Virus record (IMG/VR): IMGVR_UViG_2563366977_000001
Coordinates: 1-64,000 of that record
DNA length: 64,000 nt
Origin: a virus
Taxonomy: Duplodnaviria; Heunggongvirae; Uroviricota; Caudoviricetes
Reading direction: 5' to 3' (one strand)
The position numbers and the translations under genes were made by a program. The notes beneath the pieces were generated by a model, which worked only from the letters and a program-made list of their open reading frames with translations, was not told where the DNA came from and searched no databases. Positions within the stretch are counted from its first letter, which is position 1. Each line of letters begins with the position of its first letter. Below are positions 1 to 64,000 of the stretch, one piece after another.

Positions 1-1854
1 CTGAAGTTTCGTTGCGGTTGCAGCATTGCCGGTAGTGCTCTGATTACCTGTTTTATTCACGCCTGGCAGGTCGATATTGGCGCTGCCATCAAATGATACT
101 CCGCCGATCGTTCGAGCTGTCTTGAGCTTTGTGGCAGTATCTGCGTTTCCCGTCAAATTACCAGTAATACCACCGCCAACTTTTACGCCGTTACCGATGG
201 ACACCAACCCAGTTCTTAAGTTTATAGAAAATGGTCTTAATGGCCCGATGTCACCATTTTCACCCTCCCCTTCATTTGTCGGAATAAGATGAAGATATTC
301 CTCGGATCTCCTGAAGATAAGGCCAAAGGCCTGGTTAAATATTCGAAGGGCATTTATTGTGCCAATTTTTAGCTGCCCCCCCATTGTGTCGCCAGAACGC
401 TGAACTGCGTTACCTGCTTGAGAAGCAATATCCGTTAAGCCAAGATCTTCAGGGGTCAGAGTAATATCTGCCGACCCATCAAATGCCACACCGTTAATCT
501 TTCTGGCTGTTTTTAATTTCGTCGCAGTATCGGCGTTCCCGGTCAGCGTACCAGTGATCCCCGCGCTGAAAGTCTGGCGTGCACTCCAGGTATTAGCTGT
601 GCTCAACAGGGGGATCTTTTCTCCGCTGGTTCCGAGTTCTCTTAAACCAAGGTATTGGATAACAGCCAGAGTGCTTGTTTTAGCCAGAATATCGCGACCG
701 ACTGACGTTAAATCAGTCTGGGCTACAGTGTCTGTTCCGGTAAAGTACGGTAATTTATTTGCACCCGTCGCCAGGCCAGCGAGCGCGGTTAAGGTTGCGT
801 CGAGAGGCTGCTTACCTGCAAGGGCATTTGTCATTGTAGTCGCAAAGTTCGGGTCATTGCCCAGCGCCGCAGCAAGCTCATTAAGAGTATCAAGAGCTTC
901 TGGTGATGAGCCGACCAATGCAGAAATAGCGGCACGAACATAAGCGGTTGTTGCAATCTGAGTGTTGTTCGTACCTTGTGACGCTGTAGGCGCTGTTGGC
1001 ACCCCTGTAAATGCCGGGCTTAATAACGGTGCTTTAAGAGCTAAAGCAGCATTAATCGTCTGGCTAAACTGAGGATCATTGTTAATTGCATCTGCAATTT
1101 TTTTCAGCGTATCCAACGCAGAAGGAGAACCATCAATAAGGGCGGTTATTGCGGCCTGAACAAAGGCAGTGTTTGCGATTTGTGTACTGTTTGTACCTTG
1201 TTCCGGAGTTGGAGATTTAGGTATACCAATAAACTCCGGGCTATCAACCGGAGCTTTTAGTTTGTTTAACGTGCTGATAGCAAGAGGCGTTGCGGCTTTA
1301 TATTCTTCGTCACTATCCAAAGCACTGGAGAACTCAACACCAACAGCACGATTAGCGCGATATTTAGTGCTAATCATATCTGCGGTAACGGCTTGAGCAT
1401 TGTCAGGCACGATCACGCGGCATAGCTCAATCTGGTTAGATGCTATTTCCTCATCAACGAGAGCAATAATTCTCGCTGCGCTAATATCCGATGAACTATC
1501 TACCTGGCTGGTTTTCACTCCATGTTCGTAATTAGCTTCAAGAACGATGATTGTCGTTACACCAGCTTCTACAGGAACAAGAACATCACTGACTTGCTGC
1601 ACGGATATCTGACATTTACCCACATCAATTGAAGCCGCCCCTCTTCCCTCTGTTTTCTCGGATGTAATCCGCACAAACAGGCCATCCCCTGGCATCGGTT
1701 CAAACCCACAGTACACACCGGGGAGAACGATATTTTTCATCTTCCTGTTTAGAGCTTCGGTGCTATACAGCTCAAAGTATTGCATGTCTGCAATTAGTGG
1801 CGCGGAAATGTCCGAAGATAAGGTGACAATGTTCTTTACTTTATCTGCGCACAT
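1..1854 (-). CDS. tail fibre protein, N-terminal part; gene continues beyond the window start
   Basis: Minus-strand frame open from an ATG near 1854 to the window edge. Translation carries repeated tail-fibre-type motifs (e.g. GNADTATKLKTAR..G..FDGSADI, GTNNTQIATTAYV). Plus-strand track ORFs here are antisense. Confidence 0.55.
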   Translation of the reverse strand, partial: MCADKVKNIVTLSSDISAPLIADMQYFELYSTEALNRKMKNIVLPGVYCGFEPMPGDGLFVRITSEKTEGRGAASIDVGKCQISVQQVSDVLVPVEAGVTTIIVLEANYEHGVKTSQVDSSSDISAARIIALVDEEIASNQIELCRVIVPDNAQAVTADMISTKYRANRAVGVEFSSALDSDEEYKAATPLAISTLNKLKAPVDSPEFIGIPKSPTPEQGTNSTQIANTAFVQAAITALIDGSPSALDTLKKIADAINNDPQFSQTINAALALKAPLLSPAFTGVPTAPTASQGTNNTQIATTAYVRAAISALVGSSPEALDTLNELAAALGNDPNFATTMTNALAGKQPLDATLTALAGLATGANKLPYFTGTDTVAQTDLTSVGRDILAKTSTLAVIQYLGLRELGTSGEKIPLLSTANTWSARQTFSAGITGTLTGNADTATKLKTARKINGVAFDGSADITLTPEDLGLTDIASQAGNAVQRSGDTMGGQLKIGTINALRIFNQAFGLIFRRSEEYLHLIPTNEGEGENGDIGPLRPFSINLRTGLVSIGNGVKVGGGITGNLTGNADTATKLKTARTIGGVSFDGSANIDLPGVNKTGNQSTTGNAATATKLQ

Positions 1855-1856
1855 AA

Positions 1857-2303
1857 TTATCCCTCGACCTGTTCAATGGTCATGAGCAAGCTGTATCGCT
1901 TACCTTTGAATAAGGTGTCCTGTTGAGTACAAACAACCCCAAAAGCCTGATCCTCTGCATCTACGAGAACCAGCGTATTGAAATCGTAAGGTGTATCGTC
2001 CGGCATCGTTTCTTGTGGAAAAGCGGCATTAATCGTAATGACACCATCGAGGCTGGAAAGAATGAGATTGGATTCAGCAAAATGCTGTGCATCACTTAAC
2101 TTGAAGTCGAGCGGAATATCAGAAATAGTCCAGCCACCAGCACTATTTACCGTCACAAGCTCGGACTTGCACCAATAAGCCTTTGTCATAACAAAACGCT
2201 CACCTCTGCCGATTGCAGACTCTGCACGGCGAGAGTAGTAGTAAGAAAGGAGTTGCGCCTTGTAAATACTTGAATCGCTTTGAGATTTTAAAGTTTCAGC
2301 CAT
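1857..2303 (-). CDS. tail-fibre-associated structural protein (position of P1 R)
   Basis: Track ORF, 148 aa, immediately upstream of and co-oriented with the tail fibre gene. Assignment by synteny only. Confidence 0.3.
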   Translation of the reverse strand: MAETLKSQSDSSIYKAQLLSYYYSRRAESAIGRGERFVMTKAYWCKSELVTVNSAGGWTISDIPLDFKLSDAQHFAESNLILSSLDGVITINAAFPQETMPDDTPYDFNTLVLVDAEDQAFGVVCTQQDTLFKGKRYSLLMTIEQVEG

Positions 2304-2419
2304 AAGAACATAGCCCCTTTAACAAGCAATAAATCGAAGGGCAGTATGTTCAGTTTGTGATTTCTGGTGGTCTTTTGTTTTGAGAAATGGCCCCACCCAG
2401 GTTGGCGGGGCCTGGTTTG

Positions 2420-3262
2420 CTAAGGTGCAAAATTATAATCCAGCGCCCAGGCGTCGAGCGGGAGTTCATCGAGATGAAGCACTCTTTCCGTCGTCCGGCC
2501 TGGCCTTCCTGCGAACTGGATGCCGTCTAATTGAATGATCGTATCGCTAATAGATAGTTCATCGACCATCTCTTGCGTCGTGTACACCCCCTCAATAAAG
2601 GACACTTCCGCAGATAAGCAATTCAGGATCTCCGCCATTTCCGGCAATGTTGCGCTCAACTGGAAAGAAACACCATCAAACACGATATGCAATGGCAATA
2701 GCGGCGCTATAACCGTATCAAAATCAGCAAGTAGCTTCTGTACAGCAACGTCTCTGTCATCGCTATCATAAGCTCGATACAGCTTATTTTGGTTGACGAC
2801 AACCAGCCCTCTGGATGTCAGGAAAAACTCACCATATTGTGCCTGAGCGGTCGGTATTTCATTTGCGGTCGCGAAGAATGAACCATAGGGATGTTTTTCT
2901 GTATCGACAGGCGCATACAAAGGTTCCCATGAGACGGGGATTGTGCCAAATTCACGCCAGAACGTTTGCTCTATCGGCCTTACTGTTCCTTTGAAGTGCA
3001 CCTCATCCAGTCGTTGAGCTAATAGCATTGGCCTGCGTGTTTTGTCCGTTTCTGTGATAACAAAGAAACGACCATATTCAGCAATGCGAGTGTCCATATC
3101 CTCGCTTGCCATTGTGAAAAACGATTTACGGTTGCTTATTCGCGTGAGAATAGGTTCAACCGATTCATTCCACACGTCCTGAATCGTATCAACAAAGGCG
3201 GCCCACAATTTAGAATCCTGTTTAAATTGCGTCAGACGCTCTTTTAGCCAGTTATTCTGCAT
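2420..3262 (-). CDS. baseplate/tail protein (position of P2 gpI)
   Basis: Track ORF, 280 aa, within a W-J-I-fibre-like gene order. Confidence 0.35.
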   Translation of the reverse strand: MQNNWLKERLTQFKQDSKLWAAFVDTIQDVWNESVEPILTRISNRKSFFTMASEDMDTRIAEYGRFFVITETDKTRRPMLLAQRLDEVHFKGTVRPIEQTFWREFGTIPVSWEPLYAPVDTEKHPYGSFFATANEIPTAQAQYGEFFLTSRGLVVVNQNKLYRAYDSDDRDVAVQKLLADFDTVIAPLLPLHIVFDGVSFQLSATLPEMAEILNCLSAEVSFIEGVYTTQEMVDELSISDTIIQLDGIQFAGRPGRTTERVLHLDELPLDAWALDYNFAP

Positions 3263-3271
3263 TGTGACCTC

Positions 3272-4702
3272 TTACGGATAAGTTATGCTGAACGTTGATG
3301 ATTTCACGTCCAGAAAAACAAAATCATTAAAGTACACAGCTTCTTTCATGTTCTGCGTAGCCACGTCATAAGACAGGAACATATCCAGCGATTCGATTAC
3401 TCGCCAGATATCTTTCACTTTGACCTGTGCATAACATTGCTGTGAGTCGTCATCACTCTGCAATAGCTGGCTAAATGACATGGAGTCTTTACCGAAGTTC
3501 TCCTCCAGTGCCGCTTTAATTGCAGTTAGCGCGTCATCCACCAGCACACTCTTTTTTACGATACCGGTAAATTTGATGTTGAACGGCTGTTCATTGGTGG
3601 CGACGTATTCAAACTTCTTATTCAGCTCATTAGGGATACTCTCAAGGGCTGATAATATCTCTGTTTTCAGAGCTTCCTGTGTTACGCCGGGCTTATGCCC
3701 ACAAAAGAAAATTTTGTTGATATTACGCACATCAAAGCCCGTTATTTTCTCCTGTAGCGCCTCCCCCCACACGTTAAGCCATGACGTGCCACTGACCACG
3801 TTCTGAATGAACTGGCGGTAATCACCGCCCCAAACAACCTGCTCATCGTAGGCCACATAATACTGCGCCCTGTTTCGGGTTTCCTCGGTAGTTTCCATGC
3901 CACCACCGCCAGAAATGATCGAATCGGTTTTTACTTCCAGTGATTCGACATACCCGGAGATGTTCCCTGCTGGTTCAAGTTTCTGGCCTTCAGCCAGCGT
4001 GTAATCACCGAGGCTTGCCATAATATCAATGCGTACCTGACTCCCTGCCGCTGGCATCATCCCCATTGATCCATCACCGAAGCGCACGCCGATCTGTTCT
4101 GTCGGCTTATAAACCAACACATAATGTTTACTGTTATCCCTGGACATGCGGAACAGGGGGTTATGTGTCCATTTTTCCTCGACACCATTAGTTATCACGA
4201 CAACTTCCAGGCTGGCGACTTCTGCTGTTAACTCACGGGATAGTAACAGCGTCAGGAATGGTGTTTCTTGCACCACGTCGAACGTTACGCTGACTGCTTC
4301 ATGCTGTTTTACTTCTATGCCGGATACTTTTTTACCAGCAGGGATAACAACACTACTGCTGGTTGCAATTGGTGTCTGGTCACTTGTCAGTAATTCAGCC
4401 CCGCCGGGTAGCGTAATATCCCTGTCGGTTTTGTTGGTGATGGAAACAGTGCCGTATGACGCATCGACCAAACGACCGACATAGCCACGGTCTTCCGCTG
4501 CCGCGAGAATACTTGCTCTACGCGTCGCGGTGGAAATGAATCCTTCTGTAAGTGCACGGCTTGCAAATGTACGCGCAATATAAACAATCTGCGCGCCCAA
4601 AACGGACTGCATTTGAATAAACTGGCTGTTTACAAATCGCGCCCACCAGGGGTTTTCGTTCAGCTTGGCATTAAACTTGTCCAGTAATTCGGTAATACTC
4701 AC
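3272..4702 (-). CDS. baseplate J-like protein
   Basis: Track ORF, 476 aa; size and position between the gp25-like gene and the gpI-like gene; overlaps its upstream neighbour by 4 nt. Confidence 0.45.
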   Translation of the reverse strand: MSITELLDKFNAKLNENPWWARFVNSQFIQMQSVLGAQIVYIARTFASRALTEGFISTATRRASILAAAEDRGYVGRLVDASYGTVSITNKTDRDITLPGGAELLTSDQTPIATSSSVVIPAGKKVSGIEVKQHEAVSVTFDVVQETPFLTLLLSRELTAEVASLEVVVITNGVEEKWTHNPLFRMSRDNSKHYVLVYKPTEQIGVRFGDGSMGMMPAAGSQVRIDIMASLGDYTLAEGQKLEPAGNISGYVESLEVKTDSIISGGGGMETTEETRNRAQYYVAYDEQVVWGGDYRQFIQNVVSGTSWLNVWGEALQEKITGFDVRNINKIFFCGHKPGVTQEALKTEILSALESIPNELNKKFEYVATNEQPFNIKFTGIVKKSVLVDDALTAIKAALEENFGKDSMSFSQLLQSDDDSQQCYAQVKVKDIWRVIESLDMFLSYDVATQNMKEAVYFNDFVFLDVKSSTFSITYP

Positions 4703-5073
4703 GCTGTATCTCCGCTATCTTTCTGCATAACAACATTCACAGTGCCTCCTTTTGCCTGGAAGCTAATTAGTAACTGGTCTTCCGAGACAGCCGAGCAGCG
4801 GATCGCCTGGAGTCCAAGTCCTGGCAAGTCCTGCTGTAGCTTTGTCATCATTCGCGCTTCAATTGCCACTTCAACAATGTGTGACGTATCAGAACCGAAG
4901 GGTTCGTGTTTGAACTCCTCCATCGGATTCCCCCATGACGGCAATCCGTAAACGCTGCCATTTGGTGTCCGTAGCCATTCATCGAGTCGGGCTATCCAGG
5001 CGTTTGTGTCGCCTTCAGCGATCACCACCCCGCTCTCGTTTGTCTGAAGGCGGGCATCAATCTCATAAAGCAT
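4699..5073 (-). CDS. baseplate wedge protein, GPW/gp25-like
   Basis: Track ORF, 124 aa; small protein immediately downstream of the tape-measure-like gene, typical gp25/W size and position. Confidence 0.4.
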   Translation of the reverse strand: MLYEIDARLQTNESGVVIAEGDTNAWIARLDEWLRTPNGSVYGLPSWGNPMEEFKHEPFGSDTSHIVEVAIEARMMTKLQQDLPGLGLQAIRCSAVSEDQLLISFQAKGGTVNVVMQKDSGDTA

Positions 5074-5078
5074 CGGTC

Positions 5079-8000
5079 TTAATCCTCCAGTAATTTGTCA
5101 AGAGATGGGTCATTGATAGTCGTGCTGGCACGCTGACGAGGTTGTGGTTGTGATGTGTTCACAACTTTGTCCTGATCGCCTTTGCGGTTGTCTTTGCTTA
5201 CGCCAAGAATCTCTTTAAGAACGGAATAAACGTTCTCCAGTGCTTTCAACATAGCCGGATCGTTATTTGCGGTATCTGTTGTTAGCATCTGCCTTATTCC
5301 GCTTCGTGCGAGGTCCGTGACGGTTGGTAGCTGAGGAGGCATTGCAAGGAACGGTTCTTTAGCAGCCACGCCCGAAGCAAACAGGCTTTGATTGATTGCG
5401 CCAGTCGTGTCCCTGATCGTATCCGCCGTTTTCTGTATGCCACCATTCAGCCAACCGCCAACACTCCTTGTTAACGGACTAATAGCGCGAGCAACATCGG
5501 TATTCTGTCCAGAGGACTGCAATACAAAGTCATTTAACATTCCGGTGCTATCAATACCGCCCACAAGTCGCGAGAGGTTATCTCCAACGGCGGGGAGGAC
5601 GGCGGAGCCTACCTGGTTAAGCCCTGACACAGTTGAATCAAATAGCGAGCCAAAGAAGCCCCTGTCCTCACCTTCAACCACCTTGTAGCCGTTGTCGTAA
5701 ATCTGCACACCCGCCGGTGTCGATGTGGCACGCTTCTCGCTGATGGTTGCCGGACTCTCCGGAAGCAGGTCAATGGTTTCTGTATCGCGGTTAACTTTGC
5801 GCTTTTGCTGTATAGCCGTAGTGATATCGGCGATCTGTTCCGCCTTCTGGAAACTAAAGTTTTTGCCCGTTGCTCTGGATGTTTTTTCAACAAGGAACTT
5901 ATCCAATTGCTTGGCTTTTGCTGCTAACGAGGACATCTCTTCCGGAGAACTGACAGGGCCGAGATTTAGCCCCATATTCGGATCTCCCCCAACTATCCCG
6001 GCGATGACGCCCCCAACACCGGCTGCACTCATTAACCGCTCCGTCAATCCGGCTGCGGCGGAAGAATTGCCACTAGCTTTCGCGTGGCTGATCGCTTGGG
6101 CATTTTCCTGTTGAGCTGCCTTCGGTTTTTTAGCTGCCTGTGCGTGTTGAACCACGTCAGTAGGGCTAGGCATTACAGCCTGGGCTACGCTTGACGCAGG
6201 AATAGCAGAAGATGAGCCGTTGGCGTATTTGACTTTGCTACCGACACTATATTGGGAGTTGCGAGCGATTAGAGGACCGCCCTTTTCCTTCTGGATTTTA
6301 TTAATGTGTTCCAGCGTTTCATCATTGAATTGCCCTTCCCAACGCCCAGTTTTAGCGTTGAATGAACCAAGAGCTGTTTTGATGAAATTGTTGTTAACCG
6401 CCGGGTTACCCCCCTCCTTCGTCGCAATAGCGCGAACAAGGTGCGTCATAACTTCAGGGTTGCTAACGTCTATTTTATCGTTGGGGGACACCCCTAGATA
6501 TTTGCTGACGTTTTCAATGTACTGATTGGTGTTGTTCTCTGTTGGTGGTGCCCATTTTGAAATGATGCTGGATACTGTTTGCAGCTTCTGATACCCGGCG
6601 GCAGCACTTGTACCGTTGTAATAACTCGATACCTGGTTTGCCAATGCCCGAATCCCTTCTTCGGGCGTATTAAACCGCGCAAAACGCTGTTCGCCTTTCG
6701 CGTTCGGCGCTTCCAGTACCGCCCCCTCCTGATTTGCAAAAACCAGGTTCCCCAGGTTGTTATTCCGGTAATTCCTGTTCTTGGCGTTGCTTCCGCCTAT
6801 ATTCAGATCAGCCGTTATTGTATTTTTTTCAGGCGCTTTAAATTCGTCTGGCGATTTGTAGCCGTGTTCACCCACGCCATCCTCACCTCTGCGCCCGCCC
6901 TGTAGCTGTCGGGCCAGATCATTAATTGCGGCTACCGTTTGCTTGGTGCCATCTTCAACGGCTTTCTTAACCTGCGCAGTGCCTTCGCTGCTTGATGAGA
7001 ACGATTCTTTTAGGCTGCTGAATGCGTTCTTCGACGCGTCGATAGAACTATTTATGCCGCGAGCGATATTGCTGGTATCAAGACTCTGAAGTTTTTGTCC
7101 GACACCTTCAAAGCCTAGCGCGGACATCCCCTCGCCAATGAGGTTAGCCGCTCCCGTCACCAGACCGCCCATATCCAGGACGTTAGCAGCGGCGTAGGCG
7201 CTCTTTTGCTGTGTTGTAACGTCCTGCCCTTCCTTCAGGTTATAAGTCGCCCTCTGCGCTTCTGTGTCGCTGTAGCCGTCTACGGCATCATAACCAACCA
7301 TAGCCACCTGGCCGATGACTGGAATCGCCCTGAATCCGGCCCTTGCGGCAACACCTCCGGCAGCTTTGAGAGCCACTTTTCCAGCTTCTTTTTTCGCGAT
7401 GTTTTCACCAGTGGCAACGGCAACCTTACCCGCCTCTTTCCTGGTAAGGCTTTCCCCAGCGGAAGTTGCCGCTTTACCAGCGTCTTTCCCTGCCGCTCCA
7501 CCAGCCGCCGTTTTGGCTACGCTTTCTTCAGTGACCTTACCTGCTCTGGTTTTAACTGAAGATTTATCACCCGATGATTTTGGTGAGGTACTACCCTCGT
7601 TCCCACCAGCTTTTTTTGTCCGATTTTTTTCCTCGCCCGCACTGTTGTTTTTGCCTGGCTGATTTTTTTTCCCCTCTTTGCCTTCCTGACTCCTGCCCGT
7701 CTCAGTAGGTTTGCTGGTGTTTTTTCCCTTCTTGCCCTTGTTTTCTTTACTGTCTCCAGTGCGGCCCGTGTTGCCACCACGTGCACTGCTACGACCGCGT
7801 GTAGGGGATATTTTGGTACGTAATCTGCCACCGCCGAGGAGGTCGCTCAGTTTTAGCCCACTCTCCTGCGACTTTCGTAGCTTCCGGATCTCTTCGGATA
7901 CAGTTTCCAGCTCATCAATTATCTGGCTGTCGTTGCGTTGAAGAACTTTCGTTTGTTCTTCGATCGCACGCACAGATTTTTCTTTAACGGCTTCAGTAAA

Positions 8001-8939
8001 TGCCTTTGCTGAACCGGGCGCGTTATCTGGAGTCTTCCTTTCATTGTCAGGTGCCGGGTAAGTAATGGCGGGGGCTTTTGCGACCACCGGTGCGCCAGCC
8101 GCCTTGTCGTTGCCATTATCTATCCATTCTTTCAGTGATTTAGCCTTACCAGTAATCTCGCGGCTGATATCAAATACGCCCCGTGCTGCCATCCATAGTG
8201 GACCACCAGCCCCTACCCCGGCAGCATCGGTTACAGCTCCATCGTCAGCTTTCCCTGAACCATCAACCCCCATAATGGAACCGAGTTTTCGCAGGAACCC
8301 AACCTGTAGTTTTGCCTGTGCGCGTAGCTCATTCTGGCGTGCGAGATCCTCGTTTTTTTTCCGAGAGGCAAATCGTCCGTTGCTATCCCGTAACGGTGCA
8401 CCAGCGATGCTCTGGTTTTCTCTAACTGGTTGTTCTTGCCTTGCAGGCTGAATGTCAGAAGTGAGCGACTGAATGCGCTCAGGTGATGACTTCGTGGCTT
8501 TGCCTTCAGCCAGCGGTGCTGTTTTTGATTCCGAATGAGCGGTGCGGTGATCTGCTGCTTTTTGCGGATTATCTATCTCGCTAGTGTTGTTTATACGTAA
8601 TCTCTGTTTCTTGGCAGGGAGCCGGTCTTTATACGGCCCCTGTGTGAAACTGTTGCGTTGCGCCCCTGCTTTCCCTGTTCGGGCCAGGCGACGACTTACG
8701 CGTCCTTGTGGTGCGTCGCTGGTATCAGGATTGTGTCCGTAAGACTCAAGTGCTTTTTTTATTTCTGAAAGCGCAGCTAGCTCTTTCGCGTTTGCCGTTT
8801 GTATTGCGTCGATTATCGCTATTCGGTCTTTTTTATCGTTCAAAATAACCTCACTTACATCGGCGGTGATCACCCTGTTTTTTTGGCGTGGGCTTTGTAT
8901 TTCTCTTCCAGTGCTTTTTCCATATGGAGTGCCCGCCAC
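5079..8939 (-). CDS. tail tape-measure / injection transglycosylase-like protein (P1 Sit-like)
   Basis: Track ORF, 1286 aa, with long low-complexity A/G/K-rich stretches and a conserved C-terminal globular region; position upstream of baseplate genes. All plus-strand track ORFs inside it are antisense artefacts. Confidence 0.5.
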   Translation of the reverse strand: MAGTPYGKSTGREIQSPRQKNRVITADVSEVILNDKKDRIAIIDAIQTANAKELAALSEIKKALESYGHNPDTSDAPQGRVSRRLARTGKAGAQRNSFTQGPYKDRLPAKKQRLRINNTSEIDNPQKAADHRTAHSESKTAPLAEGKATKSSPERIQSLTSDIQPARQEQPVRENQSIAGAPLRDSNGRFASRKKNEDLARQNELRAQAKLQVGFLRKLGSIMGVDGSGKADDGAVTDAAGVGAGGPLWMAARGVFDISREITGKAKSLKEWIDNGNDKAAGAPVVAKAPAITYPAPDNERKTPDNAPGSAKAFTEAVKEKSVRAIEEQTKVLQRNDSQIIDELETVSEEIRKLRKSQESGLKLSDLLGGGRLRTKISPTRGRSSARGGNTGRTGDSKENKGKKGKNTSKPTETGRSQEGKEGKKNQPGKNNSAGEEKNRTKKAGGNEGSTSPKSSGDKSSVKTRAGKVTEESVAKTAAGGAAGKDAGKAATSAGESLTRKEAGKVAVATGENIAKKEAGKVALKAAGGVAARAGFRAIPVIGQVAMVGYDAVDGYSDTEAQRATYNLKEGQDVTTQQKSAYAAANVLDMGGLVTGAANLIGEGMSALGFEGVGQKLQSLDTSNIARGINSSIDASKNAFSSLKESFSSSSEGTAQVKKAVEDGTKQTVAAINDLARQLQGGRRGEDGVGEHGYKSPDEFKAPEKNTITADLNIGGSNAKNRNYRNNNLGNLVFANQEGAVLEAPNAKGEQRFARFNTPEEGIRALANQVSSYYNGTSAAAGYQKLQTVSSIISKWAPPTENNTNQYIENVSKYLGVSPNDKIDVSNPEVMTHLVRAIATKEGGNPAVNNNFIKTALGSFNAKTGRWEGQFNDETLEHINKIQKEKGGPLIARNSQYSVGSKVKYANGSSSAIPASSVAQAVMPSPTDVVQHAQAAKKPKAAQQENAQAISHAKASGNSSAAAGLTERLMSAAGVGGVIAGIVGGDPNMGLNLGPVSSPEEMSSLAAKAKQLDKFLVEKTSRATGKNFSFQKAEQIADITTAIQQKRKVNRDTETIDLLPESPATISEKRATSTPAGVQIYDNGYKVVEGEDRGFFGSLFDSTVSGLNQVGSAVLPAVGDNLSRLVGGIDSTGMLNDFVLQSSGQNTDVARAISPLTRSVGGWLNGGIQKTADTIRDTTGAINQSLFASGVAAKEPFLAMPPQLPTVTDLARSGIRQMLTTDTANNDPAMLKALENVYSVLKEILGVSKDNRKGDQDKVVNTSQPQPRQRASTTINDPSLDKLLED

Positions 8940-8990
8940 TGCGGTAATTGTTCAACGTCACTAACTGGCTGGTAGCCGTATAACGTCAGG

Positions 8991-9941
8991 TTATTGATAA
9001 TGGTTAGCCATCCATTCAGATCTAATTGATGGGATAAACTCTCTATTGAGAAATGGGGCGTACAGCGTGGTAGTCACGTCTGCACCCTCCTTAGCGTTTT
9101 TGCAACGTTGTGGCGGTAGGATCAGGCGGCTTGTGCCTCGTTCAATAGCCATTTTTAAGCCGTGGCGAAGGTCTTTCTGCATGAGCTGAATGCGAGCTAC
9201 CAGAGGGGTAAACTCTGTTTCCAGTGCCATGTTTTCAATGATATCGAATCGTCTGTTTGCAGCTTGTGTGAAGTCTTCTGGATCGTCGTTCAGAGATGTA
9301 CACAAGGCCAACTCAGCTATGCGGAGACGAGCAACCTCAGCACTGTACTCTGGAGTTTTCATATCAGGCAGAGTGGCGCGCATACGCTCAAGCAATTCAG
9401 CACCTTTCCCTGTTAGTGGTTTAAGCGTCCACTCGGTTGGTACTCCGTTTATTGGGACCATAGTTTTAATAAACGGCGGGACAGTCAGGATTTCTACCGT
9501 TTCGGCAAGGTCGGAAAGGTTAATATCTGCGTGATGAACGCTTCCACAGTGACCACACTCGTATGAGTAAGTCATTACGGCATCAGGTCTGGAATTGACA
9601 AAGATCCACCAAAGTGCGGTTCTGCGATCCTGAACTGTCCAGTTTGAGCTGTCGTTAATTTCACCGTCTTGCATGGCATTGAGGTATTCTGTTGTGGTTG
9701 CCTCGTCTTCTGCCGGATTGATGTCTGAATATTTCAGGGCATCTTTCACAGTAGGTGCATGAAACTGAATTTCTATTTCAGGCTGTGAAGGCAATGGGAA
9801 TTTGGGAATGTTCAAGGATTCCTCCAGAAAAGTCGGTACTCGTTTGGCTGGAGGATAGGGAGTGTGTGATTTTGACTTTAACCTATTTATCCACAGGGTA
9901 GATCCAATAAATAGATCCCAAAGAGAACCAGTAAGATCCAA
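8991..9941 (-). CDS. hypothetical phage protein with a CxxC zinc-ribbon-like motif
   Basis: Track ORF, 316 aa, containing YECGHCGSV. Confidence 0.3.
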   Translation of the reverse strand: MDLTGSLWDLFIGSTLWINRLKSKSHTPYPPAKRVPTFLEESLNIPKFPLPSQPEIEIQFHAPTVKDALKYSDINPAEDEATTTEYLNAMQDGEINDSSNWTVQDRRTALWWIFVNSRPDAVMTYSYECGHCGSVHHADINLSDLAETVEILTVPPFIKTMVPINGVPTEWTLKPLTGKGAELLERMRATLPDMKTPEYSAEVARLRIAELALCTSLNDDPEDFTQAANRRFDIIENMALETEFTPLVARIQLMQKDLRHGLKMAIERGTSRLILPPQRCKNAKEGADVTTTLYAPFLNREFIPSIRSEWMANHYQ

Positions 9942-9997
9942 AGAAGATCCCGGATCGCTGCGAGCCGCGCCATCACTGGCCTAAATGGCGATCAACA

Positions 9998-10098
9998 TTG
10001 ACTATGTGCGATTTAATGTTGACTATGTGCGATTTAATGTTGACTGTACGCGATTTAATGTTGACTATATGCGATATAAACATTGACTGTATGCGATA
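9998..10098. repeat. five direct iterons (TTGACTrTryGCGAT) at about 21-bp spacing, incC-like origin region
   Basis: Seen directly: ttgactatgtgcgat x2, ttgactgtacgcgat, ttgactatatgcgat, ttgactgtatgcgat immediately upstream of repA. Confidence 0.8.
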
Positions 10099-10177
10099 AT
10101 TCTCTCAGCCGTCAGACGGCTGTGGATAAGTATCTTTCATTTGGCTATAAAGCCCCGTCAATCAAGGAAATAACAGG

Positions 10178-11062
10178 ATGGTAGATGACAAAAAAGGCTT
10201 TCTGAACGTTGAGGAAATATCAGGGAATACCGGAGAAATCCACAGCTTAAAGCCTAACAATAATAGTACTATTCAGCCGATAGCTTTGTTGCGGCTTGGG
10301 GTGTTTGTTCCCACATTGAAATCTACCAGTGTTGCTTTACGTCGCAAGAACGCCGGTTTAACTAACTCAACTGATGCGACAGAAGAACTGTCCAGCCTGA
10401 AGATTGTAGAGCAGGAAGGGTATCAGGGTATTGAGATTCATGGGCCACGCCTGGATATGGATACTGATTTTAAGGTGTGGATAGGCATTACATCTGCATT
10501 GTTTGACTATAAACCAGACAATGATGGTGTGATCACCCTGACATTCTCTGAATTTGTGGATCGTTGCGGTTATCCAAGGAAGCGGCTGTCCAAGGCTTTT
10601 CGCAAGAGCATTGGCGACTCTCTAACGCGTATTCAGCAGACGTTGCTGAAGTTCAACTTGCCCACCAGCAAAGAACATGTTCGTTATATCCAGATGAATT
10701 TATTGGCATTTAGTGAACTTGATACTGAAAATGACATTATAAGAATCCAACCGCAGAAGCAGTTGTCTGAGTTGTACTACGTTGACTATAAGCGAATATT
10801 GAAGCTCAAAATGCTCGATAAACTTGGCAGGAAAGAGACAGCCAAGGTGCTTTATACGTTTTTCGAAGCGTTACCTTCAAACCCTGCGCCAGTGAGTATT
10901 GAGCGCCTTCGCGCCAGATTGAACCTCAAGTCCTCGGTTAGCGTTCAGAACAGTGTGATTCGTAAAGCCATGAAAGACTTAGAAGCTGTTGAATATCTTA
11001 AATTTTCAGAGATAAAGAATGGTCGGAAAATAGGTTTCCAGATCCATAAACGAAATCCATAA
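10178..11062 (+). CDS. repA: plasmid replication initiator RepA (P1 RepA family)
   Basis: 294-aa ORF flanked on both sides by iterons. Protein resembles P1-type RepA as I recall it (e.g. PIALLRLGVFVP, GPRLDMDTDFK motifs). Confidence 0.8.
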   Translation: MVDDKKGFLNVEEISGNTGEIHSLKPNNNSTIQPIALLRLGVFVPTLKSTSVALRRKNAGLTNSTDATEELSSLKIVEQEGYQGIEIHGPRLDMDTDFKVWIGITSALFDYKPDNDGVITLTFSEFVDRCGYPRKRLSKAFRKSIGDSLTRIQQTLLKFNLPTSKEHVRYIQMNLLAFSELDTENDIIRIQPQKQLSELYYVDYKRILKLKMLDKLGRKETAKVLYTFFEALPSNPAPVSIERLRARLNLKSSVSVQNSVIRKAMKDLEAVEYLKFSEIKNGRKIGFQIHKRNP

Positions 11063-11064
11063 CA

Positions 11065-11288
11065 TTGACTGTGTGCGATTCTAAGCGTTGACTATACGCG
11101 ACAAACATTGACGCTGGCGGATTTAGTTATTAGCTTTTTCACATGATCAATGGATAAACCAGCTATTTCATTGAGTATTTGTCGCTTATAGTCAATCTTT
11201 TCTCATTTCTTGTCGCGTGTAGTCAATGTTTTGTGATCGGGATCGAGTACAGTCAACATTAGTTGTAAGCCATTTCGCCTATAGTCAA
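11065..11288. repeat. incA-like iteron array downstream of repA, direct and inverted copies
   Basis: ttgactgtgtgcgat and ttgactatacgcgac followed by inverted copies (tcgcttatagtcaa, tcgcgtgtagtcaa, gtacagtcaa, cgcctatagtcaa). Confidence 0.7.
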
Positions 11289-11312
11289 CATTTCTCCATC
11301 AGCAGTCTTAAG

Positions 11313-11490
11313 GGCAATTTCTACACCTCTCTGTAGGTGTAGGATTTGCCCTTAAAGATGAGAGATTGAGGGCAATTCTTACACCATTAGTGAGTTGGTT
11401 GGATCTTTAACGGCTAACATTATTAGTAATTTATTGATTAATAAGGAATGTGTAAAAAATGCCATCACTGGTGTAAATAGCTGGTGTAAA
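11313..11490. repeat. GGGCAATT-t/c-TTACACC motif family including a 19-bp-stem hairpin
   Basis: aagggcaatttctacacct ... aggtgtaggatttgccctt inverted repeat, plus two further copies of the motif; function unknown. Confidence 0.4.
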
Positions 11491-11543
11491 AATTGCCCTC
11501 AAGTTTGTCCTTTCCTCTCCTTCTCGCACTTTAATATTGCATT

Positions 11544-12251
11544 TCAAAACTTGATCACGTTGCTGGCGGCGCTTTTAAGTGCGCTTGTTGCTAAACCAGC
11601 AGCTCCATTGACTAATGCGGACAGGCCGGAACCAGCAGATGTGTATCGCTGGAACGTGATCGGATAGGACAAGAATTCGGACACCTGATCACGTGAGCGG
11701 CTGATCTCTCCTATCTGAGTCGGAAATACACGCATTTCCTCTTCCAGCTCTTTCCCGCCTTCCTGTGTAACGCGGTATAGCCTGATATTCATGAGATAAT
11801 CTGGCGGCAGGTTTAGCGTACCATCGCTATTGGTTACACGGGCGCGGCGCTCCTTGAACCAATTCATTATTTTGCCGTCTTCTGTGTCTCTGACCGTCAT
11901 TGTTACCGGTCCGGCGGTTACGTGCGTTGGCTTATTGAACTCGACGCTACCAATGATTTTGCTTTCTGTTTCAATATTCCCGCTACTGTAAGTGATGTCC
12001 TTAACGAACATATCAAAGCCGTTTAATCCGTCTACGTCTACCGTCCACTGCCAGCCCTGGGCATAGCGGATACGCATAGCCGTAGCAACTACGTTCTTTC
12101 CGTAAGCGATGTCATTGCCGTAGCTCCCGCTAACGCCACTGCCAGACAACGCTCTATCCAGAATGTCGCTGATAAGGTTGCTGGTGAACGATTTCGCGCT
12201 AAACGATACCGCACTGGCTAGCGTTTGCGTTGTAGCACTAAAAATACTCAC
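11544..12251 (-). CDS. phage structural protein
   Basis: Track ORF 11544..12281. A GTG start near 12251 is preceded by GGAGG and avoids overlap with the upstream gene. Confidence 0.35.
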   Translation of the reverse strand: MSIFSATTQTLASAVSFSAKSFTSNLISDILDRALSGSGVSGSYGNDIAYGKNVVATAMRIRYAQGWQWTVDVDGLNGFDMFVKDITYSSGNIETESKIIGSVEFNKPTHVTAGPVTMTVRDTEDGKIMNWFKERRARVTNSDGTLNLPPDYLMNIRLYRVTQEGGKELEEEMRVFPTQIGEISRSRDQVSEFLSYPITFQRYTSAGSGLSALVNGAAGLATSALKSAASNVIKF

Positions 12252-12264
12252 GTAGCCCTCCGTG

Positions 12265-12816
12265 TTAAAAAATGGTAGCACCAGGGATAATGGCCCGGTT
12301 GGCTGCCATTTTTTCTTCTATCTCCTGAACACGCGCGTAGAGCGTCGCCTCATCAGGAAGATCGGAGTAATCAAACTTGCCATCAATCGACGCCCTTCGC
12401 TGCCGGGCAACGTTGCGGACATTGATAAGTGCTTCAAGATATTCCTCAAGCATTCCGATAATAGCAGGTGGCACTTGCCACTCATCCAGGTTGCGATCGC
12501 GGAGATTTACAAGGTATTGCATCTTGAAAGGCCAGCGTTCAGAACCGGTAAGCTCAAGTTCGACAAAACCGGCAATCTCGTCGGCGTAAACCAGAAGCCC
12601 GTTGTGGTCAGTGACGTGGACCAGAGACAGATAATCATCCGGAACAGGGATCGCCGTGCCGTCTGCTTTCTCCAGCTTTAACGCCTTAACTACTCCCGCT
12701 CTGTCCTGGTAAGTAGTCAACGCTTTGAGCAGGAATGCTTTCAGTGTCTCTTCCTCCCGTACAAGAAGAGGATTGAATCGCGCTTTAACGCTTTCTAATA
12801 GTTCAGAAGGTGTCAT
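12265..12816 (-). CDS. phage structural/assembly protein
   Basis: Track ORF, 183 aa, in the virion gene cluster. Confidence 0.3.
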   Translation of the reverse strand: MTPSELLESVKARFNPLLVREEETLKAFLLKALTTYQDRAGVVKALKLEKADGTAIPVPDDYLSLVHVTDHNGLLVYADEIAGFVELELTGSERWPFKMQYLVNLRDRNLDEWQVPPAIIGMLEEYLEALINVRNVARQRRASIDGKFDYSDLPDEATLYARVQEIEEKMAANRAIIPGATIF

Positions 12817-12867
12817 AAATACTCCGGACGGAGGGGGATAATCCCGCTCTTTTGAGCGGGATCGGTA

Positions 12868-13359
12868 TTACTCAACCCAGTTGTACACAATACGCAGGGT
12901 CGGTCTGACAACCGCCGTTACATCTTCTGACGAGAAATCAACGGCATCGGAATACACTTTGCAGTGTGAGTAAGTGCGTGACAGACCTTTGCTGTCACCG
13001 CTGTTAGATTCAGCGGCAGCCTGGAAAGAGATATCCAGATATTTCTTCTCATAAACCATCTCTTTGACGGCAGCGAGTACAACACCTTCAATCGTCTCCG
13101 CACAGGTAACCTGAAATTCACCTGAGTTACGCAGTGGGCCGTGTTGGTTGAACTTCATACCGCCTGGAGCGTAATCTTCTACGTCTTCACGCGTCATTTC
13201 CGGTAACTGCGCGGTGCGGATCAGCACTGACAGATTTTCGTATCCCTTAATGGTCATCCAATATTCAGTGCCAATTAATTTTTCGCCTGCTGCCAGGTTC
13301 TTGTTGAATCTGGCTTTCAGGAAGGCGAGATCGGCTTTTGTGTTTGAAAAACCGGCCAT
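12868..13359 (-). CDS. putative tail tube protein
   Basis: Track ORF, 163 aa; size and position near the sheath gene. Confidence 0.3.
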   Translation of the reverse strand: MAGFSNTKADLAFLKARFNKNLAAGEKLIGTEYWMTIKGYENLSVLIRTAQLPEMTREDVEDYAPGGMKFNQHGPLRNSGEFQVTCAETIEGVVLAAVKEMVYEKKYLDISFQAAAESNSGDSKGLSRTYSHCKVYSDAVDFSSEDVTAVVRPTLRIVYNWVE

Positions 13360-13367
13360 AATTACTC

Positions 13368-13985
13368 CTAAACAAAAACAGATGAGATATTGCTGCGGTT
13401 AATAGATGTGTTACCACTGCATTGCAGAGTGACCGTGTTGTGGGTGAAATAGCCTTCCGATGTGCGCGGGGCGTCAAGCTGATAGCTGACGCTTTTGATC
13501 ACAACGTTCGTTAACATCACGTTCCTGCCGATATTTATCGTTACGGCCTCCGGGACTCGACCAAAAGGCGTAATGTCGTTTAGTTCTGGAGATGCCATTT
13601 TCAGCAACGTCGTGATGGCGTCATTCACCTCAATTTTTGCGCTGGATGTAGCTAAAAAATCCAGGACAAGGGTAAATTCCGGCGGTTGTTGCCCTTCCCA
13701 CACGAGGGTGGAGTTGAACCGGCTTTTACTCGTGTACCCTGATGATGTCTGCACGATGCCTGCAAGAGATGATGCCGCCTCGCTAATAGCGCCTAACATG
13801 CTGCCCATCGCTTTATCTTCAAATGGCGACTGCCACAGAGACGATAGTTCGGCAGAGGAACCTTCGCCGATATATCCGACTACCATATCCTCGCTTGACT
13901 TGATGTAGGCTTTCATTAGCGGGCTTATGCCGTCTGCCATGATCGCGCCGCAAATCACTGCTATTTCTCCCAAACAGGCCACCAT
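13368..13985 (-). CDS. phage structural protein
   Basis: Track ORF, 205 aa. Confidence 0.3.
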   Translation of the reverse strand: MVACLGEIAVICGAIMADGISPLMKAYIKSSEDMVVGYIGEGSSAELSSLWQSPFEDKAMGSMLGAISEAASSLAGIVQTSSGYTSKSRFNSTLVWEGQQPPEFTLVLDFLATSSAKIEVNDAITTLLKMASPELNDITPFGRVPEAVTINIGRNVMLTNVVIKSVSYQLDAPRTSEGYFTHNTVTLQCSGNTSINRSNISSVFV

Positions 13986-14003
13986 TACAGGTGGCTTACA
14001 TAA

Positions 14004-14750
14004 TTACAGGCCGCGTTTTTTGCGAATGCGGATAGACTTCCGGCGGCGAGTGTTAGCTATCGACGTATGCGCCTTAAGGCGCGCTTTTTTCAGCGCCTGC
14101 TTTTGTAAGGACGTCATGCGACGCGGGCGCGGGCGTTTGCGGATGATAGTAACCTTGCCATCACGGACGACTTTTTTGCTTACAGCTTCGAGCATTGCTG
14201 TATTGCCACCAGCAACGGTGTAAATTGCAATGGCTTCTTCCATCATTTCGCTATCGCTTTCTGACAGTGCGTCAAATACGCGTTCTGCTGCCGCGTCATC
14301 TTCGTCATCGATCATCTCGGTGACGTCGTCCTGATCAGCGCCCAGGGCCACAGCCGCGTTAGCCAACGCCGCGAGTGCGTCGTTATATGCGTCAACCTGT
14401 TCGTCGGTCAGTTCTGTGTCTTCGTCAATGTCGGCCAGGCCAGCCATTGTGATTGCCAGCGCATCAAATGAATCCGCTTCAGGGTCGCCATCTTCTACCC
14501 AGCTCGCCAGCATTGAAGCTGCCAGACTGCGGATGTCACTTTGTGCACGGGATTCCACCGCTTCCATCATTGCGGCTTCGATATCCGCGCCATCGGTTCC
14601 ATTCTTGGCACTTTCCAGGATGGCGTTATCGCCACTTTCAAAACAACCAGAATCTTTGGCGCTTTCCAGTATGGCTGTATCTGCGTTATCGGCTGTTTTG
14701 CCTGCAAATAGCGCGCGCATGAATGGATCAACAACAGAATAGTTTTTCAT
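14004..14750 (-). CDS. acidic protein with a basic C-terminal tail (scaffold or internal virion protein candidate)
   Basis: 248 aa, D/E/A-rich with a C-terminal RKRPRPRR...RRRKSIRIRKKR tail. Confidence 0.3.
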   Translation of the reverse strand: MKNYSVVDPFMRALFAGKTADNADTAILESAKDSGCFESGDNAILESAKNGTDGADIEAAMMEAVESRAQSDIRSLAASMLASWVEDGDPEADSFDALAITMAGLADIDEDTELTDEQVDAYNDALAALANAAVALGADQDDVTEMIDDEDDAAAERVFDALSESDSEMMEEAIAIYTVAGGNTAMLEAVSKKVVRDGKVTIIRKRPRPRRMTSLQKQALKKARLKAHTSIANTRRRKSIRIRKKRGL

Positions 14751-14793
14751 TAGGAAACCTCATTCATCCCCACGTTTCAGCGGGGAAGATAAA

Positions 14794-16449
14794 TCAACGC
14801 ATCAGGATTGGTTTGCCGAGGATTCGACGAGCAGTGCCTGTTGGGCACACGGACCATTCCACTTCCCACAAGTCGATGTCTTTTTGAGTTACCTTGACCA
14901 CATAAGGGTCAGAACCTTGAGATTCATCGCGTGGTGTAACCAGCGCACCAGCCGCATAAAAACGGTCCAGAAGATCTGTCAGTGCGTTAGTCAGACTTTC
15001 CTGCGTTACGCCATCAGGTTCATGCTTGATTGCCTGAGCAACTTCATAGAAATTGCGGGCAATTGCATTCATCAGTGATGAAACGTGCTGGAATCGCAGA
15101 TAGTTATTTTTGCTGTATGTCGTCAGGGAGTCGTCGATGTAGACAGAACCATCCGCTGCAACGCTTACAGGGTTAATACGAGCGGTCACATACGCTTCAC
15201 GATCGATTGTGCCAATCCCGGAGAGTCTGGTGATGTTCTGGCGATCAATGATTGCGCGAGACAGACCAGCCGGGGCGTAATGCCAGCCGCCTACATCAGA
15301 CACAAGCGCAACGCCTTTCGCTTTTGCCACGAACGCATCACAACTGATTCCGTAAACCACATTCATACCGCTGAAAGTGTCACGGCATGAGTACGGGAAG
15401 TGATAACGTGCAGCCTGGTGGGATTTGCCGAAACCATGTGATTTAGCTTCCGCGATAGCGTTATCACCAGTCTGAGCACATTTCAGGTCGTAGAACATAT
15501 CCACGCGAACGTCTTCTGCCAGCGAATTAATTTTTGCCAGCACGGATGCGTCGTAGCAGCCCATAGAAAGCAGTGCGGTATAATTAACTTCTGATGCTTC
15601 GAGAACCTCTAACGCTTTCAGATAATCATCAGTGTCAATTGAGGACAGATCGCCATCTGTACCGCCTTCAAACGCTACATCTTCGAAAGTCAGCAAGTGA
15701 GCGGAGTCTTCGGCACCATCAGCCAGTACAGCTCCAAGCCTGGTGGACTGACTTTCTAACAACGCAGGAATCCATGCTGGCTGGCCCATATCGTTCGTTG
15801 CATCCGGATCGAAAGAAACCTGGTAGCTTTCCAAAGTTTCTACAGAACCATCGGTCTGTGTCTCTTTCAGTTCCAGAGTGAACAGGTCATTTTCTTCATC
15901 CTCACGGATCAGTGATAACGTGCGGTTGGTCGAAGCATCACCGTCCTTAATGTAAAAAATAGCCAGTTCATCCCCGGAAATTTCAGGTGTTTCGCTTGCA
16001 GCGAAAGTTACCGGAGAAGTGGCACCAGAAACGGCACGAACGGTCAGTGTATCGCCGATGTTTACCGTTGCTTCGGTCGGAGCAATTTGCAGAGTTTTTG
16101 CAGACTTAGTGCTTTTCGACCTGGCCTGAACAGAAACGGCAATGCCCGGTACTTTCATGTCTTTTGCGCATACGCGAACCACATAACCGGTGCCGCCTTT
16201 TACTGCGCGTTCAACGTGGCGATATGGTTCAAATGCGGCCCCAGTGCGCGGGTGAAGAGGTGAACCTAACACGCTCTGATAGTTGGCTGCTGTAACCTGC
16301 AAAACCTTGCCTGGTGCCCCTCTGCGGGAAATAACCAACCCGGCAAAGACGGAAGCACCGCCAGATGTGTTGGACAGACTAGCATCGGCATTTACGTCCG
16401 CTACCGCAACGCCCGCCGCCTGACCAACAGAAAAACCAATTTTATTCAT
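14794..16449 (-). CDS. contractile tail sheath protein (putative)
   Basis: 551 aa; size and position in the virion cluster next to the putative tube gene. Confidence 0.4.
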   Translation of the reverse strand: MNKIGFSVGQAAGVAVADVNADASLSNTSGGASVFAGLVISRRGAPGKVLQVTAANYQSVLGSPLHPRTGAAFEPYRHVERAVKGGTGYVVRVCAKDMKVPGIAVSVQARSKSTKSAKTLQIAPTEATVNIGDTLTVRAVSGATSPVTFAASETPEISGDELAIFYIKDGDASTNRTLSLIREDEENDLFTLELKETQTDGSVETLESYQVSFDPDATNDMGQPAWIPALLESQSTRLGAVLADGAEDSAHLLTFEDVAFEGGTDGDLSSIDTDDYLKALEVLEASEVNYTALLSMGCYDASVLAKINSLAEDVRVDMFYDLKCAQTGDNAIAEAKSHGFGKSHQAARYHFPYSCRDTFSGMNVVYGISCDAFVAKAKGVALVSDVGGWHYAPAGLSRAIIDRQNITRLSGIGTIDREAYVTARINPVSVAADGSVYIDDSLTTYSKNNYLRFQHVSSLMNAIARNFYEVAQAIKHEPDGVTQESLTNALTDLLDRFYAAGALVTPRDESQGSDPYVVKVTQKDIDLWEVEWSVCPTGTARRILGKPILMR

Positions 16450-16514
16450 GCTGCTCTTTTCCTCTTTATCGAGCGGATTAGAGAAGCCTCCCCATTTGCA
16501 TGGGGAGACTTTTA

Positions 16515-16805
16515 TCAGGCTTCGCCGACCGTGAAGCTGTCACCTACCGTCACTTCTTTGGTTGACGGTTCAACGCTGACGGCGCTTACGCTCTTTGGGG
16601 CTTCATTAACCGTTACGGTGCATGTTGCCGTTTTATTGCCATCGGTGGTCTTGATAGTGAGCACAGCCTGACCTGCTTTAAGTGCGGTACAGGTTTTGCC
16701 ATCTACGCTCACAATTTCCGGATGATCTGACTCGATAGTGAAAGATTTATCTGTCGCATCGGAAGGTGTAATAGTTACCTGAATATCAGCCATTTTTTCC
16801 TCCAT
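16515..16805 (-). CDS. small bacterial Ig-like (Big_2-type) domain protein
   Basis: 96 aa with a T/V-rich beta-strand pattern (VTITPSDATDKSFTIESDHPEIVSVDGKTCTALKAGQAVLTIKTTDG). Confidence 0.4.
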   Translation of the reverse strand: MEEKMADIQVTITPSDATDKSFTIESDHPEIVSVDGKTCTALKAGQAVLTIKTTDGNKTATCTVTVNEAPKSVSAVSVEPSTKEVTVGDSFTVGEA

Positions 16806-16934
16806 ATAGCCCCCTATTCAGGGGCTGGTCTTACTTCTTTTTGGGTGTTTTTCGTGTCTTTGAAGTGCTCGCGGCGATAGTTTCACCTTCGTTTACTTCA
16901 ATTGCCGTTGGTGAAACTGACACGTTCGCCACTG

Positions 16935-18632
16935 CTACTTTTTTTCGTTGATTTGCCCGCTCAACATGTCAATCGCACCTTCTTTCGAACGTGTCAGGCG
17001 AAGGCGAGTGAAATAGTTCTCACCGTTGCGCGGATGCACATCGTTGATTGCTGTACCCCAAAGAGTGGTGCGGTTTACCAGGGCTGGATTTGTTTCGTGG
17101 ACATACGGAATAGCAGGCACAGCATCACCAGCGACCAGGCCAGCTTTACCAATGCCTTCGCCACGACCATAGAAGTAGATGTCGTCCAGGCCAAAGTCGT
17201 AGCCATGTTCCTGGAATTGTTTGCAGATAGGCTTCGGCACTTCGTAGATACGAATGGAACCAAACAGGGTGCCGATGTATTGAATGTACGGCGACTGTAC
17301 ATAGCCCGGTGCCAACTGGAAGTGCTGCGGCGGTAAGGAACGCAGGAAGTTAGCAGCATCGCCACCAGCAAAGCCACCACGGATACCGGTGGTCAGGGTG
17401 CGGTCAGCCATATCCTGTGACAGCGCGTTCACAACATGGCGAATTAAACCAACCCACGACTCGTAGTTCTGCGCTTCTGGCAGTGCCACATCAAATTCAC
17501 GACCGTAAACTGTGTGGAATACCAGAGTGCGTAGGCGCATCATATCGATTTCGTGGGAAATCCAGTTGCGCATTGCGGAAAATTGCAATGCTGCCAGTTC
17601 GAGTCCGTGTTCACGGCTCAGGTCAGATGCTGTCATAACCGTATGTTCGGATGCGATCACGTACTGCGACGGGCGCAGGGCGTAATTGCGCATGGACTGG
17701 TTAATGACTGGTATCAGGTTCGGATTGCGTTCAATGTTGATTTCAACCTGAACAGCGATTTCTGTACCCTCTGCTGGTGCTGTACCAAATGTGATATCGA
17801 TAACGCCGGTATCGTATTTAACTTTTGCTGTAACAGAGAAAGAGTTGCCGTTGACGTCTTTGTCGTTGAAATACAGGTTGCCGTCACCATCATCTACTTT
17901 GGACGGTTTGCGGTTAATCAGCAGTTTGTTGTAGCCCTGGCGTAGCGGGCAGGCCTGGCCTTCGAAGTTCTGGATATCAAACTGGAAGGTGGTTTTGCTG
18001 CCATCGCCTTTTTCGGTCAGGATGTACAGGCGTTTCATCTGCGAATACACGCCAGCAGACTGCATGTTCAGTTCATCGCCCTGCTCGAATGTACCGAATT
18101 TTGTACCAGCAACGTTGGTCAGCTCGTAAATATTGGTTTCATCACGATCACAAGGGATAAACGTACATGCGTCGCTGGTGGCTGCACCGAGAGAAGCAGG
18201 CAGGATCAGTGCGGCATATTGTGCAACCTTCATTACACCATCGGAGGTGCGCATGTCCTTGGCTACTGATTCAAACATGGCTTTGCCAGCGCCTTCATGC
18301 GTCTCTTTAGCGGACTCCATCATCAGGCGCTCAAGTGCTACATGGGCGTTGGCTAATACATCGCTTGCCGGATAATGCCCATGCTGGCGTTTGTATTCAT
18401 GAATAGACATGGCCCAGCTACCAATGATCTGGCGAGCTGCTTCTGGTCCAACGCCTTCAAACATTGGCTCTTTCTGGATAGCTTTTTCCAGGTTAGCCAT
18501 CATCACTTCGTTGTCGGTAATCATGTTACCGGCAGCATCAGTGGTTGGATCGACGGTCATAGCCATGACGCTTGCCGCCCGATTCATAATCTCGCGCTCG
18601 CGCTTACGAGCTGGCTCAATGTTCTTGTTCAC
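16935..18632 (-). CDS. major capsid protein (putative)
   Basis: 565 aa, about the size of the P1 major head precursor; sits behind a promoter region carrying repressor-operator-like palindromes. Confidence 0.4.
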   Translation of the reverse strand: MNKNIEPARKREREIMNRAASVMAMTVDPTTDAAGNMITDNEVMMANLEKAIQKEPMFEGVGPEAARQIIGSWAMSIHEYKRQHGHYPASDVLANAHVALERLMMESAKETHEGAGKAMFESVAKDMRTSDGVMKVAQYAALILPASLGAATSDACTFIPCDRDETNIYELTNVAGTKFGTFEQGDELNMQSAGVYSQMKRLYILTEKGDGSKTTFQFDIQNFEGQACPLRQGYNKLLINRKPSKVDDGDGNLYFNDKDVNGNSFSVTAKVKYDTGVIDITFGTAPAEGTEIAVQVEINIERNPNLIPVINQSMRNYALRPSQYVIASEHTVMTASDLSREHGLELAALQFSAMRNWISHEIDMMRLRTLVFHTVYGREFDVALPEAQNYESWVGLIRHVVNALSQDMADRTLTTGIRGGFAGGDAANFLRSLPPQHFQLAPGYVQSPYIQYIGTLFGSIRIYEVPKPICKQFQEHGYDFGLDDIYFYGRGEGIGKAGLVAGDAVPAIPYVHETNPALVNRTTLWGTAINDVHPRNGENYFTRLRLTRSKEGAIDMLSGQINEKK

Positions 18633-18742
18633 GGTTAAACCCTAAATTCGGGCGCGGCGTGAAGATTCTTTTGACGAGGTGACAATACTCACTTTGTTAT
18701 TTAGTCAATAGCATTAGAAAAATAATTTTCGTTAACAATCTT

Positions 18743-18774
18743 GTGTTAGTATGGTTTAATCTTAATTTTCTAAC
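18743..18774. promoter_or_regulatory. operator-like inverted repeat TGTTAG ... CTAACA in a divergent promoter region
   Basis: tgttagtatggtttaatcttaattttctaaca; a second related site cattagaaaataattttcg lies about 30 bp upstream. Confidence 0.5.
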
Positions 18775-18791
18775 ATAAAGCATTAGAACAA

Positions 18792-19184
18792 ATGGCGTAC
18801 AAGATCTTCGTTTCATACAAAAATGGTGCTAAAAGCCATTCTCTGAATACAAGCAGCAGATGCCTTGTAGAAGCTCAACTGTCATCAATCCTTACTGAAA
18901 GAGACATTCTTTCCCTGGCTGAACGGATCGTGATTCTCCATTCAGGAAAGGCTATTCTTAATGTTCCCGCGCTTACCCCGCCTTCTGACGTTTTGGCATC
19001 TGTTAAGTGGCCTCAAATTGGCACGCCTGTAAGAGTGGAAGATCCTGTAACGACCACTCTTTATATGCCGAAGTCAGTAAGGGATTGGCTTGCTGCGGTT
19101 GGTAATGGGAAGGTCAGCGCGGGGCTTAGGAAGCTGGTTGAAATGGCTGATATTCCGGAGCTGAAAAATGCATGGAGACAGTGA
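18792..19184 (+). CDS. hypothetical protein
   Basis: Track ORF, 130 aa, directly downstream of the operator-like sites. Confidence 0.3.
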   Translation: MAYKIFVSYKNGAKSHSLNTSSRCLVEAQLSSILTERDILSLAERIVILHSGKAILNVPALTPPSDVLASVKWPQIGTPVRVEDPVTTTLYMPKSVRDWLAAVGNGKVSAGLRKLVEMADIPELKNAWRQ

Positions 19185-19654
19185 GTAGAGGAAACATGAG
19201 TCACGCGAACCCATCGAAAACACAATATCGTTTAATGCTGGCTATCGCGTCAGCTATACCAACCAGCCTGAATCCACCCGCTGGCTATCCCGCTATTGTT
19301 GATGATTGTTTTCAGTATTACGGTGAAGACATCCTGAGTCAGTCTAAGGCACTCAAACAGTTATGCAAGGCAGGCATTCTTCACTGCATAGGCGATCCAG
19401 ATGATTTTGTAGTCATGCTGGCAGATCGTGACTCTTTTCTGCTGTCCTGGAAAGCCGGGGCGCGCGAAGCGCGTTTGGGTAATGGTATTGGCTACATCGA
19501 CTATAGCGATTGTCCGCTGGCATTTGCTGGTGGATATATGCATTGGCATGAGCGAAATAGAGGCCGTCAGCGCCAGTATCGCTTGAGTGACTTTAACGTC
19601 TGTCACGGTTTCGAAGAAGCTGACAGCCAGGACATCTGGCTTCAGGAGCCTTAA
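19172..19654 (+). CDS. hypothetical protein
   Basis: Track ORF, 160 aa, overlapping the previous ORF end. Confidence 0.3.
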   Translation: METVSRGNMSHANPSKTQYRLMLAIASAIPTSLNPPAGYPAIVDDCFQYYGEDILSQSKALKQLCKAGILHCIGDPDDFVVMLADRDSFLLSWKAGAREARLGNGIGYIDYSDCPLAFAGGYMHWHERNRGRQRQYRLSDFNVCHGFEEADSQDIWLQEP

Positions 19655-19974
19655 CCCCCCTTCCCTTCCCAAATCTCCCTATTCCTTTGGTTATTCAGTG
19701 CGTTTCGTTGGTTGCATTCATCGATAGTGCTGAATAACTGTTCAGCGTATGCCGGATACTTGTTTAACAGCACAGGCGTGTCCTCTGGCACTATGCAAGG
19801 GGTATAATCAATCAGATTTCCCTGCGGTTTGCTGGTGGCTTCTACGGTAATTTGCATTGGCACGCTGATTGATTTCTTTTGCCCGTTCCCGCTGCATCCT
19901 GATAACGTCATCAGGCACACGCACATCATTAACCCCGGCATTGCGTAACGCAGTTTCAAGACGATTGATTTCAT
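19651..19974 (-). CDS. o-spanin (Rz1-like outer-membrane lipoprotein)
   Basis: Signal peptide with lipobox (LMTLSG-C); the gene overlaps the 3' end of the i-spanin gene in another frame. Confidence 0.6.
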   Translation of the reverse strand: MKSIVLKLRYAMPGLMMCVCLMTLSGCSGNGQKKSISVPMQITVEATSKPQGNLIDYTPCIVPEDTPVLLNKYPAYAEQLFSTIDECNQRNALNNQRNREIWEGKGG

Positions 19975-20266
19975 TCTGGCTTTCCTCCCGTTGTTTGATC
20001 AGGCTGGTATTCAGTTCTGCTGTTTTGCGCTGGTACTCCTTCTCCAGTGTTTTAATTCTTTCGTTTTCAGCCATCATGGCAGATCGCGATTTTTCACTTA
20101 ACTGCAATGCGGTAGAAAGCGTGTTGTTCTCGCTTTCAAGTTGTGATTTTGAGTCTTCCAGGGAACGGATATACCTGATGTGATCGATAACTGCCGCCGT
20201 AGTACGGTAAATTCCATAAATGGCTAAAAGCGCAACTACTATCAAAATTATCTTTTTCAAAACCAT
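19808..20266 (-). CDS. i-spanin (Rz-like)
   Basis: N-terminal transmembrane helix (IILIVVALLAIYGIY) followed by a coiled-coil-rich periplasmic domain; overlapped by the lipoprotein gene. Confidence 0.65.
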   Translation of the reverse strand: MVLKKIILIVVALLAIYGIYRTTAAVIDHIRYIRSLEDSKSQLESENNTLSTALQLSEKSRSAMMAENERIKTLEKEYQRKTAELNTSLIKQREESQNEINRLETALRNAGVNDVRVPDDVIRMQRERAKEINQRANANYRRSHQQTAGKSD

Positions 20267-20336
20267 CCTCTTCAGATTTTTTGTTGGTGTGATATGTGTA
20301 CCAATTTGTAACCATTTATGGGCTTAAATGGTGTGT

Positions 20337-21131
20337 TTATGGTTCCTTTTTAGTGTTGCTTTGGAGCGCATCGATCACACCTTGTGGCATGATCAAACTG
20401 ATTGCCGGACTCATTACTTCATCGCCCAGTAGAGAACCGGTTAACGTAATAGCTACAGCATTCTCCAGTCCCTGTTTGGCTTTTCCGGTAGAGTCCTTAA
20501 CTTGCTGTACAAGTGTTGAGAGACTACTGCTCGTGTTGTTTATTGCATTTATTTGTTCTGTTGCTGCTTCCACAGCGTCTTTTAGTGCTTTGATCTCTTC
20601 TTCTGTTAGTGCTGGTTGCTGTGTTGTTCCGGTGGAACTTCCGTTGCCTGAAGCCTCCCCGCTTGACGCCTGAACTTTTGCATTTATAGCGGTCATGGCT
20701 GAAGTGATTGGCACCAGTTCAAATGCTGCCAACGCGTCAATAAGCGATTGCGGATGCAGGGTATCTCCCATAACTGTTACGAGAGCAAATTCTGGCGCAG
20801 GAGATAACTCATTACCTTTGACGTAACATTCCCAGCCAATTTTCATCTGAAGTAATTCAGTTGGCGAAGTATACGGAGACAGCGAGTCGGCTAAATTGGT
20901 TGCTTCTGCACTGACAGTTTTCAGTTGTTCTGAAAAGACAGAAAGCTGATTGACCCATGAAACCACCGACGCCGGGTATGCTTTATCCTTCAGGATAAGA
21001 GCCTGGATATTCTCTTCCAGAGAACTGGCATTGGATGACGCTGTTTTACTTAGCGTGATAGATGCAGGCGTAGTTGTGCCTGATGCATTTAGAATTTTGA
21101 ATGCATTAACTTCAGCGATTGAATCAAGCAT
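20337..21131 (-). CDS. hypothetical protein
   Basis: Track ORF, 264 aa, S/T/A-rich. Confidence 0.3.
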   Translation of the reverse strand: MLDSIAEVNAFKILNASGTTTPASITLSKTASSNASSLEENIQALILKDKAYPASVVSWVNQLSVFSEQLKTVSAEATNLADSLSPYTSPTELLQMKIGWECYVKGNELSPAPEFALVTVMGDTLHPQSLIDALAAFELVPITSAMTAINAKVQASSGEASGNGSSTGTTQQPALTEEEIKALKDAVEAATEQINAINNTSSSLSTLVQQVKDSTGKAKQGLENAVAITLTGSLLGDEVMSPAISLIMPQGVIDALQSNTKKEP

Positions 21132-21415
21132 TATGACACCTGAAAAATTGCCTCACCATTGGCGATGACTGAGCCACAAGAAAGGGGATCTCCCACACAA
21201 ACAACTCCTTTCCCGCCTATTGCAAACCATGAGCGTGTCGATACGGCTGATCCGGGGTGCGCGCTATTTCCGTCTGTATGGCTGGGGAACGCTCCCCCAT
21301 CTACAACCACTGGCTTTCCATTTACGGTAAACCAGGAAACTGTTTCTGCTACAGGTCGCGGAGGGAATCCTCCATGACCAGAACAAACTGTGTCACTGGT
21401 CGCTATTGCACTCAT
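21131..21415 (-). CDS. PAAR-like spike-tip protein
   Basis: 94 aa, Gly/His-rich with GHGG and repeated V.VGD/G.P-type motifs characteristic of PAAR domains. Confidence 0.4.
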   Translation of the reverse strand: MSAIATSDTVCSGHGGFPPRPVAETVSWFTVNGKPVVVDGGAFPSHTDGNSAHPGSAVSTRSWFAIGGKGVVCVGDPLSCGSVIANGEAIFQVS

Positions 21416-21439
21416 CTAACACCTCCTTTTTCTTAAATC

Positions 21440-21600
21440 TTCTCCACTTTGTGATTTTCACTCTTCAGATTTCTTACTTCTCATATTTGTCTCTGATTTG
21501 TCTCAAACTGGTATCGTGGGCACATCATGTATCATCTAAGTCTCTTTTGTGTCTCTCTTGCGTCTCTAGTTTGATGCTTTTTACGCTATCTAACTTCTGG
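21440..21600. promoter_or_regulatory. parC-like centromere/promoter with TTTGTCTC / TGTCTCT direct repeats upstream of parM
   Basis: atttgtctctgatttgtctcaa ... tcttttgtgtctctcttgcgtctctag. Confidence 0.45.
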
Positions 21601-21664
21601 TCTTATTTTGTTTTCTCATATAAAATTCAATTCTTTCTCAAATGTGTCTCAGAAGTGGAGCAAT

Positions 21665-22624
21665 ATGATGCGCATTTTTATCGACGATGGTTCTACCAAT
21701 ATCAAAATGCTGTGGGAACAAGACGGGGAAACTCGAACCCATATCTGTCCGAACAGTTTTAAACGTGGATGGTCCGCCACATTTGGCGCAGGAAAGCCGT
21801 TTAACTACATCATTGATGACGAAAAATATTCATATGACTTGATCTCGCCGGATGTGCTGCCGACGAATAACGTTGAATGGCAATACAGCCCGCTTAATGT
21901 GCTTGCTGTTCATCATGCCCTGCTTACAAGTGGCATTGAGCCTCAAGAAGTGGAAATAGTTGTCACGTTGCCACTGGCAGAGTTTTATGACGACGACGCA
22001 CAATACAACATGAAAAATATTGAGCGGAAAAAGGCCAGCCTGATGCGACCAGTCACCCTTAACAAAGGTCAGGTTTTTACTATCAAAAAAGTGACTGTGC
22101 GCCCGGAGTCAATACCCGCAGGGATCGGTCTGTGCGACAGCCTTGTGCCAGCGCATTCTGTGCTTATTGTTGATCTTGGTGGGACTACTCTGGATGTGTC
22201 GATGGTCGCCGGGCAAATGACCGCCGTTTCTCGCGTATTTGGCGATTCTAATCTCGGCGTTTCGCTGGTAACTAAAGAGGTCAGACAGGCACTTGCAAAA
22301 GCGAATACCGAAACCTCTAATTATAATGTCGATCAATTAATCATTAATCGTGATGATGAGGATTATTTGACCGACAATATTAACGATCCGTCTGCTATTG
22401 ATGATGTTAAGAAAGCCATTTCGTCAAGCATAGAACGACTCCGTACACGCGTACTGGATGTGATCAGTGATTTCAAAGGATACACGCATGTTATGGTCAT
22501 TGGTGGCGGCGCGCCGCTTGTTGCTGATGCTATCCGTGAGCAGGTAAACATTCGTGACGATAGGTTTTTCGTTGCTGATGATCCACAACTTGCTCTTGTC
22601 TATGGTCTAAAATCTATCGGTTGA
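21665..22624 (+). CDS. parM: actin-like plasmid segregation ATPase ParM/StbA
   Basis: MMRIFIDDGSTNIKMLW start and overall similarity to R1 ParM as I recall it; GGAG Shine-Dalgarno 4 nt upstream of ATG 21665. Track ORF starts earlier at 21608. Confidence 0.85.
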   Translation: MMRIFIDDGSTNIKMLWEQDGETRTHICPNSFKRGWSATFGAGKPFNYIIDDEKYSYDLISPDVLPTNNVEWQYSPLNVLAVHHALLTSGIEPQEVEIVVTLPLAEFYDDDAQYNMKNIERKKASLMRPVTLNKGQVFTIKKVTVRPESIPAGIGLCDSLVPAHSVLIVDLGGTTLDVSMVAGQMTAVSRVFGDSNLGVSLVTKEVRQALAKANTETSNYNVDQLIINRDDEDYLTDNINDPSAIDDVKKAISSSIERLRTRVLDVISDFKGYTHVMVIGGGAPLVADAIREQVNIRDDRFFVADDPQLALVYGLKSIG

Positions 22625-22634
22625 TGAGGTTGCC

Positions 22635-23000
22635 ATGTCTCAGGAACGTCGAAAAGTATTGTTTTATCTTCGTCCTGGTCTTAACGCCAGTGAGCAATAT
22701 GCTGATGCAAAACTTGAGGGCCATCCATTAAGAGATCGCAATGATATGGCGCGCACAGCGATGCTTGCAGGTATCGCTCTTGGCGAGGTTGATAGCAGAT
22801 TACCTCCCATGTTGGCATCGCTTTTATCCGGTGATAATAGCCCTGAAGTGATCAGAAAAATGCTGGTTTCATTTCTTGAAATTTCGCCTGAAGTTCGGGA
22901 AAACCCTGAAGGAAACCCCTCTGCCTCAGCGGATGTTAAAAAACCTGGCGTTTCGAAAAGCCGCTCTGCACAGAATTTGGCAAACTCACTCCCTGATTAA
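22635..23000 (+). CDS. parR: ParR/StbB-like centromere-binding protein
   Basis: 121 aa immediately downstream of parM; N-terminal RRKVLFYLRP resembles the ParR ribbon-helix-helix region. Confidence 0.55.
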   Translation: MSQERRKVLFYLRPGLNASEQYADAKLEGHPLRDRNDMARTAMLAGIALGEVDSRLPPMLASLLSGDNSPEVIRKMLVSFLEISPEVRENPEGNPSASADVKKPGVSKSRSAQNLANSLPD

Positions 23001-23015
23001 CAAATCTACATCTTC

Positions 23016-23040
23016 AAAGGCTGCAATTTGCAGCCTTTTT
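23016..23040 (+). terminator. rho-independent terminator after parMR
   Basis: aaaggctgcaaatttgcagcctttttta: GC stem followed by a T-run. Confidence 0.6.
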
Positions 23041-23059
23041 TATACTGTTATGGTTCTAA

Positions 23060-23130
23060 TTTGGTGCTGTTTTAGTACCAAAACGGTGTTGTTGTGGTGC
23101 TGTTTTGTGTCTGGTTCCACTTTGAGGCTG
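23060..23130. repeat. parS-like repeats (TAGTACCAAAACGGTGTTGTTG / GGTGCTGTTTT) upstream of parA
   Basis: A related copy (tagtaccagaatggtgttgttag) lies downstream of the operon near 24255-24300. Confidence 0.45.
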
Positions 23131-23285
23131 ATTTCGTGTTAAACAGGATGCAACAGAGGGCAAATTTCGAGTGTTTAGTGTTATACTTTTGCAAAGCATA
23201 GTGACTCCACTATAGAGCCAAAACCGCATCAATAAGGCTTCTGTTTGGAGCCATTTTGATACCAAAATAACACCGAGGGACGGAT

Positions 23286-23927
23286 ATGATTATATTGGTA
23301 GCCAGCCAAAAAGGTGGCTGTGGCAAATCAACCACCAGCGTAAACATTTGTGCGGAGCTTGCCCGCGCAAATAAGGACGTAGTTCTACTTGATGCAGATA
23401 AGCAAGGAACATCTGCCCGTTGGGCATCGGACCGTAATGCGGCAGAGGTTTCTCCAGTAATTCATTGCGTCCAGAAGTTTGGGAATATTCGTGAAACACT
23501 TCTTGATCTGGACAAGCGTTATGAATTTGTGGTTGTTGATACCGCTGGTCGTGATAGCAAAGAGATGCGCACCGGTATTACTGCGGCGGATGTTTTGCTT
23601 GTTCCATTCAGGCCATCTCAGCCAGATTTAGACACGCTGGCGCATTTTGTTGAAGTCTTTGAAGAGGCTTTGGATCTGATGCCTAATCCTAGCATTAAGG
23701 CGTGCGCAGTTTTAACAATGGCCCCATCCAATCCGGTTGTGAATGAAGCCAATGAGGCCAAAGAGTACCTGGCTGAATATCCGCAACTGAAGTTGCTGAA
23801 AACCATCATTCGCGATCGCAAGGTTTACCGCGATTGTATGGCTGAAGGGAAGGGCGTTGTTGAGATGGACAACGGGAAAGCTAAAGGTGAAATCCAGATG
23901 TTGGTTAAGGAGTTATTAAGTGATTAA
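23286..23927 (+). CDS. parA: ParA-family partition ATPase (small, type Ib)
   Basis: Deviant Walker A KGGCGKST near the N-terminus; 213 aa. Confidence 0.85.
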   Translation: MIILVASQKGGCGKSTTSVNICAELARANKDVVLLDADKQGTSARWASDRNAAEVSPVIHCVQKFGNIRETLLDLDKRYEFVVVDTAGRDSKEMRTGITAADVLLVPFRPSQPDLDTLAHFVEVFEEALDLMPNPSIKACAVLTMAPSNPVVNEANEAKEYLAEYPQLKLLKTIIRDRKVYRDCMAEGKGVVEMDNGKAKGEIQMLVKELLSD

Positions 23928-24207
23928 GCCTCGTAAATCGGTAAAAGCCCCCGAAGTAAAAGACCTCGATCTTGAACGCCGAATTGAGGCTTTTGCCAGC
24001 AAAGCTGATTTGGTGCCGGGTGAGCAACCAGAAGACAACAAAGTGCTCGATAAGGACGCCCCACGTGATTTTAAATCCATTCGTGTTGGCTTCAATGAAT
24101 ACGAGTACCAGGTACTTGATGCGTTAAGCAAAAAGCATAATCGCAGCAAATTGAATATGATCCGCCATGCTATCCTCATGCTTGCAGAGTCTGAGGATAC
24201 AAAATGA
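23920..24207 (+). CDS. ParG/ParB-like small centromere-binding protein
   Basis: 95 aa overlapping the parA stop; C-terminal region resembles an RHH fold (NRSKLNMIRHAILML). Confidence 0.5.
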   Translation: MIKPRKSVKAPEVKDLDLERRIEAFASKADLVPGEQPEDNKVLDKDAPRDFKSIRVGFNEYEYQVLDALSKKHNRSKLNMIRHAILMLAESEDTK

Positions 24208-24342
24208 CGCCGGAATGACACCGTTTTGGTTCCATGTGTTATTTTGAGGCTACTTTGATTCCTTTTTAGTACCAGAATGGTGTTGTTAGTGTACCGTAAC
24301 GGTGCTTGTTTGATGTTATAAAAGCCCCATATGGGGCTTTTC

Positions 24343-25377
24343 TTAATTAAGTGTGGCTATAATGTCGTTAGCTATCATTCGCGTTGATGCTTTACAGGAT
24401 ACAGAGCGACGGGATGGCATAGGATACACCTTGAAGCCATTGCCAACGTAAAGTTCGCGAATGTTAGGCGCACCACTGTTTGTTATCACAATTTTCGCTC
24501 CGCGTCTGTGGGCATCCACCAGCAGTGACACCAGCCGTTGTTGATCTTCAAACCTAAAGCTATGCCCTGAGTAATTTGTAAATCCGGTAGTGTCGGGCAA
24601 TGGTTCATAGGGGGGATCGCAGAAAATCACATCATCATTCCCGGCAGCCTCAATTACACCAGCAAAATCGCCGGACACAAATTCCGAATACTTTGAAATA
24701 TCGTCAGCCAGGAACGCCTCCATTTCCGCGAGAGGGAAGTGGGGTGATTTCTGCTTTCCATATCCGACGTTGAACTCTCCTTTACGGTTATAGCGAGTGA
24801 CGCCATTAAAACAATGACGATTGAGATACAGGAACGCCGCTGCATGGTGAAGGGAATCATAAGCACCATTGTTGAATGCATTGCGAACATTCAAAAATGC
24901 ATCAGCAGAGTTGTAATCCTGAAAAAAACGATATGCCAGTGTGATAAGAGAATGCCCTTCACGCTGCAATGTCTGATAGAAGTTAATCAGGTCATTATTG
25001 ATATCGTTCAGCAGGTTGCTTTTAAATCCGGCATTAGTGAAAACAGCGCCACCTCCAACGAAAGGTTCTATCAACCGTTTTCCGTGGGGCAGGTGTTCGA
25101 AGATAATGGGCAGTGCAGAAAATTTGCCGCCGACCCACTTAAAGACTGGGCGATCAAATTCGTCCTCCGAGCGAATACGTCGCATATGGCTGATAGTGGC
25201 TTCCGCCGCAGGACGATGATTGTCGCTATAAGAAATAAATTTAGCACCAATATCAGCCACGGATTCCCTCCTTATTTGCTTCAAATACAGCTCTTGCAAA
25301 ACCGTAAGGTGTCGCGCTACGAAAATTCGCTCTTTCAGGCCCTGGCGGTGCCTTGTGTATTCGGTTATCTGGATCAC
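24343..25377 (-). CDS. dam: DNA adenine methyltransferase (Dam family)
   Basis: FKWVGGK, FVGGGAVF (motif I) and DPPY (motif IV), colinear with E. coli Dam. True start may be the internal Met (MRRIRSEDEFDRPVFKWVGGK) near 25185. Confidence 0.8.
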   Translation of the reverse strand: MIQITEYTRHRQGLKERIFVARHLTVLQELYLKQIRRESVADIGAKFISYSDNHRPAAEATISHMRRIRSEDEFDRPVFKWVGGKFSALPIIFEHLPHGKRLIEPFVGGGAVFTNAGFKSNLLNDINNDLINFYQTLQREGHSLITLAYRFFQDYNSADAFLNVRNAFNNGAYDSLHHAAAFLYLNRHCFNGVTRYNRKGEFNVGYGKQKSPHFPLAEMEAFLADDISKYSEFVSGDFAGVIEAAGNDDVIFCDPPYEPLPDTTGFTNYSGHSFRFEDQQRLVSLLVDAHRRGAKIVITNSGAPNIRELYVGNGFKVYPMPSRRSVSCKASTRMIANDIIATLN

Positions 25378-26059
25378 CTAACGACTTGTCGATTCGCGGA
25401 GTTGGCATGATGAATCCTTGTCCGCTCCACAGGCATGTTTTTTTGGTGTAATTGTCTTCCTTGCAATATGCAGTGAAGTGATAAGGATGGAATATGTGAT
25501 CAGGTTTACGCCAGAATGTCGATATTTGGCTGACCGGGTTTTCAATCATGTACGGGCAACCAATCATCTTTGCAATGTCGTAACACTGCCAGACAACCTG
25601 CATTGCTTTGAACTGGAAAACCGGATCTTTTTTTGCTTTATCTGCGAACCAGCGTGCGCCAGATACAGCCAGGTCAGTACATGGAGGGAAACCGGCTAAA
25701 AATACAACTCTGTGCAAATTTTTCCGAAGGAAATTGTAGACCTCATCACTGTCAATAATTGCGCTGATACGTGTGAGTACAGCACCTGACTCCATCAATT
25801 GGCTGCCGGACTCCTGGTGTTGCGGATCGACAATGACTGCATCAATGCCGTGTTCCAGCCAGGGGGAAACCATATTCCCTGTATAATCACAAAGACTCAC
25901 CGCCAGCGGTCGGTTATTAATGCTCTGCTTCACCGCCAATGGCCTCCACCAGCGAGCTAAACATCGCGGATAATTCGCTTGTGAACAGAATGAAGTCAGC
26001 ATCAAATCGCTGGGCAACATCTTCACGGTCGATGTCATCGTTCTGGTCATAGAGATCAT
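25253..26059 (-). CDS. C5-cytosine methyltransferase-like protein (short)
   Basis: GFPPCTDLAVSG (PCQ-like motif IV) and IENPV (ENV-like motif VI). Track ORF overlaps rdgC; the real start is probably downstream of 25917. Confidence 0.4.
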   Translation of the reverse strand: MISMTRTMTSTVKMLPSDLMLTSFCSQANYPRCLARWWRPLAVKQSINNRPLAVSLCDYTGNMVSPWLEHGIDAVIVDPQHQESGSQLMESGAVLTRISAIIDSDEVYNFLRKNLHRVVFLAGFPPCTDLAVSGARWFADKAKKDPVFQFKAMQVVWQCYDIAKMIGCPYMIENPVSQISTFWRKPDHIFHPYHFTAYCKEDNYTKKTCLWSGQGFIMPTPRIDKSLGDPDNRIHKAPPGPERANFRSATPYGFARAVFEANKEGIRG

Positions 26060-26822
26060 CGCAAAACGTCAGTGCTTTGATGCTCATATCATCGTTTAAC
26101 CTGAAGGTCGCGCGGTCCTGCCAGTTGATTGCAACTGTTGTTGCAACTTTTCCGGCTTCAATATGAGTCATTATTTCCTCTGACTGTAGGTCTACTTTCT
26201 TGCAACGAACTGCGCTGCCGTCATCGAACAGAGATTTCAATATGGCTTCTTCACCTGCTTTAAAGCCTTGAGGAAATGTTGACTTGAACCATTCGGTCAT
26301 AGTCATTTCGAGCGGTTCTATCGGCGTGAATGGAATCACCGGAAGGCTGCCAAGTGATTTACGTAAGAGCGCCAGCATTTCTTCTGCTTTTCTGGCGCTG
26401 GAAGCTTCCACGAAGACCAGATAGTTGTCGCGATCAATAAGGATTCGCGACAATGATTTGCGAGTGAATGCGCGAGGTAACAAAGAGTGGAGAACTTCAT
26501 CCTTCAGGGTGTTTTTTTCCGACTTCTTCAGCTTACGAGATTGCTCATTTTCGAGCTTTTCCACTTTTTTCTGCACTTCCTCCTTAATGACATGAGAGGG
26601 CAGGAGCTTAATTTCTCGCTGTTGCTGGAGAAGTAGAAAACCGTGGTATTCATGGATCAGGTTGTCAGCCAGAACCGGCACCCATCCGACTTTTGCCATT
26701 TCTTGTGATGCGCATGGAGTGAATGTGAATTGGCTTAAGGCATCACTAACGGTGGTTGAGTCCAGTTTAATTTCGCGGGCAAGGCGATAGACGTATATGT
26801 TTTTAAAGGCGACTAATCTCAT
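25917..26822 (-). CDS. rdgC: recombination-associated protein RdgC
   Basis: Strong colinear similarity to E. coli RdgC as I recall it (KLKKSEKNTLKDEVLHSLLPRAF, LALLRKSLGSLPV, DIDREDVAQRFDADFIL). Start placed at MRLVAFKN; the track ORF extends upstream through the operator palindrome. Confidence 0.8.
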   Translation of the reverse strand: MRLVAFKNIYVYRLAREIKLDSTTVSDALSQFTFTPCASQEMAKVGWVPVLADNLIHEYHGFLLLQQQREIKLLPSHVIKEEVQKKVEKLENEQSRKLKKSEKNTLKDEVLHSLLPRAFTRKSLSRILIDRDNYLVFVEASSARKAEEMLALLRKSLGSLPVIPFTPIEPLEMTMTEWFKSTFPQGFKAGEEAILKSLFDDGSAVRCKKVDLQSEEIMTHIEAGKVATTVAINWQDRATFRLNDDMSIKALTFCDDLYDQNDDIDREDVAQRFDADFILFTSELSAMFSSLVEAIGGEAEH

Positions 26823-26827
26823 GTTTC

Positions 26828-26875
26828 GCAAAACTGTGTTAGAAAATGAAACTAAATTATCTAACACAGTTTTGC
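26828..26875. promoter_or_regulatory. perfect inverted repeat operator (15-bp arms GCAAAACTGTGTTAG / CTAACACAGTTTTGC) upstream of rdgC
   Basis: gcaaaactgtgttagaaaatgaaactaaattatctaacacagttttgc; contains the recurrent TGTTAGAAAAT core. Confidence 0.6.
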
Positions 26876-26881
26876 ATTTTG

Positions 26882-27559
26882 CTATCCCTTCACAAAGGAG
26901 AAATTGCTCGCTGTTGCTTTTAGCGCGCCACCAGCTTTCAGGGCTATATCACCATCAGCGGCGACGGTTACATTGCTGCCTTTTACATTAACGTCTCCAT
27001 CAGAGGATACATTGGTTTTGCTGCTTGATTTGACGTTAACCTCACCTCCAGCATTAAGCACTATATTCGCCGGGCCGATTATGTAAATCTGGCCGGATTC
27101 GTTCATCCCTATCCTTGATCCTGCGGCGGTGTTTGCTATTTCATAGCCACCGCCAGCCGTTCTTACCTCAAGGATATTGTTTCGGTGAATAACAAAATCT
27201 TCAGTCGCCGAAAACTGGGGGCGGGCAGGAGCACCATCAACTTCTTCTGGCGACCATCCACTTCCTTGTCCGGAGGCTTCCGGAGGCACATTTGGTACGC
27301 CTCCTGGGGCATCCTGCGCCGCGCCAACGATTAAAGGTCGGCGCGTGTCTATCCTGCCTTTAGCATCCAGATAAGGAAATTCGACCCAGACTAAATCGCC
27401 GCTGACTGTAGGTGTAAAGGCGTTACCGATAGGCATTTGATACTCTGCCCATGGGAGGTCTTCATCCGGTACACCGTTCCAGTCAGGCAGTATGCGGACC
27501 TGCGCTCGCATAAGTCCGGCAGGGTGTTTGGTCCCTACGATTTGCGCTCTGCGTTTCAC
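26882..27559 (-). CDS. baseplate central spike protein (gpV-like)
   Basis: 225 aa; N-terminal region typical of P2 gpV-like spikes (DLVWVEFPYLDAKGR) and a Gly-rich beta-helical C-terminus. Confidence 0.4.
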   Translation of the reverse strand: MKRRAQIVGTKHPAGLMRAQVRILPDWNGVPDEDLPWAEYQMPIGNAFTPTVSGDLVWVEFPYLDAKGRIDTRRPLIVGAAQDAPGGVPNVPPEASGQGSGWSPEEVDGAPARPQFSATEDFVIHRNNILEVRTAGGGYEIANTAAGSRIGMNESGQIYIIGPANIVLNAGGEVNVKSSSKTNVSSDGDVNVKGSNVTVAADGDIALKAGGALKATASNFSFVKG

Positions 27560-28536
27560 TGGTTGGGTACTCCTAATATCATTCGTGTTGTATAGCCGAT
27601 CCGGTCTTCAAAATGGGCTACGTTTTTCACCAGCAGCTTACGAGGCAACGATTCGTCCAGCTTATTTTCCTGGTCGTAACGATACACGAGGATCTCAATA
27701 ACCATTCCCGGCGTGATGTCGGGATTACCCGCGACCTCAATATCCATTTTGGGTACGAGCGACAATTGCATATTGCGCAGAGTTTCCATATCCGGATCGG
27801 ATATATAGCGTATTGGAAGTGAGCTATCGCCATATTCGACATAGCCTTCAGTCATTGAATAGCCGGTAAATCGATACTGAGTATTTGCCGTAACGGCATA
27901 CTCTTGCTGTATAAGCCTCATTTTTGAAATCGTGTATTCCGCCCTGGGGTTGTTCCCTTCATAGGTGAATGATGGTTTGGCTTTCATAAGGTCAGCTAAT
28001 GTATAAAAGTTAAACTGACCACGGCAGGCCCAGCATAAAGCGCCTTTGTCGCGGGCCATTTCAGATAGCATTTTGGAGGGTTTTTCCCCGGCGGAAAGAT
28101 GGTACGTACAGCTTCGTTTCAATGCGCTGGAGGCGATTTTCAGTGTACCGGTATACGTCTTGAAGATGGTATCAGGCGTTTTATTTGTATGCAGGTTAGC
28201 CCGTAGAGCGGGGATCTTAAATATCCGAACGTCTTCACTGACTGCAATGACCGTAATGACATCACCAGCCAGCACCGCAGATGTTACGAAAAAAGTTGTT
28301 TTAAACGTACCTGAATTGCCTTGTGGATCACCCATCTCTGCAACCAGTGCTGCGCCGTATTTTGTTTTCCAGTCATCAATTATGGTGCCGGTAATGTCGT
28401 GAATTTCCAGTTTCAGCAATGGTGCACGCAGGTTTGCCTTTTCCACATATACGGCAGTGAATATCCACTCCCTGGGCACTTTGTTTCCGTTGATGGTAAT
28501 GGACTGTAGAAAGTATTGCTGTAGCTCCTGGGACAT
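27556..28536 (-). CDS. tail/baseplate protein
   Basis: Track ORF, 326 aa, adjacent to the gpV-like gene with a 4-nt overlap. Confidence 0.3.
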   Translation of the reverse strand: MSQELQQYFLQSITINGNKVPREWIFTAVYVEKANLRAPLLKLEIHDITGTIIDDWKTKYGAALVAEMGDPQGNSGTFKTTFFVTSAVLAGDVITVIAVSEDVRIFKIPALRANLHTNKTPDTIFKTYTGTLKIASSALKRSCTYHLSAGEKPSKMLSEMARDKGALCWACRGQFNFYTLADLMKAKPSFTYEGNNPRAEYTISKMRLIQQEYAVTANTQYRFTGYSMTEGYVEYGDSSLPIRYISDPDMETLRNMQLSLVPKMDIEVAGNPDITPGMVIEILVYRYDQENKLDESLPRKLLVKNVAHFEDRIGYTTRMILGVPNQ

Positions 28537-28539
28537 GGC

Positions 28540-29307
28540 TTACCCCATTCTCAGAGAGGTTTCAGTAATAATTCGTTTCGCGTCCAGCTCCCAGGCGGTG
28601 ATCACGTCTGCTATAACACTAATTGCCGTTTGTGCAGCATAAATACGCTCTTCCCCAATTGGGGCTGAAACATCAGTAAAACTGATGTCTTTAGCATCCT
28701 GAATCGCGCAGATTAGCGGGACGGGTACTCGTACCAGCGGGGTTGTTGCTTCAAACTGCGTTCCTGCCATCAAGCGAAGACGTGCTCCTAGCGAATTACA
28801 CATCAGACTCATGGTCGCCTTATCCGTCGCCATTAACGTAACGTCATACGTCAGATTTGCCTGGGTGTATTCCAGGGCTACTAAAGGCATACCGCTGCCA
28901 GGTTCGCAGAAGTGATCACAGCTTTTGCGGTCTATCTGCTGGTCATTGTTGATATAGCTGATATCCATTGAGCGCGAGATATTAATCAGAGGGAGCGCAT
29001 CGCGATTAATGTTCGGATTCTCTGGCTTTCTCCCTTGCCCGGCATTAGCACGGCGAACCGCTTTAAGGAACTCGACCGCGTTATCAAAACGGGCAACATA
29101 AACACGCTCCGCTGGTGGGCGACTCAGGAATGATGCAAAGCGCCTTTCTTCTTTTGCTGGTTCCACCAGCGTTACGTCAGAAAAAATGTCGCTGATTAGC
29201 GTAGCAAAAGCGTTATCCACTCTTTCCAGACCAGTTGTCTGGAATTTTCCGGTACGCGTTGTCTGCCACTCGCCAATGCGGGACAGGAGAGTTTTGTTGG
29301 GTGTCAT
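28540..29307 (-). CDS. tail/baseplate protein
   Basis: Track ORF, 255 aa. Confidence 0.3.
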   Translation of the reverse strand: MTPNKTLLSRIGEWQTTRTGKFQTTGLERVDNAFATLISDIFSDVTLVEPAKEERRFASFLSRPPAERVYVARFDNAVEFLKAVRRANAGQGRKPENPNINRDALPLINISRSMDISYINNDQQIDRKSCDHFCEPGSGMPLVALEYTQANLTYDVTLMATDKATMSLMCNSLGARLRLMAGTQFEATTPLVRVPVPLICAIQDAKDISFTDVSAPIGEERIYAAQTAISVIADVITAWELDAKRIITETSLRMG

Positions 29308-30107
29308 TCGATCACTCCGTTTTGAGTGGTATCAAAGTTCCTGGCCGGGATGCAGTAATACAGGGAGCCGACGTGTTGTGTTCCGTAGCTGAAGATTCGA
29401 TGCACGTACCACCAGCGGCGGGCGAGGCCATTCGCCATTTCTTCGTTCCATTCCAGGATTGAACCAACAGGTACGTTGTTTGCAGCAATACGCAGGATTA
29501 GCACTTCATCAGCAAGACCATCCTGTTCTCCATCGGCATCAATGGCATGAAACGAATCCCTTCCGTCCGGGTTATCCAGGACGTATACGATTTCCGGTTC
29601 CAGATAGGTAAGCTCACGCTGGTTGTTGTCCAGTTGCGTGAAAGACTCTTCACCTGTTTCATCGTTTACGACGCCATAGGTGCCATCAGCCGGGCGGTAT
29701 AAAAGCGCCTCGAACGCGTCAGGGCTTGATTCAATAATGAGCATCCAATCGGCGCGGATCTGGTCGTTGAACGCTTTATGTCCGTTATATCGGGTTTTAA
29801 GCTGCTGGTTTGGTTCTCTGTTAGCGAGCGATGCCGGTAGGGGAGCGATGTCAGGTTCAATCACTTCCGTAACAGAGTCACCAGCATTATCAGGCCAATT
29901 ATCATGGCTATTAGATTGGGTGGCGGCGTGCTCTTCCAGAATACTGAATGGCCCTGCACTGACATTCCCATTTTCCGTTGTGCTTCCTTCATTCGCTTCA
30001 ACCGTCGTTGTCTCTTCTCTCTGCGTGCTGTCATGTTCTGTTCCCTTTCTCATCAGGCTTGCATCATCAGCAAGCCATTCATCAAAACGGCCCATAAGCG
30101 TCCTCAA
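29304..30107 (-). CDS. tail/baseplate protein
   Basis: Track ORF, 267 aa, with an acidic N-terminal region. Confidence 0.3.
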   Translation of the reverse strand: MRTLMGRFDEWLADDASLMRKGTEHDSTQREETTTVEANEGSTTENGNVSAGPFSILEEHAATQSNSHDNWPDNAGDSVTEVIEPDIAPLPASLANREPNQQLKTRYNGHKAFNDQIRADWMLIIESSPDAFEALLYRPADGTYGVVNDETGEESFTQLDNNQRELTYLEPEIVYVLDNPDGRDSFHAIDADGEQDGLADEVLILRIAANNVPVGSILEWNEEMANGLARRWWYVHRIFSYGTQHVGSLYYCIPARNFDTTQNGVIE

Positions 30108-30258
30108 AGGTCGATTTATCAGGTATCGAAAGGAAGATTTTCGGGAGATTGTGATTTTGGATGGAGGAGGGGAATTGTTGCAATATGCACTTGCGCACGG
30201 TGCAACGGTGCGCTATCATTATGACATTCATTAATAATCATGGAGGATAAGATGATCG

Positions 30259-30561
30259 ATGAGCAAAAAGATTAACATAAAGAATTTCAGGGATGAGTGG
30301 CTTGATGATTTTTTTGAATTTTCAATACCACACAAAAAGATACCTTCTGATATTCAGATTACATTGTTGCGGAAGCTGGATATTATCAATGCTGCAACTA
30401 CTTGGAAGGACTTGAGATCACCACCAGGTAATCGGTATGAGGAATTGTCAGGGAAGCTAAACGGCTATTCATCAATAAGGGTGAATAAGCAATACAGGTT
30501 AATTTTTAAGTGGGTTAACGGAAAGGCCGAGGACTTGTATCTCGACCCTCACAAATACTAA
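30259..30561 (+). CDS. higB: HigB-family toxin (RelE/ParE superfamily, plasmid maintenance killer)
   Basis: 100 aa, pattern ...DLRSPPGNRYEELSG...SIRVNKQYRLIFKW...LDPHKY, followed by a VapI-type HigA gene. Confidence 0.65.
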   Translation: MSKKINIKNFRDEWLDDFFEFSIPHKKIPSDIQITLLRKLDIINAATTWKDLRSPPGNRYEELSGKLNGYSSIRVNKQYRLIFKWVNGKAEDLYLDPHKY

Positions 30562-30632
30562 AACAAATACCCGGCGGATGGGCCGGGTACTGACCAGAGT
30601 CCACTTAATACGCACGCTAGTAAGGGCAAAAA

Positions 30633-30971
30633 ATGAAACAGGCAACCAGAAAACCGACGACTGTAGGTGATATCCTGCTGTACGAATACCTGGAGCCGTT
30701 AGAGCTTAAGATCAACGAGTTAGCAGAAATACTTCATGTTCATCGTAACACCGTAAGTGCTCTTGTTAATAATAATCGTAAGCTAACGATGGATATGGCA
30801 TATCGCCTGGCAAAAGCATTCGATACTTCTGTAGATTTTTGGATTAATCTTCAGACCGCAGTAGACCTGTGGGAAGTCGAAAATGATATGCGCGTTCAGG
30901 AAGAGTTAAGTCGTATCAATACTGCTGAAAAATTTATTTCTCAGCGGAACCTGAATAAAAAAGCAGCCTGA
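30633..30971 (+). CDS. higA: HigA antitoxin (XRE helix-turn-helix, VapI-type)
   Basis: VGDILLYEYLEPLELKINELAEILHVHRNTVSALVNN...AYRLAKAFDTSVDFWINLQ, the characteristic HigA HTH. Confidence 0.7.
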   Translation: MKQATRKPTTVGDILLYEYLEPLELKINELAEILHVHRNTVSALVNNNRKLTMDMAYRLAKAFDTSVDFWINLQTAVDLWEVENDMRVQEELSRINTAEKFISQRNLNKKAA

Positions 30972-30987
30972 TATAGTAAAACACATA

Positions 30988-31018
30988 CAAAAAGCCCACT
31001 TAACAAGTGGGCTTTCCT
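30988..31018 (+). terminator. rho-independent terminator
   Basis: aaagcccacttaacaagtgggctttcctttgg. Confidence 0.55.
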
Positions 31019-31388
31019 TTGGAATTAATGAACATTAAACCTATCCGTACAGAACAAGATTATGAGGCCGCACTGCGTGAAGTCGAACCGATGTTCGATA
31101 ACGAACCGGAAATGAATACCCCGGAAGGTGATTTCTTTGAGGTCATGTGTCTTCTCATTGAGGAGTACGAGAAAAAACATTATTCCAATTGAGCCACCAT
31201 CACCTATTGAAGCCATTAAGTTCCGTATGGAACAGCAAGGGCTGACCGTGAAGGATCTGGAACCGGCTATTGGTAAATCAAATCGTGTTTACGAGGTGCT
31301 AAATGGGACACGAAATTTGACGTTACCTATGATTCGCCGTTTACATTCCCAGTTTGGCATTCCTCTTGAAAGCCTAGTTGGTGTTTAA
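31007..31388 (+). pseudogene. HigA-family antitoxin-like HTH protein interrupted by a +1 frameshift
   Basis: Two track ORFs (31007..31192 and 31128..31388) join into one family-typical protein (...EEYEKKHY|PIEPPSPIEAIKFRMEQQGLT...) if one T is removed from cattattcc near 31180. Confidence 0.55.
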
Positions 31389-31449
31389 GTTTGGCGGTCT
31401 GGATGACCGCTTTTACCAAAAGTAAAGTTAAGAAGGTTTGATTGTTTAT

Positions 31450-32187
31450 ATGAGCAAAGATTCATCATTAGAAAATAAAGATGAAAATATCACTGTCAAG
31501 AATACAATCGAAGAAGCCATTAGAGACAAGTTATTTAATAAGTTGTTTGCATATGTTGTGGTTTCTTTTTTTGTCGTTAACTGGCAGGATATTTTCATTT
31601 TATTTAAATCAAAGTACGATATATATACGACATTATCTATAGTATGGGTAGGTGATGAGTATAATATCCCCTTTTTGCCATCATTCATTTTGCCACCATT
31701 TGTAGCTCATTTTGTCATGCCATTTATATATGGCACTGTTGCGTCTGTTATTATACCTTATGTTACGTTGTTTATATCGAAAGCCACAGGTAGAAATTAT
31801 GCAAGGATACGATATCTTGATTATGAATTTGATTTGAAAGAGAAAGCCAAAATAGAAGATTTAATGTTTGATCTGCGTAGCAAAGAAAGCGCCAGATTAG
31901 ATTTGGATGCAGCAATAGAGGAGAGAATAAAATCATTAAGTGCAATCGACTCTAAGAACAAAGAGCTTCTGGACGACAGAGTTGCTTTGTTCGAAGGCAT
32001 AAAAGCGATAGTGGATGTATATACAGAAAAAAATAAAAGAATCTCCTCGCCTGAAGATTTTGTTGATTTATTAAAGGCTGTGGAAAGAACTGATTTTTAT
32101 AAGGATATTGGTTTGTCTGGCATAAATGATTTAATAGCTGATTTAAAGAATACTTACGAAGACATACTTAAACCCATGTCCGACTAA
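31450..32187 (+). CDS. membrane protein of unknown function (AT-rich cargo gene)
   Basis: Start MSKDSS; two to three transmembrane segments (FAYVVVSFFVVNWQDIFILF; FILPPFVAHFVMPFIYGTVASVIIPYVTLFI) then a charged, probably coiled-coil C-terminal domain. No family recognised. Confidence 0.45.
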   Translation: MSKDSSLENKDENITVKNTIEEAIRDKLFNKLFAYVVVSFFVVNWQDIFILFKSKYDIYTTLSIVWVGDEYNIPFLPSFILPPFVAHFVMPFIYGTVASVIIPYVTLFISKATGRNYARIRYLDYEFDLKEKAKIEDLMFDLRSKESARLDLDAAIEERIKSLSAIDSKNKELLDDRVALFEGIKAIVDVYTEKNKRISSPEDFVDLLKAVERTDFYKDIGLSGINDLIADLKNTYEDILKPMSD

Positions 32188-32280
32188 CGCTTAAAAGGCG
32201 GATTTTCCGCCTTGCTTTGATGACTTTGATGTAAAACATTTTTTCAGCTATTTGAACACCATGATGGTGTTATTCGTGAT

Positions 32281-32760
32281 TTGTCATTTCTTGATGCTCA
32301 TCAGGCTGTGTTTGTTCAGCAACAAGAAGGAAAGCAACCGATAGAGTATCGCTTTTGGGTTACGTACTCTTTTCACTGCTTCACAAAAGACTATGCACAC
32401 CAGACTGAGGAAGAGAAACTGGCGTTAATGTACCACGCCCCTAAAGAGTCTCGTCCATTTTGTGAGCGTCGCTATAATCTTGCCAAACTTCACTTAAAAG
32501 AGGCAATTCTGTCATTGTCGGAAGGTAAGGTGATCCATGCCGGATACGGAAGCTATGCCGTTATTGAGGTAAATATTGGGGAGGGTAACAAGGAGTATTA
32601 TTTTGTTGCGTTTAAGGCTTTCAGGGAAAAGAAAAAGTTGCGGTTACACATCACTAGCGCCTACCCGGTATCAGAAAAACCAAATGGCAGGTCAGTGAAG
32701 TTTTTCGCAATCGCATACAATCTGTTAAGGAACAAACCGCTTCCTAAGCCACCAAAATAA
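32281..32760 (+). CDS. hypothetical soluble protein (AT-rich cargo gene)
   Basis: 159 aa, no recognisable motif; co-oriented with the membrane gene and followed by a terminator. Confidence 0.4.
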   Translation: MSFLDAHQAVFVQQQEGKQPIEYRFWVTYSFHCFTKDYAHQTEEEKLALMYHAPKESRPFCERRYNLAKLHLKEAILSLSEGKVIHAGYGSYAVIEVNIGEGNKEYYFVAFKAFREKKKLRLHITSAYPVSEKPNGRSVKFFAIAYNLLRNKPLPKPPK

Positions 32761-32761
32761 C

Positions 32762-32785
32762 AAAGCCCACCTTAAGGTGGGCTTC
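32762..32785 (+). terminator. terminator hairpin
   Basis: aaagcccaccttaaggtgggctt. Confidence 0.5.
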
Positions 32786-32985
32786 GCCAGAAATTATTTT
32801 CTGGTATTCAGAACGCCATTACCGGACTTTGCCTTGACCAAGTATCACAACAGGCTTGACCTGTTATGATAGCTGGTTGCGGGATGTCTGAATTTCTTCA
32901 GTCTGCTGCATCCTCGAAGGTTTGGTTCAACATGTACCATTCCTTCACCGTCATAATAGTGAACTATTCACGTCCTTACAAACAC

Positions 32986-34191
32986 TTATACATTTTTTAC
33001 GTTGTTCTTCACATACGCCATGAACATCTTTTCGGCTTGTGCTGGTGGTGTTCCTGCCATAACAAGCGCGTCAATGAACGCCTGCTTCTTCAGTGCGAAC
33101 TGGTCAGCAAGACGTTGCTGAAGTTCCTTGTTTTTCTGCTTCTCCCGTTGCAAAGCAGCTTCTTTTGCCGCTGCCCGTTTTTTCTGTGCGTCGGATAACT
33201 TTCTGGCCCTCGTCAGTTGGTCGCGCAGCTTGTCGATCTTACCGTTGTCCTTTGCCAGTTTTGAGCTTAAAGCGGCCTGGCGTTTCTGATAGAGCTTCCA
33301 TTCACGTTTAGCTGCCTCAACATTCGTTTTGCTGCTACGGTTTCGATTGAACGCCTTCTCGTCTTCTTTTGTGAAGTGTTTTGTCGTGCGGCGGCGATCG
33401 TCACCAAAGGCAACTTGCGTTGCAGCTTTTTGCAGGGCGCGAGCAATACTCATCTGCCAACTGGCAGACTGTAGTCGTGTCATTGAGTGGATCACATGTT
33501 TACAGGCGACGCCTTGCAGCTTAGGGTTGCGAACTTTTGGATAGGCGTATTCTTTTGGCGGGGCCAGGGCAAAGTTACCCGCAGTGGCGATGTAGCGATA
33601 CCAGTATTGATGGCGACCGCAGTCACAATCGAAAGACACTCGCCCGGCACACAGTGATTTTGTGACTTTCAGGGCTGATTTATCGTCTTCTGCGATGTCA
33701 TCGACCATCTGATCCCATTCTTCAAAACGTACCCGGACAATGTGGTGCTGGTGAACGGATATATCGGACGCTTCCACGCGGATATTAATCACATTGTGAC
33801 GAAGAGATACGGGCGTAGCTCTTTTGATACCAGAACCGTCGTCTACGGCGTTATTTGCTCGCTTAATATCGATAGCCTGGCTGGACGCTACCAGTTGTGC
33901 GTATGTAATGCCAGCCGTCTTGCTGTCGTATTTTTCGCGTGCTTTGCTTCGCAGCTTTTCGAAGCCTTTCAGATCGTCACGCGTAAAGAACGTGCCGCCT
34001 TTCTTTTTCCCCAGCTTAAGAATGTCTTCGGCTGATTTATTCCTAAGCCTGCCCGGCGTGAGTGTCCTGTGCGCCTGGCGGCGTTTGCGGTTTTGCTCTT
34101 TCCTGATGAGTTCAAATACGCGTGTGAAATCCTTAGAGGACAGGCCGTCAGTGATATATCGCCCGTCCTGATTTTTCAGGAAGTCAGGCAT
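32986..34191 (-). CDS. basic protein with SWIM-like zinc-finger motif and coiled-coil C-terminus
   Basis: 401 aa; FDCDCGRHQYWYRYIATAGNFALAPP...VACKHVIH gives a CxC...CxH arrangement; K/R/Q-rich C-terminal third. Confidence 0.4.
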   Translation of the reverse strand: MPDFLKNQDGRYITDGLSSKDFTRVFELIRKEQNRKRRQAHRTLTPGRLRNKSAEDILKLGKKKGGTFFTRDDLKGFEKLRSKAREKYDSKTAGITYAQLVASSQAIDIKRANNAVDDGSGIKRATPVSLRHNVINIRVEASDISVHQHHIVRVRFEEWDQMVDDIAEDDKSALKVTKSLCAGRVSFDCDCGRHQYWYRYIATAGNFALAPPKEYAYPKVRNPKLQGVACKHVIHSMTRLQSASWQMSIARALQKAATQVAFGDDRRRTTKHFTKEDEKAFNRNRSSKTNVEAAKREWKLYQKRQAALSSKLAKDNGKIDKLRDQLTRARKLSDAQKKRAAAKEAALQREKQKNKELQQRLADQFALKKQAFIDALVMAGTPPAQAEKMFMAYVKNNVKNV

Positions 34192-34513
34192 TTTCTATCT
34201 CCGGTGCCGAGCCAGCGTAATCGCGAATCTTGTTTCTTAGCCATGCTGCGTCAGGAAGAGTTAACGTTGTCCCTACCGGCATTTCTTCCATTTCTGACTC
34301 ATGGCCCACCAGCACGCGAAATACCCAGCGCAAATCAGCGTTGCCATAGGCGCGATAGGCCGCCAGGTCTGAGCGATAAACCTCATCAATTTTTATCGTG
34401 TACTGGAAATTATCGGAGTGATACTCCGATACCCGCTTGATCATCTCCTGATGGAATAGTGCGCGCAGCACATCGTCTTCAATGCATCGATCGTCGAGCC
34501 TGCTGTAACTCAT
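34184..34513 (-). CDS. hypothetical protein
   Basis: 109 aa; 8-nt overlap with the start of the SWIM-like gene suggests translational coupling. Confidence 0.35.
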   Translation of the reverse strand: MSYSRLDDRCIEDDVLRALFHQEMIKRVSEYHSDNFQYTIKIDEVYRSDLAAYRAYGNADLRWVFRVLVGHESEMEEMPVGTTLTLPDAAWLRNKIRDYAGSAPEIENA

Positions 34514-34605
34514 AACAGTTCCTCACAGTCATAACCTGGGGGGAACTGTATGCAGGGTGTGAAATGCGAGAAAGCAGCGTCACCTTGCCTGGTGACGCTG
34601 TGAAA

Positions 34606-34887
34606 TTATGCGTGTGAAAATAATGGACGGATGTTTGGGCGAGCGGTTTGCGAAGCAACCCAAAGCTCATACTGGGATTGCATACCGGTCCACATTTCGG
34701 CACTGGTTCCAAGAGCGGACTCCAGACGAAGTGCCATATCAGCGGAAATACCTGTTTTTTCGTTCAAAATTCGGGAAAGTGCCGTGCGAGTAATGCCTAA
34801 TGCAGCAGCGGTGTCTGTGACTGATATGTCTCCCAAATATTCACGAAGAACCGCGCCTGGATGCGCGGGATTATGCATACGACTCAT
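34606..34887 (-). CDS. HigA-type antitoxin-like XRE HTH protein (VapI-type), orphan
   Basis: [18 protein letters not shown]...[38 protein letters not shown]. Confidence 0.6.
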
Positions 34888-35183
34888 ATGTGGAAAGCAA
34901 CCCGTTTACCGGTTGGCAATTCAACGTCCAGACTCAACTTCCCACCCATAGCCTCAACGTAACGTTTAAGCGTTGCCACTTTCAAGTCATTGCCTCGTTG
35001 TTCAAGTTTTGTGATGGCTGGTTGACTAATTCCCATCGCATCGGCAACTGTTTTTTGTGATAACTGAAGCTCCTCTCTCAACATCTGCAATCCGACTTCC
35101 AGAATCATTTCATCAGCCTGCTCTTTGATACGAGCTTGGCTTTCAGGGGATTGCGCAGCAATAACTTCTCTTAGAGTTCTCAT
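34884..35183 (-). CDS. XRE-family antitoxin (HigA2-like) paired with the Gp49-like toxin
   Basis: 99 aa HTH protein ([43 protein letters not shown]) overlapping the toxin gene end. Confidence 0.55.
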
Positions 35184-35530
35184 TATTTTTTCTCAAGTTC
35201 TGCAAGATGGTTGGAAAATTCGTCGTCTGCAATCCGTATCATTCTTTCGTAGAACTTTTTATCGTTACTTTTATCTCCGGCGCACAGGATTATGGCTTGC
35301 CTTACCGGATCAAATGCGAAGAATGCTCTGATAGGGCGACCAGCGTACTGAATCCGTAACTCCTTCATGTTTTTATGGCGTGAGCCTTTAACTGTGTCGG
35401 CATATGGCCTTGATAATGAAGGGCCATATGTTTCCAGATTGATCAGGTCAACCAGGATTTTTTCTTTTAATGCAGGTTCCTGTTCCTGGAACCATTCATC
35501 AAAAATTTTTCCAAAATAAATTTGCCACAT
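35183..35530 (-). CDS. RelE/ParE-superfamily toxin, phage Gp49-like (HigB2-like)
   Basis: 115 aa; I recognise the pattern of Gp49-like addiction-module killers; first gene behind a perfect palindromic operator. Confidence 0.55.
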   Translation of the reverse strand: MWQIYFGKIFDEWFQEQEPALKEKILVDLINLETYGPSLSRPYADTVKGSRHKNMKELRIQYAGRPIRAFFAFDPVRQAIILCAGDKSNDKKFYERMIRIADDEFSNHLAELEKK

Positions 35531-35551
35531 AGTTATTCAAAATCCTTTTTA

Positions 35552-35603
35552 ATAAACTACATGTTATAAACTACAGGTTATAGCATATAACCTGTAGTTT
35601 ATA
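35552..35603. promoter_or_regulatory. operator: 17-bp-arm perfect palindrome plus one extra direct half-site, upstream of the toxin-antitoxin operon
   Basis: ataaactaca tgtt ATAAACTACAGGTTATA gca TATAACCTGTAGTTTAT. Confidence 0.55.
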
Positions 35604-35635
35604 TTTTCAAGACCGTTTTTTATTCGATTTAGCAT

Positions 35636-36289
35636 TTAAAGTATCACGGTATCCTCATCAACTTCTGTCCCTGCCAGTGACTTTGGCTGGGAGGCGGCTG
35701 CTTTAACCTTCTCATGCCCAATAATGGACAGGAACGAGGCCATTATCCCTGCTTTGTTTTCTTTCTCTACCGATCCAGTCATTTGCTTCAGGTAATCCGC
35801 GCTGGCAACATTGTGGTATACCGTTGCATAGCAGCACAGAATCATCAGGATGTGCTCTGGTCGGATATCTTGCCAGTTAACTCGATAAACCTCTTCACCG
35901 TTGCCGTTGTATTCGGTATCGACGATAGAGTCGGGGATCTCGAATGCCCCTTTGTTCTTGTCAGGCAGGGATAGCAGCCTTTGTAGTTTCAGCTCTCGGT
36001 ATCTCTCCATGCCGACAATGATCGCCGCTCTGCCGTCGGCGTGCCGTGTTTTTAATGTTACCTGGCTGGCACCTGTACCGGCTGAAATGGTTGGCGTGAT
36101 TTCGTCAACCAGCACCTTAAATTCACTTTTACGCAGCTCGGCAATTGCTGGTGGAATTTTTCGTTTTTGTTCAATAGCAGATGCTGGGAGGGGCTTTACT
36201 TTGTCAATTACAAGCGCACCGTCTTTCAGGACTGCCGTAGCCATCAGCGGCTTGTTAGTCGAAAGGCTGAATATTGCGATCTTTTGCAT
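35636..36289 (-). CDS. hypothetical protein
   Basis: Track ORF, 217 aa. Confidence 0.3.
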   Translation of the reverse strand: MQKIAIFSLSTNKPLMATAVLKDGALVIDKVKPLPASAIEQKRKIPPAIAELRKSEFKVLVDEITPTISAGTGASQVTLKTRHADGRAAIIVGMERYRELKLQRLLSLPDKNKGAFEIPDSIVDTEYNGNGEEVYRVNWQDIRPEHILMILCCYATVYHNVASADYLKQMTGSVEKENKAGIMASFLSIIGHEKVKAAASQPKSLAGTEVDEDTVIL

Positions 36290-36554
36290 GGCTTTTACTC
36301 CACGATAGCAGGCACAAAAAAAGGCCGCACATGGCGGCCTGCTTTGGCGTTATGACTCCCTACCGCGCATCGGCTGAAAGTTAGTCGTCAAAAGAACCTT
36401 CAACGGGAGCCGTTTGCGCAATGGATTTTGTCCAGATTGTGATTTCCAGAATAGTGTCAACAATTTTTTTGAATTTTTTATTCGCGCTGAATTTGGCCTA
36501 AGTCATTTTGGCGTAGATGTTTGCTTTTGTAACATAAAACTTCAGTTTGTTTAC

Positions 36555-37184
36555 ATGAAGGATGGTTTTGTGAAGTTAAGGGTTTTGGGAGCAGTGCTCG
36601 CGGTTATATTGGGGGGAGTTTCTCTTAATGCTGCCTATGCAGGCGCGTTACCTGCAAAGTATGAGGCTGGGCTGAAGGTGTTGCGAAACGCCAAAACAAA
36701 CTATACGCCTGATGAAGTTTCAAACTATTGCCAGAAAGAAAATATCCCGCTGAAACCTGTAGAGCCATTCTTTAAAAGCAACATTGAGTTCTGTGTATTT
36801 GCATATGCAGCAGATGAAACAGGCAAAGCCATACAAAAGACAGGGTATTCCACCAAAGACACAATGTCGGTGTTAAGTAACGGCGTGTTGCAGTTTGAGC
36901 TTTATCGTCAGCAAGGAATGGGAGATCTATTGCAGCCTTTGTATATGCTGGCTTGGGTGCCTGAAGGGCAGCAGTTTCTTATCCGGAAAGGGATGCTTCG
37001 GCAAAGTGATGTGGCAGGATTCAATAACATGATGGAACTTGAACGAGCCGCGAAGCAAAAACAAGCACCTAAGCAACCTACAGCGGAATGCATTCGTAGT
37101 GAGATCCAAAAGATATTAAGTGAGCAGCCTTACATTGATCGTGGGGTAGCCGAAGTCGCTGCAAAAATGAAATGTACTAATTAA
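36555..37184 (+). CDS. secreted protein of unknown function
   Basis: Start at MKDGFVKLRVLGAVLAVILGGVSLNAAYA (classic signal peptide); track ORF starts earlier at 36414. Confidence 0.45.
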   Translation: MKDGFVKLRVLGAVLAVILGGVSLNAAYAGALPAKYEAGLKVLRNAKTNYTPDEVSNYCQKENIPLKPVEPFFKSNIEFCVFAYAADETGKAIQKTGYSTKDTMSVLSNGVLQFELYRQQGMGDLLQPLYMLAWVPEGQQFLIRKGMLRQSDVAGFNNMMELERAAKQKQAPKQPTAECIRSEIQKILSEQPYIDRGVAEVAAKMKCTN

Positions 37185-37227
37185 AGTCAAATAGAATAAC
37201 AAAATGGTAACATCTGGAGTTTGTGAA

Positions 37228-38049
37228 ATGTTTTTAAAGAAATGCGGAAACATATTTTGTTCAACAGCGTTTACTGCTGTTATTGCTCTTTCGGTTCCCA
37301 GCATATCTTTTGCTGAAGATTTTAGCAAAATTGACTGTAACGCCACAAAAACAAGGCAGATGTTGATCGATGATTATAACGAACTTTTAAAAGATGAACC
37401 GGAAAAAGTAACAGTAATTGATGCTTACGATCAGGTTAATGAAATAAGCGAAAAAAATAAACTCCAATGCTTGGGAACGTATGAGTTCTCTGATGGAAGC
37501 ACGCTTAGAGTTAGGTATAATTTATACCTAAACAGCCTAGGTACACCTATATATAAATTTGTCCCAGTTGAGGATTTAACGCAATATGACGTAAGCGCAT
37601 CTATTCATAATGCTCCTGCAACCATTACGAGTGCGCCTGAAAATAATGGAAAAACATACGCCTGTAAGGTCGCTGTAACCTACAATGGAAAACGCTCTAA
37701 CTACATGGGGGATTCTGGTACATGGGATCGTGTGATTACTGATTATGGATCTTACTTCTCATGGGATTTGCCACGCGGAAACAGAGGTAACAGCACTGGG
37801 CAGGATGCTTTTAGTGGTATAGACGAATCAAAGCCTGTATTAGAAAATCAGTTGGTGAGAAAGGAAGTCGAAAAAGATGGTAGTGTGGTTGATGAGTTCA
37901 GGACTGAAGTAAGCTATGGTGAGAGACAATCAGCACATAAGTTTGTATATGCCCGTAGAATAAAACCTACAGGGACGAGAGAATATTATGTCACAGATCT
38001 GACTGATAAACGGGCATTTATGTTTCTGAATTGTCAGCAAGATTCGTAG
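37228..38049 (+). CDS. secreted protein of unknown function
   Basis: Start at MFLKKCGNIFCSTAFTAVIALSVPSISFA (signal peptide) with GGAG upstream; AT-rich gene. Confidence 0.45.
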   Translation: MFLKKCGNIFCSTAFTAVIALSVPSISFAEDFSKIDCNATKTRQMLIDDYNELLKDEPEKVTVIDAYDQVNEISEKNKLQCLGTYEFSDGSTLRVRYNLYLNSLGTPIYKFVPVEDLTQYDVSASIHNAPATITSAPENNGKTYACKVAVTYNGKRSNYMGDSGTWDRVITDYGSYFSWDLPRGNRGNSTGQDAFSGIDESKPVLENQLVRKEVEKDGSVVDEFRTEVSYGERQSAHKFVYARRIKPTGTREYYVTDLTDKRAFMFLNCQQDS

Positions 38050-38088
38050 TTGATATAGCAGGCTTAAAGATTAAGCCTGCTATTTGTT

Positions 38089-38439
38089 TTACTCGGTAAT
38101 TGTTTTACAGTTGTTTTTATTTAAGGCCAACCCAAGTTTACTTGAGGCCAACTCATTTTCGGTGTGAGTGCCAGCAAACACAAAGCCTTGTTTTATCTTG
38201 TTTATGGTGAAATATTTGTTGTACATGAAAGCCCAAATAAAAGAGGCGATCCAGGGGCCAATTCCGGCAGTGAGGAATGCCAGTATCAGCATCACCACGA
38301 ACACCCCAATGAAGGTTATAAAGTCTTTCCTGAACAAAGCAGGAAAAGCACCAAACAAGAATGTAGTCCAAGAAAAACCATAAAAACCGGTTATTGACTC
38401 GCCAGTTTGAGGATTTTCAAGTTTAATTTTAGTAGCCAA
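38089..38439 (-). CDS. small inner-membrane protein
   Basis: 116 aa with two to three hydrophobic helices. Confidence 0.35.
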   Translation of the reverse strand: MATKIKLENPQTGESITGFYGFSWTTFLFGAFPALFRKDFITFIGVFVVMLILAFLTAGIGPWIASFIWAFMYNKYFTINKIKQGFVFAGTHTENELASSKLGLALNKNNCKTITE

Positions 38440-38570
38440 AACTATTCATCCTTTAACATAAAAAACAAATACTTATAAAGCTGTGTGAGTCCGCAATACT
38501 ACTAATTTACACTTTGTAATGCAATGAGTTGATGTATGTCTTGTGACGCTGTTATTCATATCTGTAGGAG

Positions 38571-38909
38571 TTAAGATTTTTCGGTAATGGTGATTTCATC
38601 TCCTAGCCGATAACGGCGGGGAACGGAATTCTCCATCAGGTCGCGAATTGCTCCCGCCTCACGCAGTTCCTCTGTCTCCCAGTATCTGTTTGTCACCAGG
38701 TCAAGGCTGGCAATGACTTTATGCCGGTCATTCGGCATGGCTTCTTTTTCAGCCATTATCATCAGTGAGAACTCTTCATCCAGTAGAATTTGATACCAGA
38801 CTTTTGACAGTTCCAACTCTCTAATGAGGGTGAAGCGCCGCTCAATTGTGGCGGAAGAATAAGTGAAATCAATTTTTTTCGTGGCATACATTTTGCTGTG
38901 TCCGGTCAC
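38571..38909 (-). CDS. hypothetical protein
   Basis: Track ORF, 112 aa, downstream of the antirepressor gene. Confidence 0.3.
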   Translation of the reverse strand: MTGHSKMYATKKIDFTYSSATIERRFTLIRELELSKVWYQILLDEEFSLMIMAEKEAMPNDRHKVIASLDLVTNRYWETEELREAGAIRDLMENSVPRRYRLGDEITITEKS

Positions 38910-38947
38910 TTAGTAGTTAAAGCCCCGGCATGACCGGGGCAAATCTA

Positions 38948-39889
38948 TTAACTAACAATCCAGTCGGTCGCTGCTACATCTTCTGGCTGTAAATCAATCG
39001 CATAGATCTTGCCGTCGCGAATGGTGCGCCAGTTTTTCCGTGAGCCTCTTTCGGGCCATACCCAGACACTTTCAGGCCAGGATGCTCGACGGCATACGGT
39101 TGCATACCCTGTTTTAATCTTCTCTCTGGCGGTATGCAACGACAGGTTTGCCTTTGGACTTTCAGGCACAGGATGGTGAATGGCCTGAAATAGCCCCATC
39201 TTGGGATGATACCAGCGTTTGTTGCGTGGTTCTGCCTCCGACATAACCTGCTTAAAGGCTTTCCGGAAGGGGGCCAGGGCCACAATGGAGCGCCGCGCAA
39301 GCAAACCGTCGGGAGTTAAAAACTCATGCGTATCAGTGGGTATCCGGTAAGCGTTGACCAGGTTACGGCATTTGGCTTCAGTCAGGCCACATTTCGCCGC
39401 CAACTGGCGGTAGCCAATGTAGCCTTCCGGAATATTACCTTTCTTGATCTGCTCGACGGTTTCAGCGACTTTGGACACTTGTGCCGATACTTCGGCTACC
39501 TGGGCATTAACGGCGTTGATCCGGCGTTCATGCTCAAGATGCATTTGCGCCATTTCAGCCAGAATTTCGGCTTTTGATTTTAACTGTACCCGGGCATTCT
39601 CCAGTTCGCGCCAGCGGTCCACCAGCCGGGCGGTGAATTCGGGAGAGAGCTGCGCGACGACGACAATACTATCGCGCTTGCCTTGCTCGCCTTCGAAGAC
39701 ATAGACCGGATCTTTGACAACCTTCCCTAAGTTATTGATTCTTTCGACGAACTCATTTTGAGTTTCTCGGATGACACCGCTAGCCATCATATTGCGAATG
39801 GTACGTAAAACATTGCCGTGACGACTACCAACTAACTCTGCAATATCTAGGCTACTCATTGTCGCTTTTTGAGAGATGGACAGATTCAT
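38948..39889 (-). CDS. ant: phage antirepressor (Rha/Ant family)
   Basis: N-terminal MSSLDIAELVGSRHGNVLRTIRNM (Rha-type regulatory domain) plus C-terminal domain; start overlaps the upstream small ORF, as icd-ant does in P1. Confidence 0.55.
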   Translation of the reverse strand: MNLSISQKATMSSLDIAELVGSRHGNVLRTIRNMMASGVIRETQNEFVERINNLGKVVKDPVYVFEGEQGKRDSIVVVAQLSPEFTARLVDRWRELENARVQLKSKAEILAEMAQMHLEHERRINAVNAQVAEVSAQVSKVAETVEQIKKGNIPEGYIGYRQLAAKCGLTEAKCRNLVNAYRIPTDTHEFLTPDGLLARRSIVALAPFRKAFKQVMSEAEPRNKRWYHPKMGLFQAIHHPVPESPKANLSLHTAREKIKTGYATVCRRASWPESVWVWPERGSRKNWRTIRDGKIYAIDLQPEDVAATDWIVS

Positions 39890-40104
39890 CAGTGCACCTC
39901 CACGCAGTTCATCGGCAGATTCCAGTAATTGAGGATCTCCATCGCATCAAGAGTGAAGCGAGCAGCAAAAATGCAGGGTTCTTCGGGAAGGTATGAGCGC
40001 GCTTCTGCTTCGGTTGCAGCCATGACGCAGATATACAGGTGTTTTTGGCAGGAATAGAAACGCCAGATAAATTCAGAATGAGTTGGGGTAGGGATAGTAG
40101 CCAT
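39889..40104 (-). CDS. small protein in the Icd position upstream of ant
   Basis: 71 aa; assignment by synteny only. Confidence 0.25.
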   Translation of the reverse strand: MATIPTPTHSEFIWRFYSCQKHLYICVMAATEAEARSYLPEEPCIFAARFTLDAMEILNYWNLPMNCVEVH

Positions 40105-40119
40105 ATTGGCAGCCTCCTT

Positions 40120-40400
40120 TTGCTAATTTAAGGAGCTACCGCGTGAGGTCTCAATCTCAATGGCGGTAGCACTGGCTGGGTTGAGACTACCGGCGCAAAA
40201 GGGAACCGGCCTGCCTTTCGGCAGCCCAGCCAGCACTACCATTGATCTTGGAGCTATACGCTACGTATGGCTGTGCGATGGCATGACACAAAAAAAGACG
40301 CTTTCGGCGTCTGTGTCGCCTTTTGCATTATCCGGGGTCTCAATCCCGGCACCCGTTTTTCTAAGGTGCCGTAGAAATATACCTCACGATAATGCCAGGG
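40120..40400 (-). ncRNA. candidate structured antisense regulatory RNA (c4-like) in the ant leader
   Basis: Dense hairpins and repeated ggtctcaatc (x2) versus ttgagact; no ORF of 60 aa or more; operator-like motif at the promoter end. Confidence 0.3.
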
Positions 40401-40915
40401 CGCAACAGTCAGTATTTTATGCTTTGGCGGATTTCTTCCGGGCTTGCTTGCAGGCGTAGGCCATTGCTTTAGCTTTCACTTCATCCAGCTTTCCGGTGAT
40501 CACTTCTTTTCCGAGAGTGACAAACCAGTCATAGCAACCGCCAGTGATGTTCTGGATTTGAAAGTTGAGGTAGCGAACGGTCATTTTGACACCCCCAGCG
40601 CGAGTAAAGAATGCAGATTATCGCGTGAGTGGCGGACAACGAGTGATGGGAAAGGACAGTAGCTGTTCATAGTGTAGTGACTCCTTGCTTTCGGAGCCGC
40701 CATCGACTGTTCCACGGTCTGGTGGCGGCGCAATAAAGGTTGGAACACCGTGAGTCAACGGGGGCTTTTCAGCCACCTATATTGCACCGCCATTGGTATG
40801 GCGGCGGCAATCATACGAAAAACCAAACGGTTTGTCTCAAAAAGTTGACCGGTGTACCAATCGGTTGTGAATGTACAACGGCGAATCTCACAATTCAACT
40901 TAAAATGTTAGAAAA

Positions 40916-41533
40916 TTAATTCATTAATTCAGTCACCATCTGATACAACGTCATTTCATCAGCATTGTGCCGCCTGAAATCTGCTTTGCCGCCTATTTTT
41001 CCATCAGCATGAACAGGAACCAACCAGGGGTATTGCTCGCGGATCTCTGCTGGCGCTGCGTGTTGATGGTGCCATTTACACAAAGGGAGGACGTATTTAT
41101 GCGCGTTCTCTGCTGTTCTCCCAAAGATGTGGTGCAGGGATACCACAGGGCTATGCTGTCCGTGCATATGGCAGGCAATGCAGGGGAGAGCACCGATGGC
41201 AGTTTGTATCCGGCGCTCATCTGCTGTGAGTGTTCTGCCTTTCAGGCCGCGTGACGCGCGCGTTTTTTTGACAGGAGCAGAAGCGGCCTTCTCTTTTCTT
41301 CGCTGTTCATATTGCTTCGCTTTTTCAATTTTCTTTTGCCGATATTCAGGCGATGCGGCTTTTTCTCGCGCACGCTGCTGCTGGCGTTGAGCTTGCTGAA
41401 GACGCTTTGCCCTTTGTTCCTCCCGCCATTTCGGATCAGCCAGTTTTTGCAGGGCTTTTTGTGTCTGTTTCTCCCAATAGCTTTGCTTCATAGAAATACC
41501 CGGTTTGTCTACATAGCCGCTATGGTTGATCAA
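40916..41533 (-). CDS. HNH endonuclease with basic N-terminal region (P1 Ref-like)
   Basis: CIACHMHGQHSPVVSLHHIFGRTAENAHKYVLPLCKWHHQ HNH motif; K/R/Q-rich N-terminus; operator palindrome directly upstream. Confidence 0.5.
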   Translation of the reverse strand: MINHSGYVDKPGISMKQSYWEKQTQKALQKLADPKWREEQRAKRLQQAQRQQQRAREKAASPEYRQKKIEKAKQYEQRRKEKAASAPVKKTRASRGLKGRTLTADERRIQTAIGALPCIACHMHGQHSPVVSLHHIFGRTAENAHKYVLPLCKWHHQHAAPAEIREQYPWLVPVHADGKIGGKADFRRHNADEMTLYQMVTELMN

Positions 41534-41535
41534 AC

Positions 41536-41567
41536 GTGTTAGAAAATCAAAATTGATTTTCTAACAC
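41536..41567. promoter_or_regulatory. perfect palindromic operator GTGTTAGAAAATCAA-AA-TTGATTTTCTAACAC in a divergent promoter region
   Basis: Seen directly between the Ref-like gene and the rightward early operon. Confidence 0.6.
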
Positions 41568-41763
41568 AAAATGAAGATACTTTTTTTCAGACGCTATATC
41601 AGGAGGTCATGATGCTTGTCGCAATAAGTGCAATCCACCAGCAATCCGGTACAGAAATTGGGTTGCTATATGCCCTGTTTTTCACTGTCCTGGCGTTGTT
41701 TGAGCTGGGCATTGAACTCTTTGCTCTCATCAACTTTTGCGTAACGTTCCTGGGGAAACTTTG

Positions 41764-42375
41764 ATGTCAAAACGCATTATGAAAATTTACATCGCGGGTC
41801 CGATGACTGGTTATCCCGACTACAACCGCACAGCGTTTTTTTCGAAAGCAAAAGAGCTGATGGAGGTAGGGCATATTGTTCTGAATCCGGCGCTGTTACC
41901 TGCTGGCCTCTGCCAGAGCGAATACATGGATATTTGCCTTGCAATGGTGCGTTCGGCTAATGCGGTCTATTTGCTCAAGGGGTGGGAGGAATCAGTTGGC
42001 GCTCGTGCAGAGCACGAGCTGGCTCAAAAGCTGGGGCTGAATGTAATTTATGAGTCACCAACCAACATTGAATGCCAGGTTGCTCCGCATATTTACCGGG
42101 AACTGGTCAATGCACTGCGTGATATCGCTGCTGTATATCACGGCACAGAACAGCTTCGTGAGCGTTTAGCCCATACCATTTCCTATTACCTGTCTGCATC
42201 TCATGAGCACAAGCTCCGTCAGAAGGTAATGATCAAATTTATCATGAGGTTATCGAAATCCCTGGCAAACGCCGATCCAAAGAATCCATTACCGAAAGTG
42301 GCAATGAATTACCTGAAGTCCTGCAACATTGTTTCTGAAGATGGCGTTCTTTTGGTTAGAAGGAGTTCTGCGTGA
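41764..42375 (+). CDS. nucleoside 2-deoxyribosyltransferase-like protein
   Basis: MKIYIAGPMTGYPDYN...VLNPA pattern; start ambiguous (track ORF begins at 41737). Confidence 0.4.
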   Translation: MSKRIMKIYIAGPMTGYPDYNRTAFFSKAKELMEVGHIVLNPALLPAGLCQSEYMDICLAMVRSANAVYLLKGWEESVGARAEHELAQKLGLNVIYESPTNIECQVAPHIYRELVNALRDIAAVYHGTEQLRERLAHTISYYLSASHEHKLRQKVMIKFIMRLSKSLANADPKNPLPKVAMNYLKSCNIVSEDGVLLVRRSSA

Positions 42376-42689
42376 GCTGGCGGGGATGGGGAAGGGCAGA
42401 AATCATGATACTCCGCCAGTGCGCCGGGACTATGACAGTCGAGGGTATTGGGAGACTGATCGGGCGTACCGGTGGTGCTGTCAGGACTAAAGCGCGGCAA
42501 TTGCGGATCAGCATGATTCTGAAAGGTGACTTTCACCAGTCAGCCAAATACCGGCAGAGCGATATAGAGCTGGCGCGGCAGCTTCATCAGTGTGGCGTTC
42601 CCCGCCGTGAGATCGCAGAAAAACTCGAAATGCCCCTGGGAATGATTAATCAGTACGTTTATTTCGAAAGGAGAGTGCATGAAGTCTGA
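42372..42689 (+). CDS. hypothetical small DNA-binding-like protein
   Basis: Track ORF, 105 aa, GTG start overlapping the upstream stop. Confidence 0.3.
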   Translation: MSWRGWGRAEIMILRQCAGTMTVEGIGRLIGRTGGAVRTKARQLRISMILKGDFHQSAKYRQSDIELARQLHQCGVPRREIAEKLEMPLGMINQYVYFERRVHEV

Positions 42690-43245
42690 AGGTTTAACGC
42701 CCGCACAACTGGCAGAGCGTAACGCTGAGTATGTAACGGAAATTTCCCGACTTGAGAAAGAGCGCGCGGCGCTGGCGGCGGAGAATGCAAGACTGAAGGC
42801 CGGGGCTATGTATTTCTCATATGGCTCTGAATTTAGTTTCGAGTGTCACAAAACTGCTGAGGAGGCTATCGCTGCTGCTGAGGCTGCAATTGACGACTAT
42901 AGAGGCGATGCTTGCGATGGATGGAGCGAAGAGGTCGAAAGCATTTGCTGGGGGGTAATTATTCAGCAGGCAACCAAGGTCGGTGAACGCAAGAAGAGGA
43001 AATGCGACAGAGTATCACCATGGATTGAAAGAGTTTGTGATTATGAGCTTCGACCTAATGTCGAAACCCCAGCCACCGACGCTTTCCTGGCTGAAGTCCG
43101 GGCGCAGGGATTGGAGATGTTTGCACAGAAATGTAACTCAAAATCCGAACAGTCGCTTGCATCTGATATACGCGATAACTGGAAACTACTCGGTGAACAT
43201 GCAACTGACTTTGCCGATGAGCTTCGAAGAGGAATCAGCAAGTGA
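42679..43245 (+). CDS. hypothetical protein (coiled-coil N-terminus)
   Basis: Track ORF, 188 aa. Confidence 0.3.
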   Translation: MKSEGLTPAQLAERNAEYVTEISRLEKERAALAAENARLKAGAMYFSYGSEFSFECHKTAEEAIAAAEAAIDDYRGDACDGWSEEVESICWGVIIQQATKVGERKKRKCDRVSPWIERVCDYELRPNVETPATDAFLAEVRAQGLEMFAQKCNSKSEQSLASDIRDNWKLLGEHATDFADELRRGISK

Positions 43246-43517
43246 ATATCGACACGACAATAACGATCGATACGCTCCTAAATACCGGTCTGGCACTTCT
43301 CGGTTGGCTTTACATCATGTCCCGTACATGGCGATGGCTGGGTTCCATTTTCCTGAAACAGTGGAAAAAACGGCGCAAACAGGAACTACGCCAGAAGGCA
43401 TTAGAAGCGTTCTATGACGCATTTGAGCTTAGCCGCATTGAACCAGGTACAACAGCCAGGATAGCGACAAAAGGCGACCTGATGATAGTGATGTTCAGAC
43501 AGGAGAAAACAAAATGA
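43242..43517 (+). CDS. small membrane-anchored protein
   Basis: Track ORF, 91 aa, with a hydrophobic helix. Confidence 0.3.
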   Translation: MNIDTTITIDTLLNTGLALLGWLYIMSRTWRWLGSIFLKQWKKRRKQELRQKALEAFYDAFELSRIEPGTTARIATKGDLMIVMFRQEKTK

Positions 43518-43738
43518 CAGAACAGACGATGACAAATCGCGAACTTGTTGATGCCGCGATTGAACTTGCTGGCGATTTTTATTCCATGTTGGGTTACGAG
43601 CATCGACCTGGTTTTAAGTATTGGGAGTCACCGCATCCGCAAGAACAACAGGTGTTTGAAATGGCCTGCCGTGCTTTTGAGGTTATTCGCGGTTCTGATG
43701 TGATGGAGGCCGTTGCCGACTTGGAGGATGAAGAGTGA
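43514..43738 (+). CDS. hypothetical protein
   Basis: Track ORF, 74 aa, overlapping its neighbours. Confidence 0.3.
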   Translation: MTEQTMTNRELVDAAIELAGDFYSMLGYEHRPGFKYWESPHPQEQQVFEMACRAFEVIRGSDVMEAVADLEDEE

Positions 43739-44046
43739 GCATCATTAAAGAAATGCCGGTAGAACGTGATGAATATGGCTGCTGGACACATCCGGAGTAT
43801 GAAAAGTTTTGCGCAGGTCGTGAATATATATCCACTGAGGAATTTGACGCCTGGATGAAGGAAAATAATCTTCAGTGGACTATTCGCAGTATGGATGAAG
43901 ATCATTTTAATCTGGACGCAGATGGTCCCGATATTGCCGCCTGGGAACCAGAGCGACCAGAGGGCGAAGGATGGTTTGTTGGCTCTATTCATGACACTGA
44001 AGATGGCCCGGTTTGTATCTGGCTGCGGGAGAAGGTTGCCGCATGA
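43735..44046 (+). CDS. hypothetical protein
   Basis: Track ORF, 103 aa. Confidence 0.3.
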
Positions 44047-44729
44047 CCCAGGCGCTGCATGAAGTGAATTTATATAGCCGTATTGATGGTTCAGGCTACA
44101 GAAACATATGGGTTGTTGGTGATCTGCATGGTTGCTACACCAGATTGATGTCTGAACTTCATCGTGTGGACTTTGACCCGACACAGGATTTACTGATATC
44201 GGTTGGCGACCTTATCGATCGCGGCACCGAAAATGTTGAATGCCTGGAGCTATTGCAGATGCCCTGGTTTCGGTCGGTTATGGGAAACCACGAGCGATTA
44301 ATGATCGATGCGTTAAGCCCCGCAGGCAACGTGAATAACTGGCTAATGAATGGCGGCCAATGGTTCTTCATGCTGGACGCTGATCGGGAAATATTAGCCA
44401 GGGCGCTGGTGGAACTGGTAAGACGTTTACCCTATATCATTGAGTTGAACACCGGGCATGAAACTATCGTTATAGCCCATGCCGACTATCCTGATAACGA
44501 ATACCAGTTTGGTAAACCTGTTAGCGATCTCAATGTTACCTGGCGGCGTGAGCGATTTTATGACGCGGTTGATGGTGTTGGTGGAATGATCACTGGTGCA
44601 GATAGCTTTATTTTCGGGCATACGCCAGTAAACAGCCCGAAATCTTTCTGGAACCAGCACTACATAGACACTGGCGCGGTTTTTTGCGGAAATCTGACGC
44701 TAAAGCAGGTGAAGGGAGGACAGCCGTAA
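44013..44729 (+). CDS. serine/threonine protein phosphatase (lambda PPase / PrpA-like metallophosphatase)
   Basis: GDLHGC, GDLIDRG and GNHE metallophosphoesterase motifs. Confidence 0.8.
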
Positions 44730-44760
44730 TCCTGAACACATCGTTTATGCACTCAAAACC

Positions 44761-44792
44761 GTGTTAGAATATTGATTTTAATTTTCTAACAT
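44761..44792. promoter_or_regulatory. operator-like palindrome GTGTTAGAATATTGATTTTAATTTTCTAACAT inside the early operon
   Basis: Same motif family as 41536-41567. Confidence 0.5.
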
Positions 44793-44833
44793 ATTATTTT
44801 ACCGCTCGGAACAAAACAGAGTCGGTATACATT

Positions 44834-45829
44834 ATGAGTGCAATAATCACACCTCATTTCGTAAACGGAGCTGGTGTGGCTGTCTTTCCGGTAGACAAGC
44901 CCACCAGCAACTACATTGGCGCAGGTCGCCGTTTCATTATCTCTCCACTTCCGCGCGAACAGGCTGAAAACACGCCAGATGGCGTAGTGGATCTGAACTA
45001 TTCGCTGGTTGCCAACCAGTCTCTGAAAGCATTTTTTCAAAGCGAGCGCGTATTTAACGCATTAGGCGGTGAAGATTCGCTTGTTCATTGGGTAAGTTCC
45101 AATATCCACGATTGCCAGGCGCACGATAAGCGCGATTGCAGCCACCAGCTAACCACTCATTTCTATAACGGCTCTGCCGTTCGCCTGTGCTGGAAGCATG
45201 ATGCGGAATACATGATGAAGGGGTACGGCAAGCTGGATGACCAGTTATCCCTGAATCGTGCCAACTGGGTTATGAACTGGGCTGCGAGCGAGTTAAAACT
45301 ACCGCCAGAACGCGATCTGAGCATGGTTGAACTCACTTTTTGGGCCATTCGCCGGAATCTGAAAGACGAGCTGCCAGATGAAGCCGGTCGCATTGCATTT
45401 TGTCAGCCAAAACAGGAAATCCCTACCGGCACACTGAAAGAATCGGATATCACCTGGGAGCACAGCACCCGTGAGCTGGTGGACATAACCGCAGAGCAGA
45501 TCGTCAACCTGTCTGTAGATGAGGATTCCGGCCTGCTGTATATGCGCCGACCAAAAGCGGTTCTCGGTAAAAGCCCGGCTTATCTCCGGTTTGTGATTTC
45601 TCGTCCGTGCATCGGATGCGGAGGCAAAGTTAATCACCCGTTCATGTACCGCGCCCGCTCGTTAAACGAACACGATCGCTGGGCCGTTCCTCTTTGCGAT
45701 GAATGCGCCAGAAGCGCAGAAAACGATGTCCGGGCATGGGAAAAAACACATGGCATACGCCTTTACGTAGCCGCCAACCAGCTTTTCGACTTCGCCATCG
45801 AGCGCGGAGTGATCACGTTCAATAACTGA
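44834..45829 (+). CDS. hypothetical protein with C-terminal Cys/His zinc-binding motif
   Basis: 331 aa; RPCIGCGGKVNHPFMYRA...PLCDECA. Confidence 0.35.
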   Translation: MSAIITPHFVNGAGVAVFPVDKPTSNYIGAGRRFIISPLPREQAENTPDGVVDLNYSLVANQSLKAFFQSERVFNALGGEDSLVHWVSSNIHDCQAHDKRDCSHQLTTHFYNGSAVRLCWKHDAEYMMKGYGKLDDQLSLNRANWVMNWAASELKLPPERDLSMVELTFWAIRRNLKDELPDEAGRIAFCQPKQEIPTGTLKESDITWEHSTRELVDITAEQIVNLSVDEDSGLLYMRRPKAVLGKSPAYLRFVISRPCIGCGGKVNHPFMYRARSLNEHDRWAVPLCDECARSAENDVRAWEKTHGIRLYVAANQLFDFAIERGVITFNN

Positions 45830-45833
45830 TGGA

Positions 45834-46412
45834 GTGGATCAAAAAATGAAAGAACGCGGGATGATTTTTAACGATGAGATGGTCCGGGCAATTCTTGGCG
45901 GGAATAAAACACAGACTCGCAGGATTGTTGAAGAAAAATTCTATGGACGAGCAGTTGCCGCAGAGTTGCTTGCTAAGCATTGTCCATATGGTCAACCGGG
46001 CGATCGTATTTGGGTTCGCGAAACCTACCGGGTACATGGCAAAGCGACGGACGTCGCAACGCTGGTTTATCGCGCAAGCGTGCGTAACTCCTGGACAGAA
46101 CAAACGCACCGGGTTCCGGTCGAGGTTTGTAATAAACCAGTATCAGAAAAGTGGACGCCATCAATTCACATGCCGCGCTGGGCATCGCGCATTCTTCTGG
46201 AAATTACCGACGTGCGTGTGGAACGGCTGCATGACATGAGCGAGGCGGATGCTAAAGCAGAAGGCGCAGCTCCGGCGACGTACAAGATTACGCCACCTGA
46301 AGCTGTTTATCGCGTTGGTTTTGGTGATATCTGGCGCAGTATTTACGGGCAGGATAACTGGCTATCTAACCCGTGGGTATGGGTAATCGAGTTTAAGCGC
46401 ATTCAGGAATAA
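45834..46412 (+). CDS. conserved phage protein of unknown function
   Basis: 192 aa, beginning MIFNDEMVRAILGGNKTQTRR, a motif I recognise from prophage proteins. Confidence 0.35.
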   Translation: MDQKMKERGMIFNDEMVRAILGGNKTQTRRIVEEKFYGRAVAAELLAKHCPYGQPGDRIWVRETYRVHGKATDVATLVYRASVRNSWTEQTHRVPVEVCNKPVSEKWTPSIHMPRWASRILLEITDVRVERLHDMSEADAKAEGAAPATYKITPPEAVYRVGFGDIWRSIYGQDNWLSNPWVWVIEFKRIQE

Positions 46413-46415
46413 ACC

Positions 46416-47294
46416 GTGAGTATGCATCAAGTCGTCAGCTTTTCAGGTGGACGAACATCGGCTTATCTCGTTCATCTGATGGAAGCACAGCGAAAAGCTG
46501 GCGCTAGCGTCCATTTCATTTTTATGGATACCGGCTGTGAACATCCTCTGACGTATCGCTTTATTCGTGAGGTTGTGAAGTTCTGGAACGTACCGCTAAC
46601 GGTGTTGCAGGTCGATATAAATCCAGAACTTGGGCAGCCAAATGGTTATACGGTATGGGAACCAAAGGATATTCAGACTCGACTGCCGGTGCTTAAACCG
46701 TTTATGGACATGGTTAAAAAGTACGGTACGCCATACATCGGCGGCGCGTTCTGTACCGACAGGCTAAAACTCACCCCTTTCACGAAATATTGCGATGACC
46801 ATTTTGGGCGAGGGAACTACATCACGTGGCTGGGTATTCGTGCAGACGAACCCCGTAGGCTGAAACCGAAACCGGGCGTCCGGTATCTTGCCGAGCTGTC
46901 AGATTTTGATAAGTCGGATGTTATCCGGTGGTGGCGAAAACAACCTTTTGATTTGCAAATCCCGGAGCACCTCGGGAACTGTGTTTTTTGCATCAAAAAG
47001 TCAACGCAAAAGCTGGGGCTTGCATGTAAAGACGAACCAGGTCTGATGCGGGTTTTTAATGAACTGGTTACAGGCAAACACGTCAGGGATGGTCATCGCA
47101 GAACAGGTAAAGACGTTATGTACCGTGGTCACCTGACGCTTGACGGGATTACCAGAATGTATGCCGACAGCGACTACAGAAATTTGTATCAGGCGATGGT
47201 GCAGGCCAAGCGGTTTGATACTGGTTCGTGTTCCGAATCATGTGAAATCTGGGGTGACCAATTGGAGTTGAAATTCGAAGAGGTAGTGGAATGA
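46416..47294 (+). CDS. phosphoadenosine phosphosulfate (PAPS) reductase family protein
   Basis: VVSFSGGRTSAYLV PP-loop-like motif near the N-terminus; 292 aa. Confidence 0.55.
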   Translation: MSMHQVVSFSGGRTSAYLVHLMEAQRKAGASVHFIFMDTGCEHPLTYRFIREVVKFWNVPLTVLQVDINPELGQPNGYTVWEPKDIQTRLPVLKPFMDMVKKYGTPYIGGAFCTDRLKLTPFTKYCDDHFGRGNYITWLGIRADEPRRLKPKPGVRYLAELSDFDKSDVIRWWRKQPFDLQIPEHLGNCVFCIKKSTQKLGLACKDEPGLMRVFNELVTGKHVRDGHRRTGKDVMYRGHLTLDGITRMYADSDYRNLYQAMVQAKRFDTGSCSESCEIWGDQLELKFEEVVE

Positions 47295-47494
47295 CAATCG
47301 TAAAAACCCATACCGGTACCGTGATCACCAAAGATGGCCCGCAGGTAAAAAAACTGCACCAAACAGAGCGGATGTGGGGCGTTGGCAAAAACGAGTTTTA
47401 CCACAAAGAAACTGGACGCCGCCATTTTGCAGAAAATACGCGCCGCCGACTGCTGTTAGACACCATCAAGCCTATCGAGGTGAAGCATGTTTAA
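47291..47494 (+). CDS. hypothetical protein
   Basis: Track ORF, 67 aa, overlapping its neighbours. Confidence 0.3.
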   Translation: MTIVKTHTGTVITKDGPQVKKLHQTERMWGVGKNEFYHKETGRRHFAENTRRRLLLDTIKPIEVKHV

Positions 47495-47726
47495 ACAGAA
47501 CGAAAAAGCTATCGCTCAAATTGCTGATTATATCCCGCGTGCGTGCCGGGGTATGCAGTTGCAGGAAGCCAAAGCGCGCCTGGAGAAAAAAATTGCGCTC
47601 TATATTGATGACGGCTGTGATGCCGCCGTTCTTAACGCGGCGTTCGCACCAGCTCTTAACTGTCATACTCGGGAGTCTTTTTTTTCGTGCATCGCAGCGC
47701 AACTCCGCAAAGGAGGCAACCAGTGA
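47487..47726 (+). CDS. hypothetical protein
   Basis: Track ORF, 79 aa. Confidence 0.3.
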   Translation: MFKQNEKAIAQIADYIPRACRGMQLQEAKARLEKKIALYIDDGCDAAVLNAAFAPALNCHTRESFFSCIAAQLRKGGNQ

Positions 47727-47989
47727 GTGAGTCAAAATGCCAAATTAATGGCAACAAGATAGAACCGTGCGCGGCGTTGACGCAATCCCTGGAACATGAC
47801 GCTGAATACACGACGCGAAAAGGTCTGCTGAAATACAAAATCTATAACCATGCATTAATTCATTCACAAGACCTGATCATGCTGCGGTCAGGCGAGTTTT
47901 CTAAATCGCCGATTCGAATTTCATTTTGCCCGTTCTGTGGTGAAAGTCTGAAAACGTGGGAAGCGGAGGCAACCAGTGATCAAAATTAA
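47723..47989 (+). CDS. small zinc-ribbon protein
   Basis: CPFCGE motif; probable GTG start overlapping the upstream stop (track ORF starts at 47687). Confidence 0.3.
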   Translation: MSESKCQINGNKIEPCAALTQSLEHDAEYTTRKGLLKYKIYNHALIHSQDLIMLRSGEFSKSPIRISFCPFCGESLKTWEAEATSDQN

Positions 47990-48707
47990 CTATCAAGAAC
48001 TGCGCGAGGCGGCGGAACAGGCAACGCAAGATGAATGGGTAGCATATATTTTGCCGGGTCATAACGGCATTTATCCTGCGCGCACGTCTGAGGGTAGGCA
48101 TTGCGGATACTTTATTGACTGGCCTGGCATTGATGGGCAAAGGAATGCTGGTGCTAATGCCCGTTATATCGCGGCTATCCCACCAAAAGTTGCGCTGGCA
48201 CTACTGGATGAGATCAACGCATTAGAGGAAACGCGTATCAACGATGTTTGCCGTATTGTGGAACTAACAAAACAACTGGAGTCGGCAAAATCAAAACTCA
48301 ACGAGCAGCGCGAGCATTACGAGGGAGTAATCGCGGATGGAGGTAAGCGCATAGCAGAACTGGAAAAACAATGCGCTGAATCGGAGCGAAAAGCATTAAG
48401 CAACTTTGAAGAGTGTGCTGCGATGGCTGAACGTATCGAAGAGTTGGAGCAGGCCAACACAAGACAGGACGCCAATATAAACCACCAGCAGGAGGGCGTG
48501 ACTCAATCAGTCACCCGATACATATATCACTACAACGCAGTGAATGGTTCTGACTCTATGTCTGGAATTGCGCGGTTAACTTTCATGATCAAATCACAAT
48601 CTGACCTTGACGCACTTAAAAGCGCACTTAGCAAGGTTGGTGGTTTCCGTGCAAAAGCAATTACATCTCTTTCATATCTTGGGTGTGAGGAAGATAGCAA
48701 ACGATGA
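47976..48707 (+). CDS. Ead/Ea22-like protein
   Basis: YIAAIPPKVALALLDEINALEE motif and coiled-coil centre. Confidence 0.45.
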   Translation: MIKINYQELREAAEQATQDEWVAYILPGHNGIYPARTSEGRHCGYFIDWPGIDGQRNAGANARYIAAIPPKVALALLDEINALEETRINDVCRIVELTKQLESAKSKLNEQREHYEGVIADGGKRIAELEKQCAESERKALSNFEECAAMAERIEELEQANTRQDANINHQQEGVTQSVTRYIYHYNAVNGSDSMSGIARLTFMIKSQSDLDALKSALSKVGGFRAKAITSLSYLGCEEDSKR

Positions 48708-49237
48708 AAGAAGGATTTAAAGATAATTCAGGTGCAGCGCAAAACACTGGAGAAATCATTGAGGCATTTAATGGGGAGGAAATGCCCACTTTATTCAGAA
48801 AAGAATATCCGCGAAAGAGTAGAGCAATAGAATTGCTGTTTATCATTCTGTTTTTCGTGTTGCTGATACCAATAGCCTCAATATTAGTGACTGTTCTAAT
48901 GGGGAAAGTATTTGAACCGTTAGTTGAACTGTATATCGATATAGTGTGGACCCCATTCAGGAAGCTACACAATAAAATTAACCCACATAAGGAAACAGAT
49001 ATGGCAACTTTGAAAAAAGAAGATCGTTTTACCAAAAAACAAATCGCCGAGGCAAAAATCCTCGATAACAACGGAACCTACTTCATCAACGGTTCCATTC
49101 TTCCAGTTTATATCAATGAGGATGGAGACACTTACCTTATTGAAGAGTACGAAAAAGGCGAGCCGAGCGAACACCTCATTAAAGATTTGTTCGCGGATGG
49201 CGTTATTGTTGCGGTTAATCCAATCGGATACAACTGA
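48704..49237 (+). CDS. membrane protein of unknown function
   Basis: 177 aa with one strong transmembrane helix (LLFIILFFVLLIPIASILVTVLM). Confidence 0.3.
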   Translation: MKEGFKDNSGAAQNTGEIIEAFNGEEMPTLFRKEYPRKSRAIELLFIILFFVLLIPIASILVTVLMGKVFEPLVELYIDIVWTPFRKLHNKINPHKETDMATLKKEDRFTKKQIAEAKILDNNGTYFINGSILPVYINEDGDTYLIEEYEKGEPSEHLIKDLFADGVIVAVNPIGYN

Positions 49238-49247
49238 GGCATAATTT

Positions 49248-49994
49248 ATGACCACTTTAACCGACAAAGAACTGATTAAAGAAATCAAAGAGCGCATAGG
49301 CAGTCTGGACGTGCGAGACAATATTGAGCGCCGTGCTTATGAAATTGCGCTGGCATCTCTGGAAGCAGAGCCAGTTGGTGATTTTTATGAATACAAACCG
49401 GGTGACTGGTATCAGCGTTCGGTCGGGGATAAAGCACCAAAGTGGGTGCCGTTATATGCCACTCCGCCAGTTCCGGAATTGCAGGCTGATGTCGCACAAG
49501 CAATTGAAAATCTCAAGCAGAAGTTAGTGGAATGCAATCGCTATAACTACTGCGCAGATGCAGTTAAAGGCGTAGAGGATGCCTGCCGTGCTGTTAGCTA
49601 TAGCCAAGCCGACAATCAACCAGCATCTGGCAACCAGGCTGCCGAATCCAATCGCGGTAATGAGTGGACCGGCAATCCTGATATTGATAACGCCATCATC
49701 ATGCTCGACCGCATAGATACGCTGGAAAATTGCGATGATGACCGTATTGAGGGTGTTAAGGCTGTTTTGCGCAGACTGGCTGTCAACTATCCGGTAACTC
49801 CGGATGGTTGGATAAGCTGTAGTGAGCGAATGCCAGCTCAAGATGATTGGATTTTAATTTATTCAAAGCACGGTGAGTATATGGCAGGCCAGGTGCAAGG
49901 GGAATACGTGGAGTTGAGCGACGGCACTTTATCGTGGTTAGGGAACGCCTTGTTCTGGATGCTGCTACCAGAACCGCCCCAGGAGGCTGGTTAA
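49248..49994 (+). CDS. DUF551-like C-terminal domain protein
   Basis: C-terminus WISCSERMPAQDDWILIY...WMLLPEPPQ. Confidence 0.4.
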   Translation: MTTLTDKELIKEIKERIGSLDVRDNIERRAYEIALASLEAEPVGDFYEYKPGDWYQRSVGDKAPKWVPLYATPPVPELQADVAQAIENLKQKLVECNRYNYCADAVKGVEDACRAVSYSQADNQPASGNQAAESNRGNEWTGNPDIDNAIIMLDRIDTLENCDDDRIEGVKAVLRRLAVNYPVTPDGWISCSERMPAQDDWILIYSKHGEYMAGQVQGEYVELSDGTLSWLGNALFWMLLPEPPQEAG

Positions 49995-50266
49995 TGAGCT
50001 GGCCTGAAGCATTCGCAACGGTAGGAATTGCAATGGCGGTAGCACTGGTGGTGTATTCAATTTGCCGTTGGGGGTGATAAGTGAAATAGTGCGGGGTATC
50101 GTGCAGCCCCGCTGATTTGATTATTTTGTAGAGTTGCATAACAGCATCTGGCTTGAGTTTCTCCTCCATCTTGGATTATTATTACCGCCCCTATACTTAA
50201 CTGTAATAATAACTATCTGTTAAACCTGATAGTTATTATTTAATATTTAGTGTGATAGGAGGTTGT

Positions 50267-50566
50267 ATGGTTAAAGATAAAAAAGCTGAAGAACTTGAAA
50301 ATAAAGGGCTTTGGCGCAGAGCCGCGGCTCGCTGGCAAGATGTGCTGATGGATTATCTCCAGGATAATCAGACAGACCAGCGGATGTATATTCAGAGGCA
50401 AATTCAACGTTGCATTAAATCAGCCACATCAAAAAATGTAAGTTCAAGAGAAGTCACGACCTCAAGAGCATTACGCAATTCAGCAATACGCGTAGAGAAA
50501 GAAATGGGAATACATCGCAATCGCAAGGCTGCACATGATGAATTATATACCTATCGGGGTAGGTGA
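50267..50566 (+). CDS. PerC-family transcriptional regulator-like protein
   Basis: MVKDKKAEELENKGLWRRAAARWQDVL; AGGAGG Shine-Dalgarno; an inverted repeat (taataataactatc ... gatagttattatt) lies upstream. Confidence 0.4.
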   Translation: MVKDKKAEELENKGLWRRAAARWQDVLMDYLQDNQTDQRMYIQRQIQRCIKSATSKNVSSREVTTSRALRNSAIRVEKEMGIHRNRKAAHDELYTYRGR

Positions 50567-50812
50567 TTTAAATAATGTGATAGCGTTAAGAGAAATTTTA
50601 TAAATTGTTTATATGTGACGGGTTAATAGGGGTATTACAGACACTCTTGATAAGATAATAAATATTTAAAAGTCATTAACATCACCTATCAAAAATATGC
50701 ACGTTTTATTTCTACATCGTAATAGTGTACAGGTATATGATTCACCCATGCTGATGGAGCTTACCGTGGTGACTACACCTTGCAGCCAAAGGTGAATAAG
50801 ATATAAGGATTC

Positions 50813-51226
50813 TTGATGCACTGGCTGCGAGTAGCCTATAAGGCCGATACTAAGCCGGTAATTAACACCATCCTTGAAAAATATCATCTTGAAGCGGCAT
50901 TGATGACTAAGTCTGGCGATACTCTAGGCATGGTGAGCACAACGTTAGTTCATGAAATGGCTAAGGCTTTATTGCTGCTGGTGGCTGACAACATGAGGCG
51001 GACCATGCCAACGAAAGCTGAGTTACAGGCGCGCGTAGAGATTCTTGAAAAAGAGAATGCTAGCCTCAAAGGAATGCTGGCGCGGGCGGAAAGGGAAATT
51101 ATCAGGCAAATTATTGCCAGAGGAGCGACCACCAGCAGATATACCCGACCGAGTGTCCCGGTGGATGAAGTCTTTTTGTTTGTCGTGGGAGACTTTTTGG
51201 TGCTACGACCATCGCAGATGGTGTGA
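50813..51226 (+). CDS. hypothetical protein
   Basis: Track ORF, 137 aa, after an AT-rich intergenic region. Confidence 0.3.
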   Translation: MMHWLRVAYKADTKPVINTILEKYHLEAALMTKSGDTLGMVSTTLVHEMAKALLLLVADNMRRTMPTKAELQARVEILEKENASLKGMLARAEREIIRQIIARGATTSRYTRPSVPVDEVFLFVVGDFLVLRPSQMV

Positions 51227-51274
51227 TGAACTTGATAGCAGTTTCCCCTACTTTGCGGAAGGTAACACCTGCCC

Positions 51275-51625
51275 TCAATGCAGGGGATGAGATTTAACGA
51301 AATCGATCACCCTATCTTGAACTTCAGAAAGAAGGTCTTTTTCACGCGCCAGGACGTCCGGATATTGACGTTCTGGCCTCACCAGATGCCGAAGCTTCCC
51401 ATTAAGCAGGATGGCCTCAGAAAACACTTTTACGCTGTGCTTTATCCCCTCTGTTTCACTTTTCAGCGTCAAAATAAAGCGCAATTGCTTATTAGCCTGA
51501 TTCAGATTCAATACACGAATTTGCAGTTCGTCTATGCTGTTTCGCAATGGGATTGATGCCACCACACTGGTGCAGTCTCTGATTGTCTGAATTGAACGGC
51601 TAACATTGAGAACGTTATTGTGCAT
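51275..51625 (-). CDS. hypothetical protein
   Basis: Track ORF, 116 aa. Confidence 0.3.
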   Translation of the reverse strand: MHNNVLNVSRSIQTIRDCTSVVASIPLRNSIDELQIRVLNLNQANKQLRFILTLKSETEGIKHSVKVFSEAILLNGKLRHLVRPERQYPDVLAREKDLLSEVQDRVIDFVKSHPLH

Positions 51626-51657
51626 GTGCCTGATCCACTAACTCCGGGAGGTTTCTT

Positions 51658-51909
51658 GTGTCAGATCGAAATATAGCAGCTAAAAGCCAGGAAGAGCGAG
51701 ACAAGGTGAACGTAGACCTTGCCGCCAGCGGCGTTGCTTACAAAGAACGACTGAATATACCTGTGATTGCAGAGCAGGTGGCCCGTGAGCAACCGGAAAA
51801 CCTGCGCGCCTATTTCATGGAACGGCTACGGCACTACCGGCAGTTAAGCCTCCAGTTGCCAAAAGGGAGCGATCCGGTGTATCAGAACGAGGATGCACCA
51901 AAAAAATAA
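51658..51909 (+). CDS. hypothetical protein
   Basis: Track ORF, 83 aa. Confidence 0.3.
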
Positions 51910-52285
51910 CGGCAAGATGGGGGAGACATTAAACATGCTTAACTATCACGACAACACGCGTTCTATGCAGACAATCCGCACCAATACAGCGGTGGTCGAT
52001 AGCTTTCCTGTACATACTCAAGGCCGTGAAGATACCGTGGAAGTGCGACGCATGTTGTGTCGCCGGTCACCGGGCCACCAGCACTTCATCGTAACGTTTA
52101 AAAGCGATGTAGAGCGCGCCGAGAAAATCTCTAACTCCACATCTCTGGTTAAGCCGTTAGCGGAGGTTATTGTGCGCAACAATAAGGCGCGCTTTGTCCT
52201 TGAGGAGCATCATTCTGATTTTAATGAAAAAATCGAGTCAAGCATTTTGCAATATATGAATGGCACGTTCACGCCACCAATGTGA
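51893..52285 (+). CDS. hypothetical protein
   Basis: Track ORF, 130 aa, overlapping the previous ORF. Confidence 0.3.
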
Positions 52286-52346
52286 TTAGCCCCCAGCGTG
52301 GCGCGCGTACAAACCCCGCTTTCACAAACTATGCCTTTTCAATGTA

Positions 52347-52366
52347 TACTGTATGAATAAACAGTA
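52347..52366. promoter_or_regulatory. LexA (SOS) box upstream of humD
   Basis: tactgtatgaataaacagta matches CTGT-N8-ACAG with flanking TA; about 20 bp upstream of the humD start. Confidence 0.7.
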
Positions 52367-52384
52367 TTATTGAGGTAAAACGCT

Positions 52385-52774
52385 ATGGGCTTCCCTTCTC
52401 CTGCGGCGGATTATGCAGAGAGCCGTATTTCTCTTGATCAGCAACTAATCAGACATCCTTCTGCGACCTACTTCATGCGGGCGGCAGACAGCCATCACCG
52501 TGAGGGAATATTGCAAGGTGCTTTGCTGGTGGTTGATTCCTCACTTACTCCGGTTGATGGTTCACTGCTTATATGCGCTATGGAGGGTGAATATCGCATA
52601 AAGAGATACAGGAAGTATCCGCGCCAGCACATGGAGGATTTAAGCACCGGGAAGAAAGAGGCGTTACCAGTGGATGACGATGGATACACGGGCAGTAATG
52701 CTGTTTTTGGTGTGATCACCCACATTATCAATGACGCCAGGGGCGGTGAATTTGATGATAGTCCTGCTATATGA
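52385..52774 (+). CDS. humD: UmuD'-like SOS mutagenesis protein (P1 HumD homologue)
   Basis: FPSPAADYAESRISLDQQLIRHPSATYF..., colinear with E. coli UmuD minus its N-terminal 24 residues. Confidence 0.8.
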   Translation: MGFPSPAADYAESRISLDQQLIRHPSATYFMRAADSHHREGILQGALLVVDSSLTPVDGSLLICAMEGEYRIKRYRKYPRQHMEDLSTGKKEALPVDDDGYTGSNAVFGVITHIINDARGGEFDDSPAI

Positions 52775-52908
52775 TTTGTTTTCAGAGAAACCATAGAGAG
52801 GCATGACTGGACCTATATCGCCCTGGCCATTTAAATGATTCCTCCCATTAGACGCGGTTACTCACTTGAAGATAAGATGAGGTTATAATTCTCTTTTTAG
52901 GTACGCGA

Positions 52909-53331
52909 ATGAGTTCGTCTGCTTTTGTCACTGTTGTCACTGGAGTAAGCGTTTTTGTCCTAGGTCGACTCATCATCAAGGGGGTTGAGTCTTACATTTC
53001 ATTCAAGGAACAGTTGGGGGAAATATCGCATCTGTTATTGTCTAACCAAGCAAAGCTATCGAATCCCCGCTCTGACTTAAAACAAGAAATCATCCATGAT
53101 TTGAAAGATGCGGCAGCACAGTTACGGGTGAAGTACGAACTATTACCTTTCTATATCAAAATGTTACCCATCGGTTTTCGCCTTGTTCCATCAGAAACTG
53201 AAATTCGTAAAGCGGCGCAAGAATTGAATCTGATAGCCTCGATACATGATGGTAAAACCGGAGAGCTGCCATATGAGCACATAGCCAAGATTGGATTACT
53301 GCTCAGAATTCCAACCACTTATTCTGCTTAA
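52909..53331 (+). CDS. membrane-anchored hypothetical protein
   Basis: 140 aa with an N-terminal hydrophobic helix (AFVTVVTGVSVFVLGRLII). Confidence 0.3.
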   Translation: MSSSAFVTVVTGVSVFVLGRLIIKGVESYISFKEQLGEISHLLLSNQAKLSNPRSDLKQEIIHDLKDAAAQLRVKYELLPFYIKMLPIGFRLVPSETEIRKAAQELNLIASIHDGKTGELPYEHIAKIGLLLRIPTTYSA

Positions 53332-53439
53332 TCCCAGCAATTGCAAGACTGCATCTCGAGGATTTAAGGCACCAAGAAGTGGTATTCAGCATCATTAAAA
53401 CCTATAATTGCGTACACATAACGAGTACACGAGGTGTTT

Positions 53440-53661
53440 ATGCAATCCATTAACTTCCGTACCGCGCGCGGCAACCTTTCTGAAGTGCTCAACAATGTTG
53501 AAGCCGGGGAAGAGGTTGAAATCACCCGCAGAGGCCGTGAGCCAGCAGTAATTGTCAGCAAGGCTACTTTCGAAGCCTACAAAAAAGCGGCGCTGGATGC
53601 TGAATTTGCATCCCTGTTTGACACCCTGGACTCCACCAACAAGGAACTGGTTAACCGATAA
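53440..53661 (+). CDS. phd: Phd antitoxin (prevent host death)
   Basis: [39 protein letters not shown], as I recall P1 Phd; ATG at 53440 after GAGG. Confidence 0.9.
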
Positions 53662-54041
53662 TGAGGCATATATCACCGGAAGAACTTATTGCGCTTCATG
53701 ATGCGAATATAAACCGCTACGGCGGCCTGCCGGGAATGTCAGATCCGGGTAGGGCAGAGGCCATTATCGGGAGAGTTCAGGCCAGAGTTGCCTACGAAGA
53801 GATCACCGACCTTTTCGAAGTCTCCGCCACCTACCTGGTGGCTACAGCGAGAGGGCATATATTCAATGATGCCAATAAGCGTACCGCGCTAAACAGTGCG
53901 CTGCTATTTCTACGCCGTAACGGTATACAGGTATATGATTCTCCCGTGCTGGTGGAACTTGCGGTGGGGGCTGCAACTGGTGAAATCCCCGTATCTTCAG
54001 TAGCGGAAAAACTACGTGAACTATATGGTTCCAATATTTGA
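53661..54041 (+). CDS. doc: Doc toxin (death on curing, Fic fold)
   Basis: Overlaps the phd stop (ATGA); [11 protein letters not shown] Fic-like motif. Confidence 0.9.
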
Positions 54042-54044
54042 AAA

Positions 54045-54070
54045 GAAGCCCGCTCAACCAAGCGGGCTTC
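54045..54070. terminator. bidirectional terminator hairpin between doc and the convergent gene
   Basis: gaagcccgctcaaccaagcgggcttc, with a T-run on the minus-strand side. Confidence 0.5.
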
Positions 54071-54121
54071 CTACTATCACTCAATGATTTTTTCTGCTGT
54101 CAGCCAGCTAATTTCTTGCTT

Positions 54122-54919
54122 TTAGGCGTCAGCATCAGCATCCTCTGCTTCCACATCTGCCGCGACTTCATCGGACTGTTCTTCTTTGGCCTGTTCTGCA
54201 ATCGCCGCACGGCATTTCGCCCTGGCTGTAGCGATGGCCTCAACTTTCACGTCATTAGGAATACTTGAGGTGACATACATATCCAGTTCTTCAGCACGGA
54301 ATACTGTTTTGTCCAGGAATTCATCAAGCATCCAGGTTAAGGAAAAGTCGCAGGAAATCAGCTCTACTTCGCCTTCCGCGCCGTTTGGGAAATGGATAAA
54401 CATCTGCTTGCCCAGGCCAAGCACGCGACAAGCAGCCATCATTACTGCAAGTTCCAGGTCTTTGTTTTCACCTGCTACTGGTTGATCCACACCAGTAATA
54501 GTGCCGTTCAAATGGATATTATATGGCTGATATTTAGAGATGCGTTCTACACGCCATGTGCCGGTTAAGGTTCCCTGGCGGAAGATTATTGGCGTGACCG
54601 AAAGCGACAGCTCTCGAATGAGTTGTTGCGCTATGGCTGGGTCATACAGGGGATCTAACGCGATGCATCCATAAGATTGCGCCAGTTCAAACAATTCTTC
54701 CTGTGTGCACTGAATGCCTCTTGCCGTAATAAAACGTCTGACTCCCGTTTTCCCATCACGCCAGATAGCAATGCCATTCTCACTATCTAACTCTTCGTCT
54801 AAGCCCAGGTATGTAAGGATGGTTCGCTCAATGGTAGCAAAGGGCAGGGACATATCATCGTTTACATCCACCAGCAGGCCATTACGCAGGCGATATTGAA
54901 TGTTTTTGGTATTTTCCAC
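54122..54919 (-). CDS. hypothetical protein with acidic C-terminal tail
   Basis: Track ORF, 265 aa. Confidence 0.3.
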   Translation of the reverse strand: MENTKNIQYRLRNGLLVDVNDDMSLPFATIERTILTYLGLDEELDSENGIAIWRDGKTGVRRFITARGIQCTQEELFELAQSYGCIALDPLYDPAIAQQLIRELSLSVTPIIFRQGTLTGTWRVERISKYQPYNIHLNGTITGVDQPVAGENKDLELAVMMAACRVLGLGKQMFIHFPNGAEGEVELISCDFSLTWMLDEFLDKTVFRAEELDMYVTSSIPNDVKVEAIATARAKCRAAIAEQAKEEQSDEVAADVEAEDADADA

Positions 54920-54925
54920 GTTAAA

Positions 54926-55561
54926 TCACTCCACAACAAACCAGTCACAGGCCAGTAAATCATCCACAGACGGCAACCAAACGCTGTCCATATTTTGTGC
55001 ATCTTTCAATACAAAATGGTCACCATAAGGAACGTGAATGCCGTGTAAATTGACGCTTCCAGCGAGAACTAACCAGCAGAATTGCTTTTCGCCTTTCCAC
55101 TCGCGTCGGGCAACTTTCTTGCCTTCCTTCAACCACATTAGCGCGTCAGAGAAGTCGGCTGCTTCAAGGTCGATTTCTTCTTGTGTGGTAATGATGCCAC
55201 CGGCAGCAATAGTTACGTCCCTGGCTGTAATGAATGTCACCCCATTGTGACCTTCAATGCTGAGCGATACCCCATTTTCGGAGGCGTCGTTAACCCGGCT
55301 ATAGCATTTTTCAAATGCTTTCTCTGGCACATAGACCAGATAGCCATTTTCAGCAGTGACGAGATATCCTCCTATTTGCGGTCGGAATTTTTCCAAGAAC
55401 ACACCATCAACACGAAGCGTCATTCCTTTTGGCTCAACGACTTCGATACTGCCAAAAATGGGCGCATAAGCTTCGCCGACAATAACAATATCTTTGATTT
55501 TCGATGCCCGAATGATGCTGTGGCATTTGTATTTGGGGAACACCTGAAAAGTGCTGACCAT
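54926..55561 (-). CDS. protein with C-terminal DUF2829-like (Tad2-like) domain
   Basis: C-terminal ...FSDALMWLKEGKKVARREW...WLPSVDDLLACDWFVVE matches the DUF2829 pattern as I recall it (F.EAL.ALK.GKKV.R..W ... DLLA.DWE.V). Confidence 0.45.
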   Translation of the reverse strand: MVSTFQVFPKYKCHSIIRASKIKDIVIVGEAYAPIFGSIEVVEPKGMTLRVDGVFLEKFRPQIGGYLVTAENGYLVYVPEKAFEKCYSRVNDASENGVSLSIEGHNGVTFITARDVTIAAGGIITTQEEIDLEAADFSDALMWLKEGKKVARREWKGEKQFCWLVLAGSVNLHGIHVPYGDHFVLKDAQNMDSVWLPSVDDLLACDWFVVE

Positions 55562-55575
55562 AATCCTTCCTCTAC

Positions 55576-56070
55576 TTAAAACTTTGCGTACTGAAGCGGT
55601 GTACGCTTGATTTCAACGCGGTCTTCCGATGTGCTACCAAAGCCACCAGCGCCTCGCTCTGTTTCATCGAGTTCATCAACTTCTACCAGCGATACCGGTT
55701 CAACACGCTCAAAAATGCCTTGCATGACCGCCATTCCTGGCTTGAGGCAAACGCCTTCACCACCGGGATCTGTAATCAGTTTTGCCATGATTTCACCGCG
55801 ATAATCGGAGTCGATAATTCCTACGCAGTTAGCCAGGCGCGTATGCTTTTTGCAGCCCAATCCGGAACGAGGATAAAGTTTCAGACACCAGCCAGGAGGG
55901 ATCGCCATAGCGAGGCCGGTATGCACCCACCAGCTTGAGGAAATAGCGCCGTTGCTATCGATACCCGGCGTTATTTCAACAGCAACAAAATCCATCGCCG
56001 CCGATCCGGCGGTGGCGTAAACGGGGAGTTTTGCCGCCGGATGAAGGCGTTTCACTTTCACGTTAATCAT
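55576..56070 (-). CDS. dut: dUTP diphosphatase (dUTPase)
   Basis: YATAGSAAMD, PRSGLG and GIIDSDYRGE motifs, colinear with E. coli Dut. Confidence 0.85.
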   Translation of the reverse strand: MINVKVKRLHPAAKLPVYATAGSAAMDFVAVEITPGIDSNGAISSSWWVHTGLAMAIPPGWCLKLYPRSGLGCKKHTRLANCVGIIDSDYRGEIMAKLITDPGGEGVCLKPGMAVMQGIFERVEPVSLVEVDELDETERGAGGFGSTSEDRVEIKRTPLQYAKF

Positions 56071-56555
56071 TGCTTTTTAGCTCTCCGGGTAAATGTATAA
56101 ATCCGGCGTTTGATATGCGGAGCGGTCGGAACGGAGACGCAGGTATTCTCGATAACACCTTGTTCCTCCAGCGATCGCACAGCACGCAAGAACTGTGATG
56201 CATCACCACCGCCAGACAGCCAGAATTTGCGGGCATAGACGCTGCCATTACGGATAATTTCTGCGATCACCCGCGCTTGCGTCTGGCTTTCTCGATAGCC
56301 AAAGAGTTCTCTTGCCTCTCCTTGTGGGATAGCCAACTGATAGCCTTTCCCGCTACGGTGACGAACAAAACCGTGAGCAATGAGGTTCTTCAGCTCATTT
56401 CTGGTGCGGATACACCCGTACTCAGGGAACTGTGTGTTGATATCACCAGGCTTATGCCATTCATCAGGACTATCAGCCAGGAGGGACAGAAGTTTCCCTG
56501 ACAGCTCAGGATTAGTGGTTGGATAACAGTTCAGGGATGGGTAGTAAGTTTTCAT
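56067..56555 (-). CDS. hypothetical protein
   Basis: Track ORF, 162 aa, overlapping neighbours by 4 nt. Confidence 0.3.
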   Translation of the reverse strand: MKTYYPSLNCYPTTNPELSGKLLSLLADSPDEWHKPGDINTQFPEYGCIRTRNELKNLIAHGFVRHRSGKGYQLAIPQGEARELFGYRESQTQARVIAEIIRNGSVYARKFWLSGGGDASQFLRAVRSLEEQGVIENTCVSVPTAPHIKRRIYTFTRRAKKQ

Positions 56556-56896
56556 TTGCGCCCCCTTGCCGGATAGCGCCCGGCATTCGCATCAGGGGCA
56601 ATGAAGCCGCTGGTGGGGCGAGTGAAAACATGGTTAATTTTCTCGGTCATAGCGCGATAATTTTCCTGATAGTGGGCCAGGAGTTTTTCAGCAGCAATGA
56701 CGGTTACTTTCCGGACGTAGCGTTCAGCTTCCTCCAGATTTCGCCAGTTTTTTTCGAGGGTAAATACGGGAACGGCATCAAGTCCGGTCATAACACCGAA
56801 CACCACGACCGCCTGGTCGCGCTTAACGCCCGCAGTGAAGGTTATGGTGTAACCGTCAACAGTGAAGCGTTTTGATTCCGTAATACGATTGTGCAA
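56552..56896 (-). CDS. hypothetical protein
   Basis: Track ORF, 114 aa; operator-like motif tgttagaaaat upstream at about 56954. Confidence 0.3.
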   Translation of the reverse strand: MHNRITESKRFTVDGYTITFTAGVKRDQAVVVFGVMTGLDAVPVFTLEKNWRNLEEAERYVRKVTVIAAEKLLAHYQENYRAMTEKINHVFTRPTSGFIAPDANAGRYPARGRK

Positions 56897-56968
56897 AGTA
56901 CCCTCCGCAATAGGCGAGGGTACTTTACATTAAAATGCACTGTCTAAAAAGATTGTTAGAAAATTAAT

Positions 56969-57997
56969 TTATGAATCCATCAGGCGACTATTTGCACCAA
57001 CGGATGCCCCGCTACGGCGCAAATATCGCATAAGTGTTTCGGGCTTTTTCCATGTGCCTTCCTGCATGATCTCGACCATTGACACCTGTTTCTCAGCCAT
57101 ATCAATTGCCGCACCAACACGCGCACTATGGCCTGTCCACGTCCGGTATCTTCCCTTGTTCGGCGTGGCATCTCGTTTGTTCAGCAACCCCCAGGCATCG
57201 CTGAATATTTTCTCCATTGCAGGTGCAGTAAGGGGCGTTGTCGTGATTCTGGCCTTATTACTGCGGTGTATTGGCGGGAATAGCACCGCGTCCGGATGTT
57301 CTCGAAGTCCGGACACCTCCAGCCAGTCGTTCAGTACGGCGGTAGTGTAACGAGAAAGCACCTTATCAAGTCCGGCGGCGGTCGTGATGGTCTTCGTGTG
57401 TGAAATATGCAGCGTTACAGTGTCACCTGTTTGGTCCAGATCTCCGACGCGGATGCGCGAGATTTCTGACATACGCATCAGGGTATTGTATGCCACGAAG
57501 AGAAACGCCCGATTGCGCAGGTCCACCAGCCGCTCGGAACGGGAAAGCAACACGTCGAGCAATTTCAGATCATCCCACCGCAACGGTATAGCCTGGCCTG
57601 TTCGCTCACCTTTTTCCGTTGCCGCTTCGCGCCGGATGCGCCGCATGGCCAGAGACACACTTTTATCGTCCGACAGCGGCGGGAGGCCACATTGCGAAAG
57701 CAGCATGTTAAGCATGGCATAGTGCTTATCAATGGTGGTCGAGGCCAGATCGGCCTCATGCAACTGGAGAAGATACTCGCGGGCCATTTCCGGCGTAATC
57801 GGGAACCAGGGGTGCTGGCGCGAATTACACCACCGCGCCCAGGAATGAAACACCAGACGGAGATCTCGAAGCGTATTTGGGGCATAAGCTCCCTGGTCGT
57901 TCATGAACTGCATAAAGTTTTTTGCAGCTTCCTGGTATTCGGTGCCTATATCGCGCAGAAAACCACCAGAACCGCCGGAGATAACTAGTTCACCCAT
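56969..57997 (-). CDS. dre: Cre-family tyrosine recombinase (Dre-like)
   Basis: Colinear with P1 Cre (WFPITPEMAREYLL, SVSLAMRRIRRE, FLFVAYNTLMRMSEISRIRVGDL, WTGHSARVGAAIDMA, catalytic-region pattern); N-terminus close to Dre as I recall it. Confidence 0.85.
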   Translation of the reverse strand: MGELVISGGSGGFLRDIGTEYQEAAKNFMQFMNDQGAYAPNTLRDLRLVFHSWARWCNSRQHPWFPITPEMAREYLLQLHEADLASTTIDKHYAMLNMLLSQCGLPPLSDDKSVSLAMRRIRREAATEKGERTGQAIPLRWDDLKLLDVLLSRSERLVDLRNRAFLFVAYNTLMRMSEISRIRVGDLDQTGDTVTLHISHTKTITTAAGLDKVLSRYTTAVLNDWLEVSGLREHPDAVLFPPIHRSNKARITTTPLTAPAMEKIFSDAWGLLNKRDATPNKGRYRTWTGHSARVGAAIDMAEKQVSMVEIMQEGTWKKPETLMRYLRRSGASVGANSRLMDS

Positions 57998-58149
57998 GAA
58001 ACTATTAAACCTCTATATACAGATAACGCTACGTGAAAAATAGAAAACTGACAGGGTAGTTATAAGTTAATTTTCAAAATTCAAGCCTTTGATTCGAGGC
58101 ATGATTTTTCATCCTTGTCAATACTACCTGTTTACTGGAGATTATAGCC

Positions 58150-58181
58150 TAACTTTAAATAATGCCAATTATTTAAAGTTA
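58150..58181. other. rox-like site-specific recombination site (14-bp inverted repeats, 4-bp spacer)
   Basis: taactttaaataat gcca attatttaaagtta, about 150 bp upstream of the recombinase start codon. Confidence 0.8.
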
Positions 58182-58378
58182 GAAATCAGGACTTTTTTCC
58201 CAAAAAAAACACCGACCAGATCACTTCGCAAATCCGTCAGCCATGCGGTAGCTGTTCCTGGTTACATTTTCTAATAGGAACAATCAAAAAAAAGCGGTTT
58301 TATCCTTTACTCACCTTGTTATTCAGCATAAATTTGTCACAGGACTTTTATGTTAGAAAACTAAATCGAGTAGGAATA

Positions 58379-59416
58379 ATGAGTAAGAAGTCGATCGAGA
58401 ATGAGTACAAACGGTTCCTGCAAACCGCTGAACGGTGGAAAGAGCTGGTGGTCGCAAACTCTGTTTTCCATGATACCAGTTATGTTGGCGAGGAATTTCG
58501 CCATGTTGCATTAACACATGATCCGGCTGTATTAGAAGAAGCTGAAAAATGCATAGCCGAATGGAAAGCCTTTGTTGATCTGTGTCGCAAGGATGATGAC
58601 AAAGCCTCAAACATTGTTGAGTCGGTTTATTTACCGATCCCATTCATTGTTGAGGATACTAATCAGAGTACGCATATCGTTATGCAAAGCGCAACCACAA
58701 CGAGAACATTTACGCGCGAAGACCTGCTGAAAAAATACGATAAAACTATAAAGAAAAGCATGAAAAACAGGATATTTTCACAGGTTGTCGGTGCGCTTGA
58801 AGAAGAACGCAGATTCTTCGCCGCTGAACGTGAGGGCGAGGTATACCGCGCAAGAAAAGAAGGTTATACCGATGTGGTGATTACCACCAATATCGAGGGC
58901 AACAATGGACTTTCACGCTTCCGAGTGGGTGCGCACGGTGCGCTGATCTTTGCAAGAAAAGCAAACACAGAGATTCCCGTTGTTAACAACGTTGGTGAGC
59001 GCCGTACCCTTACCATTTACACTGGCATTAAACCGCTTCCGTGCGGACTTCTCGGCGAATTTGACCTTTATCGGGTTCGTGATCTGGAAAAGCAGCAGCC
59101 AAGCTATGTCGTGAAGTCATATATCCTGAGAAACATTGATATCCGCAATCAGAGTTTAAAAAACAAATCAGATAAAATGCTGGCCGAAGCCGATCCAGCC
59201 ATACACCAGATCGTTAGCCGGAAAATTCAAGAGGCTAAAGATGCAATGGCAAGGCTGGATAAAATGGACCTGGAACTACTGGAAGTTATGATTGCCTCCG
59301 GCGATGACCTGACAGGCATCCGCCTTACTGAAGCCAGGAAAAAATACGGTAAAAGCGTTGAAGAACGCTATGGGTACACATTCACACAAACGATGTACGC
59401 GGCAAAACTCTGGTAA
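58379..59416 (+). CDS. hypothetical protein between rox and pacB (position of P1 c1; no recognisable similarity)
   Basis: Start MSKKSIENEY after AGGAA; operator-like tgttagaaaac about 20 bp upstream. Confidence 0.35.
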   Translation: MSKKSIENEYKRFLQTAERWKELVVANSVFHDTSYVGEEFRHVALTHDPAVLEEAEKCIAEWKAFVDLCRKDDDKASNIVESVYLPIPFIVEDTNQSTHIVMQSATTTRTFTREDLLKKYDKTIKKSMKNRIFSQVVGALEEERRFFAAEREGEVYRARKEGYTDVVITTNIEGNNGLSRFRVGAHGALIFARKANTEIPVVNNVGERRTLTIYTGIKPLPCGLLGEFDLYRVRDLEKQQPSYVVKSYILRNIDIRNQSLKNKSDKMLAEADPAIHQIVSRKIQEAKDAMARLDKMDLELLEVMIASGDDLTGIRLTEARKKYGKSVEERYGYTFTQTMYAAKLW

Positions 59417-59453
59417 TCGCAAACCACCCACAAGCCCCGAATCGCCGGGGCTT

Positions 59454-60962
59454 TTAAATGTCAATATCAGGAATATCCACTTCTGCCAACACCTGATCGC
59501 GGAATGTTGCGAGTTCTGCGCCAATGTCTTCATTAGCAGGCACGTAATCCACCAGCATAGTGAAGCAGTAGGTATCCCATCTGTCCGGCGACTTGATGTT
59601 TAACTTCTGCCGCATGTGCTCCTTGCGCATCATCGCTACCTTCCCTTCTTCGTTAAGCATATACGGGATTTTTGATGCCTGATCTGCGGTTTTGGGGTCA
59701 CTATCGATACGCATACGCCCTGATTTAATGGCATCCCCTGCCATAATATTGGCGTAAGCACGCTGATTGACAAAGCGTTCTCTGTCTCTTAGCGCAAACA
59801 TAGGCTTACCCCAACGGATGCGAACGGGATTAGCACCACGGCGGACAAGCTGCGCACACGTATCTGAACCAAAGCCATCAGCATCCACAGCAATGGTGAT
59901 GTTCGGGTATTTATCAGGAGTGCATTCGTTATAGATAAAGTCGGCAAAAGCCAACGGGTCCATAGTGCCTGGCATCTCCAGTATCTTAAAGTTCACAACG
60001 CGTCGTTTCTCACGATAACCGGATACTTTGCATATATTGAGCACCGATTTGTCGCGACCATTACCGACGTCAGCGGTCGCTACCCAGCCCCAATCTTTCT
60101 CCAGCAACACTTTACGCCGTGCGGCGCGGTCGCACTCATCACGACCAAGCAAATACCCGTTAATTGCACGCGGGAACTGGCCCAGCACCTTAACCATGTA
60201 CTCCAGCGAATCCCTGCCGCCGTACTCCAGCAATTTCTCACGAATAAAGCTCGGTTCAACGAATGGAGATTCTTCAGAGTTAAGGACTATTGCCGTCCAG
60301 ACTCCTTCCGGATTGCCTTCTGCCTTTGCCCTTGAATGGTGGGATTCATAAAAGTAACCGCTTGGACGCGTAGGCTGGGAAAGCATGAGCATACGGTTAT
60401 CTTTCTGCGTTAACGCCCCCGTCATGACGTTAATCGCCTTATCGGATATGCCCGATGCTTCATCAAGGATTAGCAGTAAATGCTCCGCGTGCTCCCCCGC
60501 CAGTGCCTCTTCGTTACCGAGTCGATAACCTTTACAGAGCACTTCCCATATCCCTTTACGGGAACGCTCATAAAACATGGTGTCAGACAGGACAAAATAG
60601 GTCTGTAACCAGCCGTGGCGCTTAACAGCATTCGCCCAAAACTGTTTCACGTATTTGAATACGCCTGTTTTTACCTGGCCTATTTTGTTCGCAACAATAA
60701 TGACGCGGGCGTCGGGGAACAGGATCATAAAAATTAGTAGCAACATCGCGGTAAGGGATGACTTACCCGTTCCGTGTCCGGACGTAACGGTCGTCCTGCT
60801 CCCCGTCTCCTGCACTGACTGAATGATCTGCTGCTGCTGATGGGAGGGGAACATCCCAAAAATATCGACAACCGCCTGGGTAAAGTTGTATCGATACCTG
60901 ATAACCATATCGCGCCAACGTGGATCACTGGTGACGCACTTAATCTTACGACCACCAGCCAT
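59454..60962 (-). CDS. pacB: terminase large subunit (PacB-like)
   Basis: Walker A-like TSGHGTGKSSL near the N-terminus, 502 aa, immediately downstream of the pacA-like gene. Confidence 0.7.
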   Translation of the reverse strand: MAGGRKIKCVTSDPRWRDMVIRYRYNFTQAVVDIFGMFPSHQQQQIIQSVQETGSRTTVTSGHGTGKSSLTAMLLLIFMILFPDARVIIVANKIGQVKTGVFKYVKQFWANAVKRHGWLQTYFVLSDTMFYERSRKGIWEVLCKGYRLGNEEALAGEHAEHLLLILDEASGISDKAINVMTGALTQKDNRMLMLSQPTRPSGYFYESHHSRAKAEGNPEGVWTAIVLNSEESPFVEPSFIREKLLEYGGRDSLEYMVKVLGQFPRAINGYLLGRDECDRAARRKVLLEKDWGWVATADVGNGRDKSVLNICKVSGYREKRRVVNFKILEMPGTMDPLAFADFIYNECTPDKYPNITIAVDADGFGSDTCAQLVRRGANPVRIRWGKPMFALRDRERFVNQRAYANIMAGDAIKSGRMRIDSDPKTADQASKIPYMLNEEGKVAMMRKEHMRQKLNIKSPDRWDTYCFTMLVDYVPANEDIGAELATFRDQVLAEVDIPDIDI

Positions 60963-62326
60963 TAGTCATCCTCCGGCTGGTCTATCACAATCTCGTCATC
61001 TACAGCATCAAAACCGGTATCCCCCGCGTCATAATCACCGTAGATATCAGCCGTGGCGGAAGGGTCTATATTCAGGTCTTCATCATTGGCCTCAAATTCA
61101 CCGGCTTTACGTTCTCCGTTCCGGTCGTAATCCCCCATCCCAAGCCTATCAACGATTTTCGCTACTTCAGCCCGGCGTTGTGCAAGCCATTGTGGGAGTC
61201 CAGCTTGTTGCTCGGCAAACTGCTTCGCCTCTTTATCCAGTTGCTCATCATCAACATCGTTAACGTCAGAAACCGGAGGCTCCAGAAGTGAGATCGCTTT
61301 TGCCGCTCGTGCCGCCAGGATAGCTGGGACACTGACGCCCTGCCGCTCGATATATTCAGCTACGCCTATATCGTCCAGCTCCTCGCGCTCACGCATACGT
61401 ATAGCGGCGGCGATAACCCTGGCGGCGCGTGCGTCAGCGCCAATGCGATACTCAATCTCCTTGCCACGCTGCTCGGCCTGCAGGCGGGCAATCGCCAGTT
61501 TTTCTCTGGCCTCAGCCTCCCTGAATGCCTGCTGACGCGCGCCCTGCGCAAGTTTTTCATCCCCCTGGCGTAGCTTCTGCTCGGTCTGGTAGATGGCTGC
61601 CAACCTACTGATAAAGTCATTCATGTAGTAGGCCGCATCGCTTATTAGGCCGAGAAGACGCTGCCCTGGGTGCATCCCCTCTGGCTGTGTATCGCCGAGG
61701 GCGTCAATCTCTTCCTGTAGTCGCTCCGCTTCCTGGTCAACGATGGCCTGATACTGAATTGCTCGTTCCTGCGCCATCTGTATCGCAAGTCGTAAATGTT
61801 CAGTCGCGCCGTTCTTCATCATCTCACGGGCGACGTTGGTGGCAGGCAAAGTGGCGCTTTGAGCTGATGAGTCAGGGATCATTTGCAATGATCCCTTGTT
61901 TCGTTGGGCTTTTTCGCTGCTTTTAGGGATCATTTCTCCCATTTCATCACAAAATGATCCCTTCACATCCTTGTGTATCCTGTTGTTATTACTTGGTTTT
62001 TCTTTGTGATCCGCATTTTGTTTTTGCGGCATGGCGCGGAACTGTCCACCAGCTAACGATTTGTCAGTTTTTGTAAATTCTGTGCTTTTATCAGCCTTTT
62101 TTTGCTCTTTTTTTGAGCCGGTGGCGCTGCTTTTTGCGCGCTGTTTTGTACTTTTCCCGGCAGCCTTAGCTTTCGCCTTAACCTCATTTTTTTTCATATT
62201 GAGATGCTTTCTGGCGGTGTTAAAGCTGAGGTCATGCTGCTCGCAATATTCTTTTATGGTGATCCCGGTTTCTTCTCTTAACTCCAGGAACTTAGCTCGA
62301 TGCGCCTCCCAGTTAATTAACGTCAT
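60962..62326 (-). CDS. pacA: terminase small subunit / pac-recognition protein (PacA-like)
   Basis: N-terminal HTH-like ITIKEYCEQHDLSFNTARKHL and basic region; the gene contains a cluster of GATC hexamers resembling the P1 pac site. Confidence 0.55.
   Translation of the reverse strand: MTLINWEAHRAKFLELREETGITIKEYCEQHDLSFNTARKHLNMKKNEVKAKAKAAGKSTKQRAKSSATGSKKEQKKADKSTEFTKTDKSLAGGQFRAMPQKQNADHKEKPSNNNRIHKDVKGSFCDEMGEMIPKSSEKAQRNKGSLQMIPDSSAQSATLPATNVAREMMKNGATEHLRLAIQMAQERAIQYQAIVDQEAERLQEEIDALGDTQPEGMHPGQRLLGLISDAAYYMNDFISRLAAIYQTEQKLRQGDEKLAQGARQQAFREAEAREKLAIARLQAEQRGKEIEYRIGADARAARVIAAAIRMREREELDDIGVAEYIERQGVSVPAILAARAAKAISLLEPPVSDVNDVDDEQLDKEAKQFAEQQAGLPQWLAQRRAEVAKIVDRLGMGDYDRNGERKAGEFEANDEDLNIDPSATADIYGDYDAGDTGFDAVDDEIVIDQPEDD
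61872..62264. other. candidate pac site: cluster of TGATCC/GGATCA (Dam-site) hexamers inside pacA
   Basis: GATC at about 61875, 61890, 61928, 61956, 62006 and 62261; the first four form two inverted pairs within about 85 bp. Confidence 0.45.
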
Positions 62327-62715
62327 AGGGAAGCCTCACGTTTTTTCACAGCGGCGTTCCATAGCTGGTTAGTCATCGCCACCAACTGACGCTGCTCCTT
62401 TCGTAATTGAGCTTCTATCTTTCGGTTGGTGTTTTTCACCAACAGCCGACCGAATTCAGGAGTGCGCCCGCGCACCTTGAACTGGTATCCATTCAGGCCA
62501 TGTAACCAATATTTCCGGGGGTATACGCGGTCGTCTATTTCGCAAATGGCACGACTGGAACGAACAAAAAAACGTATGATGTTATTTACGTTTACGCGCG
62601 ACACATGAAGGTGAGGATATTGTGCTTTTGCACGGCTGGTGATTTCGGTGACCGTCAGATAGCAGTCAGCCCTGATCATGATATCCGCTATTTCGGCGCT
62701 ACTGATTTGCTCCAT
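62323..62715 (-). CDS. small regulatory-like protein in the position of P1 lpa (late promoter activator)
   Basis: 130 aa directly upstream of pacA with a 4-nt overlap; operator-like tattagaaaattaatattaatttactaa upstream at about 62793-62820. Synteny only. Confidence 0.3.
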   Translation of the reverse strand: MEQISSAEIADIMIRADCYLTVTEITSRAKAQYPHLHVSRVNVNNIIRFFVRSSRAICEIDDRVYPRKYWLHGLNGYQFKVRGRTPEFGRLLVKNTNRKIEAQLRKEQRQLVAMTNQLWNAAVKKREASL

Positions 62716-62822
62716 TTATCCCCCGGATAGAAAAAGACCGAGGGGATGATAATCAGCTTGTTAATACTGAGAAGACTGTCAAAAACATGATGTATTAGAA
62801 AATTAATATTAATTTACTAACG

Positions 62823-63206
62823 CTACCAGCGGGATAAACGAACAACATGCTTAACTTTTGCCTCCCACTTCCCTTTATGTTTGTTGATCACCGCCTGCGC
62901 CATCTTCAGACTGGCTTCAAAATCGGCTTTTCGACCACTATTGCCCACCAGCAACGCTCCGTCTATTTCGGGTAAGCATAAGTAATCCTGCTCGACGGTA
63001 AGCGGCATTGATGATGTAACCTGGCAGGCTTTCCATCTGAAGCGTATGCGCACACTCCTGACTGACATCACGACATAACCTGATATTGTGCTCTTGTGTC
63101 CGGCGTCTGTGCGTGTAGCCTTGCATGATGTTATCTTGCAGGTGATGATGTCCCAACCAATGTGCATCGCATCCTCAATGCGTAATTTAGTAGCCTCGTA
63201 CATCAA
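62823..63206 (-). CDS. hypothetical protein
   Basis: Track ORF, 127 aa. Confidence 0.3.
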   Translation of the reverse strand: MMYEATKLRIEDAMHIGWDIITCKITSCKATRTDAGHKSTISGYVVMSVRSVRIRFRWKACQVTSSMPLTVEQDYLCLPEIDGALLVGNSGRKADFEASLKMAQAVINKHKGKWEAKVKHVVRLSRW

Positions 63207-63778
63207 AAAACCTCCCAGTCAGTAGCGATAATATCAACACCAGTTGCAAACCAGTCTGTCTGCGCCTGTAAATCCCCATTCATCATTACCAGGCGAGGCA
63301 TAACCATCACATCACAACCTTCAACAATATCGAATGCCTCTTCCGGCAGGAATTCGACGAGCTTTTCTTTGCTACCAACACTGCCACGGAGCATCGATAT
63401 ATAGCTCCCTTTAGGCCATGATGTTCGCCGGGCATCAAGCCCCTTCATCATCCAGTAAAAGGCCGATGAGAACGGGATGTTCTTTTTGGCGATGAGCACG
63501 TTATTCGCTTCTGTGTACTTCAGGAACTTAACTAACCTTACCATCGACTCGGATAACGCAATGTACGGCTCGTGATTGATTGCTGACACACTTACGCCGT
63601 GCAGTCCAACACTTACCACTGTCATATCACCGTTCTGTGCGGTTTCGATGTTGACGCCTTTACGAACTAACGCTGCATAAAGCTCCTCGCGCTTTTGCGT
63701 CCAGCATTCTCGTCGCCCTATAAAGTCACTCAAAACGAGATCATCTTCTGAATACGCGTTATCGTTCGCCGTTAACAT
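63203..63778 (-). CDS. protein with C-terminal DUF2829-like domain (second paralogue)
   Basis: ...FSSAFYWMMKGLDARRTSW ... DIIATDWEVF matches the same pattern as the 54926..55561 protein. Confidence 0.35.
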   Translation of the reverse strand: MLTANDNAYSEDDLVLSDFIGRRECWTQKREELYAALVRKGVNIETAQNGDMTVVSVGLHGVSVSAINHEPYIALSESMVRLVKFLKYTEANNVLIAKKNIPFSSAFYWMMKGLDARRTSWPKGSYISMLRGSVGSKEKLVEFLPEEAFDIVEGCDVMVMPRLVMMNGDLQAQTDWFATGVDIIATDWEVF

Positions 63779-64000
63779 AACGTCTCCTTTTTTACACGCG
63801 CGACTATCCCCCGGCTGAACCGGTAGTGACGTCGTAACTTCGTATTAATTAAGGGTTACAGCCTGAGCGGCTATATGATGAATTGAAAGGAGTTGTGGCG
63901 GTGGTGCCTCCACCTGCCAGGTTAGCCACGCCCGGCGACGACACTTATCAGAACGTAGTGAATGAAAATGGCTTCGTCACGAGCGCATAGCCGCAATTAC

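What the first reader, a model, noticed from the sequence alone, without database searches (positions are those of the whole stretch)
36555..38439. AT-rich moron island encoding two secreted proteins and a small membrane protein: candidate superinfection-exclusion or host-interaction cargo
Two adjacent genes (36555..37184 and 37228..38049) encode proteins with classic Sec signal peptides and no recognisable domain, followed by a convergent small membrane protein at 38089..38439. The block is clearly more AT-rich than the flanking phage genes. P1 encodes a periplasmic superinfection-exclusion protein (SimC), so a periplasmic exclusion role is plausible here, but this is inference.
Basis: inference. 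Interest (0 to 1): 0.45.

Follow-up and report, generated by a model that had tools for sequence, protein, structure and literature searches.

The report
Sim-like secreted-protein cassette in phage-plasmid
This is a low-GC, swappable accessory cassette of a D6/P1-type plasmid prophage that encodes two exported proteins (one with a domain homologous to phage P1 SimB) and a small membrane protein; it probably acts in the cell envelope, perhaps to keep out other phages, but no function has been shown, so it is a fairly ordinary piece of phage cargo.

Summary
Three real genes lie at the stated coordinates. ORF1 and ORF2 have Sec-type signal peptides, ORF3 is a small membrane protein, and the block is 40.7% GC against 47.4% for the window.

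The window is a D6-like (P1-related) phage-plasmid of E. coli. The island lies between mat and the c4-icd-antirepressor (immI) operon.

"No recognisable domain" is only partly right. ORF2 residues 31-116 are a full-length homologue of mature P1 SimB (47% identity, E 2e-23). This domain is fused to a rare C-terminal domain that elsewhere stands alone or follows other N-domains. D6 orf79 is already annotated "similar to simB".

Neither ORF1 nor ORF2 resembles SimC, the P1 gene annotated for superimmunity. ORF1 is an orphan all-helical protein with four invariant Cys and no fold match. ORF3 belongs to a widespread, stand-alone small membrane-protein family.

The locus is a recombination hot spot with alternative secreted-protein cassettes, deletions and pseudogenes. 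All three genes are under purifying selection.

Best reading: this is the D6-lineage counterpart of the P1 sim locus. A periplasmic exclusion role is inferred (about 0.4), not shown. Interest is modest.

The parts
36290..36554 (.). Intergenic region between mat and ORF1. It is nearly invariant across D6-like plasmids and presumably holds the regulatory signals for mat and/or ORF1-ORF2. It contains a hairpin at 36322-36340 with a T-run on the - strand.
   Evidence: Alignment of five loci; terminator-like hairpin; - strand fold z = -2.3; no Rfam match; no sigma-70 consensus match.
36573..37184 (+). ORF1: an exported, all-helical orphan protein of 203 aa from the GTG at 36573, or 209 aa from the ATG at 36555. 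The signal peptide ends ..NAAYA|G. There are four invariant Cys (59, 80, 179, 207 in 209-aa numbering).
37228..38049 (+). ORF2: an exported two-domain protein of 273 aa. The signal peptide ends ..SFA|ED.
   Evidence: Family matches: phrog_13054, 11 clusters, 30 representatives in 1.84 G proteins. dN/dS 0.12-0.14. It corresponds to D6 orf79, annotated 'similar to P1 gene simB'.
37318..37575 (+). SimB-like domain of ORF2 (aa 31-116): one helix followed by four strands, with an invariant Cys pair (C37/C81).
37645..38046 (+). C-terminal domain of ORF2 (aa about 140-273). It is beta-rich, carries the motif SWDLPRGNRGNSTGQDAFSG, and has a conserved Cys pair (C146/C269).
   Evidence: The domain is found alone (145-170 aa) or after unrelated N-domains, always behind a signal peptide. 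AF2 confidence is low. No Pfam or PDB sequence match.
38055..38083 (.). A 13-bp-stem hairpin with T-runs, placed between the convergent ORF2 and ORF3. It is probably a bidirectional terminator.
   Evidence: The stem is conserved in L003 and D6.
38089..38439 (-). ORF3: a 116-aa small membrane protein with at least two TM segments. It belongs to a widespread, highly conserved family.
   Evidence: phrog_4915. 222 clusters with E <= 0.001, from chromosomes of alpha-, beta- and gammaproteobacteria and from jumbo phages. Unrelated neighbours in chromosomal copies. Only sub-threshold DUF2628 and DUF6693 matches. dN/dS 0.04-0.06. It corresponds to D6 orf80.
36993..38588 (.). The segment actually exchanged relative to backbone-matched plasmids: the 3' third of ORF1, ORF2, ORF3 and the AT-rich spacer.
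   Evidence: Against L023 and L004, blastn homology stops at 36992 and 37025 respectively and resumes at 38589 in both. Those plasmids carry a different ORF1 tail plus a 130-aa secreted protein in its place.

Best explanation
The island is the D6-lineage counterpart of the phage P1 sim (superimmunity) locus. It is a non-essential, horizontally exchanged cassette placed next to the immI (c4-icd-antirepressor) operon, and its products act outside the cytoplasm.

ORF1 and ORF2 lie 43 nt apart on the same strand with one terminator downstream, so they are probably co-transcribed. Both are probably exported by Sec, cleaved by signal peptidase I and stabilised by periplasmic disulfides.

ORF2 joins a SimB-type alpha+beta domain to a rare beta-rich domain. 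ORF1 is an orphan helical protein that accompanies ORF2 even in a distant relative.

My committed mechanism is that these periplasmic proteins bind a component of an incoming phage's DNA-delivery apparatus, or a host envelope factor that apparatus needs. This would block entry after adsorption, as has been reported for P1 Sim (from memory of the 1989-1990 papers, which I could not read here).

ORF3 is most likely an independent inner-membrane module that travels with ORF2.

Shown: the homology, the architecture, the accessory and mosaic nature, and purifying selection. Inferred: export, co-transcription, expression in the lysogen and the exclusion function.
For: Element and position:
- The window is a D6-like phage-plasmid.
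- C4 RNA lies at 40159-40246, followed by icd and a Rha-type antirepressor, so the island is within about 2 kb of immI. P1 simABC is also next to c4.

Homology and architecture:
- ORF2 aa 31-116 matches SimB at 47% identity, E 2e-23.
- SimB-like domains are nearly always small proteins of about 105-120 aa, and the members whose sequences I read all have signal peptides.
- P1 SimA, SimB and SimC all start with signal-peptide-like sequences.
- ORF1, ORF2 and the alternative cargo gene read on the + strand (a 130-aa protein) each have a signal peptide and paired Cys. P0009 has a hydrophobic N-terminus and the Cys pair of the shared C-domain.
- The ORF1-ORF2 pair is kept in a distant 88-kb element at 42% and 56% aa identity.

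Accessory nature:
- ORF1 is deleted in phage D6, leaving a scar.
- Both genes are frameshifted in CP042620.
- The cassette was swapped between plasmids that share the same backbone and the same Sit allele.
- P1 simABC is non-essential (PMC10695390). It is also a low-GC variable region of P1-like plasmids (PMC9603915).
- The vicinity of simB is a variable region in Salmonella D6-like prophages (PMC6799933).
- dN/dS of 0.04-0.18 shows the genes are maintained.
Against: - SimB itself has no demonstrated function. The P1 record calls it a 'putative accessory function'.
- SimC has no homologue in ORF1, ORF2 or anywhere else in the window.
- No promoter was found, and no P1 C1-operator or late-promoter pattern, so the time of expression is unknown.
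- In P1 the sim genes diverge from c4. Here they converge on the 3' end of the immI operon.
- There is no PADLOC match.
- An ORF1 homologue sits beside repB on a conjugative Vibrio plasmid, outside any obvious phage context.
- ORF3 relatives are chromosomal and stand alone.
- Overall dN/dS shows no arms-race signature.
Confidence: 0.4

Rival explanations
1. The cassette is lysogenic-conversion cargo that changes the host envelope for the bacterium's benefit, for example stress tolerance, colonisation or resistance to colicins or other envelope attacks. It would have no role against phages.
For: - The proteins are exported and have no phage-specific domain.
- An ORF1 relative lies on a conjugative Vibrio plasmid.
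- A stand-alone copy of the ORF2 C-domain lies in a 42-kb contig with no recognisable phage genes among those called.
- The ORF3 family is chromosomal in many Proteobacteria.
- These plasmids are common in clinical and livestock isolates.
Against: - The only homology to a named gene is to the sim operon of P1.
- ORF1 and full-length ORF2 are almost confined to D6-like elements of about 90 kb.
- The locus sits beside the immunity region.
Confidence: 0.2
2. The three genes are unrelated passengers that pile up at a recombination hot spot. There is no joint 'island' function. ORF3 in particular would be an independent small membrane protein, and the ORF1/ORF2 adjacency would reflect linkage only.
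For: - Every combination occurs: ORF1+ORF2+ORF3 (window; 4 of 117 matching PLSDB plasmids), ORF2+ORF3 (D6 and most of the 56 plasmids with full-length ORF2), ORF1 plus a 130-aa protein, ORF1+ORF2 without ORF3, and a C-domain protein with another N-domain and no ORF3.
- One swap boundary lies inside ORF1.
- ORF3 relatives have no conserved neighbours.
Against: - The ORF1-ORF2 pair persists at 42% and 56% identity in a distant element.
- Full-length ORF2 and ORF3 occur in equal numbers of D6-like plasmids, 56 each.
- All + strand cargo at the site is of one kind: exported proteins with paired Cys.
Confidence: 0.3
3. The proteins serve the phage's own lytic cycle in the periplasm, for example by controlling lysis or peptidoglycan digestion, or by protecting the producing cell from its own Sit transglycosylase. 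They would not exclude other phages.
For: - The element encodes a 1286-aa Sit injection transglycosylase.
- The neighbouring gene mat is a maturation control gene.
Against: - ORF1 is dispensable in phage D6, and both genes are pseudogenes in some plasmids.
- P1 sim genes are non-essential for plaque formation.
- The cassette type does not follow the Sit allele.
- No P1-type late-promoter pattern was found.
- The fold match is weak and generic.
Confidence: 0.1

Closest known systems
Phage P1 simABC (superimmunity/superinfection-exclusion) operon, specifically SimB
   Same: - ORF2 aa 31-116 is homologous to the whole of mature SimB (47% identity), with the same signal peptide plus Cys-pair layout.
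- All products start with signal-peptide-like sequences.
- Both are low-GC, variable, non-essential accessory regions next to c4/immI.
   Different: - There is no SimA or SimC homologue.
- The SimB domain is fused to an extra 157-aa region.
- An unrelated helical protein (ORF1) precedes it.
- The orientation relative to immI is convergent, not divergent.
- SimB's own role has never been demonstrated.
Phage D6 orf79/orf80 (MF356679; Gilcrease and Casjens annotation)
   Same: - The locus is orthologous: orf79 is 80.5% identical to ORF2 and orf80 is 95% identical to ORF3.
- orf79 is already annotated 'putative superimmunity accessory function protein, similar to P1 simB'.
   Different: - D6 has lost ORF1. 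Only its first codons, about 17, remain, fused in frame to the region upstream of orf79.
- The window keeps the fuller arrangement.
T4 Imm + Sp (Spackle) and other envelope-located exclusion proteins (P22 SieA, HK97 gp15, T5 Llp, phi80 Cor, TP-J34 Ltp)
   Same: The logic is the same (from established knowledge): small phage-encoded proteins in the inner membrane or periplasm that block DNA delivery by incoming phages. A membrane protein plus a periplasmic protein resembles the Imm/Sp pairing.
   Different: - No match to any Pfam, PHROG-annotated or PADLOC family, and no fold match for ORF1.
- ORF1 and ORF2 are soluble exported proteins without a lipobox, unlike Llp, Cor and Ltp.
- No functional data exist.
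DUF2628 / DUF6693 small membrane proteins (for ORF3)
   Same: The size and layout are similar (a short N-terminal tail, then closely spaced TM helices). There are sub-threshold Pfam matches in 8 and 7 of 17 family members, and some UniRef entries use the DUF2628 name.
   Different: ORF3 itself gives no Pfam match at E <= 10, and the best family E-values are 0.054 and 5.8e-4. No function is known for either family.

Membership tests
P1 SimB family | Sequence homology to SimB across the mature protein | tested here: met
   BLASTP 47% identity over 86 aa, E 2e-23, covering SimB residues 28-111. tblastn hits only SimB in P1-type phages. A profile search recovers about 20 clusters of SimB-like proteins.
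P1 SimB family | N-terminal Sec signal peptide and a conserved Cys pair | tested here: met
   Signal-peptide features were judged by hydropathy and an AXA-type site. C37 and C81 are invariant in 10 sequences. No dedicated predictor was available.
P1 SimB family | Stand-alone protein of about 110 aa followed by an overlapping simC | tested here: not met
   ORF2 is 273 aa with an added C-domain. No simC homologue follows it or exists anywhere in the window.
P1 SimB family | Contribution to the superimmunity/exclusion phenotype | not testable with these tools
   The P1 record gives only 'putative superimmunity accessory function'. This needs infection assays.
P1 SimC (the Sim exclusion protein) | Sequence or profile similarity to SimC | tested here: not met
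   BLASTP E > 4 for ORF1 and ORF2. hhalign probability below 1%. tblastn of SimC against the window gives a best E of 0.37. Structural similarity could not be tested, because SimC could not be modelled here.
Moron (autonomous accessory transcription unit in a prophage) | Deviant base composition and variable presence among related genomes | tested here: met
   GC is 40.7% against 47.4%, in the lowest 4% of windows. At least five cassette variants occur at the locus.
Moron (autonomous accessory transcription unit in a prophage) | Own promoter and own terminator | tested here: inconclusive
   A terminator-like hairpin lies at 38055-38083 and is conserved. No sigma-70 consensus match exists anywhere in 36200-38700; only 7-8 of 12 matches were found by eye.
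Lipoprotein exclusion proteins (T5 Llp, phi80/N15 Cor, TP-J34 Ltp) | Lipobox [LVI][ASTVI][GAS]C at the end of the signal peptide | tested here: not met
   Read from the sequence: ORF1 ends ..NAAYA|G and has no Cys before residue 59. The early Cys of ORF2 sit in LKKC and NIFC contexts.
Pfam DUF2628 (PF10947), for ORF3 | Score at or above the Pfam gathering threshold | tested here: not met
   No match for ORF3 at E <= 10. 8 of 17 relatives match only at E >= 0.054.
Known anti-phage defence systems (PADLOC-DB) | Match to any PADLOC model | tested here: not met
   The only hit is a spurious 12.5-bit TnsB match.

The most novel reading that the evidence does not exclude
ORF1 and ORF2 together would form a previously undescribed two-protein periplasmic barrier to phage DNA entry that works without SimC. 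The cystatin/NTF2-like SimB domain would act as an inhibitor or binding module for a component of the incoming tail tip, for example the Sit transglycosylase/tape-measure protein. The swappable C-domain and the alternative cassettes would set target specificity. This would also give the long-unassigned P1 SimB its first function.
Probability: 0.15. Interest if true: 0.55.

Novelty: new variant of a known kind. Interest (0 to 1): 0.3.

Why it matters
D6- and P1-type phage-plasmids are common in clinical and livestock E. coli and Salmonella: 100 of 5426 complete E. coli genomes carry a related locus. Their variable low-GC regions are where cargo, including resistance genes, is exchanged.

If the cassette excludes phages at the envelope, it would affect phage therapy and P1-based transduction in such strains. 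It would also give a function to the SimB family, which has stayed unassigned since the sim region was sequenced (GenBank M34382).

If it does not, the result is simply a better annotation. RefSeq currently calls all three genes 'hypothetical protein'. They could instead be described as a SimB-domain fusion protein, an orphan exported partner and a conserved small membrane protein sitting at a recombination hot spot.

Tried and rejected
- Similarity of ORF1 or ORF2 to SimC or SimA: none by BLASTP, hhalign or tblastn.
- Pfam, NCBIfam and PADLOC for all three proteins: nothing above noise. PHROGs gave only families of unknown function.
- PDB by sequence profile: no hits at E <= 1.
- The 130-aa alternative cargo protein against the ORF2 profile: no relation.
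- P1 C1-operator consensus and a P1 late-promoter pattern (taken from LPsit): no matches in the window. D6-type regulators may recognise other sites, so this says little.
- Sigma-70 promoter scan of 36200-38700: zero matches.
- Rfam on 34000-41500: nothing inside the island.
- Co-variation of cassette type with the Sit allele: rejected. NZ_LR890273.1 has a 98.8% identical Sit but a different cassette.
- The P1 genome paper (PMC523184) is not held. The original sim papers and the D6 paper did not turn up in my searches of the library. Statements about the Sim phenotype therefore rest on the GenBank annotation and on memory.
Full report
**What the window is.** The region matches Escherichia phage D6 and about 117 plasmids of roughly 90 kb from E. 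coli, Salmonella and Shigella at about 82-85% nucleotide identity. These are D6-like, P1-related plasmid prophages. In complete E. coli genomes a related locus occurs in 100 of 5426 genomes, always on plasmids. One plasmid, NZ_CP159120.1, carries a 100% identical island in which all three genes are annotated 'hypothetical protein'. To the left lie homologues of P1 genes 25, 26 and mat. To the right, on the minus strand, lie a pmgF-like gene, a Rha-type antirepressor and icd. C4 antisense RNA follows at 40159-40246 (76 bits). The island therefore sits at the 3' end of the immI operon.

**Check of the observation.**
- The three ORFs are present as described.
- ORF1 more probably starts at the GTG at 36573 than at the ATG at 36555. 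Homologues and RefSeq models begin MKLRVLG, and AAGGA lies 10 nt upstream. Either start gives the same signal peptide.
- ORF1 and ORF2 each have a basic N-terminus, a single N-terminal hydrophobic stretch (residues 5-27 and 9-29) and a small-x-small cleavage motif (AYA|G and SFA|E). Neither has a lipobox (sequence).
- The AF2 models leave residues 1-31 and 1-28 unstructured.
- ORF3 has a strongly hydrophobic block at residues 34-71, preceded by a weaker segment.
- The island is 40.7% GC against 47.4% for the window, in the lowest 4% of equal-sized windows. The flanking genes are at 49-51%.
- A 13-bp-stem hairpin with T-runs separates the convergent ORF2 and ORF3 and is conserved in relatives.
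- dN/dS against orthologues is 0.18 for ORF1, 0.12-0.14 for ORF2 and 0.04-0.06 for ORF3, so these are maintained genes.

**What the proteins are: ORF2.**
- It has no Pfam, NCBIfam or PADLOC match.
- tblastn against phages finds P1 SimB. Residues 31-116 align with the whole mature SimB at 47% identity, E 2e-23.
- D6 orf79, 80.5% identical to ORF2, was already annotated 'similar to P1 gene simB'. A paper on Salmonella D6-like prophages notes a simB homologue without simA or simC (PMC6799933).
- An exhaustive profile search of 1.84 billion representatives found only 30 relatives.
- The SimB-like domain occurs mostly as secreted proteins of 105-120 aa with an invariant Cys pair.
- The C-terminal part (about aa 140-273; motif (H/R)GNRG(D/N)STG; C-terminal ..LNC) is a separate module. 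It also occurs alone (145-170 aa) or behind unrelated N-domains, always with a signal peptide.

**What the proteins are: ORF1.**
- It is an orphan. There are seven clusters in 5.8 billion proteins, on contigs up to about 95 kb in E. coli, Shigella and Salmonella, and 67 PLSDB plasmids carry a homologue.
- It has four invariant Cys.
- The AF2 model is all-helical (pLDDT 73, pTM 0.62).
- It has no fold neighbour in the PDB or BFVD.

**What the proteins are: ORF3.**
- It belongs to a highly conserved family, 50-60% identical across alpha-, beta- and gammaproteobacteria, with at least 222 clusters.
- Relatives are also found in jumbo phages.
- Chromosomal copies have unrelated neighbours.
- It reaches only sub-threshold similarity to DUF2628 and DUF6693.

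**Relation to P1 sim.**
- In P1, simA, simB and simC lie next to c4, and all three products begin with signal-peptide-like sequences.
- The record assigns superimmunity to SimC and only a 'putative accessory function' to SimA and SimB.
- Neither ORF1 nor ORF2 shows any similarity to SimC or SimA by BLASTP, profile comparison or tblastn over the whole window.
- The homology link to sim is therefore real, but it runs through the member whose function is unknown.
- Orientation also differs. P1 sim diverges from c4, whereas here the genes converge on the end of the immI operon.

**The locus is a cassette hot spot.** Comparison of plasmids shows at least five states between mat and the pmgF-like or antirepressor genes:
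- ORF1+ORF2+ORF3: the window, and 4 of the 117 PLSDB plasmids that match the island.
- ORF2+ORF3: D6 and most of the 56 plasmids with full-length ORF2. An in-frame remnant of the ORF1 signal-peptide codons marks a deletion.
- An ORF1 variant plus an unrelated 130-aa secreted protein with two Cys.
- The same with frameshifts, i.e. pseudogenes.
- A protein with a different N-domain and the same C-domain, without ORF3.

A distant 88-kb metagenomic element keeps ORF1 (42% identity) next to ORF2 (56%) without ORF3. Against plasmids with a near-identical backbone, homology stops inside ORF1 (about 36993-37026) and resumes at 38589. NZ_LR890273.1 has a 98.8% identical Sit protein but a different cassette, so cassette type does not follow the Sit allele. 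P1-like plasmids likewise show simABC as one of eight variable, low-GC regions (PMC9603915). P1 simA, simB and simC are non-essential by CRISPRi (PMC10695390).

**Mechanism.** What is shown:
- The cassette is accessory, frequently exchanged and under purifying selection.
- The cargo proteins read on the + strand (ORF1 and ORF2 here, the 130-aa protein elsewhere) have signal peptides and paired Cys.
- One of them carries a SimB domain.

What I infer:
- ORF1 and ORF2 are co-transcribed. They are 43 nt apart, a Shine-Dalgarno sequence precedes ORF2 and they share a downstream terminator.
- They are exported, oxidised in the periplasm and act there on an incoming phage's DNA-delivery machinery, or on a host factor it needs. 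This is the step reported for P1 Sim (my recollection of the 1989-1990 papers, which I could not read here).
- ORF3 is probably an independent inner-membrane module.

I put this at about 0.4. The rivals are envelope-directed host-benefit cargo (0.2), unrelated passengers at a hot spot (0.3, partly compatible with the above) and a role in the phage's own lytic cycle (0.1). No promoter, C1 operator or late-promoter pattern could be found, so the timing of expression is open.

**Novelty and verdict.**
- The simB-like gene of D6-type prophages is already in the literature and in GenBank annotation.
- New here: ORF2 is shown to be a fusion of a SimB domain with a separately mobile C-domain. ORF1 is described as a conserved exported partner. 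ORF3 is placed in a widespread chromosomal family. The cassette states and their exchange boundaries are mapped.
- This is a new variant of a known kind, not a new kind of system.
Its interpretation is partly supported: the neighbourhood and the gene family are right, but the homologue is not the one it named (SimC), and the function is undemonstrated.
- Interest is modest (0.3). It would rise if expression assays showed that a SimC-less SimB-domain cassette excludes phages.

Noticed in passing
window 36290-36520: The roughly 230-bp intergenic region between mat and ORF1 is nearly invariant across D6-like plasmids, although their flanking genes are only about 80-90% identical. It holds a GC-rich hairpin (36322-36340) with a T-run on the - strand. 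That could terminate a small - strand transcript or shield mat from read-through. The - strand fold has z = -2.3, and there is no Rfam match.
   Followed up: partly
window 40159-40246, 40291-40369, 40718-40797 (all - strand): There is a C4 antisense RNA (76 bits), an isrK-like Hfq-binding RNA (59 bits) just upstream of it, and a second C4-like element at 42.3 bits, just under the gathering score of 45. This suggests a duplicated or diverged immI regulator.
   Followed up: no
window 34574-35635: A block of three small ORFs on the - strand (34606-35530) is absent from the otherwise near-identical plasmids NZ_CP159120.1 and NZ_LR890273.1. The outer two correspond in position to genes annotated as a HigA antitoxin and a RelE/ParE toxin in related plasmids. 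The block is an insertion between the gene-26 homologue and mat.
   Followed up: partly
window 30200-32800: This is a second island with even lower GC (about 38%). It holds a pair of small ORFs resembling a toxin-antitoxin module (30259-30971; no family search was run), a 249-aa ORF and a 159-aa ORF (31438-32760). It is another cargo hot spot.
   Followed up: no
window 5079-8939 (-): The 1286-aa Sit-type injection transglycosylase/tape-measure protein is a rare allele. Only 7 PLSDB plasmids are at least 95% identical, and the other D6-like plasmids listed are mostly 57-62% identical.
   Followed up: partly
L001 (phage D6) 6258-6330: D6 orf79, as annotated, starts within a remnant of the ORF1 signal-peptide codons, fused in frame to the region upstream of the real ORF2 start. 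This is a deletion scar, so the annotated 298-aa product is probably too long at its N-terminus.
   Followed up: yes
L020 (Vibrio parahaemolyticus pLH214-1) 4031-4504: A distant ORF1 homologue (29% identity, E 5e-11) lies next to repB on a conjugative MOBC/MPF_T plasmid. The ORF1 family is therefore not confined to D6-like phage-plasmids.
   Followed up: no
L002 (phage P1) 4248-5042: P1 SimC gives a sub-threshold Pfam match to the OB-fold family tRNA_anti-like (PF12869; E 0.0011; 19 bits against a cut-off of 23.5). This is a possible lead to the fold of SimC.
   Followed up: no
L012 (Citrobacter koseri chromosome) 4001-4360: An ORF3-family gene lies directly downstream of a VgrG / DUF4123 / two unknown proteins / PAAR gene cluster. 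This would fit an immunity-like role there, but Cedecea copies have quite different neighbours.
   Followed up: no

Follow-up and report, generated by a model that had tools for sequence, protein, structure and literature searches.

Introduction

The immI operon of phages P1 and P7, which comprises the c4 antisense RNA, icd and ant1/2, was reportedly worked out by Citron and Schuster in 1990. In P1, the block exerted by c4 also leads to premature termination of transcription. The genome of phage D6 is said to have been presented by Gilcrease and Casjens in 2018. The c4 RNA, Icd and Ant of P1 have since been described (PMC8201110), and a passage of PMC2190699, citing Hartmann et al. 1995, gives processing of c4 by RNase P in P1 and P7. 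Among RNA families, the c4-a1b1 motif (RF03163) and the C4 family (RF01695) go back to Weinberg et al. (2010; PMC2864571).

A comparable arrangement, isrK-orf45-anrP, is known from the Gifsy-1 prophage of Salmonella (Hershko-Shalev et al., 2016; PMC4825925; Rfam RF01394). The promoter and the start site of isrK were mapped there, read-through and trans-activation by IsrK were reported, and a processed species of about 80 nt, STnc1160, was found (PMC4825925). Its authors ascribe the action of IsrK to an ORF within the c4-like region and to alternative structures of the mRNA rather than to titration of c4, and the region was not described there as c4 (PMC4825925). STnc1160 would fit a c4 RNA.

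Closest to the locus of the present study are phage D6 (NC_050154), to which the window, i.e. the whole stretch of 64 kb that was analysed, is 96.7% identical, and the D6-like plasmid pYU39_89, both of which carry the same locus. For pYU39_89 a published table gives the order ref, a hypothetical CDS of 168 nt, an isrK ncRNA, a c4 ncRNA, icd and rha (PMC6799933). A second c4-icd locus adjoins repL (PMC6799933); in D6 the c4 beside repL lies at 20964..21049, outside the window.

For the ORF-poor leader upstream of the icd-like and ant genes, a first-pass annotation made from the sequence alone had proposed a c4-like antisense RNA on the model of P1 immI. In the present study 40105..40915 is identified as the region controlling immunity in a D6-like phage-plasmid, of the immI type known from P1. 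Taken as a whole it is, with high probability, best explained as an immI-type region in which two c4 antisense modules follow one another on the minus strand, a reading based on RNA folds, complementarities and their geometry, covariation of c4-I, conservation of c4-II and gene identities. The downstream module, composed of c4-I and its isrK-like partner, corresponds to the textbook form of P1-type immunity control and is counted as known, because it is already annotated in pYU39_89; the upstream module is built around a second c4-like RNA, c4-II.

Results

Organisation of the leader and comparison with known loci

The features of the locus are collected in Table 1. As the first-pass annotation had stated, no ORF of 60 aa or more was found on the minus strand within 40105..40915, and its 55-aa ORF indeed carries GGGGG (40596..40592) 7 nt 5' of the ATG. 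The many stable hairpins noted there are reflected in the fold of the 811-nt leader, which reaches -287 kcal/mol vs -240.7 +/- 7.6 kcal/mol in 20 dinucleotide shuffles (z = -6.1). No tRNA or tmRNA was detected by ARAGORN in 39800..41100, and a permissive Rfam scan of the leader returned matches to C4, isrK and c4-a1b1 and one further match at chance level only. Downstream of the leader, the stop codon of the icd-like gene overlaps the start of the anti-repressor gene (UGAUG), and the two genes may be translationally coupled.

Table 1. Features of the immI-type locus, listed from the operator-like motif downstream.
Feature	Position	Strand	Basis and remarks
Operator-like motif TGTTAGAAAAT	40906..40916	+ (reading)	begins at last base of ref stop codon
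Pa, promoter-like pair	40870..40898	-	TTGAAT (40898..40893), 17 nt, TACATT (40875..40870); read from sequence
Pb, promoter-like pair	40810..40838	-	GAGACA, 17 nt, TATGAT; promoter scan
c4-II, second c4-like RNA	40718..40797	-	Rfam C4, sub-threshold
a2-II target UGGAACA	40708..40714	-	exact complement of c4-II a'; offset 3 after c4-II
b2-II target GAGUCA	40678..40683	-	exact complement of the whole 6-nt c4-II b' loop
Leader ORF, 29 codons	40581..40670	-	matches 3' part of D6 orf86
55-aa ORF (D6 orf85)	40417..40584	-	phrog_7786, full length, 1.8e-43
PisrK, promoter-like pair	40376..40405	-	TTGCGC (40405..40400), 18 nt, TATATT (40381..40376)
isrK-like / c4-a1b1 element	40291..40369	-	Rfam isrK RF01394
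c4-I antisense RNA	40159..40246	-	Rfam C4 (RF01695)
a2 target of c4-I, UUGAGAC	40148..40154	-	sequence matching, covariation
b2 target of c4-I, GCAAAAGG	40116..40123	-	overlaps icd Shine-Dalgarno AAGGAGG (40119..40113)
icd-like gene, 71 aa	39889..40104	-	NF033153 phage_ICD_like 49.4 bits, cutoff 25; phrog_1426; D6 annotation
Anti-repressor gene, 313 aa, Rha/Ant type	38948..39889	-	phrog_63 Ant 3.8e-61; Pfam Phage_pRha; D6 annotation

The likeness to the annotated P1 record (NC_005856) extends to an operator, two promoters, a1/b1 with a terminator-like hairpin, c4, a2, b2, icd and ant. In both, a2 immediately follows c4, b2 lies on the ribosome-binding site of icd, and icd overlaps ant; the c4 fold, the offsets of a2 and b2 and the location of specificity in two short loops are likewise shared. 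The loci differ in the recognition sequences, which are GUCUCAA and CCUUUUGC here but CUGUCAA and UCACUAAC in P1, and in the antirepressor, which is of the Rha type here and Ant1/2 in P1. The P51b-like promoter has no adjoining operator in the window, and an extra c4 module (c4-II, leader ORF and 55-aa ORF) is placed between the operator and the standard module. With Gifsy-1 the locus shares an isrK-family RNA and terminator directly upstream of a c4-like region, an antirepressor gene, and a short sense ORF inside c4-I that corresponds to orf45, whereas the separate icd-like gene between c4 and the antirepressor is a difference. Both Rfam motifs, C4 and c4-a1b1, are matched here, and C4 lies above threshold for c4-I; c4-II, by contrast, falls short and has no a1b1 partner.

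The downstream module

c4-I matches the Rfam C4 model over its full length (model positions 1-87) with 76 bits at a gathering score of 45 (E 4.6e-13), and at the homologous place in pYU39_89 a c4 is annotated (PMC6799933 Table S1). In the predicted fold a long stem closes the molecule around two inner hairpins, and the 3' junction is single-stranded (MFE -49.1 kcal/mol, z = -6.3). Its a' segment GUCUCAA is located at 40187..40181, AGUCUCAA falling in the single-stranded a' of the model, and its b' loop of 12 nt carries CCUUUUGC at 40202..40195. The first-pass annotation had described two copies of a motif flanking one copy of its complement; accordingly, GATTGAGACC occurs exactly twice in the window (40345..40336 and 40156..40147, both on the minus-strand transcript) and AGTCTCAA once, at 40188..40181, between them, the end of the downstream copy lying 42 nt from the icd-like ATG at 40104, where about 45 nt had been given. 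The two GAUUGAGACC copies are the c4-I target sites a1 and a2. Of the pairing as it had been proposed, the complementarity stood but not the full extent, since the A of AGUCUCAA faces a C and only 7 nt pair, GUCUCAA with UUGAGAC. A further pairing of 8 bp is formed by the b' loop, in which CCUUUUGC is complementary to GCAAAAGG, and the latter is present twice (b1 and b2). The offsets of a2 and b2 after c4-I are 4 and 35 (3 and 32 in P1), and the bipartite site UUGAGAC-N-GCAAAAGG was found three times in the window, always within the locus, and in none of 100 shuffles.

The isrK-like element scores 59.1 bits against RF01394 (gathering score 50). It consists of a 5' hairpin, a second hairpin whose loop holds a1 (UUGAGAC, 40343..40337), then b1 (GCAAAAGG, 40326..40319) and, 3' of these, an intrinsic terminator recognised by the scan, the stem of which (40312..40296) precedes a U run. 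The match to c4-a1b1 (RF03163) starts at 40382 and is weak in the window (21.7 bits), in contrast to the other immI locus of D6, where it is strong (55.9 bits). By analogy with Gifsy-1, the element may have its own promoter, be read through, bind Hfq and act as a trans-activator.

A comparison of folds and covariance with related loci, suggested in the first-pass annotation as a check on its c4 reading, came out in favour of that reading, as do the C4 score, the layout shared with P1 and the identification of the icd-like and ant genes downstream. In 48 related loci the a'/b' combinations represent five recognition types, and in 46 of these loci each of the four c4-I target sites has a complementarity of 7 nt or more; a1 and b1 vary together with c4-I in the relatives. 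The fifth type is that of L034, the most divergent relative, with a G.U pair in b2.

This covariation also bears on the question whether the leader is mainly protein-coding, its RNA-like features being by-products of ORFs, for which a 99-aa plus-strand ORF (D6 orf84, 40160..40459) and a 39-codon sense ORF inside c4-I are the candidates. The variation tracks RNA pairing and not codons, changes in a' and b' being matched at four distant sites, and single-base indels occur between the c4-I sites. The 99-aa ORF is annotated in D6 on the opposite strand, but neither Pfam nor NCBIfam returned a match for it, and in PHROG it finds only a weak one (E 0.0016). The sense ORF is favoured by the annotations 'ash family protein' that PGAP places across c4-I in numerous plasmids, by 26.8 bits of its 39-aa translation against Pfam Phage_ASH (cutoff 26), and by the Gifsy-1 equivalent orf45, which is translated and needed for antirepressor expression (PMC4825925); its length, however, varies (14 codons in P1, 39 in the window, 72 in L030). 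With structured-RNA models scoring far above chance, a mainly coding leader is considered extremely improbable.

A second c4-like RNA upstream

c4-II gives a full-length match to Rfam C4 of 42.3 bits, 2.7 bits under the gathering score, which is 45 (E = 1.1e-4, reckoned over the entire window and every family), and because of this score it is named c4-like and not regarded as a curated family member. The architecture is that of a c4, with a long closing stem and two inner hairpins (MFE -36.5 kcal/mol, z = -5.3) and the 3' end ...GCCACCA; a stem start AUGG at the 5' side and RCCA after the stem at the 3' side are found in both c4-I and c4-II. The b' loop UGACUC (40757..40752) measures 6 nt vs 12 nt in c4-I, and the single-stranded a' segment is UGUUCCA (40747..40741).

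Complements of both segments follow in the geometry of c4-I and P1: the offset of a2-II is 3 (4 for c4-I, 3 for P1) and that of b2-II 34 (35 and 32, respectively), and b2-II overlaps the Shine-Dalgarno sequence AAGGAG (40686..40681) of the leader ORF. UGGAACA-N24-GAGUCA occurs once in the 64 kb on both strands, with 0.1 expected, and is absent from the rest of D6; both sites in order were obtained in 12 of 200,000 shuffles of the 120 nt downstream of c4-II. These pairing tests were exact matchings of strictly unpaired segments. A naive duplex scan with probes that included stem bases was dropped, as it gave spurious GC-rich matches and was uninformative. Predicted duplexes range from -16 to -22 kcal/mol for cognate and from -0.6 to -8.8 kcal/mol for non-cognate combinations, and no cross-reaction between c4-I and c4-II is predicted.

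Between ref and the 168-nt CDS no RNA is listed in the D6 record or in the pYU39_89 table, and c4-II is therefore not annotated in either. Among the 11 D6-like loci that were scanned, 10 contain it with scores of 38-40 bits. Beyond D6-like elements, an exact 17-mer search of 185,579 species genomes gave 16 matches in unrelated taxa, which we take to be chance; blastn against phages recovered only D6, and metagenome and viral scans with the 55-aa protein yielded close relatives only, all with identical c4-II loops.

Conservation of c4-II and its partner genes

All 26 recognition and target nucleotides of c4-II are without change in 57 loci, and three lineages among these differ by 25-38% in the 290 nt around the sites; at the flanking rate the chance of 26 unchanged nucleotides is about 4e-4 to 4e-6 per lineage. 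Invariant loops mean, at the same time, that covariation evidence for c4-II is zero, and this is one reason to ask whether c4-II is instead what remains of an earlier, decaying immI module that stayed behind upstream after a younger isrK-c4-icd-ant cassette had entered by recombination, and is either unmade or no longer regulating. Its matches to downstream sites would then persist only because the block is young, which is at odds with the retention of all 26 positions in lineages with such divergent flanks. The sub-threshold Rfam score, the shortened b' loop and the b pairing of only 6 bp could be signs of decay as well; the stem, however, was kept through changes from U.G to C-G, U.U to C-G and A-U to G.U, and the fold through five sequence variants. 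Of six variable pairs, four retain or gain pairing, and each of the other two is broken in a single lineage (a script was used to compare the stem pairs, a MAFFT alignment of c4-I, c4-II and P1 c4 being too poor for pair counting). Loss fits a relic in two further respects: no a1/b1 decoy copy was found, as neither UGGAACA nor GAGUCA occurs between Pa and c4-II, and c4-II is missing in L034, where the 55-aa ORF directly follows the promoter.

The partner gene also appears to have been reduced. The 29-codon leader ORF has no family match in the window, but in L024 a 61-aa Icd-like protein (NF033153, 47 bits) occupies its position after c4-II, and the ORF is probably a shrunken remnant of an icd-like gene. 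What speaks against mere decay is that its frame was kept through indels of -3 and +9 nt in the L030 lineage, together with the AUGA overlap of its stop with the start of the 55-aa ORF; the ATG at 40703, the start in the D6 record, is not conserved. In addition, the putative -35 and -10 sequences just upstream of c4-II, GAGACAAA and CGTATGAT, form nearly invariant islands inside a variable stretch. On balance a relic is judged improbable, and c4-II is preferred as the antisense RNA of a second module.

In this second module the 55-aa ORF takes the place that ant has in the standard c4-icd-ant module. Its protein has 16 homologues of 61-100% identity, of which those on long contigs (about 50-94 kb) appear to belong to D6-like elements. 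An AlphaFold model (pLDDT 85.7) comprises four strands and a C-terminal helix; against the PDB no fold match had an E below 1, nothing significant was returned from Pfam and NCBIfam, and no antirepressor was recognisable by family or fold search.

The interpretation of the first-pass annotation was thus right but incomplete, one of two pairings and one of two c4 RNAs having been seen. The b'/b pairing, the isrK-like terminator, the 29-codon leader ORF and the second c4-like RNA at 40718..40797 are absent from it.

Operator-like motif and promoter candidates

An operator-like motif near 40906 had also been pointed out, and it proved to be a recurrent one: TGTTAGAAAAT is present in the window in 7 exact and 8 one-mismatch copies vs 1.67 expected, and no shuffle reached 15. 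Inverted pairs are formed by the copies at 41537/41556, 44762/44781 and 26837/26856. The motif is kept in all related loci, the most divergent, L034, included, and is also found upstream of the other immI locus of D6. It is a candidate site to which a C1-like repressor probably binds.

Pa lies 7 nt downstream of this motif, in contrast to P1, where the operator overlaps the -35. Both Pa hexamers are kept in lineages of only about 75% identity, and L034 shows TTGATA-17-TACATT. Against the sigma-70 consensus Pa and PisrK each score 8/12 and neither was picked by the promoter scan, Pa being missed because this value is under the scan threshold. Pa is a candidate for the repressor-controlled promoter, in the position of P51a in P1. 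Pb, a putative second promoter, has a predicted start near 40803, just 5' of c4-II.

Two other elements of this stretch were rejected. A third c4-I target, UUGAGAC at 40840..40834, was dismissed as GAGACAAA is unchanged where c4-I a' is GUUCCAA or AGACCAA; the sequence fits the -35 region of Pb. The hairpin at 40862..40847, which weakly resembles a terminator, was discarded because its U run is lost in divergent lineages.

A spacing of 6 nt separates the -10 of PisrK from the start of the isrK model, and in a by-eye comparison the placement of TATATT with respect to the first a1b1 hairpin agrees with that of the -10 annotated for P51b in P1. Homology with P1-like plasmids starts at about 40412. 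PisrK would thus be the equivalent of P51b.

Discussion

From the arrangement described above a course of regulation can be proposed. In the downstream module (40412..38948) transcription would start from the P51b-like promoter at the isrK-like element, in which a1 and b1 would serve as decoys and the terminator would be leaky. Transcripts that read through would include c4-I, which, by analogy with P1, may be excised by RNase P. Its a' and b' would then pair with a2 and b2 just downstream on the mRNA and cover the icd Shine-Dalgarno sequence, so that neither icd nor the antirepressor gene that overlaps it would be translated. The short isrK-like RNA, bearing the same sites, could titrate c4-I, which would explain the trans-activation of antirepressor translation by IsrK in Gifsy-1.

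In the upstream module (40916..40417) the repressor-operator motif and the two promoters would govern c4-II, whose unpaired segments would pair with a2-II and b2-II and cover the Shine-Dalgarno sequence of the 29-codon icd remnant, and this ORF would be translationally coupled to the conserved 55-aa protein.

As a tentative extension, which we regard as possible but not as the likelier outcome, D6-like phage-plasmids might possess a two-tier antisense gate on anti-immunity with three orthogonal c4 RNAs, and the 55-aa protein might be a new small immunity modulator. In the first tier, invariant c4-II from an operator-controlled promoter pair would restrain the 55-aa effector and, by polarity, also limit the entry of transcription into the second. 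The latter would consist of isrK, c4-I, icd and ant, with rapidly diversifying recognition loops, so the second tier would set heteroimmunity groups. If the third c4, beside repL, is counted in, a single phage would possess three c4 RNAs that are orthogonal to one another.

c4-I and its isrK-like partner alone add nothing new. c4-II, by contrast, is a new element, unannotated in the D6 and pYU39_89 records and, judged from its sequence, apparently in working order. As it lies just under the Rfam cutoff and is unannotated, the number of c4 copies in phage-plasmids may be underestimated; in D6-like elements it would come to three, each RNA having its own specificity. The a1 and b1 sites in the isrK-like element would connect the trans-activation by IsrK in Gifsy-1 to titration of c4. 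Finally, the D6-like population would offer a natural series of five recognition types with matched targets, in which the evolution of heteroimmunity by loop swaps may be followed, and this series of c4-I specificities stands beside a sister RNA, c4-II, that never changes.

Results

The locus and its neighbourhood

Along its whole length, region 39800..41100 shares 96.7% identity with Escherichia phage D6, a P1-like plasmid prophage. In a PLSDB search 96 plasmids covered 80% or more of the 821-nt query, and homology to P1-like plasmids started at about 40412, just upstream of the third promoter-like pair. On this strand the D6 record lists ref, three small hypothetical ORFs (one on the opposite strand), an Icd-like gene, an anti-repressor and pmgF, with no RNA feature annotated in the local region. 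As described in the first-pass annotation, 40105..40915 contains no minus-strand ORF of at least 60 aa and is highly structured (811 nt, -287 kcal/mol vs -240.7 +/- 7.6 in shuffles; z = -6.1). Elsewhere in this phage-plasmid, sroH RNA (RF00372) was strongly matched at 32762..32947(-) (113 bits, gathering score 80).

Features of the c4-I and c4-II modules
Feature	Position	Strand	Remarks
Pa, TTGAAT-17-TACATT	40898..40870	-	predicted promoter; conserved island in divergent lineages
Pb, GAGACA-17-TATGAT	40838..40810	-	predicted promoter; conserved island in divergent lineages
Leader GCCGCCAU	40806..40799	-	alternative-pairing segment
c4-II	40718..40797	-	full-length Rfam C4 match, permissive scan, 42.3 bits
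c4-II 5' strand AUGGCGG, 3' strand GCCGCCA		-	alternative-pairing segments
c4-II b' UGACUC	40757..40752	-	6-nt loop, unpaired
c4-II a' UGUUCCA	40747..40741	-	7 nt, unpaired
UGGAACA	40714..40708	-	exact complement of c4-II a'
Trailer AUGGCGGC	40703..40696	-	alternative-pairing segment
GAGUCA	40683..40678	-	exact complement of c4-II b'; overlaps Shine-Dalgarno AAGGAG of ORF starting 40670
Leader ORF	40670..40581	-	29 codons; stop overlaps ATG of 55-aa ORF (AUGA)
55-aa ORF	40417..40584	-	GGGGG 7 nt before ATG
PisrK, TTGCGC-18-TATATT	40405..40376	-	predicted promoter; ends 6 nt before first base of isrK model
isrK-like element	40291..40369	-	Rfam isrK, 59 bits vs 50; ended by intrinsic terminator (stem 40312..40296 + U run)
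a1 UUGAGAC	40343..40337	-	7-nt partner of c4-I a', in hairpin loop of isrK-like element
b1 GCAAAAGG	40326..40319	-	8-nt partner of c4-I b'
c4-I	40159..40246	-	Rfam C4, end to end, 76 bits vs gathering score 45
c4-I b' CCUUUUGC	40202..40195	-	pairs 8 nt with GCAAAAGG
c4-I a' GUCUCAA	40187..40181	-	pairs 7 nt with UUGAGAC
a2 UUGAGAC	40154..40148	-	7-nt partner of c4-I a'
b2 GCAAAAGG	40123..40116	-	overlaps icd Shine-Dalgarno AAGGAGG
Icd-like protein gene			downstream of c4-I; NF033153, 49 bits
Rha-type anti-repressor gene			downstream of icd, start codon overlapping icd stop; phrog_63, 3.8e-61
39-codon sense ORF	40123..40242	-	wholly within c4-I and trailer
99-aa ORF (D6 orf84)	40160..40459	+	antisense to c4-I and isrK-like element
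D6 third c4	NC_050154, 20964..21049 (locus to 21170)	-	beyond window; adjoins repL

c4-I and its specificity variants

A c4-like antisense RNA in the manner of P1 immI had been proposed from GATTGAGACC and AGTCTCAA. The 64-kb window holds just two copies of the former (40345..40336 and 40156..40147) and, between them, a single copy of the latter (40188..40181); the end-to-end Rfam match of c4-I supports the proposal. Sites were named after the annotated P1 record, in which a', the 3' single-stranded c4 segment, pairs with a2 directly after c4, and b', the loop of the second hairpin, pairs with b2 on the icd ribosome-binding site. The pairing geometry was recognized correctly for a' and the a sites, whereas the second pairing, of b' with the b sites, had escaped notice. 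Three occurrences of the bipartite UUGAGAC-N-GCAAAAGG lie in the window, all at this locus, the third being c4-I itself read on the opposite strand; shuffles never produced the pattern.

Covariation among relatives, suggested beforehand as the decisive test, was examined in 48 related loci, drawn from viral contigs and metagenomes and including D6 and the window. Five a'/b' combinations were present: GUUCCAA with CCUUUGAC (22 loci), GUUCCAA with CCUUUUGC (14), AGACCAA with CCUUUGAC (7), GUCUCAA with CCUUUUGC (4, including the window and D6) and GUUCCAA with CUUUAGUGG (one, the most divergent relative L034). We call the GUCUCAA type, with 4 of 48 loci, the rarest. In 46 of 48 loci all four target sites covary with a'/b': their positions are unchanged, and each is fully complementary to its partner for 7 nt or more. 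L034 is one exception, where b2 pairing is maintained via a G.U pair. Given this concerted change in three places, it is hardly in doubt that c4-I acts as its P1 counterpart does.

Across the D6-like population, the recognition loops of c4-I are hypervariable (loci L002-L037 and L057-L078 compared with 40181..40202 of the window). In most relatives six or seven bases are common to the c4-I a' GUUCCAA and the a' region of c4-II (UGUUCCAA/G); cross-pairing of the a sites is thus possible in those relatives, but not in the window. In some D6-like elements an IS605-family insertion with TnpB and Y1 transposase genes immediately follows the 55-aa ORF (L035 and L036, 2672..4361; L037). The c4-II module is intact there; L035 and L037 gave no match to c4-I or isrK.

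The 39-codon sense ORF, the counterpart of Gifsy-1 orf45, reaches Pfam PF10554 Phage_ASH when translated (26.8 bits, cutoff 26), is labelled 'ash family protein' by PGAP in many plasmids and varies in length (14 codons in P1, 72 aa in the related locus L030); the ash protein family may partly be built on translated c4 RNA. The 99-aa ORF is probably spurious: it had no Pfam/NCBIfam match and a weak PHROG match (E 0.0016), and open plus-strand frames persist in L034 and L030, but with different lengths.

c4-II, a second c4-like RNA

The score of c4-II lies 2.7 bits below the gathering score (E = 1.1e-4, whole window vs all 4227 families), and its fold has C4 architecture (-36.5 kcal/mol, z = -5.3). 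Its targets follow the RNA at offsets of 3 and 34, compared with 4 and 35 for c4-I and 3 and 32 in P1. The bipartite target occurs once on both strands of the 64-kb window (0.1 expected) and is absent from the other 46 kb of D6; when the 120 nt downstream were shuffled 200,000 times, both sites arose in this order in 12 cases.

Since c4-II loops and targets are identical in 57 of 57 loci, a conservation test was used in place of covariation. The surrounding 290 nt differ from the window at 25-26% of positions in the lineage of loci L022, L026 and L030 and at 38% in L024, yet the 26 recognition and target nucleotides show no change in either (one or two apparent differences in the aligned count stem from where the gaps were placed, since GAGTCA is retained in the ungapped sequences); at the flanking rate the probability of this is about 4e-4 and 4e-6, respectively. 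Four of the six variable stem pairs keep or improve pairing (U.G to C-G, U.U to C-G or U.G, A-U to G.U, U-A to U.G), and two are broken, in one lineage each. Both the unchanged sites and the majority of stem changes speak against c4-II being a relic, a reading suggested by its sub-threshold score, short b' loop and missing a1/b1 copy as well as by L034, which lacks c4-II and has the 55-aa ORF directly after operator and promoter, and which we consider unlikely. c4-II is probably a working repressor.

Four short segments around c4-II (40696..40806(-)) can pair in mutually exclusive ways, which may represent a switch in processing or folding. A double change from C-G to U-A is seen in the leader-trailer pair of the L030 lineage, and the centroid of the 811-nt fold contains the leader hairpin and not the c4-II stem. 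Both c4-I and P1 allow a similar hairpin of 3' strand and trailer to be drawn, with a2 in the loop.

Genes under predicted c4-II control

The leader ORF keeps its frame through indels of -3 and +9 nt in the approximately 75%-identical lineage; the D6-annotated start ATG at 40703 is not conserved. In L024 c4-II is followed by a 61-aa Icd-like protein ORF (NF033153, 47 bits); on the simplest reading, then, the 29-codon ORF is what is left of an icd that shrank, in a module that used to be a standard c4-icd unit. The 55-aa ORF, noted in the first pass, matches phrog_7786 over its full length and has 16 homologues (61-100% identity), those on long contigs (about 50-94 kb) looking D6-like; judged by these matches it is a real gene of a narrow family. 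Its protein was confidently modelled as four strands and a helix (pLDDT 85.7), with no significant PDB match to the model and no informative Pfam/NCBIfam match.

Predicted orthogonality and the third c4 of D6

Duplex energies were predicted for strictly unpaired segments. Cognate values were -21.2 and -21.9 kcal/mol for c4-I on its two target sets, -16.0 for c4-II, -19.6 for P1 and -19.0 for the third c4 of D6, and all non-cognate combinations ranged from -0.6 to -8.8 kcal/mol. Besides its c4, the third locus has an icd, a Roi-like ant and an a1b1 element with a strong match (55.9 bits); this c4 shares its a' with P1 but not its b', and the TGTTAGAAAAT motif also lies upstream.

Discussion

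The window holds 7 exact and 8 one-mismatch copies of the operator-like TGTTAGAAAAT pointed out at the promoter end (40906..40916), compared with an expectation of 1.67; 0 of 100 shuffles reached this total of 15. Several of the copies are arranged between genes as inverted pairs. The copy at the promoter end starts at the final base of the ref stop codon, 7 nt upstream of Pa. Transcription from Pb would start just before c4-II, and PisrK is placed, relative to the a1b1 hairpin, like the -10 of P51b in the annotated P1 record, where the same logic of an operator-controlled P51a and a downstream P51b is found; operator and promoters are putative assignments.

In the lysogen each c4 RNA would close one ribosome-binding site, so that neither the antirepressor and Icd nor the 55-aa protein would be made. 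With its a1 and b1, the short isrK-like RNA could titrate c4-I. Its homologue, Gifsy-1 IsrK, has its own promoter and partial terminator read-through and activates antirepressor translation in trans (PMC4825925); by analogy we infer that this action may be c4 titration, which departs from the model of those authors. Two further features are assumed by extension from P1: RNase P processing of c4, mentioned in PMC2190699 with reference to Hartmann et al. (1995), and a polar effect on transcription downstream.

The finding is real and its initial interpretation correct, and the core element is already known and annotated: the re-annotation of the D6-like plasmid pYU39_89 gives the identical order of ref, a 168-nt hypothetical CDS, isrK ncRNA, c4 ncRNA, icd and rha (PMC6799933, Table S1). 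What is added here is the c4-II module, unannotated in the D6 and pYU39_89 records, together with a natural series of specificity variants.

Follow-up and report, generated by a model that had tools for sequence, protein, structure and literature searches.

Two Tad2-family proteins with unrelated N-terminal regions in a D6/P1-type phage-plasmid, candidate sponges for immune signals

Characterised Tad2 proteins are phage sponges, homotetramers that hold nucleotide-derived immune signals in pockets between protomers. SPO1 Tad2 (gp34.65; 8sme/8smf/8smg) is a homotetrameric gcADPR sponge. It tetramerises through helix alpha1, and its ligand contacts are W25/N26/W73/D79 plus S76/T78. The ligand contacts of HgmTad2 (AcrIIA7) are W21/N22/G23/W87/S90/T92/D93, whereas cyclic dinucleotides are bound by residues R31, S47, F70 and N85. 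The Asn of the Tad2 "WNG" motif contacts phosphate. ModTad2, also named MoTad2, from a Myroides odoratus prophage (9eib, 8v3e) binds His-ADPR and cUMP/cCMP. In assays of 18 Tad2 homologues against seven defence systems, one or more homologues proved inhibitory to CBASS, to Pycsar and to each of the three Thoeris types. Since Tad2 homologues bind very different signals, gcADPR may not be assumed as the ligand of a member of this family. Indeed, specificity is too variable within the family for a ligand to be assigned to either of the proteins described below from its residues.

Tad2-like proteins often occur in long or fused forms. The fusions Acb4-Tad2, Tad2-Sequestin and Acb4-Sequestin demonstrate that Tad2 domains work in multi-domain proteins, and in each of them the two partners have both been shown to be sponges. 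By SEC-MALS, Acb4-Sequestin forms a tetramer, and Tad2-Sequestin has been modelled as a homotetramer. Another two-domain sponge is RyR Tad (gp68 of Pectobacterium phage vB_PatP_CB1). Its C-terminal domain contains the pocket that binds gcADPR, and its N-terminal domain was found by crystallography to be a domain-swapped dimer with exchanged beta1. On its own, this N-domain (gp68_N, residues 1-86) showed no apparent inhibition of type I Thoeris. In phage-plasmids of the D6 group, DefenseFinder matches to Tad2 were reported in 93% of the elements in a 2025 preprint.

The window, that is, the whole analysed stretch of 64,000 nucleotides, comes from a D6/P1-type phage-plasmid with two genes bearing C-terminal Tad2-family halves. 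Both ORFs of the preliminary description were recovered on the minus strand. The first (54926..55561) encodes protein 1 of 211 aa, composed of an OB module, a linker and a Tad2 domain. The second (63203..63778) encodes protein 2 of 191 aa, the orthologue of D6 orf6 (92% identity). Strong Shine-Dalgarno sites are situated 5-6 nt 5' of both ATG codons: GAGGAAGGA, directly past the dUTPase stop, for protein 1 and AAGGAG for protein 2. The C-terminal DUF2829 (Tad2-like) domain proposed for both proteins was confirmed with the PF11195 "Tad2-like" profile: the match in protein 1 spans residues 136-210 (E 2.9e-18, 66.6 bits) and that in protein 2 residues 103-190 (E 4.4e-10, 40.4 bits), the curated gathering cutoff being 25 bits. 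The profile (73 positions) is covered almost end to end in both cases. A search of all six-frame ORFs of the window with the domain HMM produced these two copies and no third one. The solved Tad2 proteins (~90-104 aa) are roughly half as long as either protein, and the extra N-terminal regions observed previously amount to about 133 aa for protein 1 and, for protein 2, about 99 aa. When the two proteins and four neighbours were scanned with NCBIfam and PADLOC, nothing matched.

Assignment of these genes to the Tad2 family is not new, being preceded by RefSeq labels and by the preprint. The NCBI entry identical to protein 1 (P0001) is named "DUF2829 domain-containing protein", and the RefSeq names for protein 2 are "Thoeris anti-defense Tad2 family protein" in newer records or "MW1434 family type I TA system toxin", the latter label being applied in many plasmids. 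The presence of two such genes in one genome is less notable than had been supposed, since they are already annotated and published: the sponge family is well studied, both proteins are unexceptional members of it, and their occurrence here is unsurprising. Apparently new, in the literature searched, are the allele-linked pocket changes, the two insertion types in one genome and the fusions of the OB module to four families.

The two proteins had been described as paralogous, which is true of the domain but not of the full proteins. BLASTP of protein 1 against protein 2 yielded nothing significant, and hhalign aligned the C-terminal 80 columns only (21% identity, E 5.9e-4, probability 29%). 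Homology of the N-terminal regions was thus rejected. At the level of sequence, the two are not close paralogues: their relatedness is confined to the Tad2 domain, and the N-termini are unrelated.

The Tad2 domain of protein 1 (residues 134-211; 54929..55162, minus strand), identified by PF11195 and Foldseek, is a short-insertion 82-aa allele. Its closest solved relative is ModTad2, with 38-41% identity (9eib, E 7.8e-11; 8v3e, E 1e-10), and it is also similar to SPO1 Tad2 (8sme, E 5e-6). The motifs W-x-G and W-x-P-S-V-x-D are common to ModTad2 and protein 1. However, ModTad2 consists of one domain (about 89 aa) and contains WNG; in protein 1 the motif is WKG, the insertion is shorter, and the OB module and linker are added. 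SPO1 Tad2 has no N-terminal modules, unlike both proteins of the window. The AF2 model of the C-domain (pLDDT 85-91) has the expected Tad2 fold, with TM 0.77-0.90 normalised to ModTad2 and SPO1 Tad2. The Foldseek matches were ModTad2 (9eib, E 2e-7; 8v3e, TMt 0.90), SPO1 Tad2 and HgmTad2. The insertion between beta2 and beta5 is very short, about 17 aa compared with 24 aa in SPO1 Tad2 and a longer one in protein 2.

The predicted pocket of protein 1 was derived by alignment to the solved chains. The equivalent residues are W155, K156, G157, W195, S198, D200 and D201. Four of the five core positions are kept (W155, W195, S198, D201), so that W25, W73, S76 and D79 of SPO1 Tad2 all have counterparts. 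Judging from this alignment, protein 1 keeps the Trp/Trp/Ser/Asp core of the pocket for ADP-ribose signals. The Asn (N26 in SPO1 Tad2) is replaced by K156, and D200 stands at the Tad2 Thr position (T78 in SPO1 Tad2). W, W, S and D are unchanged in 34 relatives of protein 1. Helix alpha1 is near-invariant in these relatives, which is partly a product of the word-indexed search. In the alignment of both families (A3), the pattern F-S-A-W-G-R-W...W...D...DW is kept in all 17 protein 1-type domain segments and in the six protein 2-family sequences.

Protein 2 ends in a divergent, long-insertion Tad2-like domain (residues 100-191; 63206..63481, minus strand; PF11195, Foldseek). All of the top 17 PDB matches in Foldseek are Tad2 chains, with TM 0.58-0.82, although the model is of moderate confidence (mean pLDDT 59) and its input alignment was seeded with Tad2 domains, favouring the Tad2 fold. 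The best match is SptTad2 (8wjd, E 1.6e-4), and protein 2 is most similar, both by sequence and by fold, to HgmTad2 and SptTad2 (8kbi-8kbm, 8wjd), the direct sequence match to 8wjd being weak (E 0.54). The alignment with SptTad2 is nearly gapless over about 96 residues, which assigns protein 2 to the long-insertion class. The insertion is modelled with low confidence (pLDDT 37-45), and the HgmTad2 residues for cyclic dinucleotides are not reliably mappable onto it.

The pocket equivalents of protein 2 are W121/P122/W176/T179/V181/D182. The fold and the pocket framework of SPO1 Tad2 are common to both proteins, but protein 2 keeps only three of the five canonical positions (W121, W176, D182), with Asn replaced by P122, Ser by T179 and Thr by Val. 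An aromatic/acidic core of the predicted ligand pocket is present in both proteins, but with Asn changed to Lys in protein 1, and Asn to Pro and Ser to Thr in protein 2. In the protein 2 family W121, G124, W176, D182 and ATDW are unchanged down to 40% identity, which points to purifying selection on the pocket region. The residue at position 122 in the relatives is P/P/R, never N. The divergent relatives P0222 and P0223 pass the PF11195 cutoff (36.9 and 35.8 bits).

Unlike HgmTad2 and SptTad2, protein 2 carries an orphan N-terminal half (residues 1-99; 63482..63778, minus strand), for which no Pfam or NCBIfam match was found. An exhaustive HMMER search against 1.84 billion representatives returned 5 matches, of which the full-length ones have the same 191-aa architecture. 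The AF2 model of this half is of low confidence (pLDDT 26-66), with the order alpha-beta-beta-beta-alpha. A dsRBD-like fold is not claimed, as the Foldseek matches were weak (E above 0.04) and pLDDT was below 66.

It may be asked whether the Tad2-like fold has been reused in one or both proteins for another purpose, such as anti-CRISPR activity of the AcrIIA7 type, regulation of transcription or type I toxicity; ligand binding may then have been lost, above all in protein 2. AcrIIA7 was the first protein with which DUF2829 was connected, the C-domain of protein 1 has a weak match to PHROG 643 ("transcriptional regulator"; E 3.6e-6), and protein 2 lacks the canonical pocket Asn and Ser, bears the "MW1434" toxin label in RefSeq and has several database copies (P0100-P0103) that are truncated or frameshifted. 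However, the anti-CRISPR activity of AcrIIA7/HgmTad2 was not reproducible. Type I toxins are short hydrophobic peptides, whereas protein 2 has 191 aa and no long hydrophobic stretch visible by eye; it has no match at E <= 0.01 in NCBIfam release 20, and in newer records it is named after Tad2. Its identification as an MW1434-family toxin was rejected on these grounds. The invariance of the W/W/D core down to 40% identity also argues against loss of the pocket, and we consider such reuse of the fold very unlikely.

The N-terminal module of protein 1 (residues 1-92; 55286..55561, minus strand) is a Dec-like OB/beta module according to the model (AF2 pLDDT about 85-90) and to fold and profile matches. 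Its best non-Tad2 PDB fold match is Dec of phage L (6e3c; Foldseek E 4e-3, TMt 0.48). Sequence comparison led to the same protein: the E-value for Dec was 1.1e-3 in a single-sequence search and 7.5e-6 with the OB-family profile (A4), which matched residues 14-92 of Dec, and the identity is about 50% over the GGYL...AFE..Y core. The same profile aligned by hhalign with gp68 of CB1, i.e. RyR Tad (probability 92.4%, E 5.2e-7), with the common motifs L.QY.(C/S)HK.V.A and GYLVVY...SP..F.AG. By these profile comparisons, the module is a homologue of the OB-fold of Dec, and the N-domain of RyR Tad is another instance of it. RyR Tad has the same layout as protein 1, an N-module followed by a C-terminal domain. 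On the other hand, the C-domain of RyR Tad is all-helical and RyR Repeat12-like, not Tad2, the protein is a dimer, and there is no beta-rich linker. Identification of the module as Lockin, a hexameric cog absent from INPHARED phages, was rejected, as the OB module is present in several INPHARED phages and its best PDB match is Dec.

The OB module was found fused to Tad2, Sequestin (PF21825), Acb2/Tad1-hairpin (PF24729) and RyR Tad domains. Among the 120 OB-family matches listed, at least 14 are joined to PF21825, at least four to PF24729 and at least three to PF11195. Most of the matches listed are stand-alone proteins of 85-100 aa, a typical sponge size. One stand-alone gene (contig L012) belongs to an island with Tad2-like and PF13876 (Acb4-family) genes. 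Several stand-alone copies have structural or uninformative surroundings: in Ralstonia phage GP4, for example, the module is encoded between the portal and major head genes, and in another contig between the terminase and portal genes.

Residues 93-133 of protein 1 form a variable beta-rich linker (55163..55285, minus strand; pLDDT below 50). Among the relatives it occurs in at least two interchangeable sequence types, "VSLSIEGHNGVTF..." and "TTVIITDDNGVMI...". It is missing from short OB-Tad2 fusions, e.g. P0105. As judged from these comparisons, the gene is a recombining mosaic that occurs as interchangeable alleles. With 40% identity, against 53% for its neighbour, it has also diverged more rapidly, and faster divergence together with mosaicism is what would be expected under arms-race selection. 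In the allele of the window, linked changes have occurred at two positions of ligand contact, Asn to Lys and Gly/Thr to Asp. Such alleles provide natural material for mapping the specificity of Tad2.

The similarity to Dec raises the possibility that protein 1 is a virion-associated, decoration-like protein, in which the OB module would bind the capsid, the linker would form a trimeric stalk like that of Dec, whose C-terminus is a trimeric beta-helix spike, and the Tad2-like domain would be displayed on the particle, with an extracellular or structural role. The homology extends over the entire OB domain, the stand-alone module is encoded near head or packaging genes in GP4 and one more contig, and one relative of protein 1 (P0050) carries a tail-fibre repeat. 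The beta-rich linker is left unmodelled when the monomer is predicted; we take it to resemble the C-terminal region of Dec, which presumably folds only in the trimer. However, Dec is a capsid-binding trimer encoded together with structural genes, whereas protein 1 carries a sponge domain and is encoded in a cluster of cre-like, dUTPase and isaA-like genes; its gene is found in non-structural clusters in the window, D6, L008 and SJ46. The OB module of RyR Tad belongs to a soluble, dimeric intracellular sponge, the module has repeatedly been joined to four intracellular sponge families, and many OB-Tad2 fusions lack the linker. Finally, a trimer is incompatible with the inter-protomer pockets of a Tad2 tetramer. 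A role in the virion thus seems improbable.

The recurrence of the OB module on four sponge families makes it a candidate new anti-defence player, by the kind of argument through which Sequestin was discovered. That it is more than a spacer, namely a widespread and hitherto undescribed functional sponge partner, either a ligand-binding family or a dimerising/tethering adaptor, is a tentative and rather doubtful suggestion. As an adaptor, it could be a module shared with capsid decoration proteins and attached to at least four unrelated sponge domains. As a sponge, it could bind a ligand itself, making protein 1 a two-pronged inhibitor like Acb4-Tad2 and Tad2-Sequestin, and the stand-alone copies would then be an unrecognised sponge family. 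The fusions to known sponges, the size of the stand-alone proteins, and the vicinity of Tad2-like and Acb4-family genes in L012 are consistent with ligand binding, and a dimerising module could form pockets at its interface. However, each partner binds a ligand in the Acb4-Tad2, Tad2-Sequestin and Acb4-Sequestin fusions, whereas the OB module was inactive alone in the single reported test, that of gp68_N; RyR Tad binds gcADPR in its other domain, and several stand-alone copies are in structural or uninformative contexts. Ligand binding by the OB module therefore seems unlikely.

The sequence and model data support the interpretation of both proteins as candidate anti-defence sponges, and the genomic surroundings of homologues, described below, add to this support. 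We think it fairly likely that they are oligomeric sponges, protein 1 for TIR-derived ADP-ribose signals and protein 2 probably for another signal; we infer their oligomeric state, ligand binding, anti-defence effect and expression timing. The Tad2 domains of protein 1 would form a ligand-binding tetramer, with the OB modules paired on the outside. A dimeric module on a tetrameric sponge is plausible, given the precedent of the Acb4-Sequestin tetramer and the modelled Tad2-Sequestin homotetramer. The tetramer would soak up an ADP-ribose-type signal produced by TIR proteins, such as 3'cADPR, His-ADPR or N7-cADPR. It would act upon infection by the phage-plasmid, or upon its induction, and would thereby weaken Thoeris-type immunity. 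Protein 2, which is divergent, specific to the D6 lineage and altered in the pocket, probably binds a different signal, possibly by a second pocket in the insertion domain, as some Tad2 homologues do for cyclic nucleotides. The co-occurrence in one genome of short- and long-insertion Tad2-like proteins with different pockets suggests that each deals with signals of its own. Phage-plasmids of the P1/D6 type occur frequently in clinical E. coli, Shigella and Salmonella, and P1 serves as a standard tool for transduction. Knowledge of the signalling defences that these elements neutralise would help to explain their host range and stability.

The gene of protein 1 is immediately preceded by a dUTPase gene (55576..56070, minus strand; PF00692 E 3.5e-13; phrog_135), as was noted earlier, and the same neighbour is observed in D6 and in L008, a distant D6/P7-like element. 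It is immediately followed, after a 6-nt gap, by an isaA-like gene (54122..54919, minus strand; phrog_2326), described in the D6 record as "similar to P1 gene isaA". The latter has no Pfam or NCBIfam match and no solved relative. An isaA-like gene follows the Tad2-like gene also in SJ46 and L008 (53% identity in L008). The pairing of isaA-like and Tad2-like genes is conserved.

A cre-like gene heads the co-directional cluster containing the dUTPase, protein 1 and isaA-like genes. A sigma-70-like promoter with an 11/12 match lies upstream of the cre-like gene (58141..58168, minus strand), and a terminator-like hairpin lies just past the isaA-like gene (54048..54063, minus strand). Both were found by consensus scans only and are weak hints, the numbers of promoter and terminator matches not being enriched over shuffled sequences (8 vs 12.5 expected and 11 vs 10.9, respectively). 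The P1 C1 operator ATTGCTCTAATAAATTT has no match in the 64 kb with up to 3 mismatches; presumably, the D6-type repressor recognises another sequence.

The stop codon of the protein 2 gene is overlapped by a D6 orf5-like gene (62823..63206, minus strand; phrog_7004), which is followed by lpa (62323-62715; Lpa PF25716, E 3.7e-50). The order protein 2, orf5-like, lpa is identical in D6.

In SJ46 the homologue of protein 1 is situated between ssb and isaA. The P1 record annotates the ssb operon as repressed by C1 through the operator Ossb, and a Tad2-like cassette between ssb and isaA is absent from P1. IS1 does not separate these two genes in P1 but is downstream of isaA. Finally, the gene of a two-domain homologue with 40% identity to protein 1 (P0060) directly follows an Acb2/Tad1-hairpin gene.

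The window is a D6-type phage-plasmid of the P1 family: its right-end 12 kb are about 80% identical to phage D6 at the nucleotide level, and its genes include Phd/Doc, HumD, a Cre-like recombinase, a C1-like repressor (58316-59416), PacA/PacB and Lpa. The two Tad2-like ORFs lie on the minus strand exactly where the preliminary description placed them, protein 1 (211 aa) at 54926..55561 and protein 2 (191 aa) at 63203..63778, and each is preceded by a strong Shine-Dalgarno sequence. Protein 2 is orf6 of D6, which is its sole carrier among sequenced phages. Among 5,426 complete E. coli genomes the protein 1 gene was found in about 211 and the protein 2 gene in 94, almost always on plasmids; the matches to protein 1 are mostly partial because of mosaicism. 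In a 2025 preprint, the DefenseFinder hit 'Tad2 AcrIIA7 (anti-Thoeris)' is reported for 93% of the phage-plasmids in the D6 group and 56% of those in the P1 group.

In protein 1 the Tad2-like model PF11195 (formerly DUF2829; curated cutoff 25 bits) matches residues 136-210 with 66.6 bits, and in protein 2 residues 103-190 with 40.4 bits, which agrees with the C-terminal domains described earlier. A domain HMM search over all six-frame ORFs of the window returned these two and no third. In a simple sequence search against solved Tad2 chains, the domain of protein 1 matched ModTad2 (E 7.8e-11) and SPO1 Tad2 (E 5e-6), and protein 2 gave only a marginal match. From an alignment of 34 sequences, AlphaFold modelled protein 1 as two domains of high confidence (residues 1-92 and 134-211, pLDDT about 85-91) with a beta-rich linker of low confidence between them. 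The best 24 PDB matches of this model are all Tad2 chains (ModTad2, SPO1 Tad2, HgmTad2/AcrIIA7, SptTad2; target-normalised TM up to 0.90). The family alignment of protein 2 is shallow, and trimmed Tad2 domains were added as a seed. This gave a model of moderate confidence (mean pLDDT 59, domain core 70-92), whose top 17 PDB matches are all Tad2 chains, the first being SptTad2 with its long insertion; since a Tad2-seeded alignment favours this fold, the model agrees with the Pfam match but is not independent proof.

The two proteins were called paralogous. They are so only as members of an ancient domain family, as they share the Tad2 domain alone (about 21% identity, hhalign E 5.9e-4) and their N-terminal regions are unrelated; BLASTP of one against the other gave no significant match. 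The assignment of both to Tad2 is routine and already annotated. Protein 1 is a 'DUF2829 domain-containing protein' at NCBI and a 'Thoeris anti-defense Tad2 family protein' in one UniRef cluster. RefSeq gives protein 2 the latter name or 'MW1434 family type I TA system toxin', both names occurring on near-identical plasmid genes (99.5-99.7% nucleotide identity; plasmid matches H66-H73). The toxin name is ill-suited to a 191-aa soluble protein. The earlier observation and its interpretation hold, in that both proteins belong to the Tad2 family and are reasonable candidates for sponges of immune signal nucleotides; their oligomeric state, ligand, anti-defence effect and timing are inferred. The literature search turned up no experiments on protein 1, protein 2 or any OB-Tad2 fusion.

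Beyond the family assignment, the proteins differ in pocket and insertion type. SPO1 Tad2 contacts 1''-3' gcADPR through W25, N26, W73 and D79, assisted by S76 and T78. The equivalents in HgmTad2 are W21/N22/G23 and W87/S90/T92/D93, and binding is lost in the mutants W21A/N22A and S90A/T92A/D93A. By sequence alignment to Tad2, the corresponding positions are W155, K156, G157, W195, S198, D200 and D201 in protein 1 and W121, P122, W176, T179, V181 and D182 in protein 2. Thus both proteins keep the two tryptophans and the aspartate, the serine is present in protein 1 only, and the asparagine is substituted in both. Down to 40% identity, the protein 2 family shows no variation at W121, G124, W176, D182 or the terminal ATDW, and has proline or arginine, never asparagine, at position 122. 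Most members of the protein 1 family have WNG...VGD, and the 82-aa allele, the type present in the window, always has WKG...VDD or VAD, so that the pocket substitutions in this allele are linked. The beta2-beta5 insertion has about 17 residues in protein 1 versus 24 in SPO1 Tad2, far fewer than the 35-41 residues that bind cyclic dinucleotides in HgmTad2 and SptTad2. Protein 2 aligns to SptTad2 almost without gaps and thus has a long insertion. Tad2 homologues inhibit CBASS, Pycsar and Thoeris types I, II and IV with differing specificities, and therefore the ligand cannot be read from family membership.

The identity of the N-terminal module of protein 1 and its recurrent association with sponges also go beyond the family assignment. 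Residues 1-92 are predicted to form a small beta domain, whose best non-Tad2 structural match is the OB-fold of Dec, a decoration protein of phage L. A single-sequence search detected Dec (E 1e-3; about 50% identity across the 'GGYL...AFE..Y' core), and a profile of 17 sequences, some of them stand-alone proteins of Ralstonia, Klebsiella and E. coli phages, matched Dec residues 14-92 at E 7.5e-6. In a collection of 5.8 billion proteins this profile found 242 members, mostly stand-alone and 85-100 aa long. Among the 120 matches listed, 14 contain PF21825 (Sequestin, a 3'cADPR sponge family found through fusion to Tad2 and Acb4), four contain PF24729 (the Acb2/Tad1 hairpin domain) and three PF11195. 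The same module makes up the N-terminal domain of RyR Tad (Pectobacterium phage CB1 gp68; hhalign probability 92%, E 5e-7), a sponge for gcADPR that was reported in June 2026. The module is thus joined to four different sponge domains. In RyR Tad it forms a domain-swapped dimer and is inactive alone against type I Thoeris; dimerisation is the sole property shown for it. Regions without a Pfam family extend five OB-module proteins of 150-183 aa, at the N-terminus in P0117 and at the C-terminus in P0136, P0141, P0155 and P0191. If the module marks sponges, these extensions are candidate unrecognised partner domains.

The gene order cre-like, two small ORFs, dUTPase, Tad2-like, isaA-like is common to the window, D6 and L008, a distant D6/P7-like element; between L008 and the window the isaA-like proteins are 53% identical and the identity of the Tad2-like protein to protein 1 falls to 40%. 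The D6 copy lacks the OB module. In SJ46 the Tad2-like gene separates ssb from isaA. The same upstream sequence in P1 runs straight into isaA, and P1 thus lacks the Tad2-like cassette. P1 (NC_005856, 21569-22531) and SJ46 share an annotated 56-codon upstream extension, 'VVQTPTKARTRK...SREKTM', continued by the Tad2-like gene in SJ46 and by IsaA in P1, which makes this a clean presence/absence cassette; the annotated 5' extensions are probably over-called starts. The ssb operon of P1 has the C1 operator Ossb, and if SJ46 retains it, early expression under repressor control would be expected for the SJ46 copy. The window (1-64000) has a gene for a C1-like repressor but no sequence within three mismatches of the P1 C1 operator consensus; presumably the D6-type repressor binds another operator. 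A promoter search in the window gave no convincing evidence. The isaA-like gene (54122-54919, minus strand) directly follows the Tad2-like gene in the window, D6, SJ46 and L008, and a functional tie between them is possible. It has no Pfam, NCBIfam, PADLOC or PDB relative. Its product has an acidic C-terminal tail.

In a phage contig unrelated to these, P0060, a two-domain homologue, immediately follows an Acb2/Tad1-hairpin gene. A 66-kb JGI metagenome contig (L012) carries upstream of terminase a cluster of small genes that includes, within about 2 kb (3319-5445), those for a 91-aa Tad2-like protein, a stand-alone 85-aa OB module and a PF13876 (Acb4-family) protein, which looks like an anti-signalling island. 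Other stand-alone OB copies neighbour portal, head or terminase genes, or have uninformative surroundings.

Among the E. coli-type relatives of protein 1, the types of N-module, linker (two) and C-domain (three, of 82, 91 and 99 aa) are combined in nearly every way, which indicates frequent recombination. In P0074-P0093 the Tad2-like domain is preceded by another recurrent N-terminal module, about 70 aa long and starting with 'MSNSEMVLVPRA...', and the same protein often has a C-terminal Sequestin domain; this second module belongs to no Pfam family and is not related to the OB one. The N-terminal half of protein 2, searched exhaustively against 1.84 billion representatives, gave only five matches, and the full-length ones have the same 191-aa architecture. 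Several copies of protein 2 in the databases (P0100-P0103) are truncated or frameshifted after residue ~120, reflecting either gene decay in some plasmids or assembly errors. Some E. coli phage-plasmids encode a single 241-aa protein that joins the dUTPase to the Tad2-like domain (P0064, a relative of window 54926-56070; 15 member sequences, 4 contigs). At its junction, 'RGAGG|ITTQQEEIDLE', the dUTPase has lost its C-terminus, and the OB module is missing together with most of the linker; this looks like a deletion between adjacent genes at GAGG/AGG microhomology. Finally, the 306-aa P0050 starts with a phage tail-fibre repeat (PF03406, E 4.7e-19), followed by a 5'-truncated OB module beginning at 'SASKIKNVV', the linker and the Tad2-like domain, and is probably a product of recombination with a tail-fibre gene.
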